Source of the DNA: a virus | Lineage: Duplodnaviria; Caudoviricetes | Length of the DNA: 59,137 nucleotides | Virus record (IMG/VR): IMGVR_UViG_3300030102_005755 | Span: 1-59,137 of that record | Reading direction: 5' to 3' (one strand) | In this document: piece by piece, positions 1-59,137 of the stretch | Numbering within the stretch: the stretch's first letter is position 1 | How the letters are laid out: every line of letters starts with the position of its first letter | Notes under the pieces: model-generated | Databases searched by the model: none | What the model was told of the DNA's origin: nothing | Seen by the model: the letters and a program-made list of their open reading frames with translations, nothing else | Translations under genes and position numbers: made by a program

Positions 1-2023
1 GGCGCACAATCAAAAGTCTTTCTGCCTGGTTGATGTCCTTCAACTGCCTGATGGCAATGGCATCCTCCAAGTCAAGTTCTTTTTGAGAAAGAGACACCTG
101 GATGTTTTGCTCCAAGAACTGTCTCTCTGCATCCTCCATCTCTTTCTGCACGCTTACGCCGAAGTTGTACATGGGCAAGTCAGAGAAAGTAGAAAGGACT
201 TTCATGTTCTCCTCACCAATAGCGTTCTGGTATGCCCTCATGATAACAGAGCCCTCAGGAATAATCTGAAGGCACTTGACAATATCCTCGCATACCTTCT
301 TGAACAATACCATAGATGCGTTAGTGATGTCATAGATGGCATTGTTTCCTGCAGCAATAGCCTGCTCACGCACGCCAACCAGAGCATCGCCCTTTGGAGA
401 ACTAGCATCCATAGCCTCATTGACACCCGTAGCGTCTCTGATAAGGCGCAGGTAGTGATTGTATATACCAATGAGCTCGTTGATGTTTCTGATGCTGTTC
501 CCAATCTCGCGGATAGGTGGGTTCTGGAACCCGCCCTCTGGATCTTTGCTTCTGTAGTAGAAGACACCAGTCTGTTCGTAGATGTCGTGAAGCTCCAAGG
601 GCTGAAGCTCACCGCCTTTTCCAAGCTGTACATTTTCCAACCCTTCGATGTCAATAACCAAACCGTCTGGCTTGGCCTTAGCGATAGCCTGCTGAATCTT
701 CAGGTGAGTAATCTGCAACATGTCTGCAAAGCCAACACAGCTGTCTACCATAGACTTCGGAATCATTCTCCGAATGTTGGTGGCCACAGCTGAGTAAGAA
801 AGCCTGCACTTAGAGATGTCATGGATATTTCTGGGCATGTTTGCCTTCAGTCCATAGTCGTACATGTACTTGGTGCCAAGGATGTAGCTACCCCCGTAGA
901 CAGTAGCTATGTTCATCTTTCTTGGCTCGCGCTCAAAGACGCTACCAGGTTTCTCTTTGTATTCAAAACCCTCGTAGAAGAAAAGCTTGTTGCCGTACCT
1001 GTTTTCTTTGTCCTCAAAGAACATGCAGTCCACAGACATGAACTCAAAGTCCAGGACGTCGATCATGTACTCGTCATACCCAAAGACATCTCGCTTCAAG
1101 TAATCGTCATAGTATCTTCTGTTGAGGATGCTTGAGTCATTCCCGTACATGCCAGCCACCCCCTGTGCAATCTTCTGGTAGTCCTCCTCAGTAAGCTGAT
1201 CGCCAGCCAATCTCTTCAGCTCCTGTATAGAGATCTTCTTGATGTGGCCAGCATACGTCAGGTCGTTGAGACCTGGGTCTTCTGTATAGCTGTGCAAGAA
1301 CATACACGGATCTACGTGCTCTGTCTTGATTCCGTAGTTGGGGTCGTTAGACCTCTTGACGACAGCCATACCGAGCGACACAAGATCATTAACGCATCGA
1401 CGATAAATGCTGTCGTTGAAGTTGTTCCAAGACAAAGTGAGGTTTGTGCCTATCTGTGCAGCAATCTCAGCGTCTGTCTTAAGATTTGTTTCGAGGAAAA
1501 TTTCCGCCTCCTCCAATGTATCTGGCAAGTCGTCTGGATCCTTGTCAAGAACCAACCCACCAGTCTCTTCTTTGAGTTGTTTTAGATCTGGCTTGATCTG
1601 AACCTGAGTTCTGATACGCTGCTTTTCTTTGTTCTTCTCAGAAGAAGAGATGGGGTCAATGGCCTCCAAGTTCGGGTAAGGGTTTCTAGAAAGAATCTTG
1701 TTGCCAACGATTCTAGAAAACTTAGGAAGGATTGGTACGGGGGTGTAGTCCAGGTTTACCAGACTGCCATCGCCGCTGTTTGGATCCATCGAAGTGAGAA
1801 TCCGCTTGTATATATTTGTATCCTGAGTTCCGTTAGCGTAGTCTTTGTTTCTCTCCCAGACTCTGTTTCTTCTCTTGAACAAAGAATCGCTATCAGACAT
1901 CTTCCCCCACTGGGCCTCTATCGCCTTAGCATACTTAAGCCCATAGGCTTTCCCTTGCTTGACAGCTTGAGGCGCTAGTGGATCTGGAAAGCTCTTGCTG
2001 TTCCTTTTGCTGTTGCTGTACAT
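1..2023 (-). CDS. Portal protein (3' end runs off window; absent from ORF track)
   Basis: Manual translation of both ends, in the same frame: ATG at 2023 MYSNSKRNSKSFPDPLAP...YANGTQD...LDYTPVPILPKF, and ...KDINQAERLLIVR at the window edge. Motifs typical of Bacteroidota podovirus-like portals; directly downstream of the terminase. Confidence 0.85.
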   Translation of the reverse strand, partial: MYSNSKRNSKSFPDPLAPQAVKQGKAYGLKYAKAIEAQWGKMSDSDSLFKRRNRVWERNKDYANGTQDTNIYKRILTSMDPNSGDGSLVNLDYTPVPILPKFSRIVGNKILSRNPYPNLEAIDPISSSEKNKEKQRIRTQVQIKPDLKQLKEETGGLVLDKDPDDLPDTLEEAEIFLETNLKTDAEIAAQIGTNLTLSWNNFNDSIYRRCVNDLVSLGMAVVKRSNDPNYGIKTEHVDPCMFLHSYTEDPGLNDLTYAGHIKKISIQELKRLAGDQLTEEDYQKIAQGVAGMYGNDSSILNRRYYDDYLKRDVFGYDEYMIDVLDFEFMSVDCMFFEDKENRYGNKLFFYEGFEYKEKPGSVFEREPRKMNIATVYGGSYILGTKYMYDYGLKANMPRNIHDISKCRLSYSAVATNIRRMIPKSMVDSCVGFADMLQITHLKIQQAIAKAKPDGLVIDIEGLENVQLGKGGELQPLELHDIYEQTGVFYYRSKDPEGGFQNPPIREIGNSIRNINELIGIYNHYLRLIRDATGVNEAMDASSPKGDALVGVREQAIAAGNNAIYDITNASMVLFKKVCEDIVKCLQIIPEGSVIMRAYQNAIGEENMKVLSTFSDLPMYNFGVSVQKEMEDAERQFLEQNIQVSLSQKELDLEDAIAIRQLKDINQAERLLIVR

Positions 2024-2042
2024 TAGGGAATTTGCATTTTTG

Positions 2043-2050
2043 CAAATATA
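2043..2050 (-). promoter_or_regulatory. Bacteroidota sigma-A -7 element TATATTTG upstream of portal
   Basis: Matches the TAnnTTTG consensus; the same element recurs before several late genes. Confidence 0.6.
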
Positions 2051-2065
2051 GAAACATTCTACTTG

Positions 2066-4183
2066 TCAGCCGATTGGCTTATATCGCCTGAAGAATTTCT
2101 TCTCGTCAAACTTTACTGGTTCTTTTTTGGGCTTCGACTTTTGAGCCCCAAGTAAGGCAAGACCCGAACTAATCGTAAGGTCAAACTTAGTACGATCGTT
2201 GATCTTGAAACCAATCCAATCTTCAAGAGTAGAGTTGAAATACATCTTCCCGTACTCCCCAGTTTCTCGGTGCATGCCAACGTGGTCATGTATGTATGCT
2301 TCAATGGCGTGTGCATGGGCTTGTATTACGTCTTGTGAGTTAGAAGGTATACCCTTGGTCTTGACATTTACCTTGGCATTTTTCGAAGATAGATGACCTG
2401 GCCTGTTCATCAAGTATCCATCGTAACCTCTTGATTCAAAGTATCTTGCAATGCCATACTTGTTGTTCTCAATCAAAAGAGGATAACCGTAAAAGAAAGC
2501 CGCCATCAAACAGTCTTCGTAGAATATCTTGGCAAGAGGGGGGCGAGACGCATACTCCAGCACAAACATGTTCGCAGGGTGCTGCATGTGAAACTTGTTG
2601 TACAGGTGCAGCGCCCCCTTAGACCCACGACCATCGACAGTAGCGTCAAGGTCATAAGAGTCAACCCCACCAACACCCAGCTCTGCATTAGGTGCAATAC
2701 GTTTACCTCGTTCTTCAAACTTAAGGTTCCTCAGTTCTTCTGGAGGCATCCATGCAATTCTGAACCTGCCCTGAGGGTCAGGCTTAAAAACTACAGAAGA
2801 GTCTTGGACCCCACCCTTCCAAACAAAGTTTCCCCGTACAACGGGGTTAGGGTATAGGTCATCATTGTATTGTATCTGCTCGTATATCTTGCCGATGTTG
2901 AACAGGCTTCCATCAATGCTATCCCTAAAAGCTTCATCCGTGGTAAAAGGAAACTGCCTGGTTACCTCGTTCAGCTCAGAGGGATCATCCTTCAATGTGG
3001 TCCTCTCGTTCTTGAGATAAGTCTTGGCGCCAAAGATGATGTCATCACCATCAAGGCCTTCTATTACTTTGTCTGGATCGTTGACAACGGGATGACCGTG
3101 CTTGTCAAAGAATCCTTCCAGGGATTCATAGGCTGGGATAAAGAGTCTATAGAGCCCTGATCGAGTTCTGCCGTTGGCATTTCTCTCTTCTGGGTTGGAG
3201 TCCCTCCACAAATCCTTGTACTCCTTACCCCCTTTGTCCATGGGGTTGACAGTACTGCCCACCAAGGCCTTCCCTACAATCTTTCTACCTACGATAAGGC
3301 AGGTCCTTTGTATCCTCCAGGCGTCTCTGATGTCTGTGGGCTTCTCCCACTTTCCTGCCTCATCCAGATACAGCAGGTGCAGCTTCTCTCCGTCGTATGC
3401 GTTGTTGGTGGTGTTCTTCCAGTTTACGACCGTATTAAGAGCCTCGCCCGTCTGCGCAGTCTTATTGTTCTTCGTGATTCTCTTACTCGGCTCGCGAAAA
3501 GCCAGCTCCATGCGTGGGTTCGTGGTACCATCTTGAATGGGTTTGAAGAAGAAGGGGTAGTGACGGAACATGTATACCACCTTCTTCATGAATATATTTT
3601 CCTGAGCGTCCTTACCAGTCTTTGACTGGATACCAAGGAGCTTGTCTTTGACCTGTGTCGCTTCGTCTAGAAGGACAGCGGAGCAGATGTTCGTATATCC
3701 ACTCCGCCTACACTTAGTGTACAGCTGGCCAATACAGCGCGGGTCCGCCTCACACGCAGCTAAATGTACGAAAATATTTTTTTGGAACTCCAGGAAGCTT
3801 GGATACCCTATATCCATCCTGGTCCACTGGAGCATCATATAGTGCCTACCCGTAATATACGTAGGTGTACCGTTGTTATAGAACCAAAAGCCCTCACGCC
3901 TGCGTCGAAACTCCTCCTCGATATACGGACGAAACTTTTCTCGAAACTCTCTGGGGGTCTCGGCCCACTCATCCATGCTCTTAATCCGAGACAGCTCCGC
4001 TGGCATAGGTTGCCTCTCCCACAACTGCATGTGGTTTGGCTTGTCATGTCCGAAAATTTTCTTCTTGGGAGGCTGAGCGGGAAGTGCAATGTGTAGACCA
4101 CCAACTGAAACAACTTCACCTTGCGTACCGTTGGGACAAATTGAGATAACAGCCTCATCATAGTTATCGTCCTTGACCAGCAT
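2066..4183 (-). CDS. terL: Terminase large subunit
   Basis: 705 aa; Walker A-like KCRRSGYT, Walker B LYLDEAGK, motif III GSTVN, RNase H-like nuclease GVDSYD...IENNK...FDLTISSGLA; adjacent to portal. Confidence 0.9.
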   Translation of the reverse strand: MLVKDDNYDEAVISICPNGTQGEVVSVGGLHIALPAQPPKKKIFGHDKPNHMQLWERQPMPAELSRIKSMDEWAETPREFREKFRPYIEEEFRRRREGFWFYNNGTPTYITGRHYMMLQWTRMDIGYPSFLEFQKNIFVHLAACEADPRCIGQLYTKCRRSGYTNICSAVLLDEATQVKDKLLGIQSKTGKDAQENIFMKKVVYMFRHYPFFFKPIQDGTTNPRMELAFREPSKRITKNNKTAQTGEALNTVVNWKNTTNNAYDGEKLHLLYLDEAGKWEKPTDIRDAWRIQRTCLIVGRKIVGKALVGSTVNPMDKGGKEYKDLWRDSNPEERNANGRTRSGLYRLFIPAYESLEGFFDKHGHPVVNDPDKVIEGLDGDDIIFGAKTYLKNERTTLKDDPSELNEVTRQFPFTTDEAFRDSIDGSLFNIGKIYEQIQYNDDLYPNPVVRGNFVWKGGVQDSSVVFKPDPQGRFRIAWMPPEELRNLKFEERGKRIAPNAELGVGGVDSYDLDATVDGRGSKGALHLYNKFHMQHPANMFVLEYASRPPLAKIFYEDCLMAAFFYGYPLLIENNKYGIARYFESRGYDGYLMNRPGHLSSKNAKVNVKTKGIPSNSQDVIQAHAHAIEAYIHDHVGMHRETGEYGKMYFNSTLEDWIGFKINDRTKFDLTISSGLALLGAQKSKPKKEPVKFDEKKFFRRYKPIG

Positions 4184-4295
4184 AACGCTTTCTGTAGTTC
4201 TTGGACGATTTGATCTTAGACGTCTTGGTCTTCGCGTGAACTCCTTTGCGACGAACCTGCTTCTTCTGGTATGTTGATACTTGTACTTTAGCCAT
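4164..4295 (-). CDS. Small highly basic protein (43 aa)
   Basis: MAKVQVSTYQKKQVRRKGVHAKTKTSKIKSSKNYRKRYAGQGR; A/T-rich leader; overlaps the terminase start; below the ORF-track cutoff. Confidence 0.65.
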   Translation of the reverse strand: MAKVQVSTYQKKQVRRKGVHAKTKTSKIKSSKNYRKRYAGQGR

Positions 4296-4309
4296 TGTAT
4301 TAAATTTTG

Positions 4310-4383
4310 TACGCCCGATAGGATTCGAACCTATGACCCACAGCTTAGAAGGCTGTTGCTCTATCCAACTGAGCTACGAGCGC
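4310..4383 (-). tRNA. tRNA-Arg (anticodon UCU), no encoded CCA
   Basis: GCGCTCG TA GCTC AGTTGGATA GAGC A ACAGC CT-TCT-AA GCTGT GGGTC ATAGG TTCGAAT CCTAT CGGGCGT A; complete cloverleaf. Confidence 0.95.
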
Positions 4384-4384
4384 A

Positions 4385-4461
4385 TGGTTGGGGCGACGGG
4401 ATTTGAACCCGTGACTTCCTGTGTATAAGACAGACGCTCTAACCAACTGAACTACGCCCCA
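4385..4461 (-). tRNA. tRNA-Ile (anticodon UAU) with encoded CCA
   Basis: TGGGGCG TA GTTC AGTTGGTTA GAGC G TCTGT CT-TAT-AC ACAGG AAGTC ACGGG TTCAAAT CCCGT CGCCCCA A CCA; 1 nt from the tRNA-Arg 5' end. Confidence 0.92.
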
Positions 4462-4507
4462 GTTTGATTACCCATTTTTCGTAGCGGGTCGTCTGGCGAT
4501 TACCAAC

Positions 4508-4651
4508 CTAGTCTTCGAACTCGTCGTTCCAGGATTCCTCCCAGAACTTGAAGTCTACTTTATTGTACTGCCATACTATTTGTTTCCAATCACTTTGAAT
4601 ATCTTTCCGCGAATCCTCCTGTGTAGTCTTTGACTTCTCCGATCGAGCCAT
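4508..4651 (-). CDS. Possible 47-aa protein overlapping the upstream gene
   Basis: MARSEKSKTTQEDSRKDIQSDWKQIVWQYNKVDFKFWEESWNDEFED; fills an otherwise empty gap. Confidence 0.4.
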   Translation of the reverse strand: MARSEKSKTTQEDSRKDIQSDWKQIVWQYNKVDFKFWEESWNDEFED

Positions 4652-4886
4652 TGTTGTTTAGGTCTTTGATCATTTGTTCTAACCGCTGTCTCTCAACGAT
4701 TAGCTCCTTGCAATCCGTAGCTGTCTGCTTGATGGACTGAAGCTCTGCCTTACGGGCGCTACCGTTGATCTCAGGATCAACAGGCTTCTTGATTTCGTCT
4801 ATCATGTTATTGATGGCAACTTCCATCGACGACATCAAGCGCTTCGCAGCCTCAATAGTTGTGAACTTCTTCTGTGACAAAGCCAA
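4590..4886 (-). CDS. Helical protein, candidate terminase small subunit
   Basis: 98 aa, alpha-helical, ends GGFAERYSK; positioned upstream of terL. Confidence 0.5.
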   Translation of the reverse strand: MALSQKKFTTIEAAKRLMSSMEVAINNMIDEIKKPVDPEINGSARKAELQSIKQTATDCKELIVERQRLEQMIKDLNNNGSIGEVKDYTGGFAERYSK

Positions 4887-5124
4887 TGTATATGGGTGTC
4901 TTCTCCCCTACGTAATTTCCAATGACATTGTAGTCAATATGCTCAACAGCATCATTGTGTTCCATGCCCTCGGCAACCAAGATGTCAATCATCCTGCTCA
5001 TGTCATATACAGCTACAGTATTGGCACCACATGTAAATCCAACGAGAGCGTCATCAAACCCATCAGCTGTAAGGCACTCTTCTTCTGCGAGCACCTCCAT
5101 AAGTTGTTCCTTGTCAATATTCAT
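4852..5124 (-). CDS. Conserved phage hypothetical protein
   Basis: ADGFDDALVG...AVYD...YNVIGNYVGEKTP motif common in aquatic phages. Confidence 0.75.
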   Translation of the reverse strand: MNIDKEQLMEVLAEEECLTADGFDDALVGFTCGANTVAVYDMSRMIDILVAEGMEHNDAVEHIDYNVIGNYVGEKTPIYIGFVTEEVHNY

Positions 5125-5711
5125 AACTCTTTGTATAAAATGTCTTCAGCACGAACTCTGAAGTATTTGTTTCCATCAATGGTTATCTCGTAGTCTCGGT
5201 TCTTTTTAATACCCACCACATCGCCAACACCAATCCCAAGCTCTTCAAGCCAAGGAGCGTCAAAAGCCACGCGAGCTTTGCGAACCTTTGGCTGCTCCAA
5301 CTTGACGATCTCAATGACATCGCTTGTAGTACCAGGCTCTTCATCCTGTTCCACAGGCTCAAGCAGAGCCCAACCAGCAAGAGGATATATGTGGCCACTT
5401 TTTGCACTCTTGTATGCAATAGCCTGATTGTTAATGGTTTGACGCGGGTCGTACCTCACCAGGTAATGCTTTTCATGCCCAGTGAGAACCTGGCCCTCAT
5501 TCATAACTACCAGGTGGTGAAAGTAAAGCGTATCGCCTTTCTTGACACCAGTCTTGTGCTTTAGGGGTGAGGACACAACGGGGCCCTCAGTAACCCTGTG
5601 CTCAAACTCATTCCACTTAGAGTCAATGTACAGCTCTAATCCAGAATCTGTTTTGATGGTGTCCTTAGTCTGCTTGTCGAGTTCTACGACAAACAAGTCA
5701 AGAGTTTTCAT
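5121..5711 (-). CDS. GroES-like co-chaperonin with tandem duplicated fold
   Basis: Two GroES-like halves: GPVVS..GVKKGDTLYF and GVGDVVG...ITIDGNKYFRVRAEDIL. Confidence 0.65.
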   Translation of the reverse strand: MKTLDLFVVELDKQTKDTIKTDSGLELYIDSKWNEFEHRVTEGPVVSSPLKHKTGVKKGDTLYFHHLVVMNEGQVLTGHEKHYLVRYDPRQTINNQAIAYKSAKSGHIYPLAGWALLEPVEQDEEPGTTSDVIEIVKLEQPKVRKARVAFDAPWLEELGIGVGDVVGIKKNRDYEITIDGNKYFRVRAEDILYKEL

Positions 5712-5714
5712 ACA

Positions 5715-5951
5715 TTAAAAATTACAGTCATATTCAATTATACAGGGCATTGAATCAACGCTTTTCCAAAGCACTTGAGATCCGTCCCTTTGCAAATATA
5801 CTAGGTATCGCTTGACATTGTATCTGAAGAGGTGCTCGTCATCCATGACGATTGTTGAAACCTCCCCTCCTCCTGCTCTCATGCCTACGTAATAGGCCAT
5901 GGCATCCTTCGGGTCTCTCCCGATGATGATCTTTCTAATAAGTCCGTCCAT
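5715..5951 (-). CDS. Conserved phage hypothetical protein
   Basis: IRKIIIGRDPKDAMAYYVG...WKS...MPCIIEYDCNF; in operon with the GroES-like gene. Confidence 0.75.
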   Translation of the reverse strand: MDGLIRKIIIGRDPKDAMAYYVGMRAGGGEVSTIVMDDEHLFRYNVKRYLVYLQRDGSQVLWKSVDSMPCIIEYDCNF

Positions 5952-6250
5952 TAGTTTAGTGAAATACCAAGGCCGTCGAGCAAGTCATCAATATCTGGCT
6001 CATCCTGGTCCTTGTAGGTTCTTGATATAAACCTCACCATCTCCTCCATTTCTTCTTCGGAACTCAGGTTGTAGCTAAACAAAGCTTTCATCTGGCTGGT
6101 ATCTTCATCTATCGGCTCTAGCACGCCAGTCACAACAACAGACATGACTTTGTCTCTCATGTTGTATCTCTCAATAAGCAACTCCATTTCACCGTGGACA
6201 CGCTGCATCTCTAGCAAAAACTCGTAGTGTTCGTTATCTTCGTCCATCAT
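5951..6250 (-). CDS. Acidic hypothetical protein
   Basis: 99-aa ORF with stop/start coupling to the next gene. Confidence 0.7.
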   Translation of the reverse strand: MMDEDNEHYEFLLEMQRVHGEMELLIERYNMRDKVMSVVVTGVLEPIDEDTSQMKALFSYNLSSEEEMEEMVRFISRTYKDQDEPDIDDLLDGLGISLN

Positions 6251-6261
6251 GATTTCAGTTT

Positions 6262-6687
6262 ATGCCTAAGAGCGTTGTGTCAAAAAAGAAACTCTTCAGA
6301 GAGTTTTCGAGGCTTAATCAAAGGTACGTAAAAAAGAACTACCTCAAGGATCTGAGGAATGTCACGAAAGACTTCTGCAGGAGCAAGGATATCTTCGAAA
6401 GAGAGCTGATGTTTATGCTCTGGGCTTACGACCTAGAGTTCTGGACAATCAGATACGCAGCAAAGGAGTACGACTACTCCGAAAAAAAGCTTGCCCAAAG
6501 AATTGTGTATGAGTTAGTTAAGCAAGGTTACGTGTACAAACACTTTGACAAACTAACGCCATCAGACAAGATGGAGGATCACCTCTTTAGAGAGGAGACC
6601 AAATACAACTTCAGGGTTAGATATGGTATAACGCAAAAAGCCCGACTCTTAGTTCAGGCTTTCTACAGGGAGCTAGAAAAAACTTAA
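6262..6687 (+). CDS. Winged-helix (MarR-like) DNA-binding protein
   Basis: RELMFMLWAYD...RIVYELVKQGYV...YGITQKARLLV pattern; only plus-strand gene inside the late block. Confidence 0.6.
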   Translation: MPKSVVSKKKLFREFSRLNQRYVKKNYLKDLRNVTKDFCRSKDIFERELMFMLWAYDLEFWTIRYAAKEYDYSEKKLAQRIVYELVKQGYVYKHFDKLTPSDKMEDHLFREETKYNFRVRYGITQKARLLVQAFYRELEKT

Positions 6688-6923
6688 GACCAGGTGTACT
6701 GATCAGAACGTTGCAAGTCTGTTATTTCTTGCAGAGTCATAACGTCCCTCCCGTAAAGAGAGTAAGGCTTGTTGCCATGGTATGTGAGAAGTACCAGTGT
6801 TTCAGAATCACTGTAAGCTTTTCGAAGAGCCTCTATTGGGGAGTTGTTACACTCGCCAAGCATTCTTTCTGTAACCTCAGTGTATGGGACCAAGGCAAAC
6901 TTTAATTTGTCTATATCTATCAT
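6684..6923 (-). CDS. Hypothetical protein, paralog of 6955..7209
   Basis: Shares the RM...ALRK...G..PY...T..EI...W pattern with its neighbour. Confidence 0.65.
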   Translation of the reverse strand: MIDIDKLKFALVPYTEVTERMLGECNNSPIEALRKAYSDSETLVLLTYHGNKPYSLYGRDVMTLQEITDLQRSDQYTWS

Positions 6924-6954
6924 ATATTAAATTTATACAGGAGGTTGCAAAAGA

Positions 6955-7209
6955 TCAAGTGAGGTCTTCTAGAGTTGGAAGTTCCTGCCACCAGTCCCCA
7001 CTCTCGTCATTTACGATAGCAAGGATTTCGGCGTGGGTGTAGGTTGCGACATCAGAACAACCGTAAGGGACATTGTCCCCATCCCATCTTACAATTCTCT
7101 TGTCTACGTTTCTCACGGTTTTTCTCAGCGCGTCTTTAGATTTATCCACACTTTCATTTGCCATTCTAGTGGAGATGTCTTCTGCGTTTAGGATTGCGTA
7201 TTTTCTCAT
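6955..7209 (-). CDS. Small protein typically following LamG fibre genes (possible fibre chaperone)
   Basis: KYAILNAEDI...LRKTV...VRWDG...YTHAEILAIV...W; overlaps the LamG gene stop. Confidence 0.7.
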   Translation of the reverse strand: MRKYAILNAEDISTRMANESVDKSKDALRKTVRNVDKRIVRWDGDNVPYGCSDVATYTHAEILAIVNDESGDWWQELPTLEDLT

Positions 7210-8780
7210 GATGTTGGAATGTCTCTTGTGAATGTTGCGCCGCTTACGGTGAGGTTGTTGCTGTTGGAGCTGCTGTCATTTCCGTTCTGTTCCATTCTCC
7301 AGTATCCGACAAGGTTGGATCTAGAGGACTCGTCCTTCGGAACTCCGCTGTTGTAAATGTTTGAGATGTCTGAGGAAGTAAGTGCGGCGTCATACATGGA
7401 GATATCGTCTAGAATCTGAGCCTGGTGAGTGTACCAGCCACCAAAAATTCTAGCTGCTCCAAGACCAGCAGTTCCTGCATCAAGCCCACTAAAGTCGTAG
7501 TCGTCACTAGCAGTGTTTTCTGTTGTTGTAACGGCGGCCCCATTGATGTAGAACTGACCGCTTCTGGTTTCTGCCACCCCATCTACCGTGCTGACGTAAG
7601 CAACGTGAATCCAATCGTCGTCAGTAACGCCAGAGACGCTAGACAAATTTGGACTTACATCATCGATGTAAATGGTGGTCCCATCTGCAACTTTAACCTG
7701 AATAGCCCCTCGTAGGTCGGCGTCAGTAGAACCTGTTCCAGCAAGCACCCCTAAACTAACCTGCTTGTATGGGGATGTGTTCAGCGCATTCGTAAGAAGA
7801 GTTGTTGACGTCGCCCCAGTAGTTACCCAGTCGGCTCGATGTGCCCAGTAAGAAAGGGTAAAGTCGCCAGCACCAATAAGGCTGGTGAGCGTAGTTCCCG
7901 AAGCCCAAGATGCGATGTCGTTGACTCCATCGAAAGACAGAGCGTATGACTCACCATCTGGTGCGTCCTCTACGATTGTAGCGCCGAGAAGCTTAAAGCT
8001 TTCGTTGTTTCCAGTGTGATCAGAGGTGTTCCCCTCAAACTTGTAATAAGCTTGAATGTTAGATCTAGAGGACTCGTCGAGCTGAACGTTGTCGTTGTAG
8101 ATGGCCTGGGCGATAGTATCATTTGATGCAGACCTAAACACCATGAAGTCATCAATCTTGTACTCTAGAAAGGTGAAGGTTGATAGAGATCCAATCTTTC
8201 CTGGACCAATCCTGTCTGCATTGCCAGCAAAGGCGACACCCGTAAAATCCTCCGCGTTGCCGCTGGTTGTAGATCCTAAGCTTACACCGTTTATCCAAGC
8301 CTCGACAGTTCTATCTGATGCGTTCTTGGTGCAAGAGATAAGAATGTGGTTCCACTGATTCTCCAAAATCTGATCGAACGCCGAGTTGGGGGATATGTAG
8401 TTTACGAAGTAACCGCCACTCGTATTAGAATCGTATAGAGTAAATAAAAGATCATTAGGGTTGGAACTCGCACTTGGACCGTTAATTGATCCAACCACAA
8501 TTTGCACAACCCTACTTCCAGCAAGTACATCGAGGTGATCTACCATCATAAAATTTTTACCACCAGATGGAACAACAGCCCCCTTCACCCAGTACGAGAT
8601 GCTGAAGTCTCCAGTACCGAACATCTCAACAAGCTCTGTATCCGAAGCAAAGTGAGCCCTGTCGTTTATACCGTCAAAGCTCAAAGACTTAGTCCTTGAA
8701 AAGGGAGCGATGTTCCTATTGAACTGGCTTGAAGCTTGAGCTATATCGCCACCAACTACAGATAATCCTAATCCAATCAT
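7206..8780 (-). CDS. Tandem LamG/concanavalin A-like domain protein (fibre/receptor-binding)
   Basis: Two repeats of SLSFDGxND...GDFxxSYW...W.H....IN G...DD...IYN...DESSRSN. Confidence 0.85.
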   Translation of the reverse strand: MIGLGLSVVGGDIAQASSQFNRNIAPFSRTKSLSFDGINDRAHFASDTELVEMFGTGDFSISYWVKGAVVPSGGKNFMMVDHLDVLAGSRVVQIVVGSINGPSASSNPNDLLFTLYDSNTSGGYFVNYISPNSAFDQILENQWNHILISCTKNASDRTVEAWINGVSLGSTTSGNAEDFTGVAFAGNADRIGPGKIGSLSTFTFLEYKIDDFMVFRSASNDTIAQAIYNDNVQLDESSRSNIQAYYKFEGNTSDHTGNNESFKLLGATIVEDAPDGESYALSFDGVNDIASWASGTTLTSLIGAGDFTLSYWAHRADWVTTGATSTTLLTNALNTSPYKQVSLGVLAGTGSTDADLRGAIQVKVADGTTIYIDDVSPNLSSVSGVTDDDWIHVAYVSTVDGVAETRSGQFYINGAAVTTTENTASDDYDFSGLDAGTAGLGAARIFGGWYTHQAQILDDISMYDAALTSSDISNIYNSGVPKDESSRSNLVGYWRMEQNGNDSSSNSNNLTVSGATFTRDIPTS

Positions 8781-9277
8781 AGCGACTTGCCAAATATTAC
8801 TTCGTAGTAAACCTTGCCTCTATCGTCTCGTAGAGCCTTGAGACACCTGCCACGATTAACACCATCATAAACGAAAGACACGTGAACCCAATCAGGATTG
8901 TCTTCATCACCAAACTCCCAAATGAGCTGATCAAACGTAAGGTTGTTGAGTATATAGCGGAAGATGTCACCGTTCGACACACGTCCGAATACGTCTCCAT
9001 CAAGGTCGAGTGCTCTACCCTCCACATGCTGACTACGCTTTGAACCACCGATCGCTTGGTTGAGCTCAGGCGACCTATAGCCGCTCGACACGTATATAGG
9101 CCTTCCGAAATGCTCGCGCACAGGTTGAAAAATATGCTCTGCGACTTTCCTAAGATTTTCTGTAACCCACTCATCTGGCGTGTTATTTATCCCCAGCCGC
9201 TTGGCTGTGTTGCTTTTGGTCACCTCTGCGAGTGACAGATTTTTTGACAGCTTCATTGTTGAGTCGTCGTTTTTCAT
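8777..9277 (-). CDS. Peptidase M15 family endolysin
   Basis: SSGYRSPELN.AIGGS..SQH..G.ALD and WVHVSF zinc-ligand motifs. Confidence 0.9.
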   Translation of the reverse strand: MKNDDSTMKLSKNLSLAEVTKSNTAKRLGINNTPDEWVTENLRKVAEHIFQPVREHFGRPIYVSSGYRSPELNQAIGGSKRSQHVEGRALDLDGDVFGRVSNGDIFRYILNNLTFDQLIWEFGDEDNPDWVHVSFVYDGVNRGRCLKALRDDRGKVYYEVIFGKSL

Positions 9278-9328
9278 TTTCTACCCCAGGGTCCTTTCGC
9301 TTCAGCTTAGGATTGAAGTAACGATCCC

Positions 9329-9544
9329 TCACTTTCCAGCAACCGCCCTCTTCATCTTGGCGAGCTGAGCGGGGTCCTTGGCAAGAGCATCCACGAGAGA
9401 GCCCCCATCTTTGAAGACCTTACCCCCGTACATGTACATGGGCATTTTGTGCTTGCCCCCGTGCTTCATCATTTTGTCCTTCATCATGCCACCGCCTGGC
9501 ATCTTCTTAACTACTTTGACTTTAGGTTTCTTTCCGTGATCCAT
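9329..9544 (-). CDS. Small Lys/Met-rich protein with repeated xxxGG motifs
   Basis: KMPGGG, MKHGGK, MYGGKV, FKDGG. Confidence 0.7.
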   Translation of the reverse strand: MDHGKKPKVKVVKKMPGGGMMKDKMMKHGGKHKMPMYMYGGKVFKDGGSLVDALAKDPAQLAKMKRAVAGK

Positions 9545-9555
9545 AATTATTGTTT

Positions 9556-9984
9556 TTAAGCTGCTACAAATATTTCTACATCGCAGGCTGCTGAATCAGC
9601 TTTTGCTTTGATCGAGTCTATGTTAGCCAGCGACATGGTGGCAACACCTGACGCAGAGTCTGCATCCATCACTGTCTCAAACAAAACAAAGGAATCGCCT
9701 GGTGAGATTTTGACAAAGTACTCGTCGTTGCCTGCGGTCACCCTCAAAGAAACAAAGTTTGTTCCGTCAAGGTTGGTGATCCTCAGGTAGTCAACAGTAG
9801 AATCAGCAAACTGACCAGCAGCTGCTGCAGTGTCAAACAAGAGCAAAGACTGCTCAGCAGTCCCTACACTTACAATACGATCGTTTACAAGAGTGACACC
9901 CGTGATGTCCGTGGTGTTCACAGAGCCCCTCTCCTTGCCGTTAAGGGTTACGCTTTCTGATATGCTAACTGTCAGTGTTGCCAT
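9556..9984 (-). CDS. Small beta-rich virion protein (decoration-like)
   Basis: MATLTVSISESVTLNG...YLRITNLD...CDVEIFVA; resembles 52910..53703 proteins. Confidence 0.7.
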   Translation of the reverse strand: MATLTVSISESVTLNGKERGSVNTTDITGVTLVNDRIVSVGTAEQSLLLFDTAAAAGQFADSTVDYLRITNLDGTNFVSLRVTAGNDEYFVKISPGDSFVLFETVMDADSASGVATMSLANIDSIKAKADSAACDVEIFVAA

Positions 9985-10808
9985 TATTCAGGGAGTTTTG
10001 CTCCGTACATAGCCTTCAAAGCATGAAGGAGTCTAAGGTCTTTGTTTTTATCCTGACCACGCTTCAAGATCTTCATGCCTTTCGCCCCGCCAGGGATACC
10101 AGCGCCAGCTAAAAGCTGCATCAAGGTATTGACGTCAATGTTTTGAGATGTGTCTGTACCATATCCCGCAAGCTGACCCTGGGCAATTTGATCCATCTGT
10201 GAACCTCCAGAGATGTCTGGGTACTCAAGCTCGCTAGTCGATGGTGTAGCACCGATCTCTTGCATACCACCCATAAGGCCTCTCTCATCCATGTTCTGAG
10301 ATGGGGCATCTTCTCCAGCAATCATTTTACCCAAGAGCTTTGTCCCGCCCTTCAGGGCTTTCCTCTTAACTGCGTCTGTCTTCAGAGCTTTGATGCCTTG
10401 GCCTACAGCGCTGCCGAGCTTAGAGCTGCCAAGATTGCTGGCAAGATTGCTGGCAAGACCAGACAAACCACCTCCGCTTTGAACAGCACTAACCAAAGCA
10501 GGGGCTCCAAAAGCCGCACCAGCAGCCAATGCACCTGCACCAATGCCTTTCTTGATTCTATCTCGCTGGACTTTCTTCAAGTACTCCAAGCGATCAGCAC
10601 TGCGTGGCCCTTCTTCGTTTAGCTTCCCCTGTCTATCCAACTTCTTGAGGTAACGCTTCTCTTTTCTCAAAGCTGAACCCTTGGTTCTTAAGAAGCCTTG
10701 ATTGCCAAATGCTGTGTTGATCCCAGAACCTGCCCCCTCCATGTCGGAGAACTTGTCCTGAGAGTTGCTGAAGAACCCTCCCTTGCGGTATTCTTTGTTG
10801 ATCTTCAT
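9984..10808 (-). CDS. Putative internal virion/ejection protein
   Basis: Gly/Ala-rich hydrophobic segment IGAGALAAGAAFGAPALVSAV; YRKGG, AKGMK and MYGAK motifs. Confidence 0.6.
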   Translation of the reverse strand: MKINKEYRKGGFFSNSQDKFSDMEGAGSGINTAFGNQGFLRTKGSALRKEKRYLKKLDRQGKLNEEGPRSADRLEYLKKVQRDRIKKGIGAGALAAGAAFGAPALVSAVQSGGGLSGLASNLASNLGSSKLGSAVGQGIKALKTDAVKRKALKGGTKLLGKMIAGEDAPSQNMDERGLMGGMQEIGATPSTSELEYPDISGGSQMDQIAQGQLAGYGTDTSQNIDVNTLMQLLAGAGIPGGAKGMKILKRGQDKNKDLRLLHALKAMYGAKLPE

Positions 10809-10813
10809 GGCTA

Positions 10814-10821
10814 CAAATATA
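10814..10821 (-). promoter_or_regulatory. -7 element TATATTTG, 5 nt before ATG 10808
   Basis: TAnnTTTG consensus. Confidence 0.6.
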
Positions 10822-10971
10822 GCCAGTTATTTTTTAGTACTCAAGCCCAGATCAAGGCTCTTTTTTTCAGGACACAACATCCCTCGCGCCATAAACAATA
10901 AAGGATTCCCTTTGTGCAAACAAAGAAAAATGCTTTGACTGCTTAAAAAGTTCTGAATCGCTTCAGTGCTG

Positions 10972-11002
10972 TAAAGGTATAAACAAAAATTTCAAAAGTC
11001 AA
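10972..11002 (-). promoter_or_regulatory. Putative host-type promoter TTGACT-N17-TACCTTTA
   Basis: Same spacing as plus-strand candidates at 18688-18718 and 22970-23000. Confidence 0.45.
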
Positions 11003-11590
11003 CCGTCAACAGTTACTTGAATACAAGGACTCCAACAGATTGCAAACCAGCAGGTTAAGAATTTTTGGTGTGAATTTGTCTCTGAAGTCAATCTAGCAAG
11101 ATCACCGCAAAAATGAGGGGAGTTCAATGCACCGTGGGGATTATATGTAGTAGCGGACGCCAGCGTGTACGACCAGAATCGGTTTGGCAGACCCCACCCC
11201 CCAACTATCTTCGATAGTTGCGCTGTAACTTTCAGCTTTTTACCTACTGACTTTCAGTCAGTTAGGTATGGATGGCTCCCCCACTGCGTGAGACTGCAGG
11301 GTGTAACGTGCTGTCTGTCAGGGTGGGACAATCCCCAACCTCAATCTCTACTTCAGCACCAACACCCCTTAACGGGGTGACACTGAAACGGCAAACCGAA
11401 GCCCTTCACGTAGCCTAACCTACGGAGATAACTGGTTATCTCTCAGCGTGTTAGGAGACTTCAGCTCCACTACAACTACCAAGGGTAGTGGTAGTGAGAA
11501 GCCGTCAGGGTAGAGGGTTGAGAGAAGAGAGAGAGGAGTCTACGACTCTCTCTCCTCTCAACACTCCTAGGCTCCGAGAGTCGGTCTAGG

Positions 11591-11601
11591 TCAAACTTCA
11601 A
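11591..11601 (+). promoter_or_regulatory. Early leader motif TCAAACTTCAA, copy 1
   Basis: Begins 22 nt before ATG 11613; other copies at 12329, 12635, 13482 and 14657. Confidence 0.7.
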
Positions 11602-11612
11602 AATCATCTCCG

Positions 11613-12137
11613 ATGAACAACTTCAACTTCTCTGACTGCCGTAAGGCAGTGAACCAAGCCACCTTCCGTCCAACCGCAGAGCGCAAAGCCGCCGCAGCGA
11701 AGCTGCTTCAGGAGGCCTTGGACTTCGTCACTAACCTCGAAGAGGTTAAGGAGACCAAGCCGAAAGCCAAGAAGCGTCGTCGTAAGACGACGAAGCGGAC
11801 ACCTTCACAGAAGGTGGCAGATGCTCAAGACAGGGCGGCTCTCAAGACCAACGAAGTTGGGCCAATCAAGCCCAAGTCGGCGAAGCCGAAAGCGTCGGTC
11901 AAGGCGGCGGCCAAGGCGGCGCAGGCCGTGAGTGAGCACACTGGGGCAGCGGCTAAAGCCGCCAAGAAAGCCGAACTCAAGGCCGAAGCGGTTCAACCAA
12001 AGGTTGAGGACAACCGCCTGACTTCTCTGGAAGAGAAGATTGAGATGCTGACCAAGTTGGTGGCCTTGCAGATGCAGGGTGAGCCTACCCACACGATCGA
12101 TACTATCAGTATCGATGAACTCCCTTTCCAACTCTAA
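11613..12137 (+). CDS. First early gene: Lys/Ala-rich histone-H1-like protein with acidic DELPF tail
   Basis: KPKAKKRRRK, KAAAKAA and AAKAAKKA repeats; short coiled coil; ends IDELPFQL. Confidence 0.8.
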   Translation: MNNFNFSDCRKAVNQATFRPTAERKAAAAKLLQEALDFVTNLEEVKETKPKAKKRRRKTTKRTPSQKVADAQDRAALKTNEVGPIKPKSAKPKASVKAAAKAAQAVSEHTGAAAKAAKKAELKAEAVQPKVEDNRLTSLEEKIEMLTKLVALQMQGEPTHTIDTISIDELPFQL

Positions 12138-12147
12138 TTCATCGAAG

Positions 12148-12240
12148 ATGACAATCCTTCTCCAACTCTTCATGCTCTGCGTGTACTCCACGCTCTCCGT
12201 GCTCTGCGTAGCCGCCTTGGTGAACTTGTTCACCGACTGA
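12148..12240 (+). CDS. 30-aa hydrophobic membrane peptide
   Basis: MTILLQLFMLCVYSTLSVLCVAALVNLFTD; C-ending codon bias like neighbouring genes. Confidence 0.55.
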   Translation: MTILLQLFMLCVYSTLSVLCVAALVNLFTD

Positions 12241-12258
12241 CCGACCGAACTCAACCCC

Positions 12259-12321
12259 TGTTAGTATCTCTTAGTACACACTCTCTTCATTTATGAAGAG
12301 TGTGTACTTAGAGAGACAACA
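12259..12321 (+). repeat. Long imperfect inverted repeat preceding leader copy 2
   Basis: AGTACACACTCTCTTCA / TGAAGAGTGTGTACT arms with a 2-nt bulge, plus outer TCTCT/AGAGA and TGTT/AACA pairs. Confidence 0.8.
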
Positions 12322-12349
12322 CTCAATGTCAAACTTCAATTCAACCATC

Positions 12350-12490
12350 ATGCATCCTTCTATGCGCCGTCAGCTCATCGCTGACCTCCTGACCTCTTCG
12401 TTCGACTTCGACCTCCTCACATCTACGGATGAATGGGAGCAGCTCACCTGCGACGAGCAGATGACATTGGCTGACCTCATCAACTGCTAA
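12350..12490 (+). CDS. Small acidic hypothetical protein (46 aa)
   Basis: MHPSMRRQLIADLL...; ATG 21 nt after the start of the leader motif. Confidence 0.6.
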   Translation: MHPSMRRQLIADLLTSSFDFDLLTSTDEWEQLTCDEQMTLADLINC

Positions 12491-12501
12491 ACCCAAAAAT
12501 C

Positions 12502-12603
12502 ATGTCAACGAAATTTCGCATAAAAGACGGGAACAGCTACGTCTGGCCCTGTTGGCTCCATGACTCTTACGTCAAGACGCTCAGGTACACTGACGAGTCC
12601 TGA
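12502..12603 (+). CDS. 33-aa ORF whose 3' end overlaps the hammerhead core
   Basis: MSTKFRIKDGNSYVWPCWLHDSYVKTLRYTDES; stop codon lies in ribozyme loop II. Confidence 0.45.
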   Translation: MSTKFRIKDGNSYVWPCWLHDSYVKTLRYTDES

Positions 12604-12636
12604 ATGGACGAAACACCCCCTTGGGGTGTCTGTATC
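12584..12636 (+). ncRNA. Type I hammerhead ribozyme
   Basis: Stem I GGUACA/UGUAUC; core CUGAcGA; stem II GUCC-UGAAU-GGAC; GAAA; stem III ACACCCC-CUU-GGGGUGU; GUC cleavage triplet with cut after 12630. All core nucleotides present. Confidence 0.92.
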
Positions 12637-12656
12637 AAACTTCAATTTTCTTTACG

Positions 12657-13079
12657 ATGGCATCTTTGCAATCACTCTACATGGCCCTGCAAGCAGGCGA
12701 GGGCTTCAGCGTAAACGCTGACCAAAAGACCTTTGCTGGACGTGGCTACGCAGTCGGTGGAACCGAGGTTCCGTCTCTCGTCGTTGAAAACGACAGCCTG
12801 TCCTTCAATCAATTCTCTGCCGCTATGCAGAACATGGCATCGAAGATGCTTGACCCAGACACCCAAGTGCTCGGCGGTTGGGTGGATGCAGGGATGGCCT
12901 TCATCGAGGTTTCCGACGTGGTGCGTAGCAAGTACGTCGCATTGGAACTTGCCGAGTACCGAAACGAAAGGGCCATCTACGACTTCAACACGCAGTCAGA
13001 GGTTCGCAACCCTAGCTTCATCAGCGGCACAGCCACCACCAAGGTCAATGTCTCACGTAAGCAAACACAGGAAGCATGA
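12657..13079 (+). CDS. Conserved phage early protein
   Basis: GFSV...GYAVG...LGGWVD....IEVS...A..LA..RNERAIYDF motif; start reassigned to ATG 12657, 22 nt after the start of the leader motif. Confidence 0.75.
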   Translation: MASLQSLYMALQAGEGFSVNADQKTFAGRGYAVGGTEVPSLVVENDSLSFNQFSAAMQNMASKMLDPDTQVLGGWVDAGMAFIEVSDVVRSKYVALELAEYRNERAIYDFNTQSEVRNPSFISGTATTKVNVSRKQTQEA

Positions 13080-13315
13080 ACATTTGGGAACGTTACCCAT
13101 CCAAGGGAACTCACTACGAGTGGAACCAAGCCAAGGCCAAGTTGCACACCTTCGAGTATTATGTCCACTACGGAAGCGACCGAGACGACTGGAAAGGCCC
13201 ACACAGGGTCAAGGCACTCACGAAAGAGGAGGCCATCCGAAGTGCCCAAAGGTACTTCGCAGACACGGGGTGGACCGTGTGGAACAAGACATTCAAAGTC
13301 GTTGATAATCAGTAA
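13076..13315 (+). CDS. Hypothetical protein
   Basis: ATGA overlap with the upstream gene. Confidence 0.7.
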   Translation: MNIWERYPSKGTHYEWNQAKAKLHTFEYYVHYGSDRDDWKGPHRVKALTKEEAIRSAQRYFADTGWTVWNKTFKVVDNQ

Positions 13316-13330
13316 CTTAACACCATTCAC

Positions 13331-13414
13331 ATGAAGAAGAACTTCAACATCGTGTTCGTGACGTTCGTTGCGTACCTGGCTACCTTGGTAGCAATCTACA
13401 TCCTCAACCTCTAG
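13331..13414 (+). CDS. 27-aa hydrophobic membrane peptide
   Basis: MKKNFNIVFVTFVAYLATLVAIYILNL. Confidence 0.55.
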   Translation: MKKNFNIVFVTFVAYLATLVAIYILNL

Positions 13415-13477
13415 AGAGTATCAGTATATATATCTCTCTGAACGTAGTGAAGAGAGTATATATATACGATACCTCTC
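13414..13477 (+). repeat. Long imperfect inverted repeat preceding leader copy 4
   Basis: GAGAGTATC-A-GTATATATATCTCTCT / loop GAACGTAGTGA / AGAGAG-T-ATATATATAC-GATAC-CTCTC; overlaps and is followed by an 18-nt match (CTCAATGTCAAACTTCAA) to 12322-12339. Confidence 0.8.
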
Positions 13478-13503
13478 AATGTCAAACTTCAAACTCCAAA
13501 CCG

Positions 13504-13767
13504 ATGGACAACATCAAAGACATGACGAACGACGAGTTCATCAACCACCTCATGACGGGGTACAGCAAGCACGGAGCACTCGTGCACTTGGTAGTCCTTG
13601 ACTGCCTTCAGCGTGGCCTCGACCACTACATATCACACAAGGATAAAATCCTTGAAGAGCACAACAATCCCCGTGAGGATGGGCGTATCTCACTCATCAA
13701 CATGAAGGCATGGGTTGAGTGCTGTGAAGAAACACAACAACGAATCAACGAAAAGTACAATGGATGA
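13504..13767 (+). CDS. Hypothetical protein
   Basis: MDNIKDMTNDEFINHLM...; start placed 22 nt after the start of the leader motif. Confidence 0.7.
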   Translation: MDNIKDMTNDEFINHLMTGYSKHGALVHLVVLDCLQRGLDHYISHKDKILEEHNNPREDGRISLINMKAWVECCEETQQRINEKYNG

Positions 13768-13939
13768 CCAAATCAGAAACTACGACACCTGCCACAAGTG
13801 TGGTGGAGTCGGCATCTTCCTCAACTCGGACCACGACGTCTCGGAATGGTACTACGACTACGAATGTGAAGATTGCCAAGCAACGTGGGACGTCACCTTT
13901 GAACTCAAACCCCTTGACCGAAACAACCATGACGACTAA
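13760..13939 (+). CDS. Zinc-ribbon protein
   Basis: CHKC...CEDC...W.VTF. Confidence 0.65.
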   Translation: MDDQIRNYDTCHKCGGVGIFLNSDHDVSEWYYDYECEDCQATWDVTFELKPLDRNNHDD

Positions 13940-14153
13940 CTTCCCCACCATCGGCTCTGCCGTGCTGTACCTCAACAGCCTCCACTACGGCGAGTTCCTC
14001 GATCGCCTGAACGTGGTCTCACGCCACGACCCTGAATGGATTCGAAACATCGCTGACATCATGATGGCGTTCGATTGGGAGAACGAGGATGAGAAGAAGC
14101 TGATGTTCAAGTGGTCTCTCAAAGAGAAATATGTAACGGCAGTAAACGCATGA
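13929..14153 (+). CDS. Hypothetical protein
   Basis: MTTNFPTIGSAVLYL...; coupled overlaps on both sides. Confidence 0.65.
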   Translation: MTTNFPTIGSAVLYLNSLHYGEFLDRLNVVSRHDPEWIRNIADIMMAFDWENEDEKKLMFKWSLKEKYVTAVNA

Positions 14154-14272
14154 GAGAACTAATCCGAACAACTCAAATCGACAAGGACTGCAAGGTGTGC
14201 AAGGGTGAGGGGTACGTCCCCGCCAAGCCACGCTACGAGATTTGTCCTAAATGCAAAAACAACAAGCAATGA
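14150..14272 (+). CDS. 40-aa DnaJ-type zinc-finger peptide
   Basis: MRELIRTTQIDKDCKVCKGEGYVPAKPRYEICPKCKNNKQ; ATGA overlaps on both sides. Confidence 0.6.
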   Translation: MRELIRTTQIDKDCKVCKGEGYVPAKPRYEICPKCKNNKQ

Positions 14273-14463
14273 ATATGTACGACAAAGCACTCAAAGCCCT
14301 CGAACGTGCGGGCTTCAGCCCCGACATGGTGGGGGCACCAGACGACCCCTGCATCTACGTCAATGTATGGACCGACGACATGGGAGAAGCACACGAGATG
14401 CGTCTGCACGACACCGAGATTGGTTGGTGGGCGAGCAAGTACGAGAAAGAATTGGTTAATTGA
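14269..14463 (+). CDS. Hypothetical protein
   Basis: MNMYDKALKALERAGF...EIGWWASKY; weakly similar to 15413..15634. Confidence 0.7.
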   Translation: MNMYDKALKALERAGFSPDMVGAPDDPCIYVNVWTDDMGEAHEMRLHDTEIGWWASKYEKELVN

Positions 14464-14474
14464 AGTTTGACCAC

Positions 14475-14520
14475 GAGGGGGTGACTACCTGAAACGTCAG
14501 GCCCTCCCCCTCACTTTTTT
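14475..14520 (+). terminator. Intrinsic terminator-like hairpin
   Basis: GAGGGGG...CCTGA-AACG-TCAGG...CCCCCTC followed by ACTTTTTT. Confidence 0.6.
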
Positions 14521-14521
14521 C

Positions 14522-14651
14522 AAGGGAGCGCAGTCGGTGCGTACATCCACGGAGATTGGTTCGGTGTCTCAGTACACTTGCAGACGTGCAAGTCGAACGA
14601 CATACGACAATTTCTACGGGTGGCAGTTGTGTTCGAATCCCAACCTCCCTT
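14522..14651 (+). ncRNA. tRNA-like structured RNA with extended anticodon arm
   Basis: Acceptor AAGGGAG/CTCCCTT; D-like arm CGCA-GTCGG-TGCG; long arm CATCC/GGGTG + GGAGATTG/CAATTTCT + GTTCG/CGAAC + ACTTGCA-GACG-TGCAAGT; T arm GTTGTG-TTCGAAT-CCCAAC. Confidence 0.7.
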
Positions 14652-14677
14652 CTATCACAAACTTCAATTCAATACCT

Positions 14678-15346
14678 ATGAAATACTATGCAGTAATCCA
14701 CGGTGTCTGCGGCCTGTACGAAGGCTACTCCGACACCACTTGTGACTGGTTCCCTACCGAGGAAGCCGCACAGAAACACGTCAAGCAATGCCTCGACACC
14801 TACCGAGAGGACGAGATGTGTGTCAACATTGACCACAGCGGAGACATGATGCACACCTTCGTCACCATGGACCGCGACCCTGACAACTATGCCGCTTGCG
14901 TCCCATCAGACATGGACCACGACGACTACGTTGCAGAGCATGGCGACGACGTAAGTGTCGAAGTGTTCCGAATCGTAGAGGTTGACAAGCCCTACCGCAG
15001 TGACACAACCGAGTCAGTGTGGCTGACATGGGACCAACAGGATTGCAGTGTGGCATGGGACTACTACCCCCTGTGTATGTCACTTGTTGCTCGTGTCTCC
15101 TCCGATGTGTTGGACACCACCAACGATGACTACCCAACGCAATCACTGCATAACCTTGCACAACTCGGTGAGTTCATCTCCGCTGTGTACTACCGCAAGG
15201 AAGCCTTCATCGACATCGACGACTACACCATGCACGCTTTCCGCATCCCCAAGAAGTTGGAGATGAGGTGTAACGAGTGCGGATATGTTGACGACGCAGT
15301 GGCTTCGCACTATGAAGAATGCTCTAAACTCAAGACAGATGCGTGA
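14678..15346 (+). CDS. Acidic hypothetical protein with C-terminal CxxC...H...C
   Basis: MKYYAVIHGVCG...; start placed after leader copy 5 (14657-14667). Confidence 0.75.
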   Translation: MKYYAVIHGVCGLYEGYSDTTCDWFPTEEAAQKHVKQCLDTYREDEMCVNIDHSGDMMHTFVTMDRDPDNYAACVPSDMDHDDYVAEHGDDVSVEVFRIVEVDKPYRSDTTESVWLTWDQQDCSVAWDYYPLCMSLVARVSSDVLDTTNDDYPTQSLHNLAQLGEFISAVYYRKEAFIDIDDYTMHAFRIPKKLEMRCNECGYVDDAVASHYEECSKLKTDA

Positions 15347-15416
15347 CCCCAAGACAGAGATTTGGGTTGACCCCGAAACAGGAATTTGGTATCAACAAGA
15401 AATTCAAGACAGATGA
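15339..15416 (+). CDS. 25-aa mini-ORF with internal repeat
   Basis: MRDPKTEIWVDPETGIWYQQEIQDR; coupled to both neighbours. Confidence 0.45.
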   Translation: MRDPKTEIWVDPETGIWYQQEIQDR

Positions 15417-15634
15417 TAAATAAATCCACACTACAAGATGCCCTCGATTGCTTCGAGCGATATGAAATCCCCGCTGAACTCTACCACAACGATTTGACCT
15501 ATAGAGATACCATCCTCGTCCAAACCATCAACCCAGACGTGTACGTTGAAATCTCCAAGCAAGAAATCATTTGGAGGGCAGACCAACACCTCGAACTATT
15601 AAAGCAAGAGAATGACGAAGAAAAAACTGCTTGA
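15413..15634 (+). CDS. Hypothetical protein
   Basis: MINKSTLQDALDCFER...EIIWRA. Confidence 0.65.
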   Translation: MINKSTLQDALDCFERYEIPAELYHNDLTYRDTILVQTINPDVYVEISKQEIIWRADQHLELLKQENDEEKTA

Positions 15635-15815
15635 CCTCCTGTCTGCATACCCTGACAATGCAGAGGTAGTAATCGAGGTGCATGACACCTCACTGAATGA
15701 AGACCTGTACGACTTCTACGTTGATGGGATATCATGGACTCGGTTCAACACCGACAACACATCAGAAGAAATGCACGAACTAAGGCTCAGCGCCATAAAT
15801 CACAATGAATCATGA
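15612..15815 (+). CDS. Hypothetical protein
   Basis: MTKKKLLDLLSAYPDNAEV N-terminus, a common phage motif. Confidence 0.7.
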   Translation: MTKKKLLDLLSAYPDNAEVVIEVHDTSLNEDLYDFYVDGISWTRFNTDNTSEEMHELRLSAINHNES

Positions 15816-16036
15816 CTATCGAATCACATACAGACCTCGACATCCGAGTGGCAGTCAGCGACTGCTTCAATGCCAACAGCCTTGACACCCACGTCAAGAG
15901 TGCATACCAACTGCTCGTCAAGTATCTACGCCAGACCCACGGGTTCACCCACGATCAGATTGACGAGGTAGTGGACCGCCTCGAAGAGCAGGTGGCAGAA
16001 CACATCATTGAAATTCACGAAGAACAGAACGCATGA
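15812..16036 (+). CDS. Hypothetical protein
   Basis: ATGA coupling on both sides. Confidence 0.7.
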   Translation: MTIESHTDLDIRVAVSDCFNANSLDTHVKSAYQLLVKYLRQTHGFTHDQIDEVVDRLEEQVAEHIIEIHEEQNA

Positions 16037-16272
16037 CAGCACAAGACATCAAGAACTACATCGAGGTAGACCTCGGTCAATCCCTGCGACACGACCCCGA
16101 CATGCTACTCGAAGCGACACAAGAAACCGCCGCCACCTTCGACCTTGGTGAGTGGAAGGTGTTGAGGTTCATGTTGGCCAACGAACCTGTTATGCACAGC
16201 CACAGCTATGGGTTCCATACCCGCTACGGCAGAGCTATCCGAGAACACTTCTCATTTATCTACAACGGATGA
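16033..16272 (+). CDS. Hypothetical protein
   Basis: ATGA coupling on both sides. Confidence 0.7.
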   Translation: MTAQDIKNYIEVDLGQSLRHDPDMLLEATQETAATFDLGEWKVLRFMLANEPVMHSHSYGFHTRYGRAIREHFSFIYNG

Positions 16273-16460
16273 AATTCAAGAAATACACAAAGAACCTAGT
16301 GCATGACGGCAAGACGGTGTACAGCTACGGCACACCAGTGGCACGAGTGGAGGGTGACATCCTCCGTCAGCTCGGCTATTGGTCCGTGACCACACAGAAG
16401 CACATCAACTATGCCGCCGACCAACTCGGTCTCAAACTTCACAAACCAGTCAACCCATGA
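16269..16460 (+). CDS. Conserved small phage protein
   Basis: VYSYGTPVA...WSVTTQKHIN motif; start reassigned to ATG 16269. Confidence 0.75.
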   Translation: MKFKKYTKNLVHDGKTVYSYGTPVARVEGDILRQLGYWSVTTQKHINYAADQLGLKLHKPVNP

Positions 16461-17260
16461 CATCAGTACAAGAAAACAAGAACGAACTCGAAGCCGCCGT
16501 GCGGTACTGCGAGTCAGCCATCAGCCGTGCCAAGGCAACCATCGAGTCGATGGAGTTCCGTCAGCAGGCGGCAAGCAAGGCATGGCATGAGCAGACAGGA
16601 CGTGAGAAAAAACTAGATGACGAGAACATCCACTTGCAAAAGGTCATAATTGACCTTGAGACATTTGTGGAGGAGTTGCGAGACGACAAGGTCAGGCTGA
16701 ACAGAGAGGTGGAAGGCCTCAAGGTTGAGAACACGAAGCTCAATGACCGCCTGATGATTTCAATGAAAGAGGTTGGGCAACTTCAGAGTGAAGTCGATGA
16801 GTTTGAGACAGCGCACAACAACATGAAGGTCTACGCCGACAAGCTACTCGACGACAACATCGAGCGCGAGGACAAGTGGGACGAAGCGCAGTCAGAGATT
16901 GCCACGCTCAAGGATGAGATTGCAGAGTTGTCCAAGGCATACAAGGACTCCACCCGCGAGGAGATTACCATGAAGAAAGCATGGCGTGAGCAACGGGAAC
17001 TCGTAGCCCTGCGTGACGACCAGATTGCTATGCTTGAGCGACGCCTCGCCAAGCACACAGGTGAGAAGACCTACCCCTTCAAAGAGGGAGACCTTTACTA
17101 CGTCCTCAATCAGCTCGACGGCACATGGATTGAGTCGGTCTGGGATGACGAGTCAGAGCGCCTGCACGACAGCACCGACTTCCCCGATCACCCACACAAG
17201 GTGTACTTCACGGTCGATCAGAAGAACGTGCTCGAAAAATTCAAACCCGAAGATGACTGA
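16457..17260 (+). CDS. Long coiled-coil protein with C-terminal YPFKEGD domain
   Basis: Heptad-rich stretch of about 200 aa; start MTSVQENK. Confidence 0.75.
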   Translation: MTSVQENKNELEAAVRYCESAISRAKATIESMEFRQQAASKAWHEQTGREKKLDDENIHLQKVIIDLETFVEELRDDKVRLNREVEGLKVENTKLNDRLMISMKEVGQLQSEVDEFETAHNNMKVYADKLLDDNIEREDKWDEAQSEIATLKDEIAELSKAYKDSTREEITMKKAWREQRELVALRDDQIAMLERRLAKHTGEKTYPFKEGDLYYVLNQLDGTWIESVWDDESERLHDSTDFPDHPHKVYFTVDQKNVLEKFKPEDD

Positions 17261-17441
17261 CGAATACTTGGACCGCAAGTGGGCAGAGATAGAAGCTCGC
17301 ATGAAACGATTCGAAGAGACCGCTTCCTCTCACGACAAGATGATGCTTGACTGCATGGTCCGTGACTGGGAAGCCAAGATGAAACTAAAACTACAGCAAC
17401 ATGAAACGATACAGAGTTCGCTTCCACCTCGCTCGTGGTGA
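17253..17441 (+). CDS. Hypothetical protein
   Basis: MTDEYLDRKWAEIEAR... Confidence 0.55.
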   Translation: MTDEYLDRKWAEIEARMKRFEETASSHDKMMLDCMVRDWEAKMKLKLQQHETIQSSLPPRSW

Positions 17442-17781
17442 CAACTACATGAAGTGGCAAGTGTTTGATAAACAGAACAATACGAAGGATTACTTCGACC
17501 CTGAGTCTAAGTCACTGTTCATGAAGAACTGTGAACTAGGCAATCACCCCACCACCGCAAAAAAAATATACAACGGGGACAACAAGACGGTGTGTGCATG
17601 GATATCTTGCGACGACTATCAGGTCTGGGAGAACGAGAGATTCACACTAAATGCAAGCGCTATGACCCACTACAAGTACAATCCCAAAAAGAATCCACAT
17701 TGGTTTACCGAAACTCACGACAACAGAGACGGCCTGAAGCTCGACACTATGATCACAAAAAACAGAGCAGTATATGGATAA
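17401..17781 (+). CDS. Conserved Bacteroidota-phage hypothetical protein
   Basis: YRVRFHLARG.NYMKWQV...NKTVCAWISC...YNPKKNPHW. Confidence 0.8.
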   Translation: MKRYRVRFHLARGDNYMKWQVFDKQNNTKDYFDPESKSLFMKNCELGNHPTTAKKIYNGDNKTVCAWISCDDYQVWENERFTLNASAMTHYKYNPKKNPHWFTETHDNRDGLKLDTMITKNRAVYG

Positions 17782-17938
17782 GTATATGCGATTCCTCAGC
17801 ATCATCAGCAAGGCTGAAAACAAAAGCAAGCGTCATCGACGCCGACTTATGGAGCGAGAACTAAAGAAATTGTATGGAGAACCAGAGCAAACTACAGAAG
17901 CAGAAGGAGATAATGCGCAACCTGGAGGCGTGGCTTGA
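17774..17938 (+). CDS. Possible 54-aa basic protein
   Basis: MDKYMRFLSIISKAENKSKRHRRRLMERELKKL...; bridges the gap between neighbours. Confidence 0.4.
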   Translation: MDKYMRFLSIISKAENKSKRHRRRLMERELKKLYGEPEQTTEAEGDNAQPGGVA

Positions 17939-18278
17939 GGATGGAAGCAATCCACACCAGACAGCACTCGGCTTCATCAAGGCAGACATCAAAGAACGAG
18001 GCTTCGAGGGGTGGCTAAACATGGACGCAGAGATGGTGACCTTTTCTTTTTACGACACCACAGAAGAGATGTCGAATGAGATGATGAACGACCTGGCTAC
18101 CATGCTAAAGCAAGAGGACATGCTAGATGACCTGGGCGTTGAGCAGACCATGCGTATTGATCAGCATGAGCTGCTAGTCGGATTCAGGAAGGGCATGTTA
18201 GACATATTCAAATCACTAGTAATTTATTTCGATGCAAAACAACAAGCAGAACACCAGTACGAAGATTGTAGGGGTTGA
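17874..18278 (+). CDS. Hypothetical protein
   Basis: 134-aa ORF; start uncertain. Confidence 0.7.
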   Translation: MENQSKLQKQKEIMRNLEAWLEDGSNPHQTALGFIKADIKERGFEGWLNMDAEMVTFSFYDTTEEMSNEMMNDLATMLKQEDMLDDLGVEQTMRIDQHELLVGFRKGMLDIFKSLVIYFDAKQQAEHQYEDCRG

Positions 18279-18738
18279 AATCCCACAGATTCTAGACAAC
18301 ATCCGAGTTGCCTATGAGTACGAGATGGGTGAGTACATCACCCCAGAGAGCAGGAAGCGCCACAAGGTAGAACTTCGTGCCGCCCTAGTCAATGCCGCCA
18401 GACCCTATGCTACATGCAGACAGCTGGCTACCATGGTAAGTAAGAGCGACCACTCAAGCAGCATCCACAGCGCCAAGCTTCATGAGGTCTACTACAACAG
18501 CTCCCCTCAGTACCGATTCAATTACGGGAAAGCCTTGGAGGTTGTAGAAAAGTTTGCTCGTCGTCATCAGCTGTTACCCAGAAGCAATGGGCAATACGGA
18601 GGTGCCGTAACGATAGAGTCAGAGATCGACACGATCAATCTCACGATACTTTCGTTGCAGAAAAGACGAGATGCTTTGTTTGAAAAGTTGCCAGAAAGGC
18701 GCCGAAAGGCTATCTTAGCAAACGAGTTGCCGCACTAA
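18232..18738 (+). CDS. DnaA C-terminal-like helix-turn-helix protein
   Basis: SRKRHKVELR...QLATMVSKSDHSSSIHS resembles the DnaA domain IV RDHTTV helix. Confidence 0.6.
   Translation: MQNNKQNTSTKIVGVEIPQILDNIRVAYEYEMGEYITPESRKRHKVELRAALVNAARPYATCRQLATMVSKSDHSSSIHSAKLHEVYYNSSPQYRFNYGKALEVVEKFARRHQLLPRSNGQYGGAVTIESEIDTINLTILSLQKRRDALFEKLPERRRKAILANELPH
18688..18718 (+). promoter_or_regulatory. Putative middle promoter TTGCCA-N17-TATCTTAG
   Basis: Near-consensus Bacteroidota promoter ahead of the recombination/replication genes. Confidence 0.4.
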
Positions 18739-18745
18739 ACGCACA

Positions 18746-18934
18746 ATGAACCCACTAAGGAAGCTCACACATGAACTCAGAGTCATCTGGAACGAAGACA
18801 TCCTGTACAGGATTGAGAACTGGTACTTCTGGAAGTTCACATACCCCAAACATTACAAAGGCAAGAAGTGTCTCAGGTGCGGTCGCTCATTCAGTGGGTG
18901 CGATTGCATCGACGGACAAGCAATGCACAGTTAA
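18746..18934 (+). CDS. Small Cys-rich hypothetical protein
   Basis: CLRCG...CDC. Confidence 0.55.
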   Translation: MNPLRKLTHELRVIWNEDILYRIENWYFWKFTYPKHYKGKKCLRCGRSFSGCDCIDGQAMHS

Positions 18935-18952
18935 TTCAAATCAATTTAATTC

Positions 18953-19507
18953 ATGTCTAATTACAAGTTCAAGACCACGAACATCCGTGGCAAGCAGTAC
19001 GTTGAAGTCAACGAACGCATCAAGTTTCTCCGACAGGAGGATCATTACAAGGACTGGACTATTGCAACTGAGTTCCCCGTTCTTGACGGTGAAGTTGCAG
19101 TGTGCAAGGCCACAGTTGCAGACACCGATGGTCGAGTCATCGCCACTGGTCATGCACACGAGGAACGTTCAGGTAGCAACATCAACAAGACAAGCTTCGT
19201 GGAGAACTGCGAAACGTCAGCCGTTGGTCGCGCCCTTGCAATGCTTGGAATCGGAATCGACACTTCTATTGCGTCGTCTAATGAAGTCCAAGAAGCAATC
19301 GCAAAGCAACAGGCAATGGTGGACGACCCCAAAGTCCAGAAGCTCAGCAAAGCTCTTGATGCTCCAGTGGAGAACATCATGGACAAAGCGGTCGGGTACA
19401 TCAAGTCCCAGACTGACAAGCGCAAAGCCTTTGACTCCATCACCAAGAAGTACGGTGAACAGCTGACAGAGAAGCAACTAGCAGGACTCAAGAAGTTCGT
19501 GCGATGA
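18953..19507 (+). CDS. Sak/Rad52-like single-strand annealing protein
   Basis: GKQYVEVNER...ATGHAHE...INKTSFVENCETSAVGRAL..LGIG...IAS..EV. Confidence 0.75.
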   Translation: MSNYKFKTTNIRGKQYVEVNERIKFLRQEDHYKDWTIATEFPVLDGEVAVCKATVADTDGRVIATGHAHEERSGSNINKTSFVENCETSAVGRALAMLGIGIDTSIASSNEVQEAIAKQQAMVDDPKVQKLSKALDAPVENIMDKAVGYIKSQTDKRKAFDSITKKYGEQLTEKQLAGLKKFVR

Positions 19508-19788
19508 AGCTAAGCGTCAACACCACTGGTGTTTTGATGCCGCTCGAAGGCAGAGGCAAAGAGAACAAGTTGATTCCTTGGTCTATGATCAAGAAGGAAT
19601 CTGTTGTCCCTGCTGTCAAGCGCTGCACAAACGACAAGCACGGCCTAGAAATTTACATGGTCCGCAAGATTGTCAATGGTGAGGAGCACAACTCGATTCA
19701 CCTCTCGGAGAGAGAGGCGTTGAAGGCTGTAGACCTTCACCTTATCAACAACGGGAAAGAACCCAAGTATATACTGAAGCGCAAATGA
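19504..19788 (+). CDS. Hypothetical protein (possible DNA-binding)
   Basis: SEREALKAVDLHLINNGKEP C-terminus; ATGA coupling. Confidence 0.65.
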   Translation: MKLSVNTTGVLMPLEGRGKENKLIPWSMIKKESVVPAVKRCTNDKHGLEIYMVRKIVNGEEHNSIHLSEREALKAVDLHLINNGKEPKYILKRK

Positions 19789-20555
19789 GCATGAGACAAC
19801 AGCTGCAAGAGAGCGTGGGCAAACCCCACCTCTCCTACTCCTCCCTTAAGTATGCACTCGGAGACATGCGTCTCTGGGAGATGTACATGAGGGGACAGCT
19901 CAAGAAGGAATCGGAAGCCTTGCGCTTCGGATCTCTGTATGACTTGCTCTTATTCGAACCAGAAAAATTTCAAGATGTCTACTACACTCTCGATGATACT
20001 AGCATCGTCGCTTCTATTGGCGGCGCTAATCCTAGGTCTACAAAACGATACAAGGAATGGAAAGCAGAAGCAGCGCAAGTTGCGGAGAACGCGGACAAAA
20101 TCCTGGCAAGCGAAGAGGATGTCAAGAAAGCGCATCAGATGATCCAACGCTTGGATGACTGCGGCCTGTACGACAAACGTTTTAAGGGCGGCAAGTTCCA
20201 AGTAGAGTTCAACGTTGACCTTGATGGTGTACCCCTCAAGGGATTCCTCGACTGCCTTCAGGATGGATTCATTGTGGACTCCAAGTCATCACGCTCGATC
20301 GACAAGTTCAGATACGACGTGAACAGCTGGAGCTACGACATCCAGGCGTACATCTACACCAAGGTCTTCAACATCAAAGACTTCTACTGGGTGGTACAAG
20401 AGAAGGCTTACCCCTTCTATCCAGCCGACGTGAAGTGTACAGATGAGACGTTGTTCCGAGGAGAGATGAAGTTCCACCAAGCCATTGAAAACATCCAAGC
20501 CTATCTCAATGGAGACAAGCAAACAGACCAACACTACGCTGAATTTGTGGTGTAA
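19785..20555 (+). CDS. RecE/exonuclease VIII-like PD-(D/E)XK nuclease
   Basis: LSYSSLK...FGS...LKGFLD...IVDSKSS...YDIQAYIY. Confidence 0.85.
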   Translation: MSMRQQLQESVGKPHLSYSSLKYALGDMRLWEMYMRGQLKKESEALRFGSLYDLLLFEPEKFQDVYYTLDDTSIVASIGGANPRSTKRYKEWKAEAAQVAENADKILASEEDVKKAHQMIQRLDDCGLYDKRFKGGKFQVEFNVDLDGVPLKGFLDCLQDGFIVDSKSSRSIDKFRYDVNSWSYDIQAYIYTKVFNIKDFYWVVQEKAYPFYPADVKCTDETLFRGEMKFHQAIENIQAYLNGDKQTDQHYAEFVV

Positions 20556-20618
20556 GATTTTAATTTATGCGACAGCATTTTACATTTTTGATAACCTTTT
20601 TTACAATTTTATTTTATC

Positions 20619-20918
20619 ATGAGCGATAAGCAATATGACTCAGTACTCGTAGGGTACGCAGAAGATCCTCGCCACAACGACGAGGGAGAATTGATGTCTT
20701 GGGCGGTCCGTTTCAAGGACACCGAACTCAAGGACATGATTGAGAAGTACGCCACACGGCGTAACGCAGAAGGACAGGGCGGCAACGTCTACGTTACCAT
20801 GTTCATGTCCAAGAATGGCAAGGCTTGCTGCCGTGTCTTCGATCCTAACAGCCAGGCTGCCAAGGAACGTCGTGCAGCCAAGGCAGCACAGCAAGAGACA
20901 AGTGACCTCCCGTTCTAA
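20619..20918 (+). CDS. Putative single-stranded DNA-binding protein
   Basis: Beta-rich 99 aa ending SDLPF; lies between the exonuclease and primase. Confidence 0.6.
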   Translation: MSDKQYDSVLVGYAEDPRHNDEGELMSWAVRFKDTELKDMIEKYATRRNAEGQGGNVYVTMFMSKNGKACCRVFDPNSQAAKERRAAKAAQQETSDLPF

Positions 20919-20940
20919 CGGAGGAGCACCTATCTACTAC

Positions 20941-21186
20941 ATGACCGCTCGTGTCGCCTTCAAAAAAAAGAAGGTTGTACACGAGCGTGTTGTGTGGATA
21001 GTATCCGTCTTTGAAGATCCTAACGACATACGCAACTGCGATCGCAAGACCATGGACAGGCTTGAGACAGAGCTGTACAAGGGTAGCAAAGCAGACAAAC
21101 ACATTATTGTTAGAGAGATTCTAGACAAGAAGCTTATCTCTTACTCTAACCTGTCGATAGATGAACACAAAAAACAATGCAAGTAA
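20941..21186 (+). CDS. Hypothetical protein
   Basis: MTARVAFKKKKVVHERVVWIVS... Confidence 0.55.
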   Translation: MTARVAFKKKKVVHERVVWIVSVFEDPNDIRNCDRKTMDRLETELYKGSKADKHIIVREILDKKLISYSNLSIDEHKKQCK

Positions 21187-22973
21187 CCATATTCAAGAAT
21201 GTCTTCGACAAGAAGAGCCCACACCACATCCCACTACAAACAGCACTGAAGCGTATTCAAGAGGGCAAGTCAAGCGCTCTAGTATCCGAGGTCAGAGATG
21301 GTGACAAGACAAAAAAGCAGAAGCTCCCTGTTGTATGTTTCAGCGGGGAGTTTTCGTCTAGGTCTGACGATGCTTTGTTTGAGCACTCTGGTTTTATTGT
21401 GCTCGACTTTGATCACGTTGACGTTGAGGCAACCAAGCGGGCTCTTGCGACGGATGACTTCATCCACTCGTGCTGGACGTCTCCTAGTGGAAATGGAGTC
21501 AAGGCTCTCGTCAAGATTACAAACCCTGAGAGACACCGCGACCACTTCAGGGCGCTCATCAAATACTTCGAGAGAACACACGGGCTTGAGCTAGACGAGT
21601 CAGGCATCAACGAATCTCGTGCATGCTTTGAGTCTTACGACCCAGACATCATCATCAAGGATGAGTCAAAGAAGTTCGGCCACTTCACAACGGAGATGGC
21701 TGAGGCGCAGGTCCCAACCAATGAAGCCTACGACCACACAGACTACATGAAGCTCAACCTTGCCGCCCGCATGATTCGGCAGGCCAAGGATGGGGAGAAG
21801 TGGATCACACTCAACCGAGCAGCTATTCTGTGCGGAGGATATGTAGCTGCTGGTCGCATGGAAGAAGAGGAAGTTATCCGAATCCTTTTTCGTGAGATCT
21901 GCAAGCGCGATGTAGACAACGAGGATCACGCACGACAAACCATCGTGGCTGGTATCGAGAAGGGCAAGCAGATGCCCATCAGAGACATCATCGACGAAGA
22001 GAAGTCAGCCAAAAGGGAGATGCTGCTGAACGATGGCGACATGTCATTCATCTCCTCTGACGATGAGGACTTCAGATGGATTGACGACTACGCCATGAAC
22101 AAGATCCAGATTGGATTGGACACAGGTGACCCCAGGCTTGACGAGTACTTCAGGTACAAGAAAGAGTTTGTCATTGTCAACGGTCACTCCAACGTGGGCA
22201 AGACCACGACAATGCTGTACATGATTACGAACTCAGCGATCCGTCATGGATGGAAGTGGGTGATATACTCTTCGGAGAACCGTACCGCATCCGTCAAGAT
22301 GAACCTCATGCAGTTTGCCATGGACAGAAAGGTGGGGGACATGTCATACGCACAGCGAAAGAGGGCTTACAAGTGGGTGCAAGAACACTTCACCATCATC
22401 AACAACAATCAGATATACACCTACAGTGACATCATCCTGTTCATGGAGAAGGTCATGCGTCAGCAACATGTAGATGCAATCTTTGTTGACCCGTACAACA
22501 GCCTGCGTCTAGACATGAAGAACACCAGCATCGGTGTCCACGACTACCACTACGAGGCCGCGTCAGAGTTCTTGACGTTCAGCAAGTCTAACGACATCGC
22601 AGTGTGGTTGAACATGCACGCCGTAACAGAAGCTCAACGACGCAAAGGTGACGACGGCCTACCTGTTGCCCCCTATGCAGAGGACACAGAGGGTGGTGGC
22701 AAGTTCGTCAACAGAGCCGACTGCTTCATGACAATCCACAGGAAGGTGCAGGCCCCAGACACAGCGATCAAGCGGATGAGCGAGATACATGTGCGCAAGG
22801 TTCGAGAGGTAGAGACGGGTGGTCAGCCCACTCCGCTAGACGATCCGTACTGCCTCACCATGAATATTTCCAACACTGGATTCACCAACATGTTGGGGCA
22901 AAGGTCTATGTTCCAGCCAATTAAACTCAGTGAGGGAGAGCAGATGCCACTCAATCAAGAATTTCTGAGTTGA
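21177..22973 (+). CDS. Primase-helicase (BT4734/VirE-N type primase + DnaB/SF4-like helicase)
   Basis: KQKLPVVCFSGEF, HSGFIVLDFDH, SPSGNGVK, RACFESYDP; Walker A GHSNVGKT, FVDPYN, NRAD...HR. Confidence 0.88.
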   Translation: MQVTIFKNVFDKKSPHHIPLQTALKRIQEGKSSALVSEVRDGDKTKKQKLPVVCFSGEFSSRSDDALFEHSGFIVLDFDHVDVEATKRALATDDFIHSCWTSPSGNGVKALVKITNPERHRDHFRALIKYFERTHGLELDESGINESRACFESYDPDIIIKDESKKFGHFTTEMAEAQVPTNEAYDHTDYMKLNLAARMIRQAKDGEKWITLNRAAILCGGYVAAGRMEEEEVIRILFREICKRDVDNEDHARQTIVAGIEKGKQMPIRDIIDEEKSAKREMLLNDGDMSFISSDDEDFRWIDDYAMNKIQIGLDTGDPRLDEYFRYKKEFVIVNGHSNVGKTTTMLYMITNSAIRHGWKWVIYSSENRTASVKMNLMQFAMDRKVGDMSYAQRKRAYKWVQEHFTIINNNQIYTYSDIILFMEKVMRQQHVDAIFVDPYNSLRLDMKNTSIGVHDYHYEAASEFLTFSKSNDIAVWLNMHAVTEAQRRKGDDGLPVAPYAEDTEGGGKFVNRADCFMTIHRKVQAPDTAIKRMSEIHVRKVREVETGGQPTPLDDPYCLTMNISNTGFTNMLGQRSMFQPIKLSEGEQMPLNQEFLS

Positions 22974-23000
22974 TTTTCCAAAAATCCTTTGGTACCTTCA
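22970..23000 (+). promoter_or_regulatory. Putative promoter TTGATT-N17-TACCTTCA, 4 nt before ATG 23005
   Basis: Near-consensus match and spacing. Confidence 0.4.
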
Positions 23001-23004
23001 GTAA

Positions 23005-23463
23005 ATGAAGAAACGTACAAGGACTCCTAAGAGAAAAACATCCAAAAAAAAATGCTTGGGAAGGTACGCGAGCTCGATTGAAAAGTATTGTGCTGACCAG
23101 TTGAAAGAATACGGGCTGGCTTTTGACTATGAGGAACACACCTTCGAGCTGACCGAAAGGTTTAAGTTCCCCAACAAGTACTTTAAGATGACTGCAAAGG
23201 GTAAGGAGATGGCGGACCGAACAGGGTCCGTCGTTCTCCCTATCACATACAAGCCAGACTTTGTGGGGAGAGACCACAACTGGATCATAGAAACAAAGGG
23301 ATACCTCCCATCTCACCATGACTTTCCAATGCGTTGGAAGCTTTTTCTAAAGCATTTAGTTGGAAAGCAATCAGATACGATTGTATTTTTAGCCAAGAAC
23401 AGCGCTCAAGTTGATGCTGCTGTTCAGCACATCTTACAATCAATAGAGAATGGAGATATCTAA
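23005..23463 (+). CDS. T7 endonuclease I-like Holliday junction resolvase
   Basis: YASSIE...FDYE...YKPDF...IIETKG. Confidence 0.8.
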   Translation: MKKRTRTPKRKTSKKKCLGRYASSIEKYCADQLKEYGLAFDYEEHTFELTERFKFPNKYFKMTAKGKEMADRTGSVVLPITYKPDFVGRDHNWIIETKGYLPSHHDFPMRWKLFLKHLVGKQSDTIVFLAKNSAQVDAAVQHILQSIENGDI

Positions 23464-23665
23464 GCTGAGCTGGTACTACCATCAAGCTTGCGAGGAAATT
23501 CATCAGATCGTGGACGATCTGTATGAGGCCTTACACGAAGAGACTGGGGTGCCTAAAGAAGAATTGTTTCTTGTAGAGGAGGCAATGGAAGGCGTCAAGA
23601 TGGCCATCTATCAAGAGTTAGATCTCATAAAAGCCTCTGTTCATGAGCACGAATCTGAGCAGTAA
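23450..23665 (+). CDS. Hypothetical protein
   Basis: 71-aa helical ORF, coupled to neighbours. Confidence 0.65.
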   Translation: MEISKLSWYYHQACEEIHQIVDDLYEALHEETGVPKEELFLVEEAMEGVKMAIYQELDLIKASVHEHESEQ

Positions 23666-24152
23666 TAGGCGAGCTTATAGCTCAGCCACTGGCAGGGTAG
23701 CCGAGGTTAGGTTTGTGAGGGCAGCTAGAAACAAAGGCCTTCTCGTGACCAAGTCCAAGCACACTGAAGACATTCACGAACACATCGACTACTGGTTAGC
23801 TATGTCTGGAGAAGGTCAGAGATGGGGCGTGGATGTAAAGGGAAACAACCTGCCAGATGAGATCTGGGTGGAGTTCAAGAATGTAAACGGGAAGAAGGGG
23901 TGGCTGTATGGTGGCGCAAACATCATCGCATTTGACATGCCAGAAGAAGGCGGGTTCTCGATCGTTGATCGACAGGAGCTCGCCTTTTTTTGTGAAAAAC
24001 ATGTACGCAATGAGTTCGTCGATCACAAGAGAGATGCCTACCTAAAAAAGTACACACGAAAAGATAGAGAGGATGTCATCTCTATACTTAAGTTGCACGA
24101 TATCAAGAACTTAATGTCTTACAGAGTCTGGGAATACGACCAGAGATATTGA
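23643..24152 (+). CDS. PD-(D/E)XK-like nuclease-fold protein
   Basis: AE..F...DIHEHIDY...VDVKG...IWVEFKNVNG..GWLYG. Confidence 0.65.
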   Translation: MSTNLSSNRRAYSSATGRVAEVRFVRAARNKGLLVTKSKHTEDIHEHIDYWLAMSGEGQRWGVDVKGNNLPDEIWVEFKNVNGKKGWLYGGANIIAFDMPEEGGFSIVDRQELAFFCEKHVRNEFVDHKRDAYLKKYTRKDREDVISILKLHDIKNLMSYRVWEYDQRY

Positions 24153-24168
24153 GTATCTTTATCGGTCC

Positions 24169-24375
24169 ATGAAAACAAATAGGCACAAGAAGATCAAGAT
24201 GAAAATCGACAAGCTCCTCCAGCAGAACGCCAGCTATCAGGCGCAGCACACATGCGTAAACAATACTCCTGAGGAGAAGAAGAGAATCAATGATTATTGT
24301 GACGAGAACTTCATTGAGCCTATCAGACAGATTGACTGTCGCACTTACGACCTGCTGAAGAAACAGAGCGATTAA
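24169..24375 (+). CDS. Hypothetical protein, last of the plus block
   Basis: 68 aa; converges on 24372..24737. Confidence 0.65.
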   Translation: MKTNRHKKIKMKIDKLLQQNASYQAQHTCVNNTPEEKKRINDYCDENFIEPIRQIDCRTYDLLKKQSD

Positions 24376-24737
24376 AAATCGCTCATCAAGACTTCATCAA
24401 TCGCTTCTTGAACATCATCTTGGCTGGCTTCCAGGGTCATCATGATGTTGGCTTGAAACCTTTTTACTTCCTCCCCCTCGTTGAATACTACAACGGTGGG
24501 GACAACAACAATCTTGTGCTCGGTTTGCATCGATGGATTGGAGGCGATGTCCACACGAGATGTCTCGCAGTCGTTCAGGCTTTCGATCCAGGGCACGCTG
24601 TTGCCTGAGTTAAACGAAGCGTTGAACTCGACGACGCATACCCCTGATCCGCATATTCCTTTATCCTCCGCAACGCCCACAGAAGTGGCCGCCAAGAAGA
24701 ATGCAGAGAGCGCAAACAGGGTTAGTGTTGCTTTCAT
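24372..24737 (-). CDS. Secreted thioredoxin-fold protein lacking CxxC
   Basis: Signal peptide; VVEFNASFN, RVDI, IVVVPTVVVFNEGEEVKRF. Confidence 0.75.
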   Translation of the reverse strand: MKATLTLFALSAFFLAATSVGVAEDKGICGSGVCVVEFNASFNSGNSVPWIESLNDCETSRVDIASNPSMQTEHKIVVVPTVVVFNEGEEVKRFQANIMMTLEASQDDVQEAIDEVLMSDF

Positions 24738-24740
24738 TGA

Positions 24741-25025
24741 TCATCTTAGTTGGTCTATCTTTTCTTCAATTCGTTTGATATCCTCCTTCATCTCGGTGAT
24801 ATCCTCTTGTGTGCTCATGATTGTCTGACGAACCAGCTGGTCCTTCATATCAAACTCCATGCGCGTAATGTCTGGGTCGGGTGGTATGGGCAACTCCTTT
24901 GCCTCTGCTATGTCTGCTTGCAGGGCGAACCACATGGCTACGATTGTGCCAATCCCCGCCGCTAACATACCTATTGTCTTTAGGTCTAGCGTAATCTTAG
25001 TATCCTCCCCAATCTGCTGAGCCAT
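24741..25025 (-). CDS. Single-pass membrane protein with C-terminal coiled coil
   Basis: TIGMLAAGIGTIVAMWFAL, then heptad repeats. Confidence 0.75.
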   Translation of the reverse strand: MAQQIGEDTKITLDLKTIGMLAAGIGTIVAMWFALQADIAEAKELPIPPDPDITRMEFDMKDQLVRQTIMSTQEDITEMKEDIKRIEEKIDQLR

Positions 25026-25026
25026 A

Positions 25027-26061
25027 TCAGATAATTACATAGTTGATTCCAACAGAGAAGTCGTGCCAAGATCTATCCCAGTACTTGTGGAATTTGCCCT
25101 CTGCAAATACACCAAAGCTCTTGTTGAATCTCTTGCCAAAGATAAGACCGCCAGAGTAATCAAGCCACTGGCCACTGTTAACAAACCTATGATAGGAATA
25201 CTCACCGTCTGTATCTAGGTGATAGGGGATCAGGTTACCCCAGCTGTGTACCCAAAAGTTCTTGGTGAAGTGGTAGTAATCAAAGCCAAGAACCAATGAA
25301 TGAACCCATTGGTTTGGAAGTTCATTTCTCTTGTCAGCTACATAGTCCTCAAGAAAGTTAGGGACAGCGACCTCCTCCCACACCTCATAGCTATTTGCCA
25401 CGACCGTACCGTCTGGAGAAAAAAACTCTCCAGTGTTTACGTCAATGCTGTACCCCTCCTGCAGAGCGAGTGAAGTAAAGTGAAGTTGATTGTTGTCTAG
25501 CAACCACTCGCTCAATGGGTCGTATCCGTATGGCTCTGACAGTCTCTGCATAAGTCCAGCGTTGAGAGAAAGCTTACCGAGTTTGGCTCTGCCTCTTTGA
25601 GATGACTCGAAGTATCTCACGTCTGCGAACCCATCCTGCAGGAACTCTACCTTAGCGATCCACTTGTCGGCCACATATCTCAGAAAGTAATCCTGGTCCA
25701 GGTAGTTGACGCCTTGCTGTCTCCTGTAATCTCCCTCGAACAAGAACTCAAACCCACTCACCTTACCAATGGTGGCAGCGTCTCCGTAAGACTTCTCTGT
25801 CCCGTTGTAGAATGTGTTGGCTCTGTTCTCGTACCCAAAGCGTGCAATCTTTCTTACACCTGCCGTAAGTGAGTAATCGAATGGAGTCTCCACCACATCC
25901 GTCTGCAATCCATTGGCCACAGAGAACACCTCTCTATCTGACAAGGAGTTACCTCCACTGAAAGCGGTGTAGAACGTGGCAAACTTGAGTGCCTTCTTAA
26001 TTCCTTGACCCGAAGCACTGAGACTAAGCAGCAGGGTGAGTATGGTTGCGATGTACTTCAT
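25027..26061 (-). CDS. Signal-peptide protein, predicted outer-membrane beta-barrel-like
   Basis: MKYIATILTLLLSLSASGQ; alternating aromatic/Gly strands; ends DFSVGINYVII. Confidence 0.65.
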   Translation of the reverse strand: MKYIATILTLLLSLSASGQGIKKALKFATFYTAFSGGNSLSDREVFSVANGLQTDVVETPFDYSLTAGVRKIARFGYENRANTFYNGTEKSYGDAATIGKVSGFEFLFEGDYRRQQGVNYLDQDYFLRYVADKWIAKVEFLQDGFADVRYFESSQRGRAKLGKLSLNAGLMQRLSEPYGYDPLSEWLLDNNQLHFTSLALQEGYSIDVNTGEFFSPDGTVVANSYEVWEEVAVPNFLEDYVADKRNELPNQWVHSLVLGFDYYHFTKNFWVHSWGNLIPYHLDTDGEYSYHRFVNSGQWLDYSGGLIFGKRFNKSFGVFAEGKFHKYWDRSWHDFSVGINYVII

Positions 26062-28205
26062 TGCTTCACAATTCTTTCTACGACAATCCTCCCCTTGTAA
26101 TTTACAACAACCTCATAGACGCCATTGGGAAGCGATCTAAGGTCTATCTGACCAGAGGCGTTGATAGACACCACAATATGACCAGAGGCGCTGTAAACGT
26201 CCGCAAATGCGCCAGCGGGTGCTTGGAAGTTGATGATGTCTCTGGTTGGATTGGGCCATAACTGAATGTGATGTAGCCCATAGTCCTCCACGCTAGTCAC
26301 ACCCTGACTGCAGTACTCATACATCTCAATACAAACCGCATCCCATCCCACCTCGCAACAGTAGGGGTCAACTTCAATAACCCATGAGTAGCAAAAGTCG
26401 TTGGCCCAGTATGGTTCACCAGGACCAGTGATGCAGCCCGCATCGTAGAGGCAGTCCTCGTTAGCTGGGACGTTGGCGTACACGTTGTAGTTGGCAGCGT
26501 CAGGATCCATACAACCAGGCATGGGTAGTTCGCAGCTACCGTTGTTGGTGTTGGCCATCGGGTCGTAATTGATGGCCTCGGGAATCGTGCAGCCATAGAT
26601 GAACGGGATGCAGCTGTTGTTCTCGGTGTTGGCCAGCTCGTTGTAGTTGAACATGGTTGGATCTGTGCAACCGAACACAACCTCTTCGCACTCTGCTGGA
26701 TCGGTAGCTGCTTCGTTGTAGTTGTAGGCCGTTGGGTCCTGACATCCAGCCACTTCCAGCTCGTCGCACACCCCGTCACCGTCGGCATCGTTGATGCACT
26801 CGTTGTCGCACCCGTAGTACTCGATCGGGAAGGTGCAGTCTCCATCTACGTTTGCCTCTGGGTTGTAGTCACAGGCAAAGCTGAGCGTGCATCCCACGAT
26901 ACCCTCCACGCAGAAGTCTCCACACACGGGCACACCCTCGTACTTGAATGGGAACTTCTTGATGGCATCTGACCATGGGTTGGTCCCACCCTCCATGAAC
27001 ACGCCGTTCGGTCCGTCGAAGTAGAACCCGCACTGTGAGGCTGTCGTCTCTGCGTTGCCCTGCGTAAAAAACATGACCTTGACCCCCTCTCCAGAGTACA
27101 AAGGAATCTGAATCTCTTTCTCGAACTCATCGCTAGGGTACATGGTGAACGGTCCCCAGATCTCGTCGCCCTGCTGCACTCCAATCCAGCTGCCGAACCA
27201 TCCATCACCAGCTCCATCTGTAAGTGTCAGAGTAAAATCACAGTTGTCTTCTGTTTCCAGAGTGTTGGCGTCCTCGTTAAAGTTGATCGCACCTGGATCG
27301 GTACAACCCAGGATCACTTCTGTCTGGCAGCTGCCGTCGTCGATCACGGCACTGGGGTCGTACTCTGTAAACCATGGGTCCGTACACCCCTGAGGAATCG
27401 GCGGGAAACATGGGTCGATCATGATAGTATCACTTGACACTACTTCGTATTGAGTGGTATCACCCACGTAGTACAGTGTCTCTCCACAGAGATTGGAAAC
27501 AAGCAGGTTGCCATCAACACCTCCATAACAGCTGCCACACATGCCGTCACCAAATGCGTCGTACACATTTACCCTAAACTCTGAGCCAACAGGCAGGCAC
27601 ACAGCCTCCACAATAGGAGCTCCTACAATAGAATAGCCTGACCCCTCGGCAACCACTTCGCCATCTGGGATTGTGATTAAATCCCAGCTGATCTCAGCTG
27701 CATAAGTGTCAGGCGTAACTGTGACAAGGATGTTGTTGAATCCTTCTTCGCATTGCACTGGCGGGAAGTCGCAAGGTGCAGGAGCGTTGGCCCACGGGTG
27801 GTAGTTGATAGCACCCGCCTGCATACAACCAAAGATGGGGGGCGGACAGGCAAGCACCTCGAAGGGAATGGTCTGCTCTGACGTGCTGAAGTCATACACC
27901 GTGGTGTCTAACTCACAGGTGTTGATAGAGAACCAGCCCTCCCCAAAGCCACAGCAAATGCCGTCACCAAAGGAGTCGTAGATGGTGAAGGTGTAATCAC
28001 CTATGGGCAAGGGAAGAAAGGCTTCTACATAGGGGAACTCACCCTGAAGGGGAGCAGAGCCTGCTACAACTGCGTTGCTGGAGTCTCTAACCAGCCATGT
28101 GGTCTCCTCTCCATACCCGTCACCCTGAATGGTAATAGACACCCACCCCTGTTGCGCCACAGCAAACAGAGGCATAAGAAAGATGAGGCCTATCAGCCGC
28201 TGCAT
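26058..28205 (-). CDS. T9SS type A sorting-domain protein with Cys-rich GCTDP repeats
   Basis: Signal peptide; three D..GDG beta modules; eight GCxxP.A.NY...A....C repeats; C-terminal LWPNPTRD...IDLRSLPNGVY...RIVKQ. Confidence 0.88.
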   Translation of the reverse strand: MQRLIGLIFLMPLFAVAQQGWVSITIQGDGYGEETTWLVRDSSNAVVAGSAPLQGEFPYVEAFLPLPIGDYTFTIYDSFGDGICCGFGEGWFSINTCELDTTVYDFSTSEQTIPFEVLACPPPIFGCMQAGAINYHPWANAPAPCDFPPVQCEEGFNNILVTVTPDTYAAEISWDLITIPDGEVVAEGSGYSIVGAPIVEAVCLPVGSEFRVNVYDAFGDGMCGSCYGGVDGNLLVSNLCGETLYYVGDTTQYEVVSSDTIMIDPCFPPIPQGCTDPWFTEYDPSAVIDDGSCQTEVILGCTDPGAINFNEDANTLETEDNCDFTLTLTDGAGDGWFGSWIGVQQGDEIWGPFTMYPSDEFEKEIQIPLYSGEGVKVMFFTQGNAETTASQCGFYFDGPNGVFMEGGTNPWSDAIKKFPFKYEGVPVCGDFCVEGIVGCTLSFACDYNPEANVDGDCTFPIEYYGCDNECINDADGDGVCDELEVAGCQDPTAYNYNEAATDPAECEEVVFGCTDPTMFNYNELANTENNSCIPFIYGCTIPEAINYDPMANTNNGSCELPMPGCMDPDAANYNVYANVPANEDCLYDAGCITGPGEPYWANDFCYSWVIEVDPYCCEVGWDAVCIEMYEYCSQGVTSVEDYGLHHIQLWPNPTRDIINFQAPAGAFADVYSASGHIVVSINASGQIDLRSLPNGVYEVVVNYKGRIVVERIVKQ

Positions 28206-28324
28206 GACTCGCAGTCTTCTGGGCTGTCGATGTTGCAGGTAATCTCACCGTCCTCAATCTTCTTCTCCTGCTTCTTCAACTTGTCTTGATCCAAGAAACC
28301 GACGTCTTCAAACTCTTCCTCCAT
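28193..28324 (-). CDS. 43-aa acidic peptide ending in a Cys motif like the RNR alpha-subunit C-terminal tail
   Basis: MEEEFEDVGFLDQDKLKKQEKKIEDGEITCNIDSPEDCESCSG; fills the gap exactly. Confidence 0.7.
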   Translation of the reverse strand: MEEEFEDVGFLDQDKLKKQEKKIEDGEITCNIDSPEDCESCSG

Positions 28325-28326
28325 GA

Positions 28327-28770
28327 TTACTTTTTTGCCTTTTCTATTGTACGACCAGCGAAGTATGCACCAAATGCTGTTAGCATTAGTATCTGCAGCA
28401 AATCTACGTAAGAATCCTTGACGTTAAATGGCCAGTTGTCCATGCTGTCGGCCACCATGGTCACCATAAACATGCTCATCAAAGCGATGAGAGTGACAGG
28501 CCTGATCAGCTTTGCCAGCTTGACGTCACTGCCCATGTCAGCCTTCCATCTTTCAGTTACGTTGTTCTGATATTGGATCTCCGCATCGACAGCTGCAACA
28601 CCCTCGTCGGTATTGACATCAGGGTCTTTTTCTATCAGGTTCTTTACAATGCCAAGACCCCCGCTATCTGGAAGCAGGTCTCCGACAACATCAAGCACGT
28701 TGGGTGCTTTAGACTTGAGCCACTTTCCGAGGCCCGTATCCTTAATCTTCTTTTCCTCTGATTGTTTCAT
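28327..28770 (-). CDS. Holin-like membrane protein (GTA 3TM holin-like)
   Basis: ERWKADM.SD...K.IRP, two TM helices, AYFAGRTIEK. Confidence 0.7.
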   Translation of the reverse strand: MKQSEEKKIKDTGLGKWLKSKAPNVLDVVGDLLPDSGGLGIVKNLIEKDPDVNTDEGVAAVDAEIQYQNNVTERWKADMGSDVKLAKLIRPVTLIALMSMFMVTMVADSMDNWPFNVKDSYVDLLQILMLTAFGAYFAGRTIEKAKK

Positions 28771-31700
28771 ATTGCTTGTTGAATCTCATTACTATTCTTC
28801 TCTCTTTGTCCCTTAGTTCTTGGATGCGCTTCATGCGCTCAGTATAATCCTTGATCTTAAGGGCCTGTCTTTTTGCAGCTCTTATCGCCTTGAGTTGTTT
28901 GTCGAAAGACTTGAGAGAATTGTTGAGTCCGAGGACTCCGATATACCTCTCTCCCTTGTCTCTTCTTGGGTTGTTCTTTAGCTCCTTGGTGAGCTGCATA
29001 ATCTCTTGACGGCGGCGGCTGTAATCCTCCATGTCCATGTACTTTGATGGTTCTCCGTACAGGATTCTCATGAATGGGATGTCGTTGGCTTCAATTCTGA
29101 TATCGTTGTCCTCAGCCTTGGCCTTGAGCTTCATGGCAGTAGAGCCTGTTCTTTCAACAAACTTACCAGCACCGCCAATGAAGTACTCGAACATGTACCA
29201 CATCTTGTCTGGGTTGAAGTCAAGGTCCCCCTTCACATCGACAGAACCTCCAGTAGCTTCGTTCATCCATCTGAAGAACTGCTGCACACCCTCAGGTGAG
29301 CGGAAAGAGAGGGAAGACTCTGGCCTCTGAAGTCCGTATGGCAGGTTCTCTGTGTACACTGGACCTCCGAAGTAAGTTTCGTTGGTCATGACGTCAACCA
29401 GCGGCTTGAATACCGTAGGCACAACAGACTTACCTGCCTTTGTAAACAAGTCCTTGGATTGCCCAAACGAAATAGGAGAGAAGGAGTTTATGAAGGCCGA
29501 CGACAGCTGCATCATAGCCGTGTCTATCTCCTTGTGTCCAGCCCCAACCTCCACGGCTGTGGTTCCGAGGTTTGCAAACATGCTGAATCCATACGGCAAA
29601 GGAATCTTGAAGTAATCCTTTCCATTGGGGCGCATGAAAATAAGGTTTCTCTCCTTGATGTAGTCTGGAATCTTGTTGTAGTACAACTCACCATCCTCAT
29701 CCTCGTCAGACATAGCCATAGCAATCATTGCAGACAAGCCACTGAATACAGTGAGGGCTGCCGCCATCTTCTGAGCGTTGTTGAACCTATCCTTGAATGC
29801 TCTCTTTGTTCCGTCTGGATACGTCGGTGACTTCATGGTGAGCAATGACTTGCCTAGTCTTGCTGTACCCTGAACAGAAGCGTTAAAGAACAGGTATACA
29901 GAGTTCAGCAGTTGACCATACTCACCAGACTTGTTGAAGTTCACGGTGATATTCTTGGCCATCTGTGCTGCCTTCTCTCTGGTCACACCTCTCTCTCTGG
30001 CTGCGATGTAAGAAGAAAGTCTGATGCTGTTCTCAAATGCGTCGTTGTATCCCTCGACAACTTGAGCAAACTCCTCTGCCTTTCCAAACAGATTCTGCAT
30101 CTTGCTCTTTTCTGAAGACTTGCTTTGAAGATCAGCAGCAATGCGGTCGAGAGGCTTTGCATAGCTCCAGCCTGTTTTACCACCGTCGTCTCTGAACTCG
30201 TTGTAGTATCTCTCTACTTCAGGATTCTCGGCAAAGAATTTCTTTAGAGCCTCTGGGCTCTCTGATCTGAGAAGAACCTTCAATGTCTTGGGGACATTCT
30301 TAATCATCTCAGTTACAATGCCTTGCCCCTCTATGACTCCGCCAGGTATGTCAGCTTCTGCAGCTGCGTTGAACATGGCTGCTTGAATATCACGAGAGAA
30401 GTTTGAGATCATAAACTCTGGGTTCAGAGTGGTAAATGATCTTCTCAGCCAGTTCGCTGGCGCTCTCATCATGCGGACAAACACGCTAGTCTGAGGCAGG
30501 TTCATGTTCCTCAAGGTCTCTGCGTAGCTCGCATCCTTGAACCTGATAAACTTCTGCTCTCCGTTTACTCTGACCGATACAATGTGCGGGTCCTTGGAGT
30601 TCACGTTCTTGGCGTCAAGAATCCTCCATACATCTTCGTTCGGGTTAGACTCTACAAGATTGTAGAGCGACTGCAAAGCCTCGTTAGTTCTAGCCTTGAT
30701 GTGTATAGAAGAGTTCTGTGCAATAACCTGAGCCAGGATATTTGTTGCTTCGCTCTGTCTACCCTCTGCCCTTTTGGTTGTAGGTCCAAACACAGACATG
30801 CCTGCACCACCTGTGGGGTACGAGGAAGTAAACGATGTCTCTTCGTCAATAGCGATACCTGAGAGCGGCACGTAGTTTTCAAACTGTGCTTCGAAAGCAT
30901 CAATAGCCTCTTGAGTCTCAAGTCCAAACTTGACCATGGTATCTCTCGTGTCTTGCTGGATCTCGCGCACGAGATCAACAATTTCTTTGAGAGAGTCAGA
31001 CCTGCCCTCAAGTGACTTCAAGATCAAATCAGCCCTGGCATCTGACATACCAGAACCCTCTTTGTTTTGACCGTTTGTGCGCTCTTTTATGAGCTCGTTT
31101 CTCTCTTTTGCGTGCAGAGCATAGAGATAGTCTGATACATCTTGTACACTGAGGCCTCTGTCTTTGATGAGGTCTGTGATGGCATCAACCTTCACGTCCA
31201 ACTTTCTCAGGTCCTCTGCCGCCTTACCATACATCAGCTCTTCTGCCATCTGAAAGTCTTGATCGGCAGCTCTTTTGCCTCTTGCAGCCTCTACGTCAGC
31301 TTGAAGCTGGAAGATGTCTACGTATTTGTCCTGCAGTCTTTTGAGCCATGTGTTTCTCCATCTCTGGAAGCCGTTCATGTCTCTCATTTGCCAAGACCCA
31401 TTGGTAGTTTCACCCTTGACGAAGCCTTGTCTTCTTCTTACAGATGCTTTGATGTTTACATCTTGAGCTTCTGCGTTGAACTCAACCCTGCTGTACCTGT
31501 TGAGCATCTCTGCCTTATCATAAGGCGTTTTCGCCTTGGCTACCTCTGCAGCTTTCTTTGAGCTGCTTGCTTCAGATGTTTGGAAAAGCTCTGGGTCGAT
31601 CTTGTCAAGAGTAAACTGCTCTCTGAAAACTTTCAGCTTTGCATCAGGACCTGGTCTTTTTACAACCACTGCCCCTCCAAAGCCATACCCCTCTAGCTGA

Positions 31701-34700
31701 ACAACTCTCATGTTTGCCAACTTGACCTGACCATACTGATCAAATATATCTGGGTCAATCTCGTAGTTAAAGGTCTTATACCCTATGAGGGTTGCTGGCT
31801 TTTGCTGTGAAAGAACTGGGTCGTTAAAGTACTCAGCTATTTGTTCGTCCATTGAGAGGGATTCATCAGGAATAGTTCTCCCTAATTCAAACTTCTCATG
31901 AGAGAAAAACTCTGCCAAAAGTTTTTTTGAAAAAAGATTTTTTCTTCCTTCAAACTGATCCGCCAATCGGTCGTTGTAGTTTATGGCGACGTCTATAATT
32001 TCTTCAAACTGTTTTTGAGTTGTGACTGGAAGGTCAAACTCAGCATCAAATAAAGCTGCAGTTTCTGAAGAAAGACCTCCAAACCCATCAGCTTGAGCCA
32101 TCCGCACCATAGTCCTTATGGCTTTCTTTCCTGTGCCGCTAAACATCCCGTATAAAGAAGGCCCTCCAATGTTATTGGTCTTGTCTCTAGACCTAGCCAA
32201 AAGGCCGTTCAAGTACGACTTGGCTACATCTGGGTTGCCTCGTGTAGCCTCTGGTTTAAGCATAGAAAATCCAGCCCCAAACTTGCCGCTCATGTTAAGC
32301 TTACGCGCCGCCTTGGGACTACCCTCTCGCTCTTGCCTTCTGTATATTCTTTCTGCCTCCTTCCTGTATCTTTCCATCCTTTGCCTAGCATACTCAAAGC
32401 TTACGTGAGTAGATATAACTACTTCGTCAGCCTCAAGCTCAGGCAAATCAGCTGCGTCCAGCTCTTGAACAGCCCTGATTCCAGATGTGATTCCTTTCTC
32501 TTGATCGGGCATTGACTGATCGTAGCCGCTGATTGGCATAAAGACACCCGTCAAGTCTTCGTACTTACCTTCCAAGAAGTCAGACAGTTCTTTGTCAGAC
32601 AGTATGTGGTCAGGATCACCAAGCTGGTCTCTTCTTCTGGTAGAGAACCTCATGTTTGCGACGACATCACCAGTCTCCGCCTCATCAAATGGAGCAAGGC
32701 CTGTGGCATTCACAATGTCGCCATCCATGATTCTGTTAAGACCCTCAATACCAGCGCGTCCTGGCTGCTTGATTCTTTCTCTAACCTCGTTCTTGGTAAG
32801 CCCCATTTCGAGGGCTTCTTGCATGTTCTTTTGTTCAATGACAGCAGATATATACTGATCATTGATCGTCATCTCTTGTATCGGCTTGGATGCTGGGGCA
32901 AACTGTCCAGCGTTCACAAACTGCTTCCAAGGTATTGTGGCAAACAACGCCCTGTTGCTATCACGCAACTTAGCGAGCTTTCTCGTTACCTCTTTCTGAG
33001 ACTCAATATCCTGAATCTTTCTCTGATTGTATATATCCTTTGGGCTAGGTGGCAAGGCCATAGGAACCTTCTTGCCGTCTTTGTCTACACGAGGACGAGG
33101 AGGTTTGATGGCGTACTTCTTACCGTCCTTGATGAAGTACATCTCACCAATCCTGTCTGCAGTTTGGTTGCCAGTGGTCTTGTTGTACCAGTTTCTAAAG
33201 TGGAAGTAGTCGTTGACCCTAATAGATCTGGGAGAACTGTACGTCGTGTACCTGCTGCTAGTGACCACGGCATCTCCAGCCTGCAAATATGGTCTTGCAG
33301 TGTAGAAAATTTCGGTGTCCTTGAGGTAGTTGAACTCCTGCTTACGGCGCACGGACATGCGGCCCTGGAATAAATCTAAGCTTGCTGCATCCGCGAGTAC
33401 ATCTTCATCAGGAGCAGAGATACCTTCGGCCCCCTCAAGCAAGGCATCTGCTTGATCTTTAAGGGCTTGTCTCTTTTGATCTTCGCTCAAGGTCTTGTCT
33501 GCTGCGATGTCTTCAGCGGATTTCTTTTCCGCCTCAGGCGCAACTTCTTCTGCAACAGGTGCTTCTTCGGCAACAGCTTCCTCAGATGCAGCCTCTTCAG
33601 CGACAGGAGCATCTGTAGAAACTTCTGTAGCCCTACCTTCTGATGACTGCCTAAACTTTTCTGCAAGGGCAAACAAACCTTCCTTGCCCGTAATGATATT
33701 CTTCTTGAGACCAGCAGCCTTCAGTACCTTGTTGATCGCCTTGACAATCTTGTCAGCGACAGATGCAAATGCAGCTGGGTTAGCGGCATAGTTTACAAGA
33801 ACGCTAATGATAGCCTCCTCTTCCTGAACCGCTTCGCTTTGATTTCCGTAATCCTCGTTACTCTGGGCTAGTATTTTAGCCACAAGCTTAGCCCCCTTGC
33901 TTTTGCCCTTAGCAATTTTCTGCATTTCTGCAAACAGAGCCTGTCTGGATGCAGCATCCTTTCCAATTATAGGGGCTAAAACCAGGTGGCCAAACTCTTC
34001 CATGACATCCATGATGTCGGCCTCTGGACTAAGGTGTATCTCGTTGGTCAATGGGTTCAAATAAGCCACGGTCTGACCTTGCACTCCAATAACCTCAAGG
34101 TATTTATTTTGATTCTTAACCTCTTCATTGCTGTTGATGAATGACTCCATCGTTCTGTGCGCCTTAAGCTTCGCGCCAGCAGTTTTAAGGGCACTACCAA
34201 ATGCCTTGGTGAGGTTGTTGATCGTTCTAGCATTGCTGATAGATACTTGACCAGCTCCCTCTCCAACCTTCTTAGTGTCCCTCAGATCAAGGGTTTCACC
34301 AGCAGCCAAATCAACAGTAACTGCGTCTTCTTCAGCTTGTTGTGCAGCCTCTGCTTGCTGGGCTTCTGGAGCTTCAGCTTGTTGTTCTGCCTCGACAGGT
34401 GGCTTGACCTCTTCGCCTGGCCTCTGGACCATGTCGTCCATGGTGTTCTCGTCAAACATGAGTAGCTGACCCTCCTCTTGCACCAGTTCTGCAGGAGCGG
34501 GTTGGGTGGCTTCAGGAACTCTTTTGTGAGAATCAATCTCTGTCTGCTCTACGTTTCTTTCTTTTGCAGGACGGCTCTTGTTTCCAGAGTCAGGCACAAT
34601 AACTTCAGAAGGCACGCTTGCTTTGAACGCCCTGTCCTCAGCAATCTTTTCTATCTGAGCCTTTCTAGTGAAGAGATCAGTAAGCCTTTCCTTGAGCTCT

Positions 34701-36748
34701 GCTTTCTCTTCTTTTGTCACCCTGCCACCTTCTATAAACTCACCCTTTCTAAGGGTTGAGCTGATAGATGCAATTTCTTGGTGGATACCCATGACTTCAT
34801 CAACCTCTTCTTGGTTGAAGGTGTCGTACATCTGAGCATCCTTCTTCTTGATGATGTCAAACTTCTGCAGAGAGCGCATGTAAGTGTCTCTCAACACTTG
34901 CTTTTTCTGAGGATCTTTTTCTGCCTCGTACTTTTTTCTAAGCTCCCCTACAATTTTAGCCTGAGCTCTGCTGTCTTTGAGGTTAGAGCTGTGACTGAGT
35001 CTAGACGATGCAACAGAAAGAGCACCTGGTCCAGACGCACCCAAAGCACCCACCACAAAGGCGTCTGCAATAGAATGAAAGTTGATAGTCTTCGGGTCCT
35101 TGCCATCAACAACATCAGAAGCATTGCTTATTAGTTGCTCCGCAAAGGCCACCATACCCTCTTCAAGGCCTTCAGCACCCAGGTCCTTCAAGAATCCTGT
35201 AGATAGCTTTTTCTTGAGTGCTTCTTGGACTTGCTTCTGGATGGTCTGTTTCATACCACCAGACACAGACCTAGCAAACGCGGCTTCAGCACCCCTTCCC
35301 AACCCCAAAGTCACGGCGTTCATCATGCCCTCAGCCATACCAGAAAGGCTTCCAAAGAACAAGGCCTTACTTATGGGCACCTCAGGGTGTGATTCCCTGT
35401 ACGATTCGTACCCTTGAGGAATGTAAGAAAATAAAGTTGCAGGCACACTTTGAGACATGGCAGAAAGCATGTTTGCTCTCGTTGATAGCTGCCCCGCCTT
35501 GGCAAGTGAGTCAGACATCTTGCCTGTAGCGCCAACAGTTCTTCCAAGAGCACCCATAGCAAAGAAGTCAGCGGCGTAAACCGCTGTCATGCCCAGCGTC
35601 TCAGGCAAGTCGTAGGTAACAAACTTGTTGAGTGCAGTCATGTCCCCAGTAAGAGCCTTGCCCAAAGTGTCCATCACACCCAGGCCTTGGTAGTTTTCAG
35701 GGATTTCAAGCTCTGCCATACCAGCAGCTCTTGCTCGCTGGTACTTACCGTTCATTTGTTTCTTTCTGCCCCTCCAGTACTTGGACATCCTGCTGTCTTC
35801 CCCTCCGATTAAGTCGGCGACCATGATGCCCCTGTCAAAAGCAAGGTTTCCAAAGGTGTTGAAGGCGTTGTCGTACATAGACTCAAGCACGCCGTCAATG
35901 GGGTCGTACTCTTCTGCTCTTAGCTCCTCAAGCGTTTGATCAACAAACGCACCCTCTTGCCTTAACTGCTTGTATTCCTCTAGATCAGCCCTGTTCTCAA
36001 CACCAACAAATCCAAAGTCTCTTTTGATTCTTGCATCATCTTCTTTCATGCGTTGGAACATGTTCCTTTGCATGAATCCCTCGTCCACATCGCTTTCCTG
36101 GTTTACTCTAAAGTCAGAGCCAACCATCTCGTATATTCCGTTCTGAGCTTTAATCGCCTTGCCATGCTCAAGATTTGCTTGAGCGGCAATCTCTCTTGCT
36201 TCAGCAAGCTTTTTATTCTTTTCCTCTAAGTCCTCTATGTATTCGGCCTCAAGCTTGAGCTGCCCAGCCTGATCGGCCAATACCATGTAGTTGGCCTCGT
36301 GCTCATCAGAACGCATGGTTAGTACGTTCCTAAAGTCTGCAGTGGCTACTGGCTGACCAAAAGCCTGGTCTTCAAACTCAGTCCCACCAGACTCGAATCC
36401 TTCTCCCGAAGAACCTGAACTCGAATCTTTTTTTTTTAAGTCCTCCATCGAGGCTGAGGTGGCTCTGTTAAGCGCCTCTAGTCTCTCTTGGTTTGCCAAC
36501 ATCTCCTCCTGCCTGCGATTATAGTCGTCCATAATCAGGCCGTAATTACTCTCTGGGTCAAAGCCCTGAGCGTTCAAGAGGTTCAGTTTCTCTTTGTCTG
36601 AAAGTCCAAGCTGAGTGAAGTTGTCAAAAAACTGTTGCTGACTTGGGCGATCTGGATTGATTGCCTCTTGAGTGGCATCATTAGACGGGCTGGCTGGAGA
36701 AGTCGGAGTTGCAGTAGCCTCTGGGAATCCTTGATTTTCCTCAATCAT
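28742..36748 (-). CDS. Giant internal virion/ejection protein with C-terminal LPD38-like domain
   Basis: 2668 aa; NPEF...NF.RD, ENSIRL, AKNITVNFNKSG, YLFFNASVQG, KIPLPYG; degenerate zincin-like EEFGH. Confidence 0.8.
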   Translation of the reverse strand: MIEENQGFPEATATPTSPASPSNDATQEAINPDRPSQQQFFDNFTQLGLSDKEKLNLLNAQGFDPESNYGLIMDDYNRRQEEMLANQERLEALNRATSASMEDLKKKDSSSGSSGEGFESGGTEFEDQAFGQPVATADFRNVLTMRSDEHEANYMVLADQAGQLKLEAEYIEDLEEKNKKLAEAREIAAQANLEHGKAIKAQNGIYEMVGSDFRVNQESDVDEGFMQRNMFQRMKEDDARIKRDFGFVGVENRADLEEYKQLRQEGAFVDQTLEELRAEEYDPIDGVLESMYDNAFNTFGNLAFDRGIMVADLIGGEDSRMSKYWRGRKKQMNGKYQRARAAGMAELEIPENYQGLGVMDTLGKALTGDMTALNKFVTYDLPETLGMTAVYAADFFAMGALGRTVGATGKMSDSLAKAGQLSTRANMLSAMSQSVPATLFSYIPQGYESYRESHPEVPISKALFFGSLSGMAEGMMNAVTLGLGRGAEAAFARSVSGGMKQTIQKQVQEALKKKLSTGFLKDLGAEGLEEGMVAFAEQLISNASDVVDGKDPKTINFHSIADAFVVGALGASGPGALSVASSRLSHSSNLKDSRAQAKIVGELRKKYEAEKDPQKKQVLRDTYMRSLQKFDIIKKKDAQMYDTFNQEEVDEVMGIHQEIASISSTLRKGEFIEGGRVTKEEKAELKERLTDLFTRKAQIEKIAEDRAFKASVPSEVIVPDSGNKSRPAKERNVEQTEIDSHKRVPEATQPAPAELVQEEGQLLMFDENTMDDMVQRPGEEVKPPVEAEQQAEAPEAQQAEAAQQAEEDAVTVDLAAGETLDLRDTKKVGEGAGQVSISNARTINNLTKAFGSALKTAGAKLKAHRTMESFINSNEEVKNQNKYLEVIGVQGQTVAYLNPLTNEIHLSPEADIMDVMEEFGHLVLAPIIGKDAASRQALFAEMQKIAKGKSKGAKLVAKILAQSNEDYGNQSEAVQEEEAIISVLVNYAANPAAFASVADKIVKAINKVLKAAGLKKNIITGKEGLFALAEKFRQSSEGRATEVSTDAPVAEEAASEEAVAEEAPVAEEVAPEAEKKSAEDIAADKTLSEDQKRQALKDQADALLEGAEGISAPDEDVLADAASLDLFQGRMSVRRKQEFNYLKDTEIFYTARPYLQAGDAVVTSSRYTTYSSPRSIRVNDYFHFRNWYNKTTGNQTADRIGEMYFIKDGKKYAIKPPRPRVDKDGKKVPMALPPSPKDIYNQRKIQDIESQKEVTRKLAKLRDSNRALFATIPWKQFVNAGQFAPASKPIQEMTINDQYISAVIEQKNMQEALEMGLTKNEVRERIKQPGRAGIEGLNRIMDGDIVNATGLAPFDEAETGDVVANMRFSTRRRDQLGDPDHILSDKELSDFLEGKYEDLTGVFMPISGYDQSMPDQEKGITSGIRAVQELDAADLPELEADEVVISTHVSFEYARQRMERYRKEAERIYRRQEREGSPKAARKLNMSGKFGAGFSMLKPEATRGNPDVAKSYLNGLLARSRDKTNNIGGPSLYGMFSGTGKKAIRTMVRMAQADGFGGLSSETAALFDAEFDLPVTTQKQFEEIIDVAINYNDRLADQFEGRKNLFSKKLLAEFFSHEKFELGRTIPDESLSMDEQIAEYFNDPVLSQQKPATLIGYKTFNYEIDPDIFDQYGQVKLANMRVVQLEGYGFGGAVVVKRPGPDAKLKVFREQFTLDKIDPELFQTSEASSSKKAAEVAKAKTPYDKAEMLNRYSRVEFNAEAQDVNIKASVRRRQGFVKGETTNGSWQMRDMNGFQRWRNTWLKRLQDKYVDIFQLQADVEAARGKRAADQDFQMAEELMYGKAAEDLRKLDVKVDAITDLIKDRGLSVQDVSDYLYALHAKERNELIKERTNGQNKEGSGMSDARADLILKSLEGRSDSLKEIVDLVREIQQDTRDTMVKFGLETQEAIDAFEAQFENYVPLSGIAIDEETSFTSSYPTGGAGMSVFGPTTKRAEGRQSEATNILAQVIAQNSSIHIKARTNEALQSLYNLVESNPNEDVWRILDAKNVNSKDPHIVSVRVNGEQKFIRFKDASYAETLRNMNLPQTSVFVRMMRAPANWLRRSFTTLNPEFMISNFSRDIQAAMFNAAAEADIPGGVIEGQGIVTEMIKNVPKTLKVLLRSESPEALKKFFAENPEVERYYNEFRDDGGKTGWSYAKPLDRIAADLQSKSSEKSKMQNLFGKAEEFAQVVEGYNDAFENSIRLSSYIAARERGVTREKAAQMAKNITVNFNKSGEYGQLLNSVYLFFNASVQGTARLGKSLLTMKSPTYPDGTKRAFKDRFNNAQKMAAALTVFSGLSAMIAMAMSDEDEDGELYYNKIPDYIKERNLIFMRPNGKDYFKIPLPYGFSMFANLGTTAVEVGAGHKEIDTAMMQLSSAFINSFSPISFGQSKDLFTKAGKSVVPTVFKPLVDVMTNETYFGGPVYTENLPYGLQRPESSLSFRSPEGVQQFFRWMNEATGGSVDVKGDLDFNPDKMWYMFEYFIGGAGKFVERTGSTAMKLKAKAEDNDIRIEANDIPFMRILYGEPSKYMDMEDYSRRRQEIMQLTKELKNNPRRDKGERYIGVLGLNNSLKSFDKQLKAIRAAKRQALKIKDYTERMKRIQELRDKERRIVMRFNKQYETIRGKED

Positions 36749-36752
36749 ATCA

Positions 36753-36760
36753 CAAATATA
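36753..36760 (-). promoter_or_regulatory. -7 element TATATTTG, 4 nt before ATG 36748
   Basis: TAnnTTTG consensus. Confidence 0.6.
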
Positions 36761-36762
36761 CT

Positions 36763-38796
36763 TTAACCTCTAAGAGGAGCCATTCCCTTTTGGGACTTGC
36801 CATTCTCGTCTTGATAAATAACAACCCTTCCTATGGGGTTGTCGCCACCTTCAGAAGTAAACCACTTCCCGTCTCTAATCTCAGCGTTCATAAACGGAGG
36901 ATCGTATACGTTTCTGCCGCCTACTTGGGCAACAACGTTTTCTTCCTTGAATGAATCCCCTCTAATTATCTCAGCTCTTTCGTCAGCTCTTCTAGCATTA
37001 GCCAAGTCAAGTCTGATTTGATCTCTTCTTTCCTGCTCACGTTGCTCGTTTGCTAATGCACGTTCATTCGCCTGATCTTGAAGCTCTTGTTCTTCAGCAT
37101 CCTGCCTCGCCTTAAGCTCTCCAAGGCTGTTTAGGTAGAGGCCTCTTTCTTTTCTTGCTTTGGTTATTTCAGCTTGCATCAAAGCAGCAGCCTCAGGATC
37201 TCTCATAAGCCTATTGAAAATAGCCTCCCCTTCTGGACTAGTTCCAGGGCCAATAGGTATTCTCTTTTGAGTCTCTTCTTTTACGAGACTCTGCTCATAA
37301 AGAGCTTTGTCATTGGCCGACAGTTGGTCATAGTCCTCTTGAGATATAGCCTCTCCGCCACCAAATGGCTTGTATACGTTTCTTTCGGTCTTGACGGTAA
37401 CGCTTGCCATTTGCTGACCATCATCTCTCCTGCCAGTTGAGGAGTTCGTTCCATCCTTGTTTATACCATACAGAGGATCAACTCCAAAGCCTTGGATCAG
37501 GTATTTACCGCCCTCCGATATTCCAAGATCTGACCCTTCTATTTTAATGGGATCAGAGCTGCCTTCTTTATCTACCAAGGCAATCATTTGATAGCCAGGT
37601 GCTTGCTCGTTAGGACCCAAGCCAGACGCCAAAGCATCTTGAGCTCTTTGTTCAGTATTAACAGCAAGGCTTCCTACTGCATACCTAGACGATTCTTGCT
37701 TATTCCCAGAAGCTATTCTATTTCTTCTTTCAATCTCTGCGCTGTCCATTGCAAAACGAGCGTACTCTACAAACTTTGGTCTTTCAGAGTTAAGCAAATC
37801 CCAGCCGCTTCCGTCTGCCACGATGTTTCCCTGGTCGTCTTTTTCTCTAGCTCCGCCTGGTTGACCCCAAACATCTCTCCAAGCCTGCTCAAGTTCTGGG
37901 TTACCCTCTACTCTGCTAAATGCGTTTGGACCTAGCTCAAAAGCTTTGGCCTCCTGGGGGCTGTCAAAGTAAGAGCTGTTGCCAGACTCGTCCAAGTAGT
38001 CCTCGTTGATCTGCATTCTCAAAACAGTTCCACTTCGGTTTCCGTTTTCAGCCAGAGTGTCAAACTCCATCTCTGCATTCTTCTCTCTAAACACCCCTCC
38101 TCCACGAGCTTTTATACGAGCCTGTATGCTTTCTCCCTGAGCACTAGTCTGAAGGTCTCCAACGTCAGCCTTGCGCTGAGCTGGTCGGTACGCAGAGGTG
38201 TCGTTGATAAATGCAGCCTCATCAATCGGCACAAGGTTTCCTTCTGGTCCTTCGACCATAATCTTACCGTCTACGTACTGAAAGTTTTTTTGAAATGCAG
38301 CATCAGCACGAGCTACAGTACCCGCATCAACCTCTTCATACTCCATGCCTGGAGGCAAGGCTGTATTGAAGGCAGCCATCTCTTTGCCAGTAGATGTGCT
38401 CATGGTGTTGAGCTGCGCAGCATCTTCTTTCCTATTGTTTTCTCTGGCCTGAAGAGTGTTGAACTGCTGCCTAAAGTCACCTATAAGTCTTTGTGCTTCA
38501 ACGGGATCGTTGGCCTCTCTTATCTTTTGCCTGAGCTCATCAGCAGCTGCTTGAATAGCTGGGGCTGCATCAACGCCAGCAAGACTAGCATCAAATCCAG
38601 CTACAGTCTTAAGGTCTTCACGCTGTTGATTTTGGGCTCTTTCGTATATCCTTCTAGCTTCGTTTCTCTTTGCCTGCAAAGAAGCATCAGCAGCACGTAT
38701 AGCCATTGCTACGCCCCCGCTTGATTGCTGAGCCTGCTGAGCTTGTACACCCAAAGACTTTGCGGTGTTCTGACTGCTTCCTACTGGAGTATACAT
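36763..38796 (-). CDS. Putative internal virion protein
   Basis: 677 aa, helical and Gln/Ala-rich; lies between the tail genes and the giant protein. Confidence 0.7.
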   Translation of the reverse strand: MYTPVGSSQNTAKSLGVQAQQAQQSSGGVAMAIRAADASLQAKRNEARRIYERAQNQQREDLKTVAGFDASLAGVDAAPAIQAAADELRQKIREANDPVEAQRLIGDFRQQFNTLQARENNRKEDAAQLNTMSTSTGKEMAAFNTALPPGMEYEEVDAGTVARADAAFQKNFQYVDGKIMVEGPEGNLVPIDEAAFINDTSAYRPAQRKADVGDLQTSAQGESIQARIKARGGGVFREKNAEMEFDTLAENGNRSGTVLRMQINEDYLDESGNSSYFDSPQEAKAFELGPNAFSRVEGNPELEQAWRDVWGQPGGAREKDDQGNIVADGSGWDLLNSERPKFVEYARFAMDSAEIERRNRIASGNKQESSRYAVGSLAVNTEQRAQDALASGLGPNEQAPGYQMIALVDKEGSSDPIKIEGSDLGISEGGKYLIQGFGVDPLYGINKDGTNSSTGRRDDGQQMASVTVKTERNVYKPFGGGEAISQEDYDQLSANDKALYEQSLVKEETQKRIPIGPGTSPEGEAIFNRLMRDPEAAALMQAEITKARKERGLYLNSLGELKARQDAEEQELQDQANERALANEQREQERRDQIRLDLANARRADERAEIIRGDSFKEENVVAQVGGRNVYDPPFMNAEIRDGKWFTSEGGDNPIGRVVIYQDENGKSQKGMAPLRG

Positions 38797-39773
38797 TAGT
38801 CTTGGAATTGTGGCTTAGACAACAAGTCCCTCATAAACTTCAAGAGCTTGTCTCCATCTCCCTTAGCTATGATCTCCTCCATCTTGTTTGTCTGGTCTGG
38901 GTTAAACACAACTTCACCGCCAGTAAGCTCAGCCTCTTTCTCTCCGTTCTCCTCATCAATCACGGCCTTTTTGTTGGTCTTGTGATCAAACTCTCCTTTG
39001 GTTTTGAATCCTTCCTCGCCCATGTACCCGCCGTCCTCAAGCTTTCCCCCGTACTTTGTTTCTTTCACGCCTGGATTCCCATAGTCAAAGTCCTTTAACA
39101 GTGTGCCAAGTCCAATAGTTGTTTGGTCCCCAGCGGCTTGAGCTCTAGGGTCTGCAGCCTCCTGCGCAGTTTGAAGCTCAAGCAATGCTCTATTAGCTTC
39201 ATCAGCAGACATACCAGCTCTGTCCATAAGTTGCTTCTCAAGGGCTGTTTTGAACTGTTTATTTTGCTCTGCAAGGTTAGCCCCAATCGCTCCAGCATCA
39301 GCTTTCAGCTCAAGGGCCTTAAGTCTTGCAGCATCTTGAGAAGCTCCAGTCTTATCAAGCACGTCAGCCAGCGCAGAGGTGGCCCTTGGGTCACCACTCT
39401 TTACCGCACTCACTATATCTGCTCTTGTCTCTTGATCTCTTACATCACCTCTTCTCAGAATTTCTTCAGCAGCTTCTTGCTTGGCCTGGATAAGGTCTCT
39501 ACTAGCCTGAGTCATGTCAGGCATGTCTCTAAGCATCTTTAATTGCTGCTCAAAGCTTTTCTTACCCTCTTCTAGCTGAGTACCAAAAGCTTCTTGCTTG
39601 GCCTTTATGCCAGCCTCAAGCTCTTTTTTTGCTCTTTTTGCTTCCCTTCGTCCAGCAAGACTTGCGAGTATAGCCTTGCCAGCATCTTTTGATCCCTGGC
39701 TAAGTTTGAAGTTGCCATCCTTATCAGTGCTTCCAAAAAGGTCTTTAAGTTGTGAGAAATCTATTTCTGACAT
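38796..39773 (-). CDS. Putative internal virion (pilot-like) coiled-coil protein
   Basis: Helical N-terminal part; C-terminal KYGGK, EDGG, GEFDH...AELTGGEVVF domain. Confidence 0.7.
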   Translation of the reverse strand: MSEIDFSQLKDLFGSTDKDGNFKLSQGSKDAGKAILASLAGRREAKRAKKELEAGIKAKQEAFGTQLEEGKKSFEQQLKMLRDMPDMTQASRDLIQAKQEAAEEILRRGDVRDQETRADIVSAVKSGDPRATSALADVLDKTGASQDAARLKALELKADAGAIGANLAEQNKQFKTALEKQLMDRAGMSADEANRALLELQTAQEAADPRAQAAGDQTTIGLGTLLKDFDYGNPGVKETKYGGKLEDGGYMGEEGFKTKGEFDHKTNKKAVIDEENGEKEAELTGGEVVFNPDQTNKMEEIIAKGDGDKLLKFMRDLLSKPQFQD

Positions 39774-39778
39774 GATTG

Positions 39779-39786
39779 CAAAAGTA
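39779..39786 (-). promoter_or_regulatory. -7 element TACTTTTG, 5 nt before ATG 39773
   Basis: TAnnTTTG consensus. Confidence 0.55.
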
Positions 39787-39793
39787 GTAAATG

Positions 39794-40594
39794 TTAGCTA
39801 TTGTGGTCTAGCGGAGTCGCTTCAAAGTCAACGTTTAACGAGTGAACCTCGAAGTCTTCAACACCGAATGTCACAGAAACGTCAGCAAACTGACCCTTAG
39901 GTTGATCAAAGTTTATATCTAAATACAATATAACAACTTCGTCCCCGACTTCTATTCTGCTCGAAGTACTAACAAAGTAACCGCCGTCAAAATATCCGTC
40001 TGGAAAAACTGATGCCCAGCCTGCGTTTGGGTTTTCCTTTGCCGCTTGCAGGTCCTCTGTTTTAACAATCACAGCCCTGCCCCCGCTGTGCTGAGAGGTG
40101 GGCCCACTGATCTTAATGTAAAAAGAACCTCTAGTTCTGGTTATTGACTCGACAATACCGAGTGCTCTCACATTAGCCACGCCAAGCTCAACAACTCCCT
40201 CAACGCCTCCGTACAAAATACCACCCTTACTCTTCAGCTGATTGACTCTGGCGTTTTTCTTTATTGAGTTGCCAGTACCGTTGTTGACGATAAAGGTGTT
40301 CACACCTTGAATTGCAAGGATGTCAGGGGTCTCAATAGAGAACGCCTTGTAGATCTTGTTGGCAGAAGGGTTGTTGTTGAACGCAAAAGAAATGCCAGAG
40401 CTCACAGGCTGGCTGCCATAGAAAGAGTTATTGGACGAAGAGTTTTTGTCATGAAGCCACAACACCTGGGTTGAAGTCGTGGACTTCGGGCTGCTGATCA
40501 TCTGATCTTTTACCCACCCAAAGCAAGAGGATGTGTAGCTGTATCTACTCACCCAAACGTTTCCAGAATTGCTGAATGCTATGGTCTTCTCCAT
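39794..40594 (-). CDS. Tail protein, resembles the C-terminal part of nozzle/stabilization proteins
   Basis: TIAFS....WVSRYSY...WLHD...FYG...FNNNPS..KIYKAFSIE. Confidence 0.65.
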   Translation of the reverse strand: MEKTIAFSNSGNVWVSRYSYTSSCFGWVKDQMISSPKSTTSTQVLWLHDKNSSSNNSFYGSQPVSSGISFAFNNNPSANKIYKAFSIETPDILAIQGVNTFIVNNGTGNSIKKNARVNQLKSKGGILYGGVEGVVELGVANVRALGIVESITRTRGSFYIKISGPTSQHSGGRAVIVKTEDLQAAKENPNAGWASVFPDGYFDGGYFVSTSSRIEVGDEVVILYLDINFDQPKGQFADVSVTFGVEDFEVHSLNVDFEATPLDHNS

Positions 40595-40595
40595 G

Positions 40596-43500
40596 TCAGT
40601 ATGTGATGATGTCTAAAATATCTCCTGGGTCGTCTGGCAACACAAGGCCTCCAACCCCGCCAAGGTCAGGATCAAACCCTCCAGGAAATGCGTCACCTCC
40701 AGTATTACCACCTCCGCCGCTTGAATCGTCTTCACCTGCGTCTTCATCAGTGACGTCGTCTTCACTTGTATCTTCCTCAGTAGTGTCGTCTCCAGTATCG
40801 GTAGTGTCTCCTCCAGTCTCTCCTGAGGTATCATCGTCTACTGTGGTAGTATCATCTTCCTCCGAAGTATCATCCTCTTCCACCACCTCTTCTATTATGA
40901 TGGGCTGATTGTACACGCTTAGAATGTAAGTGTCCTCATAGGGATCGTAACCTCCGACAACTTTAATCTCACCCATTCCTTCCAGCTCGTCAGCCTCAGC
41001 TTTCTCAAACAAATCCTTAAAGAAGGTCTTCATGCCAACCTCTGATATAACCTGTATACCAGAAGAAGGGTTGAACTTATAGACTTGTCTTGCGCCCTTA
41101 CTTGCAAAGTAGACCGTATTCCCTATGTCGCACACAGACTCTGGATTGTCGTCACATCCGTAGTTGCCAGCATAGTACCTTTCTGTGCCTAGTACAGATT
41201 TAGCAGCGACAAGCGACTCACCCCCACCACCGTCAGTAATAATATTCCTGTTGACAGGAACTGAGCTACATCTGCTGGATTGAATAACGAATATTGAATC
41301 GTCGTTGTTGATCAAATAGTTGATGTCTCCAAACTCAGAGGGCAAATCCTTGAATTGCCCCTTGACAGGGTTGAAGGATGTGATCGTGTTGATCTTGGAT
41401 ATGGGGTTGTTCTTGTCAGAGAACGTTATAGAAGCCTCCTTTCTAGACTCCTGAATATTCGGAGCTACTAGCTTTATCTTGCCTTGCCCCCACACATCAG
41501 AGTTGGAGACCTTTGTGCTAAATACTTGTGACTCAATGTTGTATGGGAAAAAGTTAGACGTTGCTTCATCTTCTGAAATCAGAGAAACAAAGTTGCCGCC
41601 CTCTACTTTCTGGAAGTTCATGGCCTCTGTCTTGAACCATACATCCCCACCTTTCAATATTTTTTCCTGCTCAAATTCTGTGATTGGATACACTGGGCCA
41701 ATCTCATAGTACACAAGGCTTTCTTCATCAGCCGACTTTCTTGGAGAGTAGACTTCAAACACACACCTCTTATTCCATGCGTGAGTTGTAGAGTCTGGGT
41801 TGTTTTCCCCAAGCTTAATTACATCGGCAGTAAAGTCTGTAGCCTGTGGGTTGTTTTCCAAAACTAAGAAAGGTCCAACCTTGGACGGATGAGGCAGTTC
41901 TCCATCTTGCTCTACGTCGTACAAAGGGTTGTCTGTGCCGTCGTTTAAGAACCGTTGGTCTACAACGTTGAACTCATATTCAGACCCAGCAAACACCCTG
42001 TTATTTTGAGTGTTGAAGTGAGAAATGATTCTAAGCCTGTCGCCTTCTCTGTATGTATATACGTCTTGGGCTCCTTCAACGCTCCTTGCTCCTTTCGCTT
42101 TCGAGAAAGATATGGGGTGACCCTGGAGGTGATTGAGAGAAACAAAGATGTTGCCAGAATCCGTGTCGGCATTTCCTGGGGTCACGAACGCTCCACCAGA
42201 AGAGTACTGCACAAAGCGAGACATCGTCGTGTTCCCGCTGTACACAAACCTGAATGACGTAGCTCCATCGGGAACCTCCCCAGCAAGTGTTATTGATACA
42301 GACTCTACTGGACCTGTATTTTGAGGGCTGTCCCTCTCTCCAAACCAAGGCACATACATAGACCCTATAGGGTTTACTTCAGAGCACCTACCCCTTTCGT
42401 CGTAAAACACAACACCAAAGGCGTGGTTAGCTCCAGCCTTAAACGACTGAGAACCACCTGATCCAGGCTCTATAAGGAACAGTATATTGTTTACCCCGTC
42501 AGGATTGCTTATCTGCGTTTCAAACAGATTCGGATCAGAAAAAAAGGCAAAGTCCTCGCTAAAGTGTTCTTTTCTTAAGAAGGCCTGTATAAACGACTGG
42601 CCAATAGCAGGGTTTGTGGTGTTAAAAGAACCTGTGCCCAAGTGTATAAAGGGTAGCGAAGTCTGTCTTAAGATTGGACTACCAATGCTATAGTCGTTGT
42701 TGTCAGTCAAGAAGTCATCTCCGCTGTGTTGAACGGCTGGAAACTTTGCATCAGATTCAGGATCCGATCCAAGAACAATGTTGTTGTCGATGCCTGGGCC
42801 ATACAATCCAGGGAAAACAAGATCGCCTGCGTCTTGATCAGATCTAGATATACCAAAGAGGCCGACAGAGCCTACAGATCCTATGCCAACACCGTAGTCA
42901 TCAAGGTTAGGACCAAGGAGGCCGTGCAAGGCGTATGTATCATATACAGAGTTCTCATCAATACCACCTCCTCCTGGCCCGCCAGCGCCGTCCATAAGCG
43001 TATATAATGACTTTCCTTCTGGAGATTCCCCCTTGAAAAAGACAACGCTTTCACCTCTATTTGTGACAGCATCAACATACTCAGAAGTGTAGTGAAGCCC
43101 ACCGAGAACTGTTTTCCAGGGAGCAAAGAAAGGAGACCCATCTACTTTCCTGAACATGTTCTCCTCTGTAATGGATATAATCTGTCCAGTCCCTGGCATA
43201 GAAACTTGAATGCCAAAAGTTGTTCCTATTGAATCCTGAGGTGCTGCATCATTGTCTACATTGTGACCCAACGCAGCTGCAAATCCAGGGTTCACCTGAA
43301 GCCCACCCTGTGGGAGTCCGTTATCAGGGCTGATAAATGGAAATAAGCTGTACTCCCTGAAGTCTACCCCTGGAAGCAAAGGACTGGTGTCCCCCTCTTC
43401 AAGATTATATGGGGCAAAGAACCACCAACGGGCACCCTGAACAGGTCTGCGCATACAGCTGAGTATGGCGTTCTCCTCGTCAGGCAAAGAAACTTCTTTG

Positions 43501-45731
43501 ACGTAGATGCCGAACCTAGCTCTAGGTTTTCCGTTATCCTCAACTATTTGTGCTGGGCCATTCTGTGAATCTGGATGCTGACCTTGAGCTGCAGTCACCT
43601 CTTCGTTATACCCCTTGTCTCTAAACAGACCGAACTTTACAGTCGCTTTGTTTACAATAAAGAATCCTTTTACGATAGATGGGTCTTGAGAGGCTTCATC
43701 TGTTCTGTTGATAAAGTCTTCCGCATCTTCAGAAGAGTCTGCATCCTCACCAGAGATACCCCCGCCAACCTGTATTGTGGGGAAGCTCATTCTCTTCCCA
43801 GCAGTTGTAATCAGATTTGCAATTCCTGAAGTCTCTTTCGCACTTGATCCGTTGTTGAGACCAAGGTTTATATCGTAAGAAAGCTCTGCCTCTGTTGGGA
43901 ACACAATGTCTTCAGCAAAGGTGCTAAGCGAAGGGTCTTCACCGCCTTCAAGAATCATGGAGAACACCTCTGCAACCTGAGCTTTTGACAGCGGCGCCTT
44001 GGCTGTAAAGGAACACCGTATGGTAAATGCTCTCCCTTGAAGTATCAAAGGGTTTGCTGCACTTGTGCCAAAGTCAACCTGCTCAACATCGCCAATGCCT
44101 GAAGTCTCACTAAGCATGTCAAAGTATCTCCAACGAAACTTTATGACATCTTCGTCTATGTTGACTCCGTTAGAGCATACAGCTGGAACGGCAGTATTGT
44201 CACCAAATTGAGATCTGATAAAGCTGGCTCCGCTTTTTTCAGCGCTTTGCCACCAGTACCCCTTGGGATGACCTGTGAGATCTGACTCATCATCAACTAG
44301 CGCTGGTGATTCAGCATAATCAGGTATAGTTCCTATGCCAGACGCACTGTACCCATCGTTGTCAAAGTCTTCACCCATCTGGGGTGACTGATGATAAGAG
44401 TTTGTCGCGTCGTAGACGTGAAAGTTCTGCTTTGGATTTACAGTGAAGCTAAAAGAGACAAAGGACCCAGCATCTACTGGGCCATCCAAACCGCTGCAAT
44501 CAAGCGTGAATCCAATGTTTTTGTTCTGGGCTCCAGAACCAGAGTACTCAGACTCAGAGGGTGCCACGCTGGGGATCACCTCTATCTCAAACGACTTAAA
44601 GTCTTCGGGCCTCTCTGAAACTATTGGACTGATAGTTGATGACAAATCCACGTTGTCAAATCCATCTACGTAGTTTCCGTAAACAAGCCTGTTGTCTATA
44701 ATAGTTTGAGCCTCAGCTCTTTTTGGCAGGTTGTCAAAAGGCTTTGACTGAGTGTCCTTGTCTATTGCAGAGTTCACAGAATCGTTCAAGAACCTGTACT
44801 CTATCTCCTCACCCTCGTAAGGCAACTCCTTGATGAGAAAGAAAGAACCCTTGTTTCCTCGTCTGGCCAAAAGCTTTACCCTCTCTACCTCACTAGACAT
44901 GTCGTCATTTGGAATGACAAGGTCTATTGCATTGTAGGAGTTGAGCAAAGAGATGTCGCTTTGACCAGAGTACTGCAGGTAACCAGGGGGGACAAAGATC
45001 TTAGAGTAAGATGATATAGCTGACTCAAAGCCATCCTTGTATACGTTCTGATATGCGAATTGGAATCCTTCTATCTCAAGGAACTCGTTCTGATCAAACC
45101 CTGTTTCGTTTTCAAACCCCCCAGCTTCAGAGTCGATAGAGGGCACAATACGATTCACTGGTGTCTTAGGGCACGCCAGTATAAAATCCTCTATCTCATC
45201 GTCGTTGTAGTCACCTACAATAGCTCTAAGGACGTTGAGTTTCTTTGGTTCAGAGTTGTTGTCTGTAAAGAATATATACGGGACGTCAATGTAATCCTTC
45301 TCCGCGACTACGCTTTTTCTTTGAATGTATGTGATGTCAGCCTTTACAAACCCATTGTAGTCAAACTTCAAGATGGGATGGCTAAACACCTTAAGTATGG
45401 CGTTGCCTCCTGCGCTGTTGGGGAGATACCCTGTCGGGTCATAAGCATATACACCGCCGTCTCCGTTGGCTTCGTAGACAAAGAAGTAGGCTATGTCGTA
45501 CTTGTTGCACAGGACCTTTCCAACAACAACCTTCTCTGAATCTCCAAACTCCGTGAACCCCTGATCGAGAGGAACGTTTGACTTCACTGGCTTTATCACG
45601 CCACCGTTTCCACCCTCTCCTTCTGTATTTTCTGATACGTTGATATTAAGGGCGTCCGACATAGAGTCAGCGCCCAGGATTCTAGAGTCAACAGATTTGT
45701 TGAGCTTTCGGGGAAACCTCTTCTCGATCAT
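40596..45731 (-). CDS. Tail nozzle/stabilization protein (P22 gp10-like role)
   Basis: LNKSVDSR...DALNI, FFTDNNSEPKKLNV, NRLVYGNYVDG, GVVFYDERGR, KDLP..FGDI, YGC..NPES, GGYDPY. Confidence 0.8.
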   Translation of the reverse strand: MIEKRFPRKLNKSVDSRILGADSMSDALNINVSENTEGEGGNGGVIKPVKSNVPLDQGFTEFGDSEKVVVGKVLCNKYDIAYFFVYEANGDGGVYAYDPTGYLPNSAGGNAILKVFSHPILKFDYNGFVKADITYIQRKSVVAEKDYIDVPYIFFTDNNSEPKKLNVLRAIVGDYNDDEIEDFILACPKTPVNRIVPSIDSEAGGFENETGFDQNEFLEIEGFQFAYQNVYKDGFESAISSYSKIFVPPGYLQYSGQSDISLLNSYNAIDLVIPNDDMSSEVERVKLLARRGNKGSFFLIKELPYEGEEIEYRFLNDSVNSAIDKDTQSKPFDNLPKRAEAQTIIDNRLVYGNYVDGFDNVDLSSTISPIVSERPEDFKSFEIEVIPSVAPSESEYSGSGAQNKNIGFTLDCSGLDGPVDAGSFVSFSFTVNPKQNFHVYDATNSYHQSPQMGEDFDNDGYSASGIGTIPDYAESPALVDDESDLTGHPKGYWWQSAEKSGASFIRSQFGDNTAVPAVCSNGVNIDEDVIKFRWRYFDMLSETSGIGDVEQVDFGTSAANPLILQGRAFTIRCSFTAKAPLSKAQVAEVFSMILEGGEDPSLSTFAEDIVFPTEAELSYDINLGLNNGSSAKETSGIANLITTAGKRMSFPTIQVGGGISGEDADSSEDAEDFINRTDEASQDPSIVKGFFIVNKATVKFGLFRDKGYNEEVTAAQGQHPDSQNGPAQIVEDNGKPRARFGIYVKEVSLPDEENAILSCMRRPVQGARWWFFAPYNLEEGDTSPLLPGVDFREYSLFPFISPDNGLPQGGLQVNPGFAAALGHNVDNDAAPQDSIGTTFGIQVSMPGTGQIISITEENMFRKVDGSPFFAPWKTVLGGLHYTSEYVDAVTNRGESVVFFKGESPEGKSLYTLMDGAGGPGGGGIDENSVYDTYALHGLLGPNLDDYGVGIGSVGSVGLFGISRSDQDAGDLVFPGLYGPGIDNNIVLGSDPESDAKFPAVQHSGDDFLTDNNDYSIGSPILRQTSLPFIHLGTGSFNTTNPAIGQSFIQAFLRKEHFSEDFAFFSDPNLFETQISNPDGVNNILFLIEPGSGGSQSFKAGANHAFGVVFYDERGRCSEVNPIGSMYVPWFGERDSPQNTGPVESVSITLAGEVPDGATSFRFVYSGNTTMSRFVQYSSGGAFVTPGNADTDSGNIFVSLNHLQGHPISFSKAKGARSVEGAQDVYTYREGDRLRIISHFNTQNNRVFAGSEYEFNVVDQRFLNDGTDNPLYDVEQDGELPHPSKVGPFLVLENNPQATDFTADVIKLGENNPDSTTHAWNKRCVFEVYSPRKSADEESLVYYEIGPVYPITEFEQEKILKGGDVWFKTEAMNFQKVEGGNFVSLISEDEATSNFFPYNIESQVFSTKVSNSDVWGQGKIKLVAPNIQESRKEASITFSDKNNPISKINTITSFNPVKGQFKDLPSEFGDINYLINNDDSIFVIQSSRCSSVPVNRNIITDGGGGESLVAAKSVLGTERYYAGNYGCDDNPESVCDIGNTVYFASKGARQVYKFNPSSGIQVISEVGMKTFFKDLFEKAEADELEGMGEIKVVGGYDPYEDTYILSVYNQPIIIEEVVEEDDTSEEDDTTTVDDDTSGETGGDTTDTGDDTTEEDTSEDDVTDEDAGEDDSSGGGGNTGGDAFPGGFDPDLGGVGGLVLPDDPGDILDIITY

Positions 45732-46585
45732 TAGTACTTAGGAACAAGTTTGAAGTTCTTTCTTGTGATTCTCATAGCCTCCTCCTTAGAGAAGTTGCTG
45801 AGTCTTCTGTTGGCCTTTCTTCTCTCGTTGTAGTATTCAGCCCTGGCTCTTGCCTTTTCATTGGCAGGCACAGTGGACTTTCTCTCGCAGAGCTTGTAAT
45901 AGATGTAGGCCCTCAAAGACTCCTCCGCGTATACGTGTATAACGGGGTTAGTGGATCGTGCTTCATCGGCGACGTATTCCATGACCAAGCTGTCGAAAGA
46001 CTCGTTTGTATCGACTTCAATTCTGTTCTGGTCAAGGTTGAGTCTATATTCTCCTGGCATGTGTCCACCTCCCACTCCGTAGAGTCTACCAATGGAACCG
46101 TTGAATAGATAATTTTCAAACACATAGTAGTCTACATCTTCTGCGCTATCCAAGTTCTCAGACGTTGAGCCCTTGTCGTCCTGCCTGTTGTTTATTAGGT
46201 TGGCCTCTATGTTCAAAGGTCCTTCCTCGCTGTCTGACGTAGACAGAGGGGTGGTCACCTTTCTTGAGTAGTTGATGTTTTTGTTTTCACCAAACACCCT
46301 AAGTATTCCGTGGGTGTCAACGATACCAAGCTTCAGTATCCCAACGAAATCGTCAGGCAAGGCTATGGTATTGTTGGTCGTGTCAAGGTCAAGCTTGATG
46401 CTTTTGATCCTGCTAACAACATCGAACCCAAGCTCTCGTATACCTCTCAGGGCATGATTCCTCAAGGCAGCGTCTGATGCGTTGGCCGTAAAGTCGTCAG
46501 CATCATTCGTTATCTTAAAGTCATTGATCACCTGGCTTAGAGGTACGTAGTTCATACCTGAAGCCGAAACGTCTTGATAAGCCAT
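45731..46585 (-). CDS. Tail tubular/ring protein
   Basis: HALRGIRELGFDV, LPDDFV, MEYVAD, VIHVYAEESLRAYI, A.RRLSN. Confidence 0.75.
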   Translation of the reverse strand: MAYQDVSASGMNYVPLSQVINDFKITNDADDFTANASDAALRNHALRGIRELGFDVVSRIKSIKLDLDTTNNTIALPDDFVGILKLGIVDTHGILRVFGENKNINYSRKVTTPLSTSDSEEGPLNIEANLINNRQDDKGSTSENLDSAEDVDYYVFENYLFNGSIGRLYGVGGGHMPGEYRLNLDQNRIEVDTNESFDSLVMEYVADEARSTNPVIHVYAEESLRAYIYYKLCERKSTVPANEKARARAEYYNERRKANRRLSNFSKEEAMRITRKNFKLVPKY

Positions 46586-47343
46586 TAGCTCGCTTGGGTT
46601 TGTCCAAACTGAACAAGAGCTGTGTCTCTGAGTCTAATGCCTATCATCTTGCACAGCTCAGAAATCAACACACCCTTGAACTTTTCGGGAAGGTCAAAAT
46701 CTCTAGAGTCTCTTATGCTCGGCGTGTAGAACCCATCTGGCTGCAAAGACGTGACAGAAATCCTTGGTGACGATGTCTCGTCAAGATCTCCTCGAAGTAT
46801 GCTACCGTCATTGGCGACATATCTTGACGACGGCTGTCTGTAGTAGCTCATGATGACGCTTCCTACATCCGTGGGGAAGACCTCTATATTTCTAGACACG
46901 AGCGCTACAGGGAAGGATTCAGTAGGAGCAGACAGGTTGCTAGACAGAATGTGAGACATCTGGTCTGGCCTATACACAAGCTCAATGGGAGTCCTTTCAT
47001 CGCCCTCTACCCTCATGGAGATGAGCTTGTAGAAGTTGAAAGGCTTTGAGAACAAGTTGGCATCACCAGTAATACTTGGCTCATTTGCTGTAAGCAGAAT
47101 AGAGTCCTGGATGTACTCTGACAAATCGTCTTCAACGCCCCTGTATATAGACTCTCCTGCCCCTGGGTCTCTCTGAGACAACCTCAATGCTTTGGAAGTA
47201 ACTAAGCCCTGGAAAAGCCCCTCAAAAACATTCTGTTGAGCCACCTCAGCAAAGGAGTTAAAGACTGATGGCGCAACAAAACCCTTCTGATCCTTGTTGG
47301 CCAGATCCCTAACTGCGTTAAATACTTCTATTACGCTGATCAT
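46585..47343 (-). CDS. Head-tail adaptor/ring protein
   Basis: ISV..V...V..LANKDQKG...P..FN.FA..AQ; start reassigned to ATG 47343. Confidence 0.7.
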   Translation of the reverse strand: MISVIEVFNAVRDLANKDQKGFVAPSVFNSFAEVAQQNVFEGLFQGLVTSKALRLSQRDPGAGESIYRGVEDDLSEYIQDSILLTANEPSITGDANLFSKPFNFYKLISMRVEGDERTPIELVYRPDQMSHILSSNLSAPTESFPVALVSRNIEVFPTDVGSVIMSYYRQPSSRYVANDGSILRGDLDETSSPRISVTSLQPDGFYTPSIRDSRDFDLPEKFKGVLISELCKMIGIRLRDTALVQFGQTQAS

Positions 47344-47347
47344 ACAG

Positions 47348-47355
47348 CAAATATA
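47348..47355 (-). promoter_or_regulatory. -7 element TATATTTG, 4 nt before ATG 47343
   Basis: Consensus match, immediately after a terminator. Confidence 0.6.
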
Positions 47356-47356
47356 C

Positions 47357-47385
47357 AAAAAGAAAAAGGCCCCTTTCGGGGCCTT
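47357..47385 (-). terminator. Intrinsic terminator ending the capsid operon
   Basis: AAGGCCCC-GAAA-GGGGCCTT followed by TTTCTTTTT on the minus strand. Confidence 0.85.
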
Positions 47386-47388
47386 CCT

Positions 47389-48228
47389 TTATGCTAGACG
47401 CTCAAGCCGATCTTCTATATCGGCAAGGACGGTAGATCCTTTCTCCGTGAGGCAGAACCTCGTCAAAACGTCCGTTGGGTCTTGCCCGACTGGTACTGAA
47501 ACGATCTGCGTGTTTGAATCAAACCACTTACAGGCGCTTCTATCAAGTTTAATTATCTGATAATCAGCCGCTTGTTTAATTACAGCGCGGGTCCTGACTG
47601 TCGGAGAATCAAAGGATTCGATAAATTCTTTTGGCTTACTCTTTGCGATTCGCAAAAGGTTGTGTCTAATCTCTGCTGTAGGAGCGTTGATGTTCACCTT
47701 GAAGTACAAAGCAACAGAGAGGAGATCTGTAATCTCCTTGTCTCTAACCAAGGCCACGGCATCTGTAACAAGAAACTCTTGAGCAAGCTCTTTCTCTGCG
47801 CTTACCTTCTTGTTTACCTCTCTGAACTTATTGCCTCCATTGGCTTGATTGCCTGGATGCAGCTCCAAAAACTTGCGGAGGTTAGGTTGGTTGTTGTCAA
47901 CAAAGAGTCTTCCGTTCCTAAAGATAACAGACTTCTTTACAGCCTTGTCGCCCTGCTCGTCACTCCAAATAGAGTTTTCGTTGGGGCAGTATCTGAGTTC
48001 TCGAACGCTGTCTGTAGCCTTGTCGTACACGGTTTCGCCCTGCTGAGGCAACATGTACACAATGCCTCCCCCGTCAATAACCTCAAACTCCTTTCTTTGA
48101 TTGGGGTTTTCGTTGCGAAGGATGGGTGGCTTTTTTGCAACAGTTCTTTTTGCCACTGGCGCCTCCAGCACCGCTGTTTCCTGGTTCTTTTTAGGACGAC
48201 CAGGTGCCCTTCTAGCTTGTTGTGCCAT
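47389..48228 (-). CDS. Conserved virion-module protein
   Basis: RELRYCPNENSIWSDEQ...FRNGRL...FLELHP; typical gene downstream of the capsid gene. Confidence 0.75.
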   Translation of the reverse strand: MAQQARRAPGRPKKNQETAVLEAPVAKRTVAKKPPILRNENPNQRKEFEVIDGGGIVYMLPQQGETVYDKATDSVRELRYCPNENSIWSDEQGDKAVKKSVIFRNGRLFVDNNQPNLRKFLELHPGNQANGGNKFREVNKKVSAEKELAQEFLVTDAVALVRDKEITDLLSVALYFKVNINAPTAEIRHNLLRIAKSKPKEFIESFDSPTVRTRAVIKQAADYQIIKLDRSACKWFDSNTQIVSVPVGQDPTDVLTRFCLTEKGSTVLADIEDRLERLA

Positions 48229-48231
48229 AAA

Positions 48232-49533
48232 TTAAATTTTATATAGGTTAAATAAATCAGTTGCTAAGGTACTACATGCCGCAGAACCAATGTCTTTTTC
48301 AATCACACCGAAGCGTGCTACGTTCCCATTGAATGATCCCGTGGTCAGATTGCCAACTGTGCCAAGTCTTTCAATGACAAGATCACCATCCGTTCTATGG
48401 TTTGTTGCGTCTGTTACGCTACCAGTAACTGCAGGTGCAAATGCAATTAGATCACCGTTTCGGTTGTAGACAAACAACCCGTTCTTCACGTCTCTCCTGA
48501 TAACAAATACTTGTAGGTGCTCAGGATACGCTGGGCCAGACCCAAACGTGGGAAAATCCCAAGCTCGGGTTCCGTCAGAAGAGGAGCCAGTTTTTGCAAT
48601 GGCTGGAAGTCCTTTTCTGTCTTTGTGCCTGAAGGCGACTGTGCTTTTAAGATTAGTCCCATGAGACACCACATCTCCGTTTGCGTTCGTGTTGTACTTA
48701 CCAATAAACGGTCCGAATGTGCCTGTATCTGCACTTCCGTAGATAGGCGTTGTGTTTGCTGTGTTGTGGAAGCTAAAGACAACGTATGCAGTATAAGCAC
48801 CCTCTGCTGTGTATGTAGGAATTACAAAGTGGTCGGCCTCAGTAAATTGAGCATAGTCCTTGGACATGGCAACTTTGGGCGCACCCCCTCCAGTAAACTT
48901 CTTTGGGGCGCCAACATTTGCGGCAATGTTGTAAGAAGACCCGCCTGTCCCTGCGTTAGCCCAAGATGATATCTCGGTATTATTAGACACACCTGAGATC
49001 CCTTCGTGATTGAAGTCAAGGGCTGGCTTGTTGGCCTCAATGCCAAAATCAATACCTCCGATTGATGTAGATGCTACATCAACACCAGCTGTCCCAGAGG
49101 TTCCAATAAATGTCTGTGTGCTAATCTCGCCAGTCACCCTTTTGACAGGGTTGATGCGAACCTTTGCGTTAAAGCCTGAGTCAAAAAAAACGTTTGAGAA
49201 CGTGGACTCTGACTCTACTGCGTCAAACTTCATGACGCCTTTTCCTCCGTCACGAGAAATAAATGAAAGAATGGATTCGATCAGCTCTGTCTCCTTACCC
49301 TCTTCGCAAGAGATTGTAACTGATGTCTTTTCAAAAGACTCTCCGTCTGTGAGATTGCTCTCCTCGTACTTCGAAGCTCCGTTCAAGTACATGATGACGT
49401 TCCCCACCCCAGCTGTAACAAATGCCAAGCTGTCGGCTGGTAATCCTATGACACTGAGCCCTTGCCCTGTGTCTGATGAGTCTACGCTACCTGCGTTGAC
49501 CTCTTCCTTTCTAAATAAAAAGAATTTCTTCAT
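48232..49533 (-). CDS. Virion protein with C-terminal LamG-like domain
   Basis: Start MKKFFLFR; YTAYVVF...FVIRRD...FNGNVARFGVI. Confidence 0.7.
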   Translation of the reverse strand: MKKFFLFRKEEVNAGSVDSSDTGQGLSVIGLPADSLAFVTAGVGNVIMYLNGASKYEESNLTDGESFEKTSVTISCEEGKETELIESILSFISRDGGKGVMKFDAVESESTFSNVFFDSGFNAKVRINPVKRVTGEISTQTFIGTSGTAGVDVASTSIGGIDFGIEANKPALDFNHEGISGVSNNTEISSWANAGTGGSSYNIAANVGAPKKFTGGGAPKVAMSKDYAQFTEADHFVIPTYTAEGAYTAYVVFSFHNTANTTPIYGSADTGTFGPFIGKYNTNANGDVVSHGTNLKSTVAFRHKDRKGLPAIAKTGSSSDGTRAWDFPTFGSGPAYPEHLQVFVIRRDVKNGLFVYNRNGDLIAFAPAVTGSVTDATNHRTDGDLVIERLGTVGNLTTGSFNGNVARFGVIEKDIGSAACSTLATDLFNLYKI

Positions 49534-49534
49534 T

Positions 49535-49573
49535 CGAGAAATAAAAGGGGGGAAGAGCCATTCCCTACCCCCC
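49535..49573 (-). terminator. Possible intrinsic terminator
   Basis: GGGGGG...CCCCCC followed by TTTTATTT on the minus strand. Confidence 0.5.
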
Positions 49574-49581
49574 AATTACAA

Positions 49582-49935
49582 TTAGGCCACTGTTGAATTA
49601 CCAGTTGTCCCGAGTGGGAGGAAGCCAATGTCTTCGTTTACGTAAAGAAACGAACCGTAGTCATCCTGCTCAATGGTAACTTCATTCATGTTAGAGCCTG
49701 GGAATGGATTTGGCTCAAGGGTAACCTTGAGGGATCCAGATCCAGCATCGTTAGCAACAACGATGACAGTTCCCGCGTCAACATTAACACCAGACGGTGC
49801 TTTCAATGTAAACGCACCAGTCATTTTGATTCTGCTAGTCAAGCCATTCCAAAACTCTCCAGCCCCGATGTCTTGCTTAGCATCATCCTTTGCGATCAAG
49901 AATGCGTTCTTTTCTGAAAATTTTCCTCCAGCCAT
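49582..49935 (-). CDS. Small capsid-associated protein
   Basis: MAGGKFSEKNAF...; directly after the major capsid gene. Confidence 0.65.
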   Translation of the reverse strand: MAGGKFSEKNAFLIAKDDAKQDIGAGEFWNGLTSRIKMTGAFTLKAPSGVNVDAGTVIVVANDAGSGSLKVTLEPNPFPGSNMNEVTIEQDDYGSFLYVNEDIGFLPLGTTGNSTVA

Positions 49936-49962
49936 GATTAAAGGTATTATGAAGATCAGAGC

Positions 49963-49980
49963 GAGAGCCCGAAGGCTCTC
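49963..49980 (-). other. UUCG-tetraloop hairpin after the major capsid gene
   Basis: GAGAGCC-TTCG-GGCTCTC without a U-tract; likely mRNA stabiliser or pause site. Confidence 0.6.
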
Positions 49981-49999
49981 ACCCGTCACCTCAGGTTTA

Positions 50000-51424
50000 T
50001 TATCCCTCGATCAAGACGTGCTGGTTCGCAGCGCGGGTGATCAAGTTGATCTCAGAGCGGTAGTGGAAAGTCATAACGTCCTTACCAGCGTCGCCGTTGG
50101 TGTGACCCATGATTCCGCCACCAGTTACCCAGTGCTCCATTTCACGGCTGTAGCCATTAGAAGCCTTGTAGTTCATCTCCAACGCAGGAGCCTTAGCACC
50201 TGAGCGTGGGTCAACAACTTGGGTCATTGGGCACATAGCACCCTGGATCTTGGTTGACGCACCAGCCAAAGTTGGATCGTTCAACAATTTCCAATCGTGC
50301 TTGTGGAAGGTGTAACCACCGCGAGTGAATGACTTAAAGCCCAGCTGCACAGCCAAGTCAGCGTCGTTGTTGAACGCGCCAAACTGACCAGCCAAACCAG
50401 CAGTCACTTGAGTAGCGATACCTGCAGCCAACATGTCGTCGATAGCGAGGTCTTGCTTTCTGTTCAAGTACATAGCGTACTCGGCAGGAGCGCCTTGCTT
50501 ATCCAACTCGATGATGATGTCGTCAAAGTTAGAGAGGGTCAAAGGAGCTGCGTTAGCACCAGTAACAACCAAACCTCTGTCCTTGAGAGCTGCGAAGTAA
50601 CCCTCAGAGCCAGCGATACCCTGCTTGGAGCTGGCGTCTCCGTCGTGCAATTCGCTGTAGAGCATCATCATCTCTCTGCGATCCTCAAAGCGCTTGCGAG
50701 CCTCCTGCTCACCGTACATGAACCATCTGTAGTCACCGTTGCCGATGTTGATGTAGCCCACGTTGGTGGCCTGAGAACCATTCACTTGGTAGCGATCCTT
50801 AATGATCATGAATGGGTTCTTCTTACGAACCACGTCTGGCTGCATGAAGTGCTCAGGCTGATCGGTTCCTTGTCCGTAAATATTGCCGAGAACGACAAAC
50901 TCTTGAGTTCCAGAGAAACCATCATCAGCGTTACTAAGAGCGTCCCCGTCCAAACGAGCCAAAGTAATAGCGTTGGAATCATCCGTTCTGTCATCGTCCA
51001 CCACAATGTAGCGAACACCAGTGTTGGTATTCATGATTACATCACGAGTCTGGCAGAACTTAGATGTGGCAGGGTCAACGACATCTCCGTCAGATCCTTC
51101 AGCAGTGATAGCGAACGCAGCAGTATCACCCGTACCTGGAGAAGCAGTTGCTTGAAGGGTAAGGGTTCTGTGACGACGACCCTCCTCGTAGTATTCGATT
51201 TGGTCGGCAGCACCTGCGTTGTTGACAGCGCCAGTGAGCTTCAAGAAGCCAGTAATACCTTGGTCGCCATAAGACTTGACCAACAGTTCACGAACTTCAG
51301 GTTTGTTGACTTGAGACCCAGCGGTCAACAAGTCATTCAGAGAAGAATACTTCTCTGGGGAAAGTCTAAAATTGGGGTTTGCACCTGTAGCGGTTGCTGG
51401 TCCCAATGAGCTAGAAGTAGCCAT
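50000..51424 (-). CDS. Major capsid protein
   Basis: 474 aa; YGDQGITGFL, IIKDRYQVNGS, RKRFEDRRE, GSEGYF, LGFKSFTRGGYTFHKHDW, HYRSE; follows a scaffold-like gene. Confidence 0.85.
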   Translation of the reverse strand: MATSSSLGPATATGANPNFRLSPEKYSSLNDLLTAGSQVNKPEVRELLVKSYGDQGITGFLKLTGAVNNAGAADQIEYYEEGRRHRTLTLQATASPGTGDTAAFAITAEGSDGDVVDPATSKFCQTRDVIMNTNTGVRYIVVDDDRTDDSNAITLARLDGDALSNADDGFSGTQEFVVLGNIYGQGTDQPEHFMQPDVVRKKNPFMIIKDRYQVNGSQATNVGYINIGNGDYRWFMYGEQEARKRFEDRREMMMLYSELHDGDASSKQGIAGSEGYFAALKDRGLVVTGANAAPLTLSNFDDIIIELDKQGAPAEYAMYLNRKQDLAIDDMLAAGIATQVTAGLAGQFGAFNNDADLAVQLGFKSFTRGGYTFHKHDWKLLNDPTLAGASTKIQGAMCPMTQVVDPRSGAKAPALEMNYKASNGYSREMEHWVTGGGIMGHTNGDAGKDVMTFHYRSEINLITRAANQHVLIEG

Positions 51425-51430
51425 AGTTTC

Positions 51431-52507
51431 TTAGATTTTGAAAGTCATGCGACCTCCGTCTCCCATGATTTGTTTTAGTTGGGAAATGACAGGGTCAGCA
51501 TCTTGATTAGTCTGTCCGACCTGCGGTGTCTGGGCCTGGACATTGGCTGCCTTATCTACTATGCCGCGCTGACCATCGCTCATGCCTTGTCTGTAAGCAG
51601 ACGAAACAATGGTGTCGATGTTGTCAATCACGGCTCTGTGAGAAGAGAGCATGTCGTAATCCCAGCTACCATCCTCTCGGACGTAAGGATCAAAGTACTC
51701 GTCGAGTCGAGAGTTCTTGTCAACGAGCTGAGCCTTGTATTCATCATTCAGACCAAACGTAAAGGTCTTGTCATTGCCCAGGTCAAATTCTAGACCTGTC
51801 ATTGCGTCAACCTCCTTGGTCATGTTGTTGATCCAAGTCTCATCAAACATGTCCTCGCTTGCATTGCTAACTTCTGGCGCAGCATACTTAGACCGCATCG
51901 TCTCGATACTAGCCTTAGCTTTTTGCGCATCAATCTTCATTTGAAGCTTAGACAGCTGCACCTCTTCCTCCGAGTGGAGGTCGGGGTCCAACTTGTATTT
52001 GCTGCCAACGAGAGTGTTGATCTCTTGTGATGTCAGATTGGGGTACTCAGTAGCCAGATTCACACGGATAGCGGTAGCATCATCCATCTCGGATGGGTCT
52101 AACCGCTGGTATGAAAACCAGTCTTCTGGAGATCGCCCTGTCTCTGCTACAAATTTAGAGATGGCTTCAACTCTCTCGTCAAGAGCTGTGGTTTGAGGTT
52201 GAGACAAAGAATCGAAGTCTGAGATTTCTCTACCCAGCCTCTCGCTTAGGTAATTGAGAACTGCAGTCTCGACGTCTTCGCCATCAAACTCTTGTGTTTC
52301 TTGTTGTGTTTGCTCAGCCTGAACCTGTGGTTCTGCTGGAGCAGCGTCTGGGTCAACATACGGGGTGTCCTGAACAGGTTCTTCAACTTGCTCTTGCACC
52401 TCCTCTTGGACTGGAGCTTCAGCTTGAGCCTGAGCTTCACGGTCCATACTTGCTTGCAACTCCTCAGGTGAGGACGCAATCTCAAAGTTTGTGATGTTTT
52501 CTTCCAT
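51431..52507 (-). CDS. Capsid scaffolding-like protein
   Basis: Acidic Glu/Gln-rich N-terminus, ETGRSPEDW, YRQGMSD; upstream of the capsid gene. Confidence 0.7.
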   Translation of the reverse strand: MEENITNFEIASSPEELQASMDREAQAQAEAPVQEEVQEQVEEPVQDTPYVDPDAAPAEPQVQAEQTQQETQEFDGEDVETAVLNYLSERLGREISDFDSLSQPQTTALDERVEAISKFVAETGRSPEDWFSYQRLDPSEMDDATAIRVNLATEYPNLTSQEINTLVGSKYKLDPDLHSEEEVQLSKLQMKIDAQKAKASIETMRSKYAAPEVSNASEDMFDETWINNMTKEVDAMTGLEFDLGNDKTFTFGLNDEYKAQLVDKNSRLDEYFDPYVREDGSWDYDMLSSHRAVIDNIDTIVSSAYRQGMSDGQRGIVDKAANVQAQTPQVGQTNQDADPVISQLKQIMGDGGRMTFKI

Positions 52508-52532
52508 CTTAAATTAAATTATTGATTATCAA

Positions 52533-52907
52533 TTACTTGTAGTACGCGAGCACCGAAGCCTGACCAGAGGCAGGAGTGCTAACAACGGTGAAGTCACCGT
52601 AAACCGTTTGACCAACTGCCAAAGCAATAGTAGTCTTTTCGGTAGGGATTTTTTCGTAGAAGCCAGTTGCATCGCCGTTTGCCGCAGCTTCGTCAACGTA
52701 AGCCTGACCAGTAGAGGGGTCGATATACTTGACTACGTCTGAGGCGGAGGCCGCATCAATGTTTACATACTCAAATCTTCCACCACCCTGAACTTCAATG
52801 TTGCCAGCTACATAGCAAGTAATAGCATAGAAGCTTTCTGTTGCGGTGGCTGAAGCTTCGTTTATGTCGTAGAACCCCTTGGGAAATGATTGTGTTGGGT
52901 GTGCCAT
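52533..52907 (-). CDS. Small virion protein
   Basis: GQTVYGDFT...VLAY C-terminus; beta-rich. Confidence 0.65.
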   Translation of the reverse strand: MAHPTQSFPKGFYDINEASATATESFYAITCYVAGNIEVQGGGRFEYVNIDAASASDVVKYIDPSTGQAYVDEAAANGDATGFYEKIPTEKTTIALAVGQTVYGDFTVVSTPASGQASVLAYYK

Positions 52908-52909
52908 AA

Positions 52910-53308
52910 TTATCCAAGTTTAGCTTGTGTATCGTCCACACCGAAAGAGCCGTACTCAATCATCTGACCTGACTTGGTGCCGTACACCTTAAGGTCGATA
53001 GCTGGGTTGGCTGGTATAAACGCAAACTCACCACCGCCAACTTTAGCGACAGTGGTGGCGCCTGTGTAGATATAAACGTAGTTCTCCTTTTCAGGATCAA
53101 GATTGCACAAGTAGACGTAGGCTACATCCGTTTTGTCGTTGGCCTTGGCAATAGTGACATCCCCAGAACTTCCCAAGCTTACGCTTGTAACCTTAGACCT
53201 TATCGAGTGGCCTGAGTCGGCAACACCAGTAAAGGACTTTACAAGGTTGATAGCATAAGAGAGAGCATTCTGACTACTAAAAGAGAAAGATGCTTTGATG
53301 CTAGACAT
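52910..53308 (-). CDS. Small beta-rich virion protein, paralog of 53308..53703
   Basis: AYVYLCN...GGEFAFIP...IEY. Confidence 0.7.
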   Translation of the reverse strand: MSSIKASFSFSSQNALSYAINLVKSFTGVADSGHSIRSKVTSVSLGSSGDVTIAKANDKTDVAYVYLCNLDPEKENYVYIYTGATTVAKVGGGEFAFIPANPAIDLKVYGTKSGQMIEYGSFGVDDTQAKLG

Positions 53309-53703
53309 TACGTTTCGAAGATCAGGAAGTACTCAACTGTCAGTTCAGTAGAAACACTGGGTGTGATCTTGATGTCGTCAGTACCATTGAAGGGAGCAAA
53401 CAAGAAGTCGCCTCCGTACAATCTGCCAACAGACACGTTGCCAAATGCGACAGTAACAAATTCAGTAGCATTTGAAGAAACGACTCTAATGTAAACTTTG
53501 TGTGCCTTGTCATCACTGTAATCTGCAGCAGCAAACAAAGTATACTGAGAAGTAGCGGTGGTAGTCTTTCTGCCGACGCCCGTTGTTTGATCGAGCCCAG
53601 TAGAAACACCAGCCTTTCTCAGAGTTGAGGACTGGTTAAGTGACAAAACATCACCAGTGAGGTCTGAGCTCTGAAGCTGGAGTGTTGCGGTGGTTGTAGC
53701 CAT
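53308..53703 (-). CDS. Small beta-rich virion protein
   Basis: KVYIR...GRLYGGDFLFAP...VEY. Confidence 0.7.
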   Translation of the reverse strand: MATTTATLQLQSSDLTGDVLSLNQSSTLRKAGVSTGLDQTTGVGRKTTTATSQYTLFAAADYSDDKAHKVYIRVVSSNATEFVTVAFGNVSVGRLYGGDFLFAPFNGTDDIKITPSVSTELTVEYFLIFET

Positions 53704-53720
53704 AGTAATAGTTGTTTCCG

Positions 53721-53728
53721 CAAATATA
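53721..53728 (-). promoter_or_regulatory. -7 element TATATTTG upstream of the capsid operon
   Basis: TAnnTTTG consensus. Confidence 0.6.
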
Positions 53729-53732
53729 GGTA

Positions 53733-53942
53733 TTATTTGTTTTTCTTCTTCTTGCCCTTGCCAGCCCTGATCTTAGCTGCTTCTCTTTTACCAAACGCTG
53801 ACTTAACCCTTGCCATAGCCCATGCGTGCTGAGAAACCTTTGGCCTGTTGCCAGAGCTCATGTAAGCAGCGAGTCCTCTGCGATATACTTCTTTTTGTGC
53901 GGCAGACAAACCAGCCATACCACCCTTTTTCATAACCTTCAT
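53733..53942 (-). CDS. Small basic protein
   Basis: EVYRRGLAAY.SSG.RP..SQHAWAMARV. Confidence 0.75.
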   Translation of the reverse strand: MKVMKKGGMAGLSAAQKEVYRRGLAAYMSSGNRPKVSQHAWAMARVKSAFGKREAAKIRAGKGKKKKNK

Positions 53943-54208
53943 ATCTTGTCTCTTTGTGCCATGAGCTTCTTGAGTCTAGCGGCTACGGCAGGTGGGAATC
54001 CTTTCTTTGTTCTTTTTGCTTTAGTGCCTCTGTGTTTTTTATAGATATCAGATATCTGCTGCATAAGACGTTTTCTTTTGCCTACATCAGCGCTGCCGCG
54101 AGTGTACTTGGGATTAAACTTCATGCCTTTCTTGGCAGATTTAGGCTTCTTCCCTGCTTTTTTCATGGCGATAGCAATCGCCGCCTGCTGTGCTGGTGTC
54201 TTAGCCAT
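53939..54208 (-). CDS. Small basic protein
   Basis: QQAAIAIAMKKAGKKPK; very Lys-rich. Confidence 0.75.
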   Translation of the reverse strand: MAKTPAQQAAIAIAMKKAGKKPKSAKKGMKFNPKYTRGSADVGKRKRLMQQISDIYKKHRGTKAKRTKKGFPPAVAARLKKLMAQRDKI

Positions 54209-54392
54209 GGCTCACAGTTTTGAACTTGGCCTTAGGTACCGCACCAGCGTGAGGTTTATAGTCACCCTTCATAAGAAAGTATCTGCCCCTCTCCTCCATC
54301 CAGTGGTAACCAGATGGTGGCGGAACAGATACAGTCTTTTGGGAGATCTTAAGCTTGCCCCCCTTGTTGTACTTTACAGTCTTCATTACCAC
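54201..54392 (-). CDS. Small basic protein
   Basis: YNKGGK...PPSGYHWM...LMKGDYKPH.GA. Confidence 0.75.
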   Translation of the reverse strand: MVMKTVKYNKGGKLKISQKTVSVPPPSGYHWMEERGRYFLMKGDYKPHAGAVPKAKFKTVSHG

Positions 54393-54688
54393 TTTACTCT
54401 GTTAGCCCAATAAGCTGCGCTCATTTTGCCCTTGGCAATGTTACGTCTGTGACGCGCCTTGAAAGAGGCACGCTTCTTCTTCATCTTAGGTCCCTCACCA
54501 GCCTTTGGTTTACCAGCAGTTTTTGCTCCCTGCTGTCCAAAGCGTATGGTCTTCACCTTGTCCCCTTGCTTGGCGACAACGATGTGAGACTTCTTCGGGT
54601 GATTAGGAGTCCTTTTGGGTTTGTTAAACCCGCTGACTCCAGCTCTCTTAAGACGAGGATCTCTCTTTGACTTTACTACCCTGGGCAT
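54386..54688 (-). CDS. Small basic protein
   Basis: GVSGFNKPKRTP.HPKKSH.V.AK...IRFGQQG...FKARH...SAAYWA...KW. Confidence 0.8.
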   Translation of the reverse strand: MPRVVKSKRDPRLKRAGVSGFNKPKRTPNHPKKSHIVVAKQGDKVKTIRFGQQGAKTAGKPKAGEGPKMKKKRASFKARHRRNIAKGKMSAAYWANRVKW

Positions 54689-54692
54689 AAAG

Positions 54693-54700
54693 CAAAGATA
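54693..54700 (-). promoter_or_regulatory. -7 element TATCTTTG, 4 nt before ATG 54688
   Basis: TAnnTTTG consensus. Confidence 0.6.
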
Positions 54701-54718
54701 TGCAATAGAGAATTTACC

Positions 54719-55870
54719 TTACTGACTCTTCTCTTCTGAGTAAATAACAAACTGGGCGATCACGTCATCAACTCTATAAGTGTCGCCCATTACCTGAGTT
54801 CCAACGTGGAAGAAAGGAAGAATCATATCCCCCTTCAACACCTTCACATCCTCGGATCGTTGAACAGTCGTACCTGGAATAGTGTATGTAGTTGACACAG
54901 GGTGCGGAGTAGATGTACCAGGAAGTGCAGAAGCAACCTCTAAATCTTCATCCCAGTTGCCTACACCCCCAGGCGTGTATTTCTTAAGAACAAGCCTAAG
55001 TCGCCCCGAAGTTGAGACCGTGGCAGCATGTCTAACGCAGCTAAAAGAACCCCCAGCCACATACCCATCAAAGGGCATGATTATGCCAGTAGAGTTGGTG
55101 TAATTGCTCCCATCAATTACCTGTACACCATTTGAAACTCTTAGCTCGTGCTCATTAAAGGCTCCATTGGTTGTAAGTGAAAGAAGCTCGCCGTTGTAGC
55201 CACACTGGTAAACCATTTGAGTTCTCCGCGTGAGCTCCTCAAGGGTCTTGTCTCGGACCTTGAGAGCTCCAAGGTGCATCTCATTGGTGGTAAGTTCACC
55301 TGCGGGGTTAGGCTGAAGTATTTGCGTAACGCCGAGGTTCGGTTGCTGTTGGCCTTTGTCTCGAACCCTGAAAATAAGATCACTTTCACAAAGGGTATCA
55401 TCTGAATCTATGATCTTAGCTGTGACATCAGCATAAGGGATTCCCTGACCAGATTCGTTATCCCCCTGAAAGTTTATCCTGGCAAGCTCGTCGCTGTCAA
55501 CTCCACCTGGTGTATCAGGGTCCCTTACCAAATTTAGTATAGGGCCAGCTGTTGCTTCGTCGTTGTGACTCTCTATCCTAAATTCAGAAACGTCTTCGCA
55601 AGAGATTGTTTTGATGCTTGCTTGGCAAAAAAGCTGAGTTTCTGTTGTAAAAAAACCAGATAAAACGCAGGAGTTTTGGTTCCCCAAATAAACAAGCGCC
55701 TGGGTGGCCTGAAGAAGGTAATTATCATCAGCGCCTTGTATGTTAAAATACTTGGCCGCACCGCCTATCTTAAGATTCCTGCTTTCAAGTGAAGGTATTG
55801 TCAAGTCGGTGTTACCTATGTTCGGGACTTCGTCCTCAAAGACAATCTTCTTCCATGCTAATGTTGACAT
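54719..55870 (-). CDS. Tail fibre/spike-like protein
   Basis: N-terminal AWKKIVF; beta-rich; DSDELARINFQG repeat type shared with 57515..58240. Confidence 0.65.
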   Translation of the reverse strand: MSTLAWKKIVFEDEVPNIGNTDLTIPSLESRNLKIGGAAKYFNIQGADDNYLLQATQALVYLGNQNSCVLSGFFTTETQLFCQASIKTISCEDVSEFRIESHNDEATAGPILNLVRDPDTPGGVDSDELARINFQGDNESGQGIPYADVTAKIIDSDDTLCESDLIFRVRDKGQQQPNLGVTQILQPNPAGELTTNEMHLGALKVRDKTLEELTRRTQMVYQCGYNGELLSLTTNGAFNEHELRVSNGVQVIDGSNYTNSTGIIMPFDGYVAGGSFSCVRHAATVSTSGRLRLVLKKYTPGGVGNWDEDLEVASALPGTSTPHPVSTTYTIPGTTVQRSEDVKVLKGDMILPFFHVGTQVMGDTYRVDDVIAQFVIYSEEKSQ

Positions 55871-55880
55871 GGTTTAAGAA

Positions 55881-56039
55881 TTACGCTTGTTGCTTCTTTT
55901 CTTCCAGCTTAAACAAACGCTCAAACTCTTTGCTAAGCTTGTCCATAATTTCTGATACCGCTTTTGCGTCAGACACCTTAACAGTACATCCTTCCAAAGC
56001 ATTCTTCACGAACGCCACTTCATTGATATCAAGTTTCAT
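55881..56039 (-). CDS. 52-aa helical protein (fibre chaperone-like)
   Basis: MKLDINEVAFVKNALEGCTVKVSDAKAVSEIMDKLSKEFERL...; below the ORF-track cutoff. Confidence 0.65.
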   Translation of the reverse strand: MKLDINEVAFVKNALEGCTVKVSDAKAVSEIMDKLSKEFERLFKLEEKKQQA

Positions 56040-56057
56040 TGAATTGAGATTAAGAAT

Positions 56058-56237
56058 TTATTTTGAATTTAATTGGTTGCTGAGCTTATTTACGATGCTC
56101 GACAACAAATGTACGTCTTTACCTCTAAAACTAGACTCACTAAGGGCCCACAAAAGGTGCTCAAGCTCTTCTTTTGTGAGCGTGTCGGTGGATGGTGGGG
56201 GGGTTGCTTGAGATTTACCCCCCCTCAAAAGACTCAT
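56058..56237 (-). CDS. 59-aa helical protein (fibre chaperone-like)
   Basis: ...LTKEELEHLLWALSESSFRGKDVHLLSSIVNKLSNQL; TAATG coupling to the upstream gene. Confidence 0.65.
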   Translation of the reverse strand: MSLLRGGKSQATPPPSTDTLTKEELEHLLWALSESSFRGKDVHLLSSIVNKLSNQLNSK

Positions 56238-57505
56238 TATCCGCCAACTTGAATGAAGAGACCACCACTAGTATCGTCGGTGCTAAACAGCATAGCGCCA
56301 ATTCCGATATCCACGGCGCCTTGCTGTCCAGTATCCGCCAGAGAGGATTCTGTTGCTGCAAAGGCTCTTATCGCCATAACACCTACACCGTAAGCAGTAG
56401 CGGCGGAGGTGGCGGTGTTGTCTGTCGCCTGAGCAATTCTCCAGCCCAGAACAGAGGAGCTGTCGTCGTGGCCCTTGTAGACAAAACGAGCCAAGTTAGC
56501 ATCATTGGCGGTGCCGTTGTCTACGGCAATACCGACACCGTTGGGGCCAGCGCTAGTGGCGGCACCATCATTGGCAGACCCACCAGCGACCTTGATCAAG
56601 ACGTCATCAAACTCTGAGTTAACAACCTCTATAGAGGTCTGAGTCACATCACCAATCACATCGAGATCACCAGTAATCGTCAACTTAGATCCATTCCACT
56701 GCAACTTGTTATCAGCAATAGGGGTTCTGAACTGTCCATTGGTGGTACCATTAGGAGCAAGGAGAAGCGAAGAAGCTCCACCTGCAGCTGAAACAGAAAT
56801 CTTCTGCAAATTAGAGCCTGATGCAATACCAGCAAGGTCACCAATAAAGCCGCTTGATGAAGAAACACCTGCCGAACCTCCGTCGGATGCACCCGTTCCT
56901 GTTTTGTGCGCGAAGGATGCGTTAGCATCGTAAGTAAAGTGTGTCGTGCCCCCTGTGACATCGCCAAACAGCTGCTGCGAGTTTCCAGTATCGTTTCCAA
57001 AAATAACAGGGAGGGCATCGGTCTGAGCATCAGTCTCTCCAGTACCACCTGCCTTGATGACGACATTTGTGGCCGAGGGGGCGTCACCGAACTCCAGCTT
57101 ACCATTTACGCTTGTATTTACCTTAAGGACCTGACCCTGGTCTCCGATGGGAAGAATTCCAGGCTCGCCAGTGTCGAGGCCTCTGATGATACCACCAGCA
57201 CCCAAGTCCTGCAGCTTGGCCATCGTGACCGCGTTATCATCGATGACGGATGTGACGACGGGTTGGCCAATAAAGGAGGTGGTGCCTGAGGCGTTTATGG
57301 TGATAACACCATCAACATCGTGAGCGGAAGCGGCGGCTTGGCCCTGGCCAATCAAAAGCTGACCTGAGGTTCCTGCTATTGAGTTGATTGAATCCCCGTC
57401 GTTGACGACGAAACCTTTCTGAGTTGAAGTGCTATTCGTACCACCATTCGCCAGAGGTATCGTATCCGCGCTGGTAAATACTCTTTTCCATGCTACTGTA
57501 GCCAT
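56237..57505 (-). CDS. Tail fibre-like protein
   Basis: N-terminal AWKRVF, LANGGT, DNAVTMAKL, GQVLKV, LTITGDLDV.G fibre motifs. Confidence 0.75.
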   Translation of the reverse strand: MATVAWKRVFTSADTIPLANGGTNSTSTQKGFVVNDGDSINSIAGTSGQLLIGQGQAAASAHDVDGVITINASGTTSFIGQPVVTSVIDDNAVTMAKLQDLGAGGIIRGLDTGEPGILPIGDQGQVLKVNTSVNGKLEFGDAPSATNVVIKAGGTGETDAQTDALPVIFGNDTGNSQQLFGDVTGGTTHFTYDANASFAHKTGTGASDGGSAGVSSSSGFIGDLAGIASGSNLQKISVSAAGGASSLLLAPNGTTNGQFRTPIADNKLQWNGSKLTITGDLDVIGDVTQTSIEVVNSEFDDVLIKVAGGSANDGAATSAGPNGVGIAVDNGTANDANLARFVYKGHDDSSSVLGWRIAQATDNTATSAATAYGVGVMAIRAFAATESSLADTGQQGAVDIGIGAMLFSTDDTSGGLFIQVGG

Positions 57506-57514
57506 AGTGTTGTT

Positions 57515-58240
57515 TTATTCGTTTATACCTAAAAATAAAGACTTTTGTGTTTCGTCATAATACACCCCGCCAGAAACAGCGGTAGGTGTTGTTGGGTTGT
57601 CTGCAAATATAGCAACTTTCTCGTTGTTAATTGAGAAGGCTAGATTTTGTGAATCGTCGGTAGAAGTAAAGAACTGTATCGAGGTAGGAACATGAGAAGC
57701 CCCCGCCTCTCCAGACTGAGTAAATAAGATCTTACCTCCCGTAGCCAGGGAGTTTCCACTACCCACTCCCTTGAACTCTATCACCCCAAGCTCTTCGGCA
57801 TCAGGAGTAGCAGAGGGGCTGCTGTTGCTAAACAACAAAGTAGGAGTAGTAGATGTAAGGGTGGTAGAAGAAAAGATAGGATCACCCGTCCAGTCAGAGA
57901 GGTAGTCATCATCCGAAGTCTTGGCCAAGACATTGTTTGTCAGGCCTCCAGTAGGTATGCCGTTGGTGGCGGCAAAACCTGTCCAGTTCCCATCTGCACT
58001 CCACTCTTCATCGCTTGTGGTGTCTTTCGTATACACAAACGGTGTAGAACCAACCACAGCCAAGTAGCCCTTGGTTCGATACCTGGTCGTTATAGCTGCC
58101 CTGCTTGCTACGTTTTCAAAAACACCGATACCCTTGACGGGACTCTTGCCCGTCTGGTTAAACTGAGTCTGAGTGTCAGTAAGGTCAAGTACAGGGAAGT
58201 TTTGATTTGAGTGTCTTACTTGTCCAGAAAACTCAGGCAT
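57515..58240 (-). CDS. Virion fibre-associated protein
   Basis: PTGG...VLAKTS..DY...W; ELGVIEFKG; PTAVSGGVYY. Confidence 0.7.
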   Translation of the reverse strand: MPEFSGQVRHSNQNFPVLDLTDTQTQFNQTGKSPVKGIGVFENVASRAAITTRYRTKGYLAVVGSTPFVYTKDTTSDEEWSADGNWTGFAATNGIPTGGLTNNVLAKTSDDDYLSDWTGDPIFSSTTLTSTTPTLLFSNSSPSATPDAEELGVIEFKGVGSGNSLATGGKILFTQSGEAGASHVPTSIQFFTSTDDSQNLAFSINNEKVAIFADNPTTPTAVSGGVYYDETQKSLFLGINE

Positions 58241-58241
58241 G

Positions 58242-59137
58242 TCAGTTCAGCGTTATTGTTAGCGTATTTCCATCGTTGAATGCACCAGGGTCATTCGTCT
58301 TGTAAATATAATAAGCAACAGATATACCAGTTGTCACGGTAACAGTGAAGGTGGAGCTTCCAACAAGTGAGAAATCAGCTGTAACATCTGTCGAATTGTT
58401 CTGTACGACAGACTTCAGAGTACCAAAGGGCTCAGGTATTAAGATGAACGTAAAGTTCGATTCCCCCTCATTGGCAGAGGAGCAAGACAGATCAAAAGAA
58501 GATGCGCCAGGGTCGCTTATCAAAGAAGACCCCACTATGCTTGCATAGATTGTAGTGGCTTCTGAGTTAGTTGAAGGCACAAGGCTAGAAGCAGCAACCC
58601 CAACTTTGTATCTGAAGTTTATGGATGCAGTGCCACTCGATACGGTGGATGTAATCCCGTTAGGGTTTCCGTTTTCTGTGGCTGACACACCATAGGTGAT
58701 TGTAGCAGGGGTATTACTTTGATGAGAAGTAGATTGAGGGAATAGCACAGGCGATGTGTTAGACTCACTTAATCCACTTACAAACGGAGCAGAGTTTTGA
58801 TTCAACACCACTGAGTTAGAAACCACACTAGAAGGAGTATCTATCGCATACTGGTAGTTGTTCATGACTATGCTTGAGCCTACCTCATAGTTTTTTGACT
58901 GACCCCCCTGGTGTTGTATTCCATTGCCGCCTACCTGATAAACGACAGAGAAAGAATTAAACTTAGGCAGCTTGTACGGATCTAGAATATTCTTAAGTAT
59001 CGTAGTAATACTTGTCCCCGTTTCAAAGACCCCGCCGACAAGGCTAGAGAAGCCGCCGTCGGTATTGGTGACAGTGATGGCCTCATCAATCAAATCATCC
59101 CCACCAGGTCCCCCAGTATTTTGGTCTTGGAATTGGA
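58242..59137 (-). CDS. Ser/Thr-rich virion protein (5' end off window)
   Basis: Frame stays open to the window end (QFQDQNTGGPGGDDLIDEA...); Ig-like beta composition. Confidence 0.7.
   Translation of the reverse strand, partial: QFQDQNTGGPGGDDLIDEAITVTNTDGGFSSLVGGVFETGTSITTILKNILDPYKLPKFNSFSVVYQVGGNGIQHQGGQSKNYEVGSSIVMNNYQYAIDTPSSVVSNSVVLNQNSAPFVSGLSESNTSPVLFPQSTSHQSNTPATITYGVSATENGNPNGITSTVSSGTASINFRYKVGVAASSLVPSTNSEATTIYASIVGSSLISDPGASSFDLSCSSANEGESNFTFILIPEPFGTLKSVVQNNSTDVTADFSLVGSSTFTVTVTTGISVAYYIYKTNDPGAFNDGNTLTITLN

Follow-up and report, generated by a model that had tools for sequence, protein, structure and literature searches.

A recurrent leader behind exchangeable upstream elements: a probable RNA-punctuated early operon, with a candidate anti-leader, in a phage of Bacteroidota

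The early region of this phage contains five copies of the exact 10-mer CAAACTTCAA, each located immediately 3' of a folded element and ahead of an early gene, as well as an inverted copy that co-varies with them among relatives. The DNA analysed, hereafter the window, is a stretch of 59,137 nt; it is a complete 59-kb phage with a Bacteroidota host of the marine Flavobacteria type. We consider it fairly probable that this early operon is punctuated at the RNA level and that its genes share a standard translation leader, accompanied by a candidate anti-leader regulator. The original prediction, according to which several RNA-processing elements deliver one leader to the early genes, is partly supported, and the inverted, co-varying copy is new here.

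According to the favoured reading, the region would be the front of an early operon organised at the RNA level. CAAACUUCAA would be part of a standard, almost G-free, unstructured 5' leader acting as the translation-initiation region of the small early genes, with its last two A's approximately 12-13 nt before the start codon, where A helps Flavobacteria ribosomes, for which Shine-Dalgarno sequences play no part. According to the original prediction, the leader might also mark mRNAs for preferential translation during host shut-off. Interchangeable modules ahead of the leader would start or insulate each message. One is a type I hammerhead, whose self-cleavage would leave 5 nt ahead of the motif. 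Another is the 25-bp hairpin, which probably serves as an RNase III site, as a stem that protects the end, or as both. A third is the tRNA mimic, a probable substrate of RNase P/Z, and relatives also have a host sigma-A promoter from which the transcript would start 4-5 nt before the motif. The single leader complement, unpaired before a stable hairpin, would pair with the leaders. Each of the cleavage events, the translational role of the leader and its pairing with the complement are inferred. In the features below, leader starts include the preceding T or A.

11513-11589, plus strand: two hairpins directly 5' of leader copy 1 (MFE fold)
11591-11612, plus strand: leader copy 1, T plus CAAACTTCAA and an 11-nt spacer, then ATG 11613 of the first early gene (11613-12137)
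12259-12321, plus strand: long hairpin 1, about 25 bp (-29.5 kcal/mol, z -5.9, 0/200 shuffles as stable)
12329-12349, plus strand: leader copy 2, then ATG 12350 of gene 12350-12490
12569-12636, plus strand: type I hammerhead, core 12584-12636, accessory 5' hairpin from 12569
12635-12656, plus strand: leader copy 3, then ATG 12657 of gene 12657-13079
13414-13477, plus strand: long hairpin 2, loop type CTGAACGTAGTGAAG (-29.9 kcal/mol, z -6.5)
13482-13503, plus strand: leader copy 4, degenerate 7-nt repeats after the motif, then ATG 13504
14460-14472, plus strand: inverted copy (candidate anti-leader), TTGAAGTTTG followed by ACC, overlapping the TGA stop (14461-14463) of gene 14251-14463
14475-14512, plus strand: GC-rich hairpin with conserved apical YTGAAACGTCAR, then a T-rich tail (-20.7 kcal/mol)
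14522-14652, plus strand: tRNA-like RNA, MFE fold a four-way junction
14657-14677, plus strand: leader copy 5, then ATG 14678 of gene 14678-15346

Leader copies and the structures preceding them

The exact motif occurs seven times in the 59,137 bp, both strands counted, whereas the mean over 100 dinucleotide-preserving shuffles was 0.41, and no shuffle reached seven. When one mismatch is allowed, the signal is weak, with 14 matches vs 7.9 expected (3/100 shuffles reached 14). The leader copies are far above chance and are found on the early strand only. They start at 11592, 12330, 12636, 13483 and 14658, which, together with the ATGs that follow, confirms the five plus-strand copies originally predicted. 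The two other exact copies did not appear in that prediction: one, at 45362 on the plus strand, lies within a minus-strand structural gene and is probably due to chance, and the other is the inverted copy at 14460-14469.

With regard to spacing, the predicted distance of 21-22 nt from leader start to ATG is observed in all five window copies, but in relatives it is a mode and not a law. The relatives comprise stretches of 56 IMG/VR contigs and more than 100 metagenome contigs, in many of which the leader motif is also present; all counts based on them are drawn from related phages and are not independent. Their spacer from motif end to ATG measures 10-12 nt in 127 of 176 cases, 1-6 nt in 25 and another length in 24. 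The 25 leaders with the shortest spacers (1-6 nt) indicate that the ribosome does not strictly need a fixed register. The spacer is nearly G-free, with 98 G among 1994 spacer bases in relatives. The final AA of the motif falls, as had been proposed, at about -12/-13 relative to the start codon, and in F. johnsoniae translation is enhanced by A at positions -14 to -11, according to the available text of PMC6847099.

The structures predicted upstream of the leaders, namely a short hairpin, two long hairpins, a hammerhead and a tRNA-like fold, were all recovered as MFE folds. At copy 1, the short hairpin (11567-11589) is preceded by a larger one (11513-11566). The homologous segment is conserved in eight aligned relatives, and other relatives exhibit a sigma-A promoter and a short hairpin at this position; the ortholog group of the first early gene has 20 members. 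Hairpins of the CTGAACGTAGTGAAG loop type are followed by the leader in all 41 distinct cases. The long hairpins do not exhibit any strand asymmetry, the plus strand being more stable in 43/89, the reverse complement in 44/89 and the remainder equal, which leaves their RNA-level role as only a candidate.

In the tRNA-like element, an acceptor strand (14522-14528) pairs with 14645-14651. The fold also has a D-like hairpin, and the loop of its T arm reads TTCGAAT. A branched insert of about 75 nt takes the place of the anticodon arm, and C14652 occupies the discriminator position, without CCA. The element at 14522-14652 was not called a tRNA by ARAGORN or Rfam. In relatives, both conservation and covariation are seen in the T arm and the acceptor: among 46 distinct T-arm elements, pairing is kept across 11 stem variants, and the acceptor partner is complete (7/7) in 40. 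At the position of the window mimic, relatives carry arrays of several different tRNA mimics.

The hammerhead and the exchange of elements at orthologous genes

The hammerhead is genuine, judging from its fold and covariation. The MFE fold of 12584-12636 is the hammerhead fold, with a predicted self-cleavage site after C12630, and the Rfam hammerhead matches are under the gathering cut-offs (23.2 vs 34; 25.9 vs 56.3). In an alignment of 39 sequences (35 distinct rows), 98.1% of the cells pair and the core is invariant. We observed changes on both sides in 9 of 17 pairs, and the covariation score was reached by 0/500 shuffles. The last pair of stem I, G2-C57, uses the first C of the motif (C12636 in the window) in all 39 sequences. 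Owing to this overlap, ribozyme and motif are part of one transcript. The hammerhead originally proposed thereby gains covariation support and an overlap with the motif. A strict scan found 46 distinct hammerheads, of which 40 have the leader next; in 37 of these 40, the motif starts at the sixth nucleotide after the cut. The predicted hammerhead product carries 5 nt ahead of the motif, as does the tRNA-like trailer of the window.

The 195 distinct leader instances were preceded by a long hairpin (95), a hammerhead (38), a short hairpin (21), an exact TAnnTTTG promoter (16), a tandem repeat (9), a tRNA-like element (6), a near-consensus promoter (5) or no recognised element (5, some directly after the preceding stop codon). 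These last five indicate that a nearby 5' end is not strictly required. Whether relatives swap elements before the same motif had been put forward as a check, and such swaps were observed: 10 of the 14 ortholog groups with at least three members exhibit more than one upstream class, be it hammerhead, long hairpin, tRNA mimic or Bacteroidota sigma-A promoter. Orthologs of gene 12350-12490 are preceded by a long hairpin (20), a hammerhead (6) or a sigma-A promoter (1), and those of gene 12657-13079 by a hammerhead (15), a long hairpin (5) or a tRNA-like element (1). For gene 14678-15346, the classes are long hairpin (12), tRNA-like (4), sigma-A promoter (3) and near-consensus promoter (1). Orthologs of the gene starting at ATG 13504 have a long hairpin in 11/11. 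The presence of different element classes before the same gene argues for a transcribed leader and against a promoter. The interchangeability originally proposed is therefore borne out by the swaps, but its three processing routes are joined by a fourth in relatives, the sigma-A promoter. In two relatives (L057 and L079), the -7 box ends 9 nt ahead of the motif; as the Bacteroidota box lies at -12 to -5 and transcription starts 4-5 nt after it, according to the available text of Baez et al. (PMC6847099), the primary transcript is predicted to begin 4-5 nt before the motif.

These observations bear on the possibility that the motif, alone or with its hairpin, is a DNA-level early promoter, used by an RNA polymerase of the phage or a modified one of the host; every early gene would then form a separate transcription unit, with the hairpins as terminators. 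The motif is indeed upstream of genes and oriented with them; a strong hairpin often precedes it, and in one case the preceding hairpin is terminator-like. In the early region of window-type phages, no sigma-A promoter can be recognised: TAnnTTTG is absent from the plus strand of the window between 10.8 and 15 kb, and from the 800 nt upstream of the first leader in seven window-type phages. An inverted copy that changes with the others would also be compatible with one DNA-reading factor. Nevertheless, the shared base of stem I in 39/39 sequences implies that transcripts run through the motif, and canonical sigma-A boxes upstream of the same genes in relatives place the motif at about +5/+6 or further in. 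A motif 1-6 nt from the ATG, as in 25/176, leaves no room for a downstream start site, and the motif does not resemble TTTG or TAnnTTTG. No phage RNA polymerase or sigma factor was found and PF00940 had no match; Pfam gave nothing relevant in 20 window proteins, 19 of them plus-strand. The sole DFDxD motif belongs to a structural protein of the crAss_MUZ type, and a comparison of 18 homologues shows no conservation of it. The promoter explanation, already named as the alternative in the original prediction, is disfavoured by the hammerhead overlap and the element swaps, and we regard it as very unlikely.

The swaps could also mean that the units are mainly recombination cassettes of the PeSL kind, in which sequence is kept for shuffling small early genes and any role in expression is secondary. 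The units flank small, variable early ORFs, the genes between them vary from one relative to another, and a given unit type can stand before different genes. Moreover, metagenome contigs of relatives join 12240, just before long hairpin 1, to 13427, at the start of long hairpin 2, through about 31 other letters, and the motif is also found as tandem 7-nt repeats. However, the preferred 10-12 nt distance to the ATG, the G-free nature of the spacer and the exact register of ribozyme and motif are not accounted for by recombination alone. It also fails to explain a co-varying inverted copy of 10-13 nt, since homology of this length is too short for gene conversion. As the main explanation, shuffling appears improbable. 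A cassette function and an RNA-punctuated operon are compatible with each other.

The inverted copy

The inverted copy is located at the 3' end of the first early operon, ahead of a strong hairpin, and is unpaired in the local MFE fold of the window. Among 67 distinct contexts, the complement is fully unpaired in 55 local MFE folds, and the hairpin after it has a median of -24.3 kcal/mol. The hairpin at 14475-14512 is a candidate terminator-like structure or 3' stabiliser.

In the sequences compared, the inverted copy co-varies with the leaders in two variant clades, each event being confined to one clade. The 80 contexts with a standard complement have 245 standard leaders, 1 A-type and 4 deletion-type. 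The three A-type contexts have 6 A-type leaders and no standard one, and the three deletion-type contexts have 4 deletion-type leaders and 1 standard. Contexts with the complement contain at least one leader in 31/31 and at least two in 30/31, whereas a leader is present in only 1/8 of the contexts without it. In L102, a distant relative, a near-copy of the complement persists and the leader is not used. Predicted duplexes of the complement with the five window leaders range from -15.0 to -24.1 kcal/mol, vs a mean of -8.1 kcal/mol for 63 other start regions, one of which reaches -20.2.

The covariation would be equally expected if one sequence-specific protein read all copies. The motif could then be a handle for a phage or host protein on early mRNAs or DNA, with the inverted copy as another binding site; the T4 translational repressor RegA and the nuclease RegB are examples of proteins that use such handles. 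The exact 10-mer is kept across phages whose proteins are merely 49-80% identical, and all copies change together in the two clades, as such a handle would. Against this, Pfam and PHROGs recognised no RNA- or DNA-binding domain in the early proteins, and the complement, being on the same transcript, would not be recognised by a protein that binds RNA. On the minus strand, no ATG follows the inverted copy, which is always found in an sRNA-like setting, i.e. single-stranded and followed by a hairpin and a T-rich tail. We therefore find a protein handle unlikely. The complement most likely pairs with the leaders as a regulator, and a co-varying exact complement is a hint that the early genes as a whole may be governed by an RNA switch.

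Comparison with known systems

In T7 and T3, RNase III cuts the host-transcribed early polycistron at long imperfect hairpins, which remain as end protection. The long imperfect hairpins between early genes are similar here, where cleavage would be analogous. In contrast, T7 sites have no shared leader behind them, and among relatives of the present phage a ribozyme, a tRNA mimic or a promoter may take the place of the hairpin. The RiboJ insulator is a synthetic case in which ribozyme placement gives every construct the same 5' end. In 3'-UTR-derived sRNAs and in the 5'-3' UTR pairing of icaR of Staphylococcus aureus, a seed upstream of a terminal hairpin pairs with initiation regions; unlike in these cases, one candidate seed here would address the whole early gene set through a common leader.

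Hammerheads clustered around single genes in prophages and phages were proposed to process transcripts into gene-length mRNAs, according to the available text of Perreault et al. (2011, PMC3088659). That paper also cites a halovirus variant situated 13 nt upstream of an early gene, for which a 5' end was mapped to within 3 nt of the cleavage site. Self-cleaving ribozymes between genes of a long phage transcript are common to both, but in the present family the ribozyme shares its place at a given gene with three other devices that can be exchanged for it. Neither this exchange nor the fixed register of the ribozyme with an invariant leader that has a co-varying complement is described in the available portion of that paper.

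In mitochondrial tRNA punctuation and plant t-elements, tRNAs or tRNA-like folds between coding regions recruit processing enzymes and define mRNA ends (Forner et al. 2007, PMC1920247, available text). The element described here is likewise a tRNA-like fold between coding regions, but it belongs to a bacterial phage, has a variable insert and no anticodon arm, and occurs in arrays in relatives, unlike the t-elements covered in that text. PeSL cassettes of T4-type phages, as presented in the available parts of PMC2839356 and PMC4122927, are repeated promoter/stem-loop motifs between small variable early genes that undergo modular shuffling. They share with the present units a repeated composite motif with a stem-loop between small early genes. 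Nevertheless, the conserved linear part of PeSL is an early promoter, whereas here it would be a transcribed leader whose companion may be a ribozyme or a tRNA mimic.

Bacteroidota initiation regions lack a Shine-Dalgarno sequence, have low structure and respond positively to A at -14 to -11 (Baez et al. 2019, PMC6847099, available text), which is where the CAA of the motif falls at the modal spacing. In that text, host leaders share a composition and not an exact 10-mer; the exact word shared by the phage leaders points to an additional, specific partner.

A common leader at the early genes

The 10-nt word CAAACTTCAA is present in seven exact copies in the window, against a mean of 0.41 in shuffled sequences, and none of 100 shuffles reaches seven. 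Five plus-strand copies, each with a preceding T/A, lie 21-22 nt before the ATGs at 11613, 12350, 12657, 13504 and 14678, as stated in the original prediction. The copies and the neighbouring elements are the following.

Leader copies and structured elements of the early region
11513-11589, plus strand: hairpins before the leader copy at 11592
12259-12321, plus strand: long hairpin before the leader copy at 12330
12584-12636, plus strand: hammerhead before the leader copy at 12636
13414-13477, plus strand: long hairpin before the leader copy at 13483
14460-14469, plus strand: inverted copy, reading TTGAAGTTTG on the early strand; seventh exact motif copy
14475-14512, plus strand: GC-rich hairpin
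14522-14652, plus strand: tRNA-like RNA before the leader copy at 14658

Among 176 instances from the window and its relatives, the distance from the motif end to the ATG is 10-12 nt in 127, G represents 4.9% of the spacer bases between them, and the last AA of the motif falls at -12/-13 at the modal spacing. The findings of one study of F. johnsoniae (PMC6847099) include a stimulation of translation by A at -14 to -11 and by low structure, in a region near protein S1. In view of these data, the spacing, the G-poor spacer and the position of the AA make the leader look like an optimised Shine-Dalgarno-free translation initiation region, which would be expected to act on translation. As five of 195 leaders have no recognised upstream element, the leader can act internally too; some of these five directly follow the preceding stop codon. 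The upstream devices probably contribute an end or insulation, and the leader would not require them. In the literature, the matches listed for the motif and its complement as strings were primers or guides of unrelated work.

The phage genome (59,137 bp, a whole virus record with an estimated completeness of 97%) encodes a portal, a large terminase and virion proteins, and further a primase-helicase, a type IX secretion sorting domain protein and a 2668-aa LPD38 protein. A leftward gene block begins at 10808 and a rightward one extends from 11613 to approximately 24375, with the late genes read leftward from the far end; the leader system opens the rightward block, made of small genes. The first early protein (11613-12137) is very basic and of low complexity, with a K/A/P-rich middle part and without family match, and could be a nucleic-acid binder. 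Two hydrophobic ORFs, 12149-12241 (30 aa) and 13333-13416 (27 aa), end directly before the two long hairpins; neither has its own CAAACTTCAA leader, and the first has a counterpart in the related locus L001. A sixth leader with one mismatch, CAAACTTCAC (16433-16459), is found 14 nt 5' of the ATG at 16457, within the end of the upstream ORF, and this ATG exhibits the stop/start overlap ATGA.

By terminase, the closest cultured phages are the Flavobacterium elemo phages (41.6% identity), and Cellulophaga phages match too, at under 60%. Region 10800-15000 gave no blastn match in the phage collection, no significant type I hammerhead was detected in elemoA and phi38:1 (top score 12.7 bits), and no laboratory model phage for the leader system was found among the cultured relatives compared. 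The relatives used here are 82 loci on 56 contigs, obtained by protein- and pattern-based IMG/VR scans, and a metagenome scan yielded at least 109 further stretches. The motif is repeated on the early-gene strand in most loci found by the first four scans and is absent from some loci found solely through a word of the tRNA-like RNA. A clade of distant relatives (loci L072, L074 and L078) carries different G-poor leaders, without the complement.

Structured RNAs upstream of the leader

The element before the 12636 copy has a minimum-energy fold that is exactly a hammerhead, as originally read from the sequence. Three covarying helices surround the core, stem I being open, and in an alignment of 39 distinct sequences, each with the motif on its 3' side, the type I core CUGANGA...GAAA and the cleavage-site base C are invariant (39/39). 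Pairing is maintained in 98.1% of cells, with changes on both sides in 9 of 17 pairs across all three stems; the covariation score is reached by none of 500 shuffles, and controls with slid partners pair in 29-55% of cells. Judged from these alignments, the hammerhead is genuine and is predicted to cleave itself. There is no match at the Rfam gathering level, with 23.2 bits for RF00163 (gathering 34; E 0.027 in 4.3 kb) and 25.9 for RAGATH-1, RF03152 (gathering 56.3), because stem III is long and stem I short; the core is not broken. As the motif's first C takes part in the outermost pair of stem I, the motif is transcribed together with the ribozyme, and a cut after C12630 would leave 5'-UGUAU ahead of the motif. 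A strict pattern scan without motif requirement recovered 46 distinct hammerheads, 40 of which are followed by the leader, 37 at the exact window offset. The remaining six comprise two with an altered leader (one or two changes), one with another hammerhead, two with a hairpin and one unexplained case.

Hammerheads of this phage family serve non-coding RNAs too, as one (L045 621) stands in tandem with a second hammerhead and another (L079 603) before a hairpin and a tRNA. In the window, the stop of a 33-aa ORF (12503-12604) lies within hammerhead loop II, so that translation of this ORF could interfere with ribozyme folding.

The 131-nt RNA before the 14658 copy, described in the original prediction as tRNA-like, folds into a four-way junction: it has an acceptor stem, a T arm and a D-like hairpin. 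The window fold exhibits a TTCGAAT-type loop in the T arm and GG in the D-type hairpin, and it contains an insert of about 75 nt instead of an anticodon arm with a 7-nt loop. In relatives, this insert is highly variable in length and sequence; it is absent in L032 and L034 and reaches about 80 nt elsewhere. As the anticodon arm is replaced by a variable insert, the element is a mimic and not a decoder. Neither ARAGORN nor Rfam called a tRNA on it, the only two tRNAs being located at 4309-4461, and RF00005 had no match in 10700-15000 at E up to 10. In the related locus L079, a model-positive tRNA (36.2 bits) is located 9 nt 5' of a leader. On the early strand, 46 distinct T-arm elements were collected, for which 11 stem variants retain pairing and a 7/7 acceptor partner is present in 40; these retained pairings show that the tRNA-like elements are a genuine class.

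Seven related loci (L002, L005, L006, L010, L014, L016 and L022) carry, in the interval from the inverted copy to the following leader, arrays of two to four different structured RNAs. They hold at least three kinds of tRNA mimic with distinct T arms, along with other conserved folds of 100-200 nt. The D-like loop carries an insert as well in L018 and L022.

Both long hairpins proposed at the outset are strongly structured, with z-scores of -5.9 and -6.5. Each contains about 25 pairs, for a stem length of at least about 20 bp in RNase III-type sites of the T7 early kind, and each is a probable RNase III site, end-protecting stem or both. Over 89 long hairpins, no signal of strand asymmetry was obtained (mean MFE -28.1 kcal/mol on the plus strand versus -27.7 kcal/mol on the reverse complement); G-U pairs are commoner in the reverse complement, as expected from its G/T-rich composition.

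In order to compare the elements between phages, 195 distinct leader instances from the window and loci L001-L082 were classed by what precedes them, instances near a locus end and duplicates being dropped. The proteins downstream of the leaders form 32 clusters, 14 of which have at least three members.

Elements preceding the leader: all 195 instances, then three ortholog groups (counts refer to related phages)
All instances: long hairpin 95, hammerhead 38, short hairpin 21, exact TAnnTTTG 16, preceding tandem motif 9, tRNA-like 6, near-consensus promoter 5, none 5
Orthologs of the first early gene: promoters 8, short hairpins 9, long hairpins 3
Orthologs of the 12657 gene: hammerhead 15, long hairpin 5, tRNA mimic 1
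Orthologs of the 14678 gene: long hairpin 12, tRNA mimic 4, promoters 4

Ten of the 14 ortholog groups mix upstream classes, and the swapping of elements that the original prediction had proposed to look for in relatives is thus observed. In metagenome contigs of relatives, other sequence occupies the space between the two long hairpins (12240-13427), and the 73-nt insert of the mimic (14547-14621) is replaced by 13-14 other letters, which indicates that cassette exchange happens at these modules. This is a natural experiment: a gene may have a ribozyme before its leader in one phage and, in others, a long hairpin, a tRNA mimic or just a promoter, the leader itself being invariant. As they are swapped before one leader, these devices appear functionally equivalent for starting or insulating the message.

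Transcript starts and promoters

The motif could alternatively belong to an early promoter at the DNA level. It is unlike the Bacteroidota promoter (-33 TTTG / -7 TAnnTTTG), and neither it nor its adjoining upstream sequence in the window matches the -7 box; on the window plus strand, TAnnTTTG occurs four times, never at 10.8-15 kb. In relatives, 16 of 195 instances have an exact TAnnTTTG 3-45 nt 5' of the motif; in L057 and L079 the box ends 9 nt before it. The promoter features described by Baez et al. (PMC6847099) include a -7 box at -12 to -5 and a start 4-5 nt later, so the primary transcript of these two loci is predicted to begin 4-5 nt before the motif. The same distance is found after the predicted hammerhead cut and after the discriminator position of the window mimic (UAUCA), and other relatives have a short terminal hairpin between the predicted start and the motif. 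Moreover, 25 of 176 instances have a motif-to-ATG gap of just 1-6 nt, too short for a start site downstream of the motif. The motif is thus most likely a transcribed leader and not a promoter.

Sequencing runs were compared as contigs (4 of 21), in which uncovered parts are uninformative; RNA run X20 gave two, 13480-13641 and 13815-13971, which carry no starts, ends, strand or level. One contig starts within a relative's long hairpin, in its 3' arm; as inverted repeats break assemblies at such places, this start was not used as a 5' end.

The strongest candidate for a rightward promoter of the window's early region is TTTG-N19-TATCTTCG (11183-11213), which has one mismatch and is not conserved in relatives. 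The divergent gene blocks are separated by a non-coding region of about 800 nt (10809-11512) with conserved blocks common to eight relatives. It includes several conserved hairpins, a leftward promoter-like block TTGAC...TACCTTTG (~10973-11002; TACCTTTA in the window) and an invariant GGGGA..ATAT block (~11130-11150), GGGGATTATATGTA, which is a candidate early promoter of window-type phages. Over the whole window, the minus strand has 26 TAnnTTTG boxes versus four on the plus strand, and several minus-strand boxes lie close 5' of starts (for example 10821/10808, 53728/53703 and 36760/36748). Middle and late genes may accordingly be transcribed from host sigma-A promoters and have very short leaders.

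In the window, a phage RNA polymerase or sigma factor was looked for and not found, Pfam giving nothing relevant for 20 of its proteins. PF00940 had no match, control genomes giving none either, and phmmer comparison with PDB sequences returned no match for either the 2668-aa or the 1711-aa protein. The 1711-aa protein (40596-45731, minus strand) matches Pfam crAss_MUZ, the crAss muzzle family, a similarity (32.3 bits) that connects this 59-kb phage group with crAss-type tails. Its DFDND at residue 455 was considered as a crAss-type active site and rejected, because the protein matches crAss_MUZ and the DFDND lies outside the invariant columns of 18 homologues. The 2668-aa protein (28742-36748, minus strand) matches LPD38 and only C-terminal parts of PHROG families of 2800-3900 positions, whose function is unknown. 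Crass-like early promoters were discarded as a comparison: the phi14:2 text, as far as it was available, describes no common motif upstream of early transcripts (10.1101/2020.03.07.982082), a result irrelevant to the window phage.

The inverted copy and known systems

The inverted copy overlaps the TGA of the last gene in the first early block and is followed by ACC, the GC-rich hairpin with its conserved apical loop, a T-rich stretch and the tRNA mimic. It is kept at the same place in relatives. On the minus strand no ATG follows it, so it is not the leader of an antisense gene. In the A-type clade (L057/L082 and L079), all leaders seen are CAAACATCAA (3/3 in L057, 3/3 in L079), and the inverted copy is altered correspondingly; a third context, L128, has an A-type inverted copy and no leader within its locus. 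In L088, L091 and L110, an A is missing from most leaders and the corresponding T from the inverted copy, and L091 retains two standard leaders.

Leaders by type of inverted copy, over all distinct contexts
Standard inverted copy, 80 contexts: leaders 245 standard, 1 A-type, 4 deletion-type
A-type inverted copy, 3 contexts: leaders 0 standard, 6 A-type, 0 deletion-type
Deletion-type inverted copy, 3 contexts: leaders 1 standard, 0 A-type, 4 deletion-type

The association is nearly complete and corresponds to two covariation events, each a single clade. In 39 contexts with at least 3 kb upstream, leaders are present in 31/31 with the complement versus 1/8 without it; L102, with a near-copy of the complement and without leader, was not counted as covariation. 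One sequence-specific protein reading all copies could explain both events. The local folds bear on a reading at the RNA level: 55 of 67 leave the complement fully unpaired, and the adjacent hairpin has a median of -24.3 kcal/mol. This predicted arrangement, a single-stranded complementary seed followed by a stable terminal hairpin, is that of a 3'-UTR-type regulatory RNA. Complementarity between seed and leader extends over 10-18 nt, and the predicted duplexes with the five window leaders range from -15.0 to -24.1 kcal/mol, against a mean of -8.1 kcal/mol for 63 other start regions, one of which reaches -20.2.

We tentatively propose, as a possibility somewhat short of probable, that the inverted copy is an anti-leader, whose unpaired seed of 10-18 nt pairs in trans with the common early leader or, acting in cis, with the leader of the following operon. 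If this anti-leader reading is true, one RNA switch would serve the whole early gene set (as delayed shut-off, timer or RNase III targeting), and the leader would be conserved to the letter because it is the address of the switch.

In the proposed mechanism, RNA modules would punctuate an early polycistron transcribed by the host, and the small early genes would all receive the same unstructured leader, acting as translation start region. The complement at the 3' end of the operon would be kept on a stable hairpin-ended fragment, pair with the leaders and modulate them, shut-off being the most economical guess. The leader is a testable candidate for start-region recognition in Shine-Dalgarno-blind Bacteroidota, and the system suggests that a phage RNA possibly addresses all early genes via one common word. 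The hammerhead in exact register with the leader resembles synthetic insulators, and such elements are potential tools for Flavobacteria.

To our knowledge, the function of phage hammerheads is still an open question. The literature searched on RAGATH, hammerhead and phage contained nothing on the leader system, and Perreault Dataset S1 may already include some of the metagenomic hammerheads. The closest precedent consists of clustered gene-flanking hammerheads in prophages, for which the 2011 report proposes, among its suggestions, the processing of long phage transcripts (PMC3088659). The RNase III sites of T7 and mitochondrial tRNA punctuation are analogues of the RNA punctuation described here. 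T4 PeSL cassettes are a further analogue, in which the linear part is an early promoter; here, in contrast, the motif is transcribed, with the hammerhead and downstream of sigma-A boxes. Compared with these systems, the new features are the exchange of four kinds of element at orthologous genes, their exact register with an invariant leader and the co-varying complement.

Follow-up and report, generated by a model that had tools for sequence, protein, structure and literature searches.

What does a self-cleaving ribozyme motif do between two small genes of a bacteriophage, and is it a ribozyme at all? We addressed these questions for a hammerhead-like element in the window, the whole 59,137-nt stretch of DNA analysed here, which is an entire linear IMG/VR virus record (97% complete by CheckV). 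The minus strand carries portal, large terminase and virion proteins. A plus strand block at about 11.6–24 kb encodes small ORFs without assigned function, a PD-(D/E)XK protein and a primase/helicase, and because of this gene content, set against the virion genes of the minus strand, we presume that it comprises early genes. The best cultured-phage matches by large terminase are Flavobacterium phages with names beginning vB_FspP_elemo and Cellulophaga phages (41–48% identity), and one phage protein (26058–28205, minus strand) ends in a type IX secretion C-terminal sorting domain (Pfam 27.4 bits against a cut-off of 27). Because of the terminase relatives and the sorting domain, a Bacteroidota (Flavobacteriia) host is likely. 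The phage is thus probably an uncultivated, podovirus-like, marine-type Flavobacteriia phage of about 59 kb.

The hammerhead lies within the presumed early block, with the following features.

12350–12490, plus strand: upstream gene, 46 aa, with its own leader motif and hairpin; co-transcription presumed
12502–12603, plus strand: 33-aa ORF, a doubtful gene, in a window-specific 93-nt spacer; its TGA (12601–12603) lies within loop II
12584–12636, plus strand: type I hammerhead ribozyme, whole motif, sequence GGTACACTGACGAGTCCTGAATGGACGAAACACCCCCTTGGGGTGTCTGTATC; sole descriptor match and minimum-free-energy fold
12584–12589 with 12631–12636, plus strand: stem I, 6 bp including one G-U
12590–12596, plus strand: conserved core CUGACGA (C3 to A9)
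12597–12609, plus strand: stem-loop II, 12597–12600 paired with 12606–12609 (4 bp), loop UGAAU at 12601–12605
12610–12613, plus strand: core GAAA (G12, A13, A14, A15.1), of which GAA is 12610–12612
12613–12629, plus strand: stem-loop III, 7 bp including A15.1-U16.1, loop CUU
12630–12631, plus strand: predicted cleavage site between C17 (12630) and U1.1 (12631), placed by the hammerhead consensus
12631–12656, plus strand: 26-nt leader that would be left on the downstream RNA, with the motif TCAAACTTCAAT at 12635–12646 and ATG at 12657
12657–13079, plus strand: downstream gene, 140 aa, no assigned function (a weak phrog_17808 match only; no Pfam match)

A sequence-only reading of this DNA had described an intact type I hammerhead between two plus strand genes, with a full core and three closed stems, and this description holds (stems of 6, 4 and 7 bp). 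The topology is that of type I, with stem I open and stems II and III capped by loops. The minimum-free-energy fold of the 53-mer is exactly the three-stem hammerhead (−19.0 kcal/mol). A descriptor scan of both strands of the 59-kb window returned this one site. When stems were allowed to be loose (at least 4, 3 and 3 bp), 5 of 300 and 27 of 1500 dinucleotide shuffles contained any match; with stems of at least 5, 4 and 5 bp, none of 1500 did. Because the site is the only one in the window and no shuffle carried comparable stems, chance origin is excluded. A loose core-only pattern was uninformative as evidence in the window (8 matches against 15.6 expected).

A search with the Rfam hammerhead models, which the sequence-only reading had proposed, divides by standard: the site is matched at the level of E-values by Hammerhead_1 (Rfam accession RF00163, 23.2 bits, E 0.0019 in 301 nt and 0.09 when 14.2 kb, 10800–25000, are searched), and it falls below the gathering cut-off of 34. 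The E-value scan of 10800–25000 found no ribozyme class besides the hammerhead, and at gathering thresholds Rfam finds two tRNAs in the window and nothing else. A gathering threshold is a curated score rather than a biological feature. Scores under the Rfam cut-offs, together with a fold z-score of only −1.88 for the 53-mer alone, are what a chance or inactive look-alike would predict; the absence of comparable stems in all 1500 shuffles and the covariation in relatives described below make such a look-alike hardly credible.

Folding in context calls for some care. With 60 nt of upstream sequence included, the nearest-neighbour probability of stem I is 0–0.63 across all 19 members of the family described below and 0.09 in the window, where a competing helix (12570–12574 with 12591–12595) is predicted to sequester part of the core. 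The nearest-neighbour model leaves out tertiary and core interactions and co-transcriptional order, and its low stem I probability is a caution, not a refutation of activity.

Family members were gathered with a 3'-half-plus-leader pattern (GAAAC, GUC, six free bases and AAACTTCAA), with a generic core pattern and, for locus L002, through the downstream protein. The 3'-half-plus-leader scan of the collection matched at least 117 stretches, roughly the chance expectation by our own estimate, and 15 of the 117 listed stretches contain a complete hammerhead. These 15, with the window, L002 and L049, provide a 19-member set that places ribozymes in the window and 17 other viral loci. All 19 aligned members are complete hammerheads joined to the leader. 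L002 is the closest relative found via the downstream protein (83% identity); it carries the hammerhead in the same position, with two stem II pairs altered on both sides relative to the window.

We identified two-sided, compensatory changes in 8 of the 17 base pairs of the ribozyme-only alignment of 17 distinct relatives, in which 99.3% of cells are paired. None of 500 shuffles reached this level of covariation, and no slid register came close. Three of the six stem I pairs covary (100% of cells paired). In stem II, G10.1-C11.1 is invariant (17 of 17) and the remaining three pairs covary; in stem III, A15.1-U16.1 is invariant (17 of 17), two pairs covary and 98.3% of cells are paired. The core CUGACGA is invariant in all 19 aligned members save N7 (C or U), as is GAAA without exception. 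Because the descriptor used for selecting members required a degree of pairing, there is some circularity in the paired-cell percentages, which does not extend to the two-sided changes. When the flanks are kept in the alignment, RNAalifold likewise finds each of the three stems. A covariance model made from these sequences (R1) finds 12584–12636 as the only strong match in the window (80.9 bits, filters off), and with it each of five related, near-complete genomes yields one or two hammerhead copies. Taken as sequence evidence, these results confirm the site as a genuine, evolutionarily conserved type I hammerhead for which self-cleavage is predicted.

Conservation extends beyond the core. Stem lengths of 6 and 4 bp, the U...U of loop II (U-NNN-U in 34 of 35 unique members), an A before stem I and an A run after it are all conserved, and this frame of stem lengths, loop II U...U and flanking A's holds even in four members with different downstream sequence. 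The loop II U...U and the flanking A's are candidate tertiary-contact elements. A stem I–loop II contact, which fast cleavage at low Mg2+ requires, could not be identified in the 19-member and 35-member comparisons, where no covariation was available.

In L049, about 75 nt upstream of a leader at 4414 (plus strand), we observed by eye a sequence resembling a hammerhead 3' half (GTGTC/TATGTC before the leader); its core reads CTGACGC, GAAA is missing, and it is possibly a hammerhead copy in decay. Genome contigs scanned with the 3'-half-plus-leader pattern gave at least 120 stretches from many phyla; among the matches listed there was no complete hammerhead with leader and no prophage or host, and three minimal-threshold hammerhead parses proved unrelated.

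The ribozyme type itself is already known in phages. Phage intergenic hammerheads, and tandem hammerheads that cleave polycistronic RNAs, are described in the part of PMC3088659 cited here. Like the RF00163 type I hammerheads of bacteria and phages (Perreault et al. 2011, PMC3088659, same part), ours has the consensus core, an open stem I, capped stems II and III and a long helix III, and it lies between genes of a presumed polycistronic unit of a phage. It differs in its score (23.2 bits against the cut-off of 34), in the very uniform geometry of the family (6-bp stem I, 4-bp stem II, 5-nt U-NNN-U loop) and in having no internal loop in stem I, so that the usual loop-loop contact is not evident. 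The hammerhead of haloviruses HF1 and HF2 (HHphage) likewise lies a few nt before a start codon, at the first gene of an early polycistronic transcript: it is 13 nt before the early gene, with a mapped 5' end at most 3 nt from the cut, according to the cited part of PMC3088659. HHphage is a core variant from archaeal viruses, as that part has it, whereas the core here is canonical, the host is probably of the Bacteroidota and the cut would be coupled to a repeated leader motif.

Fungal and plant RNA viruses also have type I hammerheads ahead of ORFs, and these have recently been linked to the formation of subgenomic RNAs and to translation, as the portion of PMC13725137 used here sets out. These share with ours the type I layout, a long helix III, a position just before ORFs and no obvious loop-loop contacts. 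They cleave in vivo to give subgenomic RNAs, whereas cleavage is predicted here from sequence; moreover, they belong to eukaryotic RNA viruses with a proposed role in cap-independent translation (PMC13725137, same portion), and ours to a DNA phage of bacteria.

RAGATH-1 hammerheads (RF03152) also have the type I layout, and, as in that class, many of our relatives carry a small hairpin that precedes stem I by a few nt. Membership was rejected on scores of 25.9 bits (window) and 33.5 bits (L002) against a cut-off of 56.3 and on stem II. Stem II of RAGATH-1 hammerheads forms a pseudoknot, and in the Rfam consensus it is a single pair; here it is a regular, covarying 4-bp helix.

What the ribozyme does is best approached from its position. 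We identified a leader motif common to the phage group, UCAAACUUCAA, about 20 nt before AUG, and the hammerhead is nearly always found just 5' of it. The 3' strand of stem I continues directly into the motif, reading TCAAACTTCAA(T/A). The same leader precedes many genes in relatives and is common to dozens of related viral contigs; in most copies the AUG follows AAACUUCAA by 19–21 nt. The window contains these copies of the motif, along with other structures at their 5' side.

11591–11602, 12329–12340, 12635–12646, 13482–13493 and 14657–14668, plus strand: leader motif copies with at most one mismatch
11519–11590, 12264–12317 and 13425–13481, plus strand: long hairpins of about 20–30 pairs, rich in CTCTC/GAGAG, ending 6–20 nt before the leader motif
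12264–12317, plus strand: the hairpin before the leader of gene 12350, in the equivalent slot, with 21-nt arms that are 90% complementary
14522–14652, plus strand: tRNA-like cloverleaf ending 6 nt before the leader of gene 14678
L183:1212–1275 (minus strand) and L169:10470–10690 (plus strand): tRNA-like elements in relatives, where arrays of 2–3 occur

Each of the five motif copies lies 21–22 nt before an ATG (11613, 12350, 12657, 13504 and 14678, all starts of consecutive plus strand genes). One further plus strand match with at most one mismatch occurs at 45361, within a minus strand gene, and allowing up to two mismatches gives 17 matches against a shuffle mean of 8.1. Read directly, none of the five window leaders contains a Shine-Dalgarno-like purine run. 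In relatives (alignment A2 columns 90–104; for example L028, L061 and L124), the start codon mostly lies within a small hairpin, CATC-TAC-GATG, which shows some compensatory changes there and is largely absent from the window's leader.

The hammerhead therefore occupies one fixed position relative to leader and start codon. The sequence-only reading had placed the cut after 12630, with a 26-nt leader carrying the repeated motif left on gene 12657; the coordinates bear this out, the cleavage itself being predicted. A similar placement may be general. We identified 135 other type I hammerheads in viral loci fetched by the generic core pattern (L003–L234), and an ORF of at least 50 aa starts 10–40 nt after the cut in 67 of them (50%), as against 14% when 3060 positions are drawn at random from these loci. 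The distance from cut to ORF start peaks at 19–33 nt, and viral type I hammerheads may thus generally be placed 10–40 nt before an ORF.

Our preferred reading, and on balance the probable one, is that the element is a functional type I hammerhead whose cut on the 3' side of C12630 parts one cistron from the next, so that gene 12657 acquires the standard leader, beginning with a 5'-OH. The hammerhead would be transcribed within a message that also bears the 46-aa gene 12350–12490. Once 12636 had been synthesised, the RNA would fold into the three-stem junction and cleave itself between C12630 and U12631. The upstream RNA would then end in a compact ribozyme with a 2',3'-cyclic phosphate, and the downstream RNA would begin with a 5'-OH, four bases before the leader UCAAACUUCAA and 26 nt before AUG 12657. 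The cut would uncouple the two cistrons, and gene 12657 would gain a short, unstructured, Shine-Dalgarno-free leader like those of its sibling genes. Cleavage, co-transcription with the upstream gene and a benefit to stability or translation are the steps that we infer. Reviews treat hammerhead function as unresolved and mention possible processing of polycistronic mRNAs (PMC6765202, in the part cited here).

The same cleavage could serve another beneficiary: it might provide a protected, structured 3' end for the RNA of the 46-aa gene, or it might lower expression of gene 12657 through decay of the 5'-OH product, as with glmS. Type I topology leaves the whole ribozyme on the upstream fragment, as the fold implies, and the upstream gene family accompanies the ribozyme as regularly (11 of 19) as the downstream family does (10 of 12). 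Moreover, the 5'-OH product of the glmS ribozyme is degraded by RNase J1 in Bacillus subtilis (PMC3328962, in the part relied on here). Any protection by a 5'-OH against decay, as suggested in the sequence-only reading, would thus depend on the host, since the same end can be destabilising where RNase J acts. We found no RNase J match in four of four Flavobacteriales genomes (possibly incomplete, and from an inferred host group) and a match in 13 of 14 control genomes, which is weak evidence that a 5'-OH end would be tolerated in a Flavobacteriales host. The register of the ribozyme with the downstream leader and AUG is also fixed, and the ribozyme precedes other gene families as well. Against these observations, we regard another beneficiary as unlikely.

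A regulated switch was the further proposal of the sequence-only reading, in which ribosomes on the 33-aa ORF gate ribozyme folding and UGAA of loop II pairs with UUCA of the leader. The ORF does stop inside loop II, as had been noted, although this loop has five nucleotides (UGAAU) and not four. A helix upstream, inside the ORF, is predicted to be able to sequester part of the core in the window, and in 7 of 19 members an A→G change at the fourth loop II position still allows a G-U pair to the leader. The remaining evidence runs the other way. First, the 33-aa ORF and its 93-nt spacer are window-specific: tblastn and blastn against the 240 further loci that were fetched gave no significant match (best tblastn E 0.13), and L002 lacks both. 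Second, the UGAA/UUCA pairing shows no two-sided change; all four pairs are kept in only 10 of 19 members and 16 of 35 unique members, being broken in 9 and 19, and the leader is invariant. Finally, all members share the low stem I probability in context, and it is no peculiarity of the window spacer. The switch is, on this record, very improbable.

The C-terminus of the 33-aa ORF (RYTDES followed by the stop) is the ribozyme read in frame, and the same tail occurs in an unrelated ORF of L210. Ribosomes may influence the element in a more general manner. In 11 of 19 members, the upstream gene encodes a 46–57-aa protein that stops 8–12 nt before stem I, and in two members the upstream stop codon is the UGA of the ribozyme core. 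With this general spacing, stem I would in most members be covered briefly by a ribosome that is terminating, an effect that does not come from the 33-aa ORF.

We identified the hammerhead-leader module before at least 6 unrelated gene families, in 1–3 copies per locus. This might indicate a selfish or relic cassette that spreads with the leader and plays no role in the expression of its flanking genes; selfish elements often carry self-cleaving ribozymes, as the cited part of PMC3088659 notes. The core is nonetheless intact and the stems are compensated in every copy seen, with one possibly decayed copy (L049) recognised by eye, and the register of ribozyme to AUG is fixed. We consider a cassette of this kind improbable.

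Cleavage that gives gene 12657 its standard leader, our preferred reading, draws further support from the slot 5' of the leader, which different structures share. We examined 68 leader-preceded ORFs from the window and the 17 hammerhead loci, a sample biased towards hammerheads by the choice of loci. The slot holds a hammerhead in 16 cases, a tRNA-like T-arm/acceptor in 3 and otherwise mostly a long conserved hairpin; 44 of the 68 have a fold of −20 kcal/mol or lower, and 31 have at least 9 perfect pairs. A less biased census drew on 44 loci taken from the downstream-protein alignment, independently of the ribozyme. The covariance model places a hammerhead ending at most 60 nt before the predicted start in 23 of these loci. 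Inspected by eye, the other 21 include 6 with hairpin and leader (three of them identical contigs) and 3 with a tRNA-like T-arm/acceptor and leader; the remaining 12 are mostly distant homologues with a guessed start codon. Orthologues of one family thus have different elements, and the same slot carries different structures in different phages.

The slot hairpins fall into several sequence classes with pairing preserved across contigs. Their long arms differ in sequence yet keep pairing, which speaks for folding of the nucleic acid and against a protein site in duplex form. An identification as plus strand RNA is not favoured by G-U asymmetry (20 of 1130 pairs are G-U on the plus strand, against 93 of 1247 on the complementary strand), a test confounded by the A+C-rich plus strand. 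The hairpins may be promoters rather than RNA processing sites, and the argument from slot equivalence is weakened for that reason. Either role would have a similar consequence for the hammerhead: the ribozyme-preceded gene has no hairpin of its own, and its RNA, after the predicted cut, would begin four bases ahead of the leader.

The tRNA-like cloverleaf of the window has a 7-bp acceptor stem, a D-like arm and a T-arm with GTTCGAATCC, and lacks a normal anticodon loop. In the window copy, an extra hairpin of about 70 nt stands at the position that a short arm occupies in relatives. Neither ARAGORN nor Rfam accepts these elements as tRNAs, with the exception of one 'tRNA-???' with a two-base anticodon in L069. 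Several relatives have a hairpin following a tRNA-like array, so tRNA-like fold and hairpin are not strict alternatives.

RNase III processing hairpins lie between the early genes of T7, and tRNAs punctuate mitochondrial transcripts. Both are structures at gene boundaries that define mRNA ends, and here hairpins and tRNA-like folds share the slot of the hammerhead. Unlike in those systems, processing here is predicted, and the hairpins could be promoters. It is possible, if doubtful, that presumed immediate-early transcripts in this group of Flavobacteriia-type podoviruses are punctuated by three interchangeable devices 5' of UCAAACUUCAA: a hammerhead that cleaves itself, a tRNA-like cloverleaf cut by RNase P/Z and a long hairpin cut by RNase III. 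Each would define the same kind of mRNA 5' end, and the leader would be a 5'-terminal, Shine-Dalgarno-independent translation signal. If so, the hammerhead would be a natural counterpart of the synthetic 5'-UTR insulator.

Whatever the role of the hairpins, the family is an unusually clean test case for hammerhead function, with one fixed register to a conserved leader and start codon. Orthologous genes with a hairpin or tRNA-like fold in the hammerhead slot provide natural controls. If cleavage sets the translated 5' end in a clade largely without Shine-Dalgarno initiation, hammerheads would have a concrete job in phage gene expression; if true, this would also show that a good many viral hammerheads escape detection at the Rfam gathering threshold. 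The new part, as far as we found, is the reusable hammerhead-leader module and the alternation in its slot. We did not find this module, or its alternation with hairpins and tRNA-like folds, in print, and the supplementary alignments of PMC3088659 may include family members. Our literature search found nothing on ribozymes in Flavobacterium phages and nothing that brings together hammerhead, tRNA-like element and RNase III for phages.

Several further observations concern the phage as a whole. Approximately 800 nt without a convincing ORF (10809–11612) separate the divergent minus and plus strand gene blocks and are a candidate control or origin region. Scans of 10800–16500 for sigma-70 promoters and intrinsic terminators gave counts at the shuffle level. 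In blastn searches of 50,697 phage records, the early region, the hammerhead with leader and the hairpin with leader found nothing relevant (one 32-nt chance match in a crAss-like phage). Four marine metatranscriptome-labelled sequencing runs contain 5–8% of the sampled words, all as contigs of related strains. Two other minus strand features were identified.

28742–36748, minus strand: 2668-aa protein with an LPD38 'polyvalent protein' domain, the only domain found
4309–4461, minus strand: adjacent tRNA pair, Arg(TCT) and Ile(TAT)

A PDB sequence search with the 2668-aa virion protein returned no match; its C-terminal 600–930 residues match the C-terminal ends of PHROG profiles of 2800–3900 residues without assigned function. 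Relatives L028 and L143 have the same tRNA pair.
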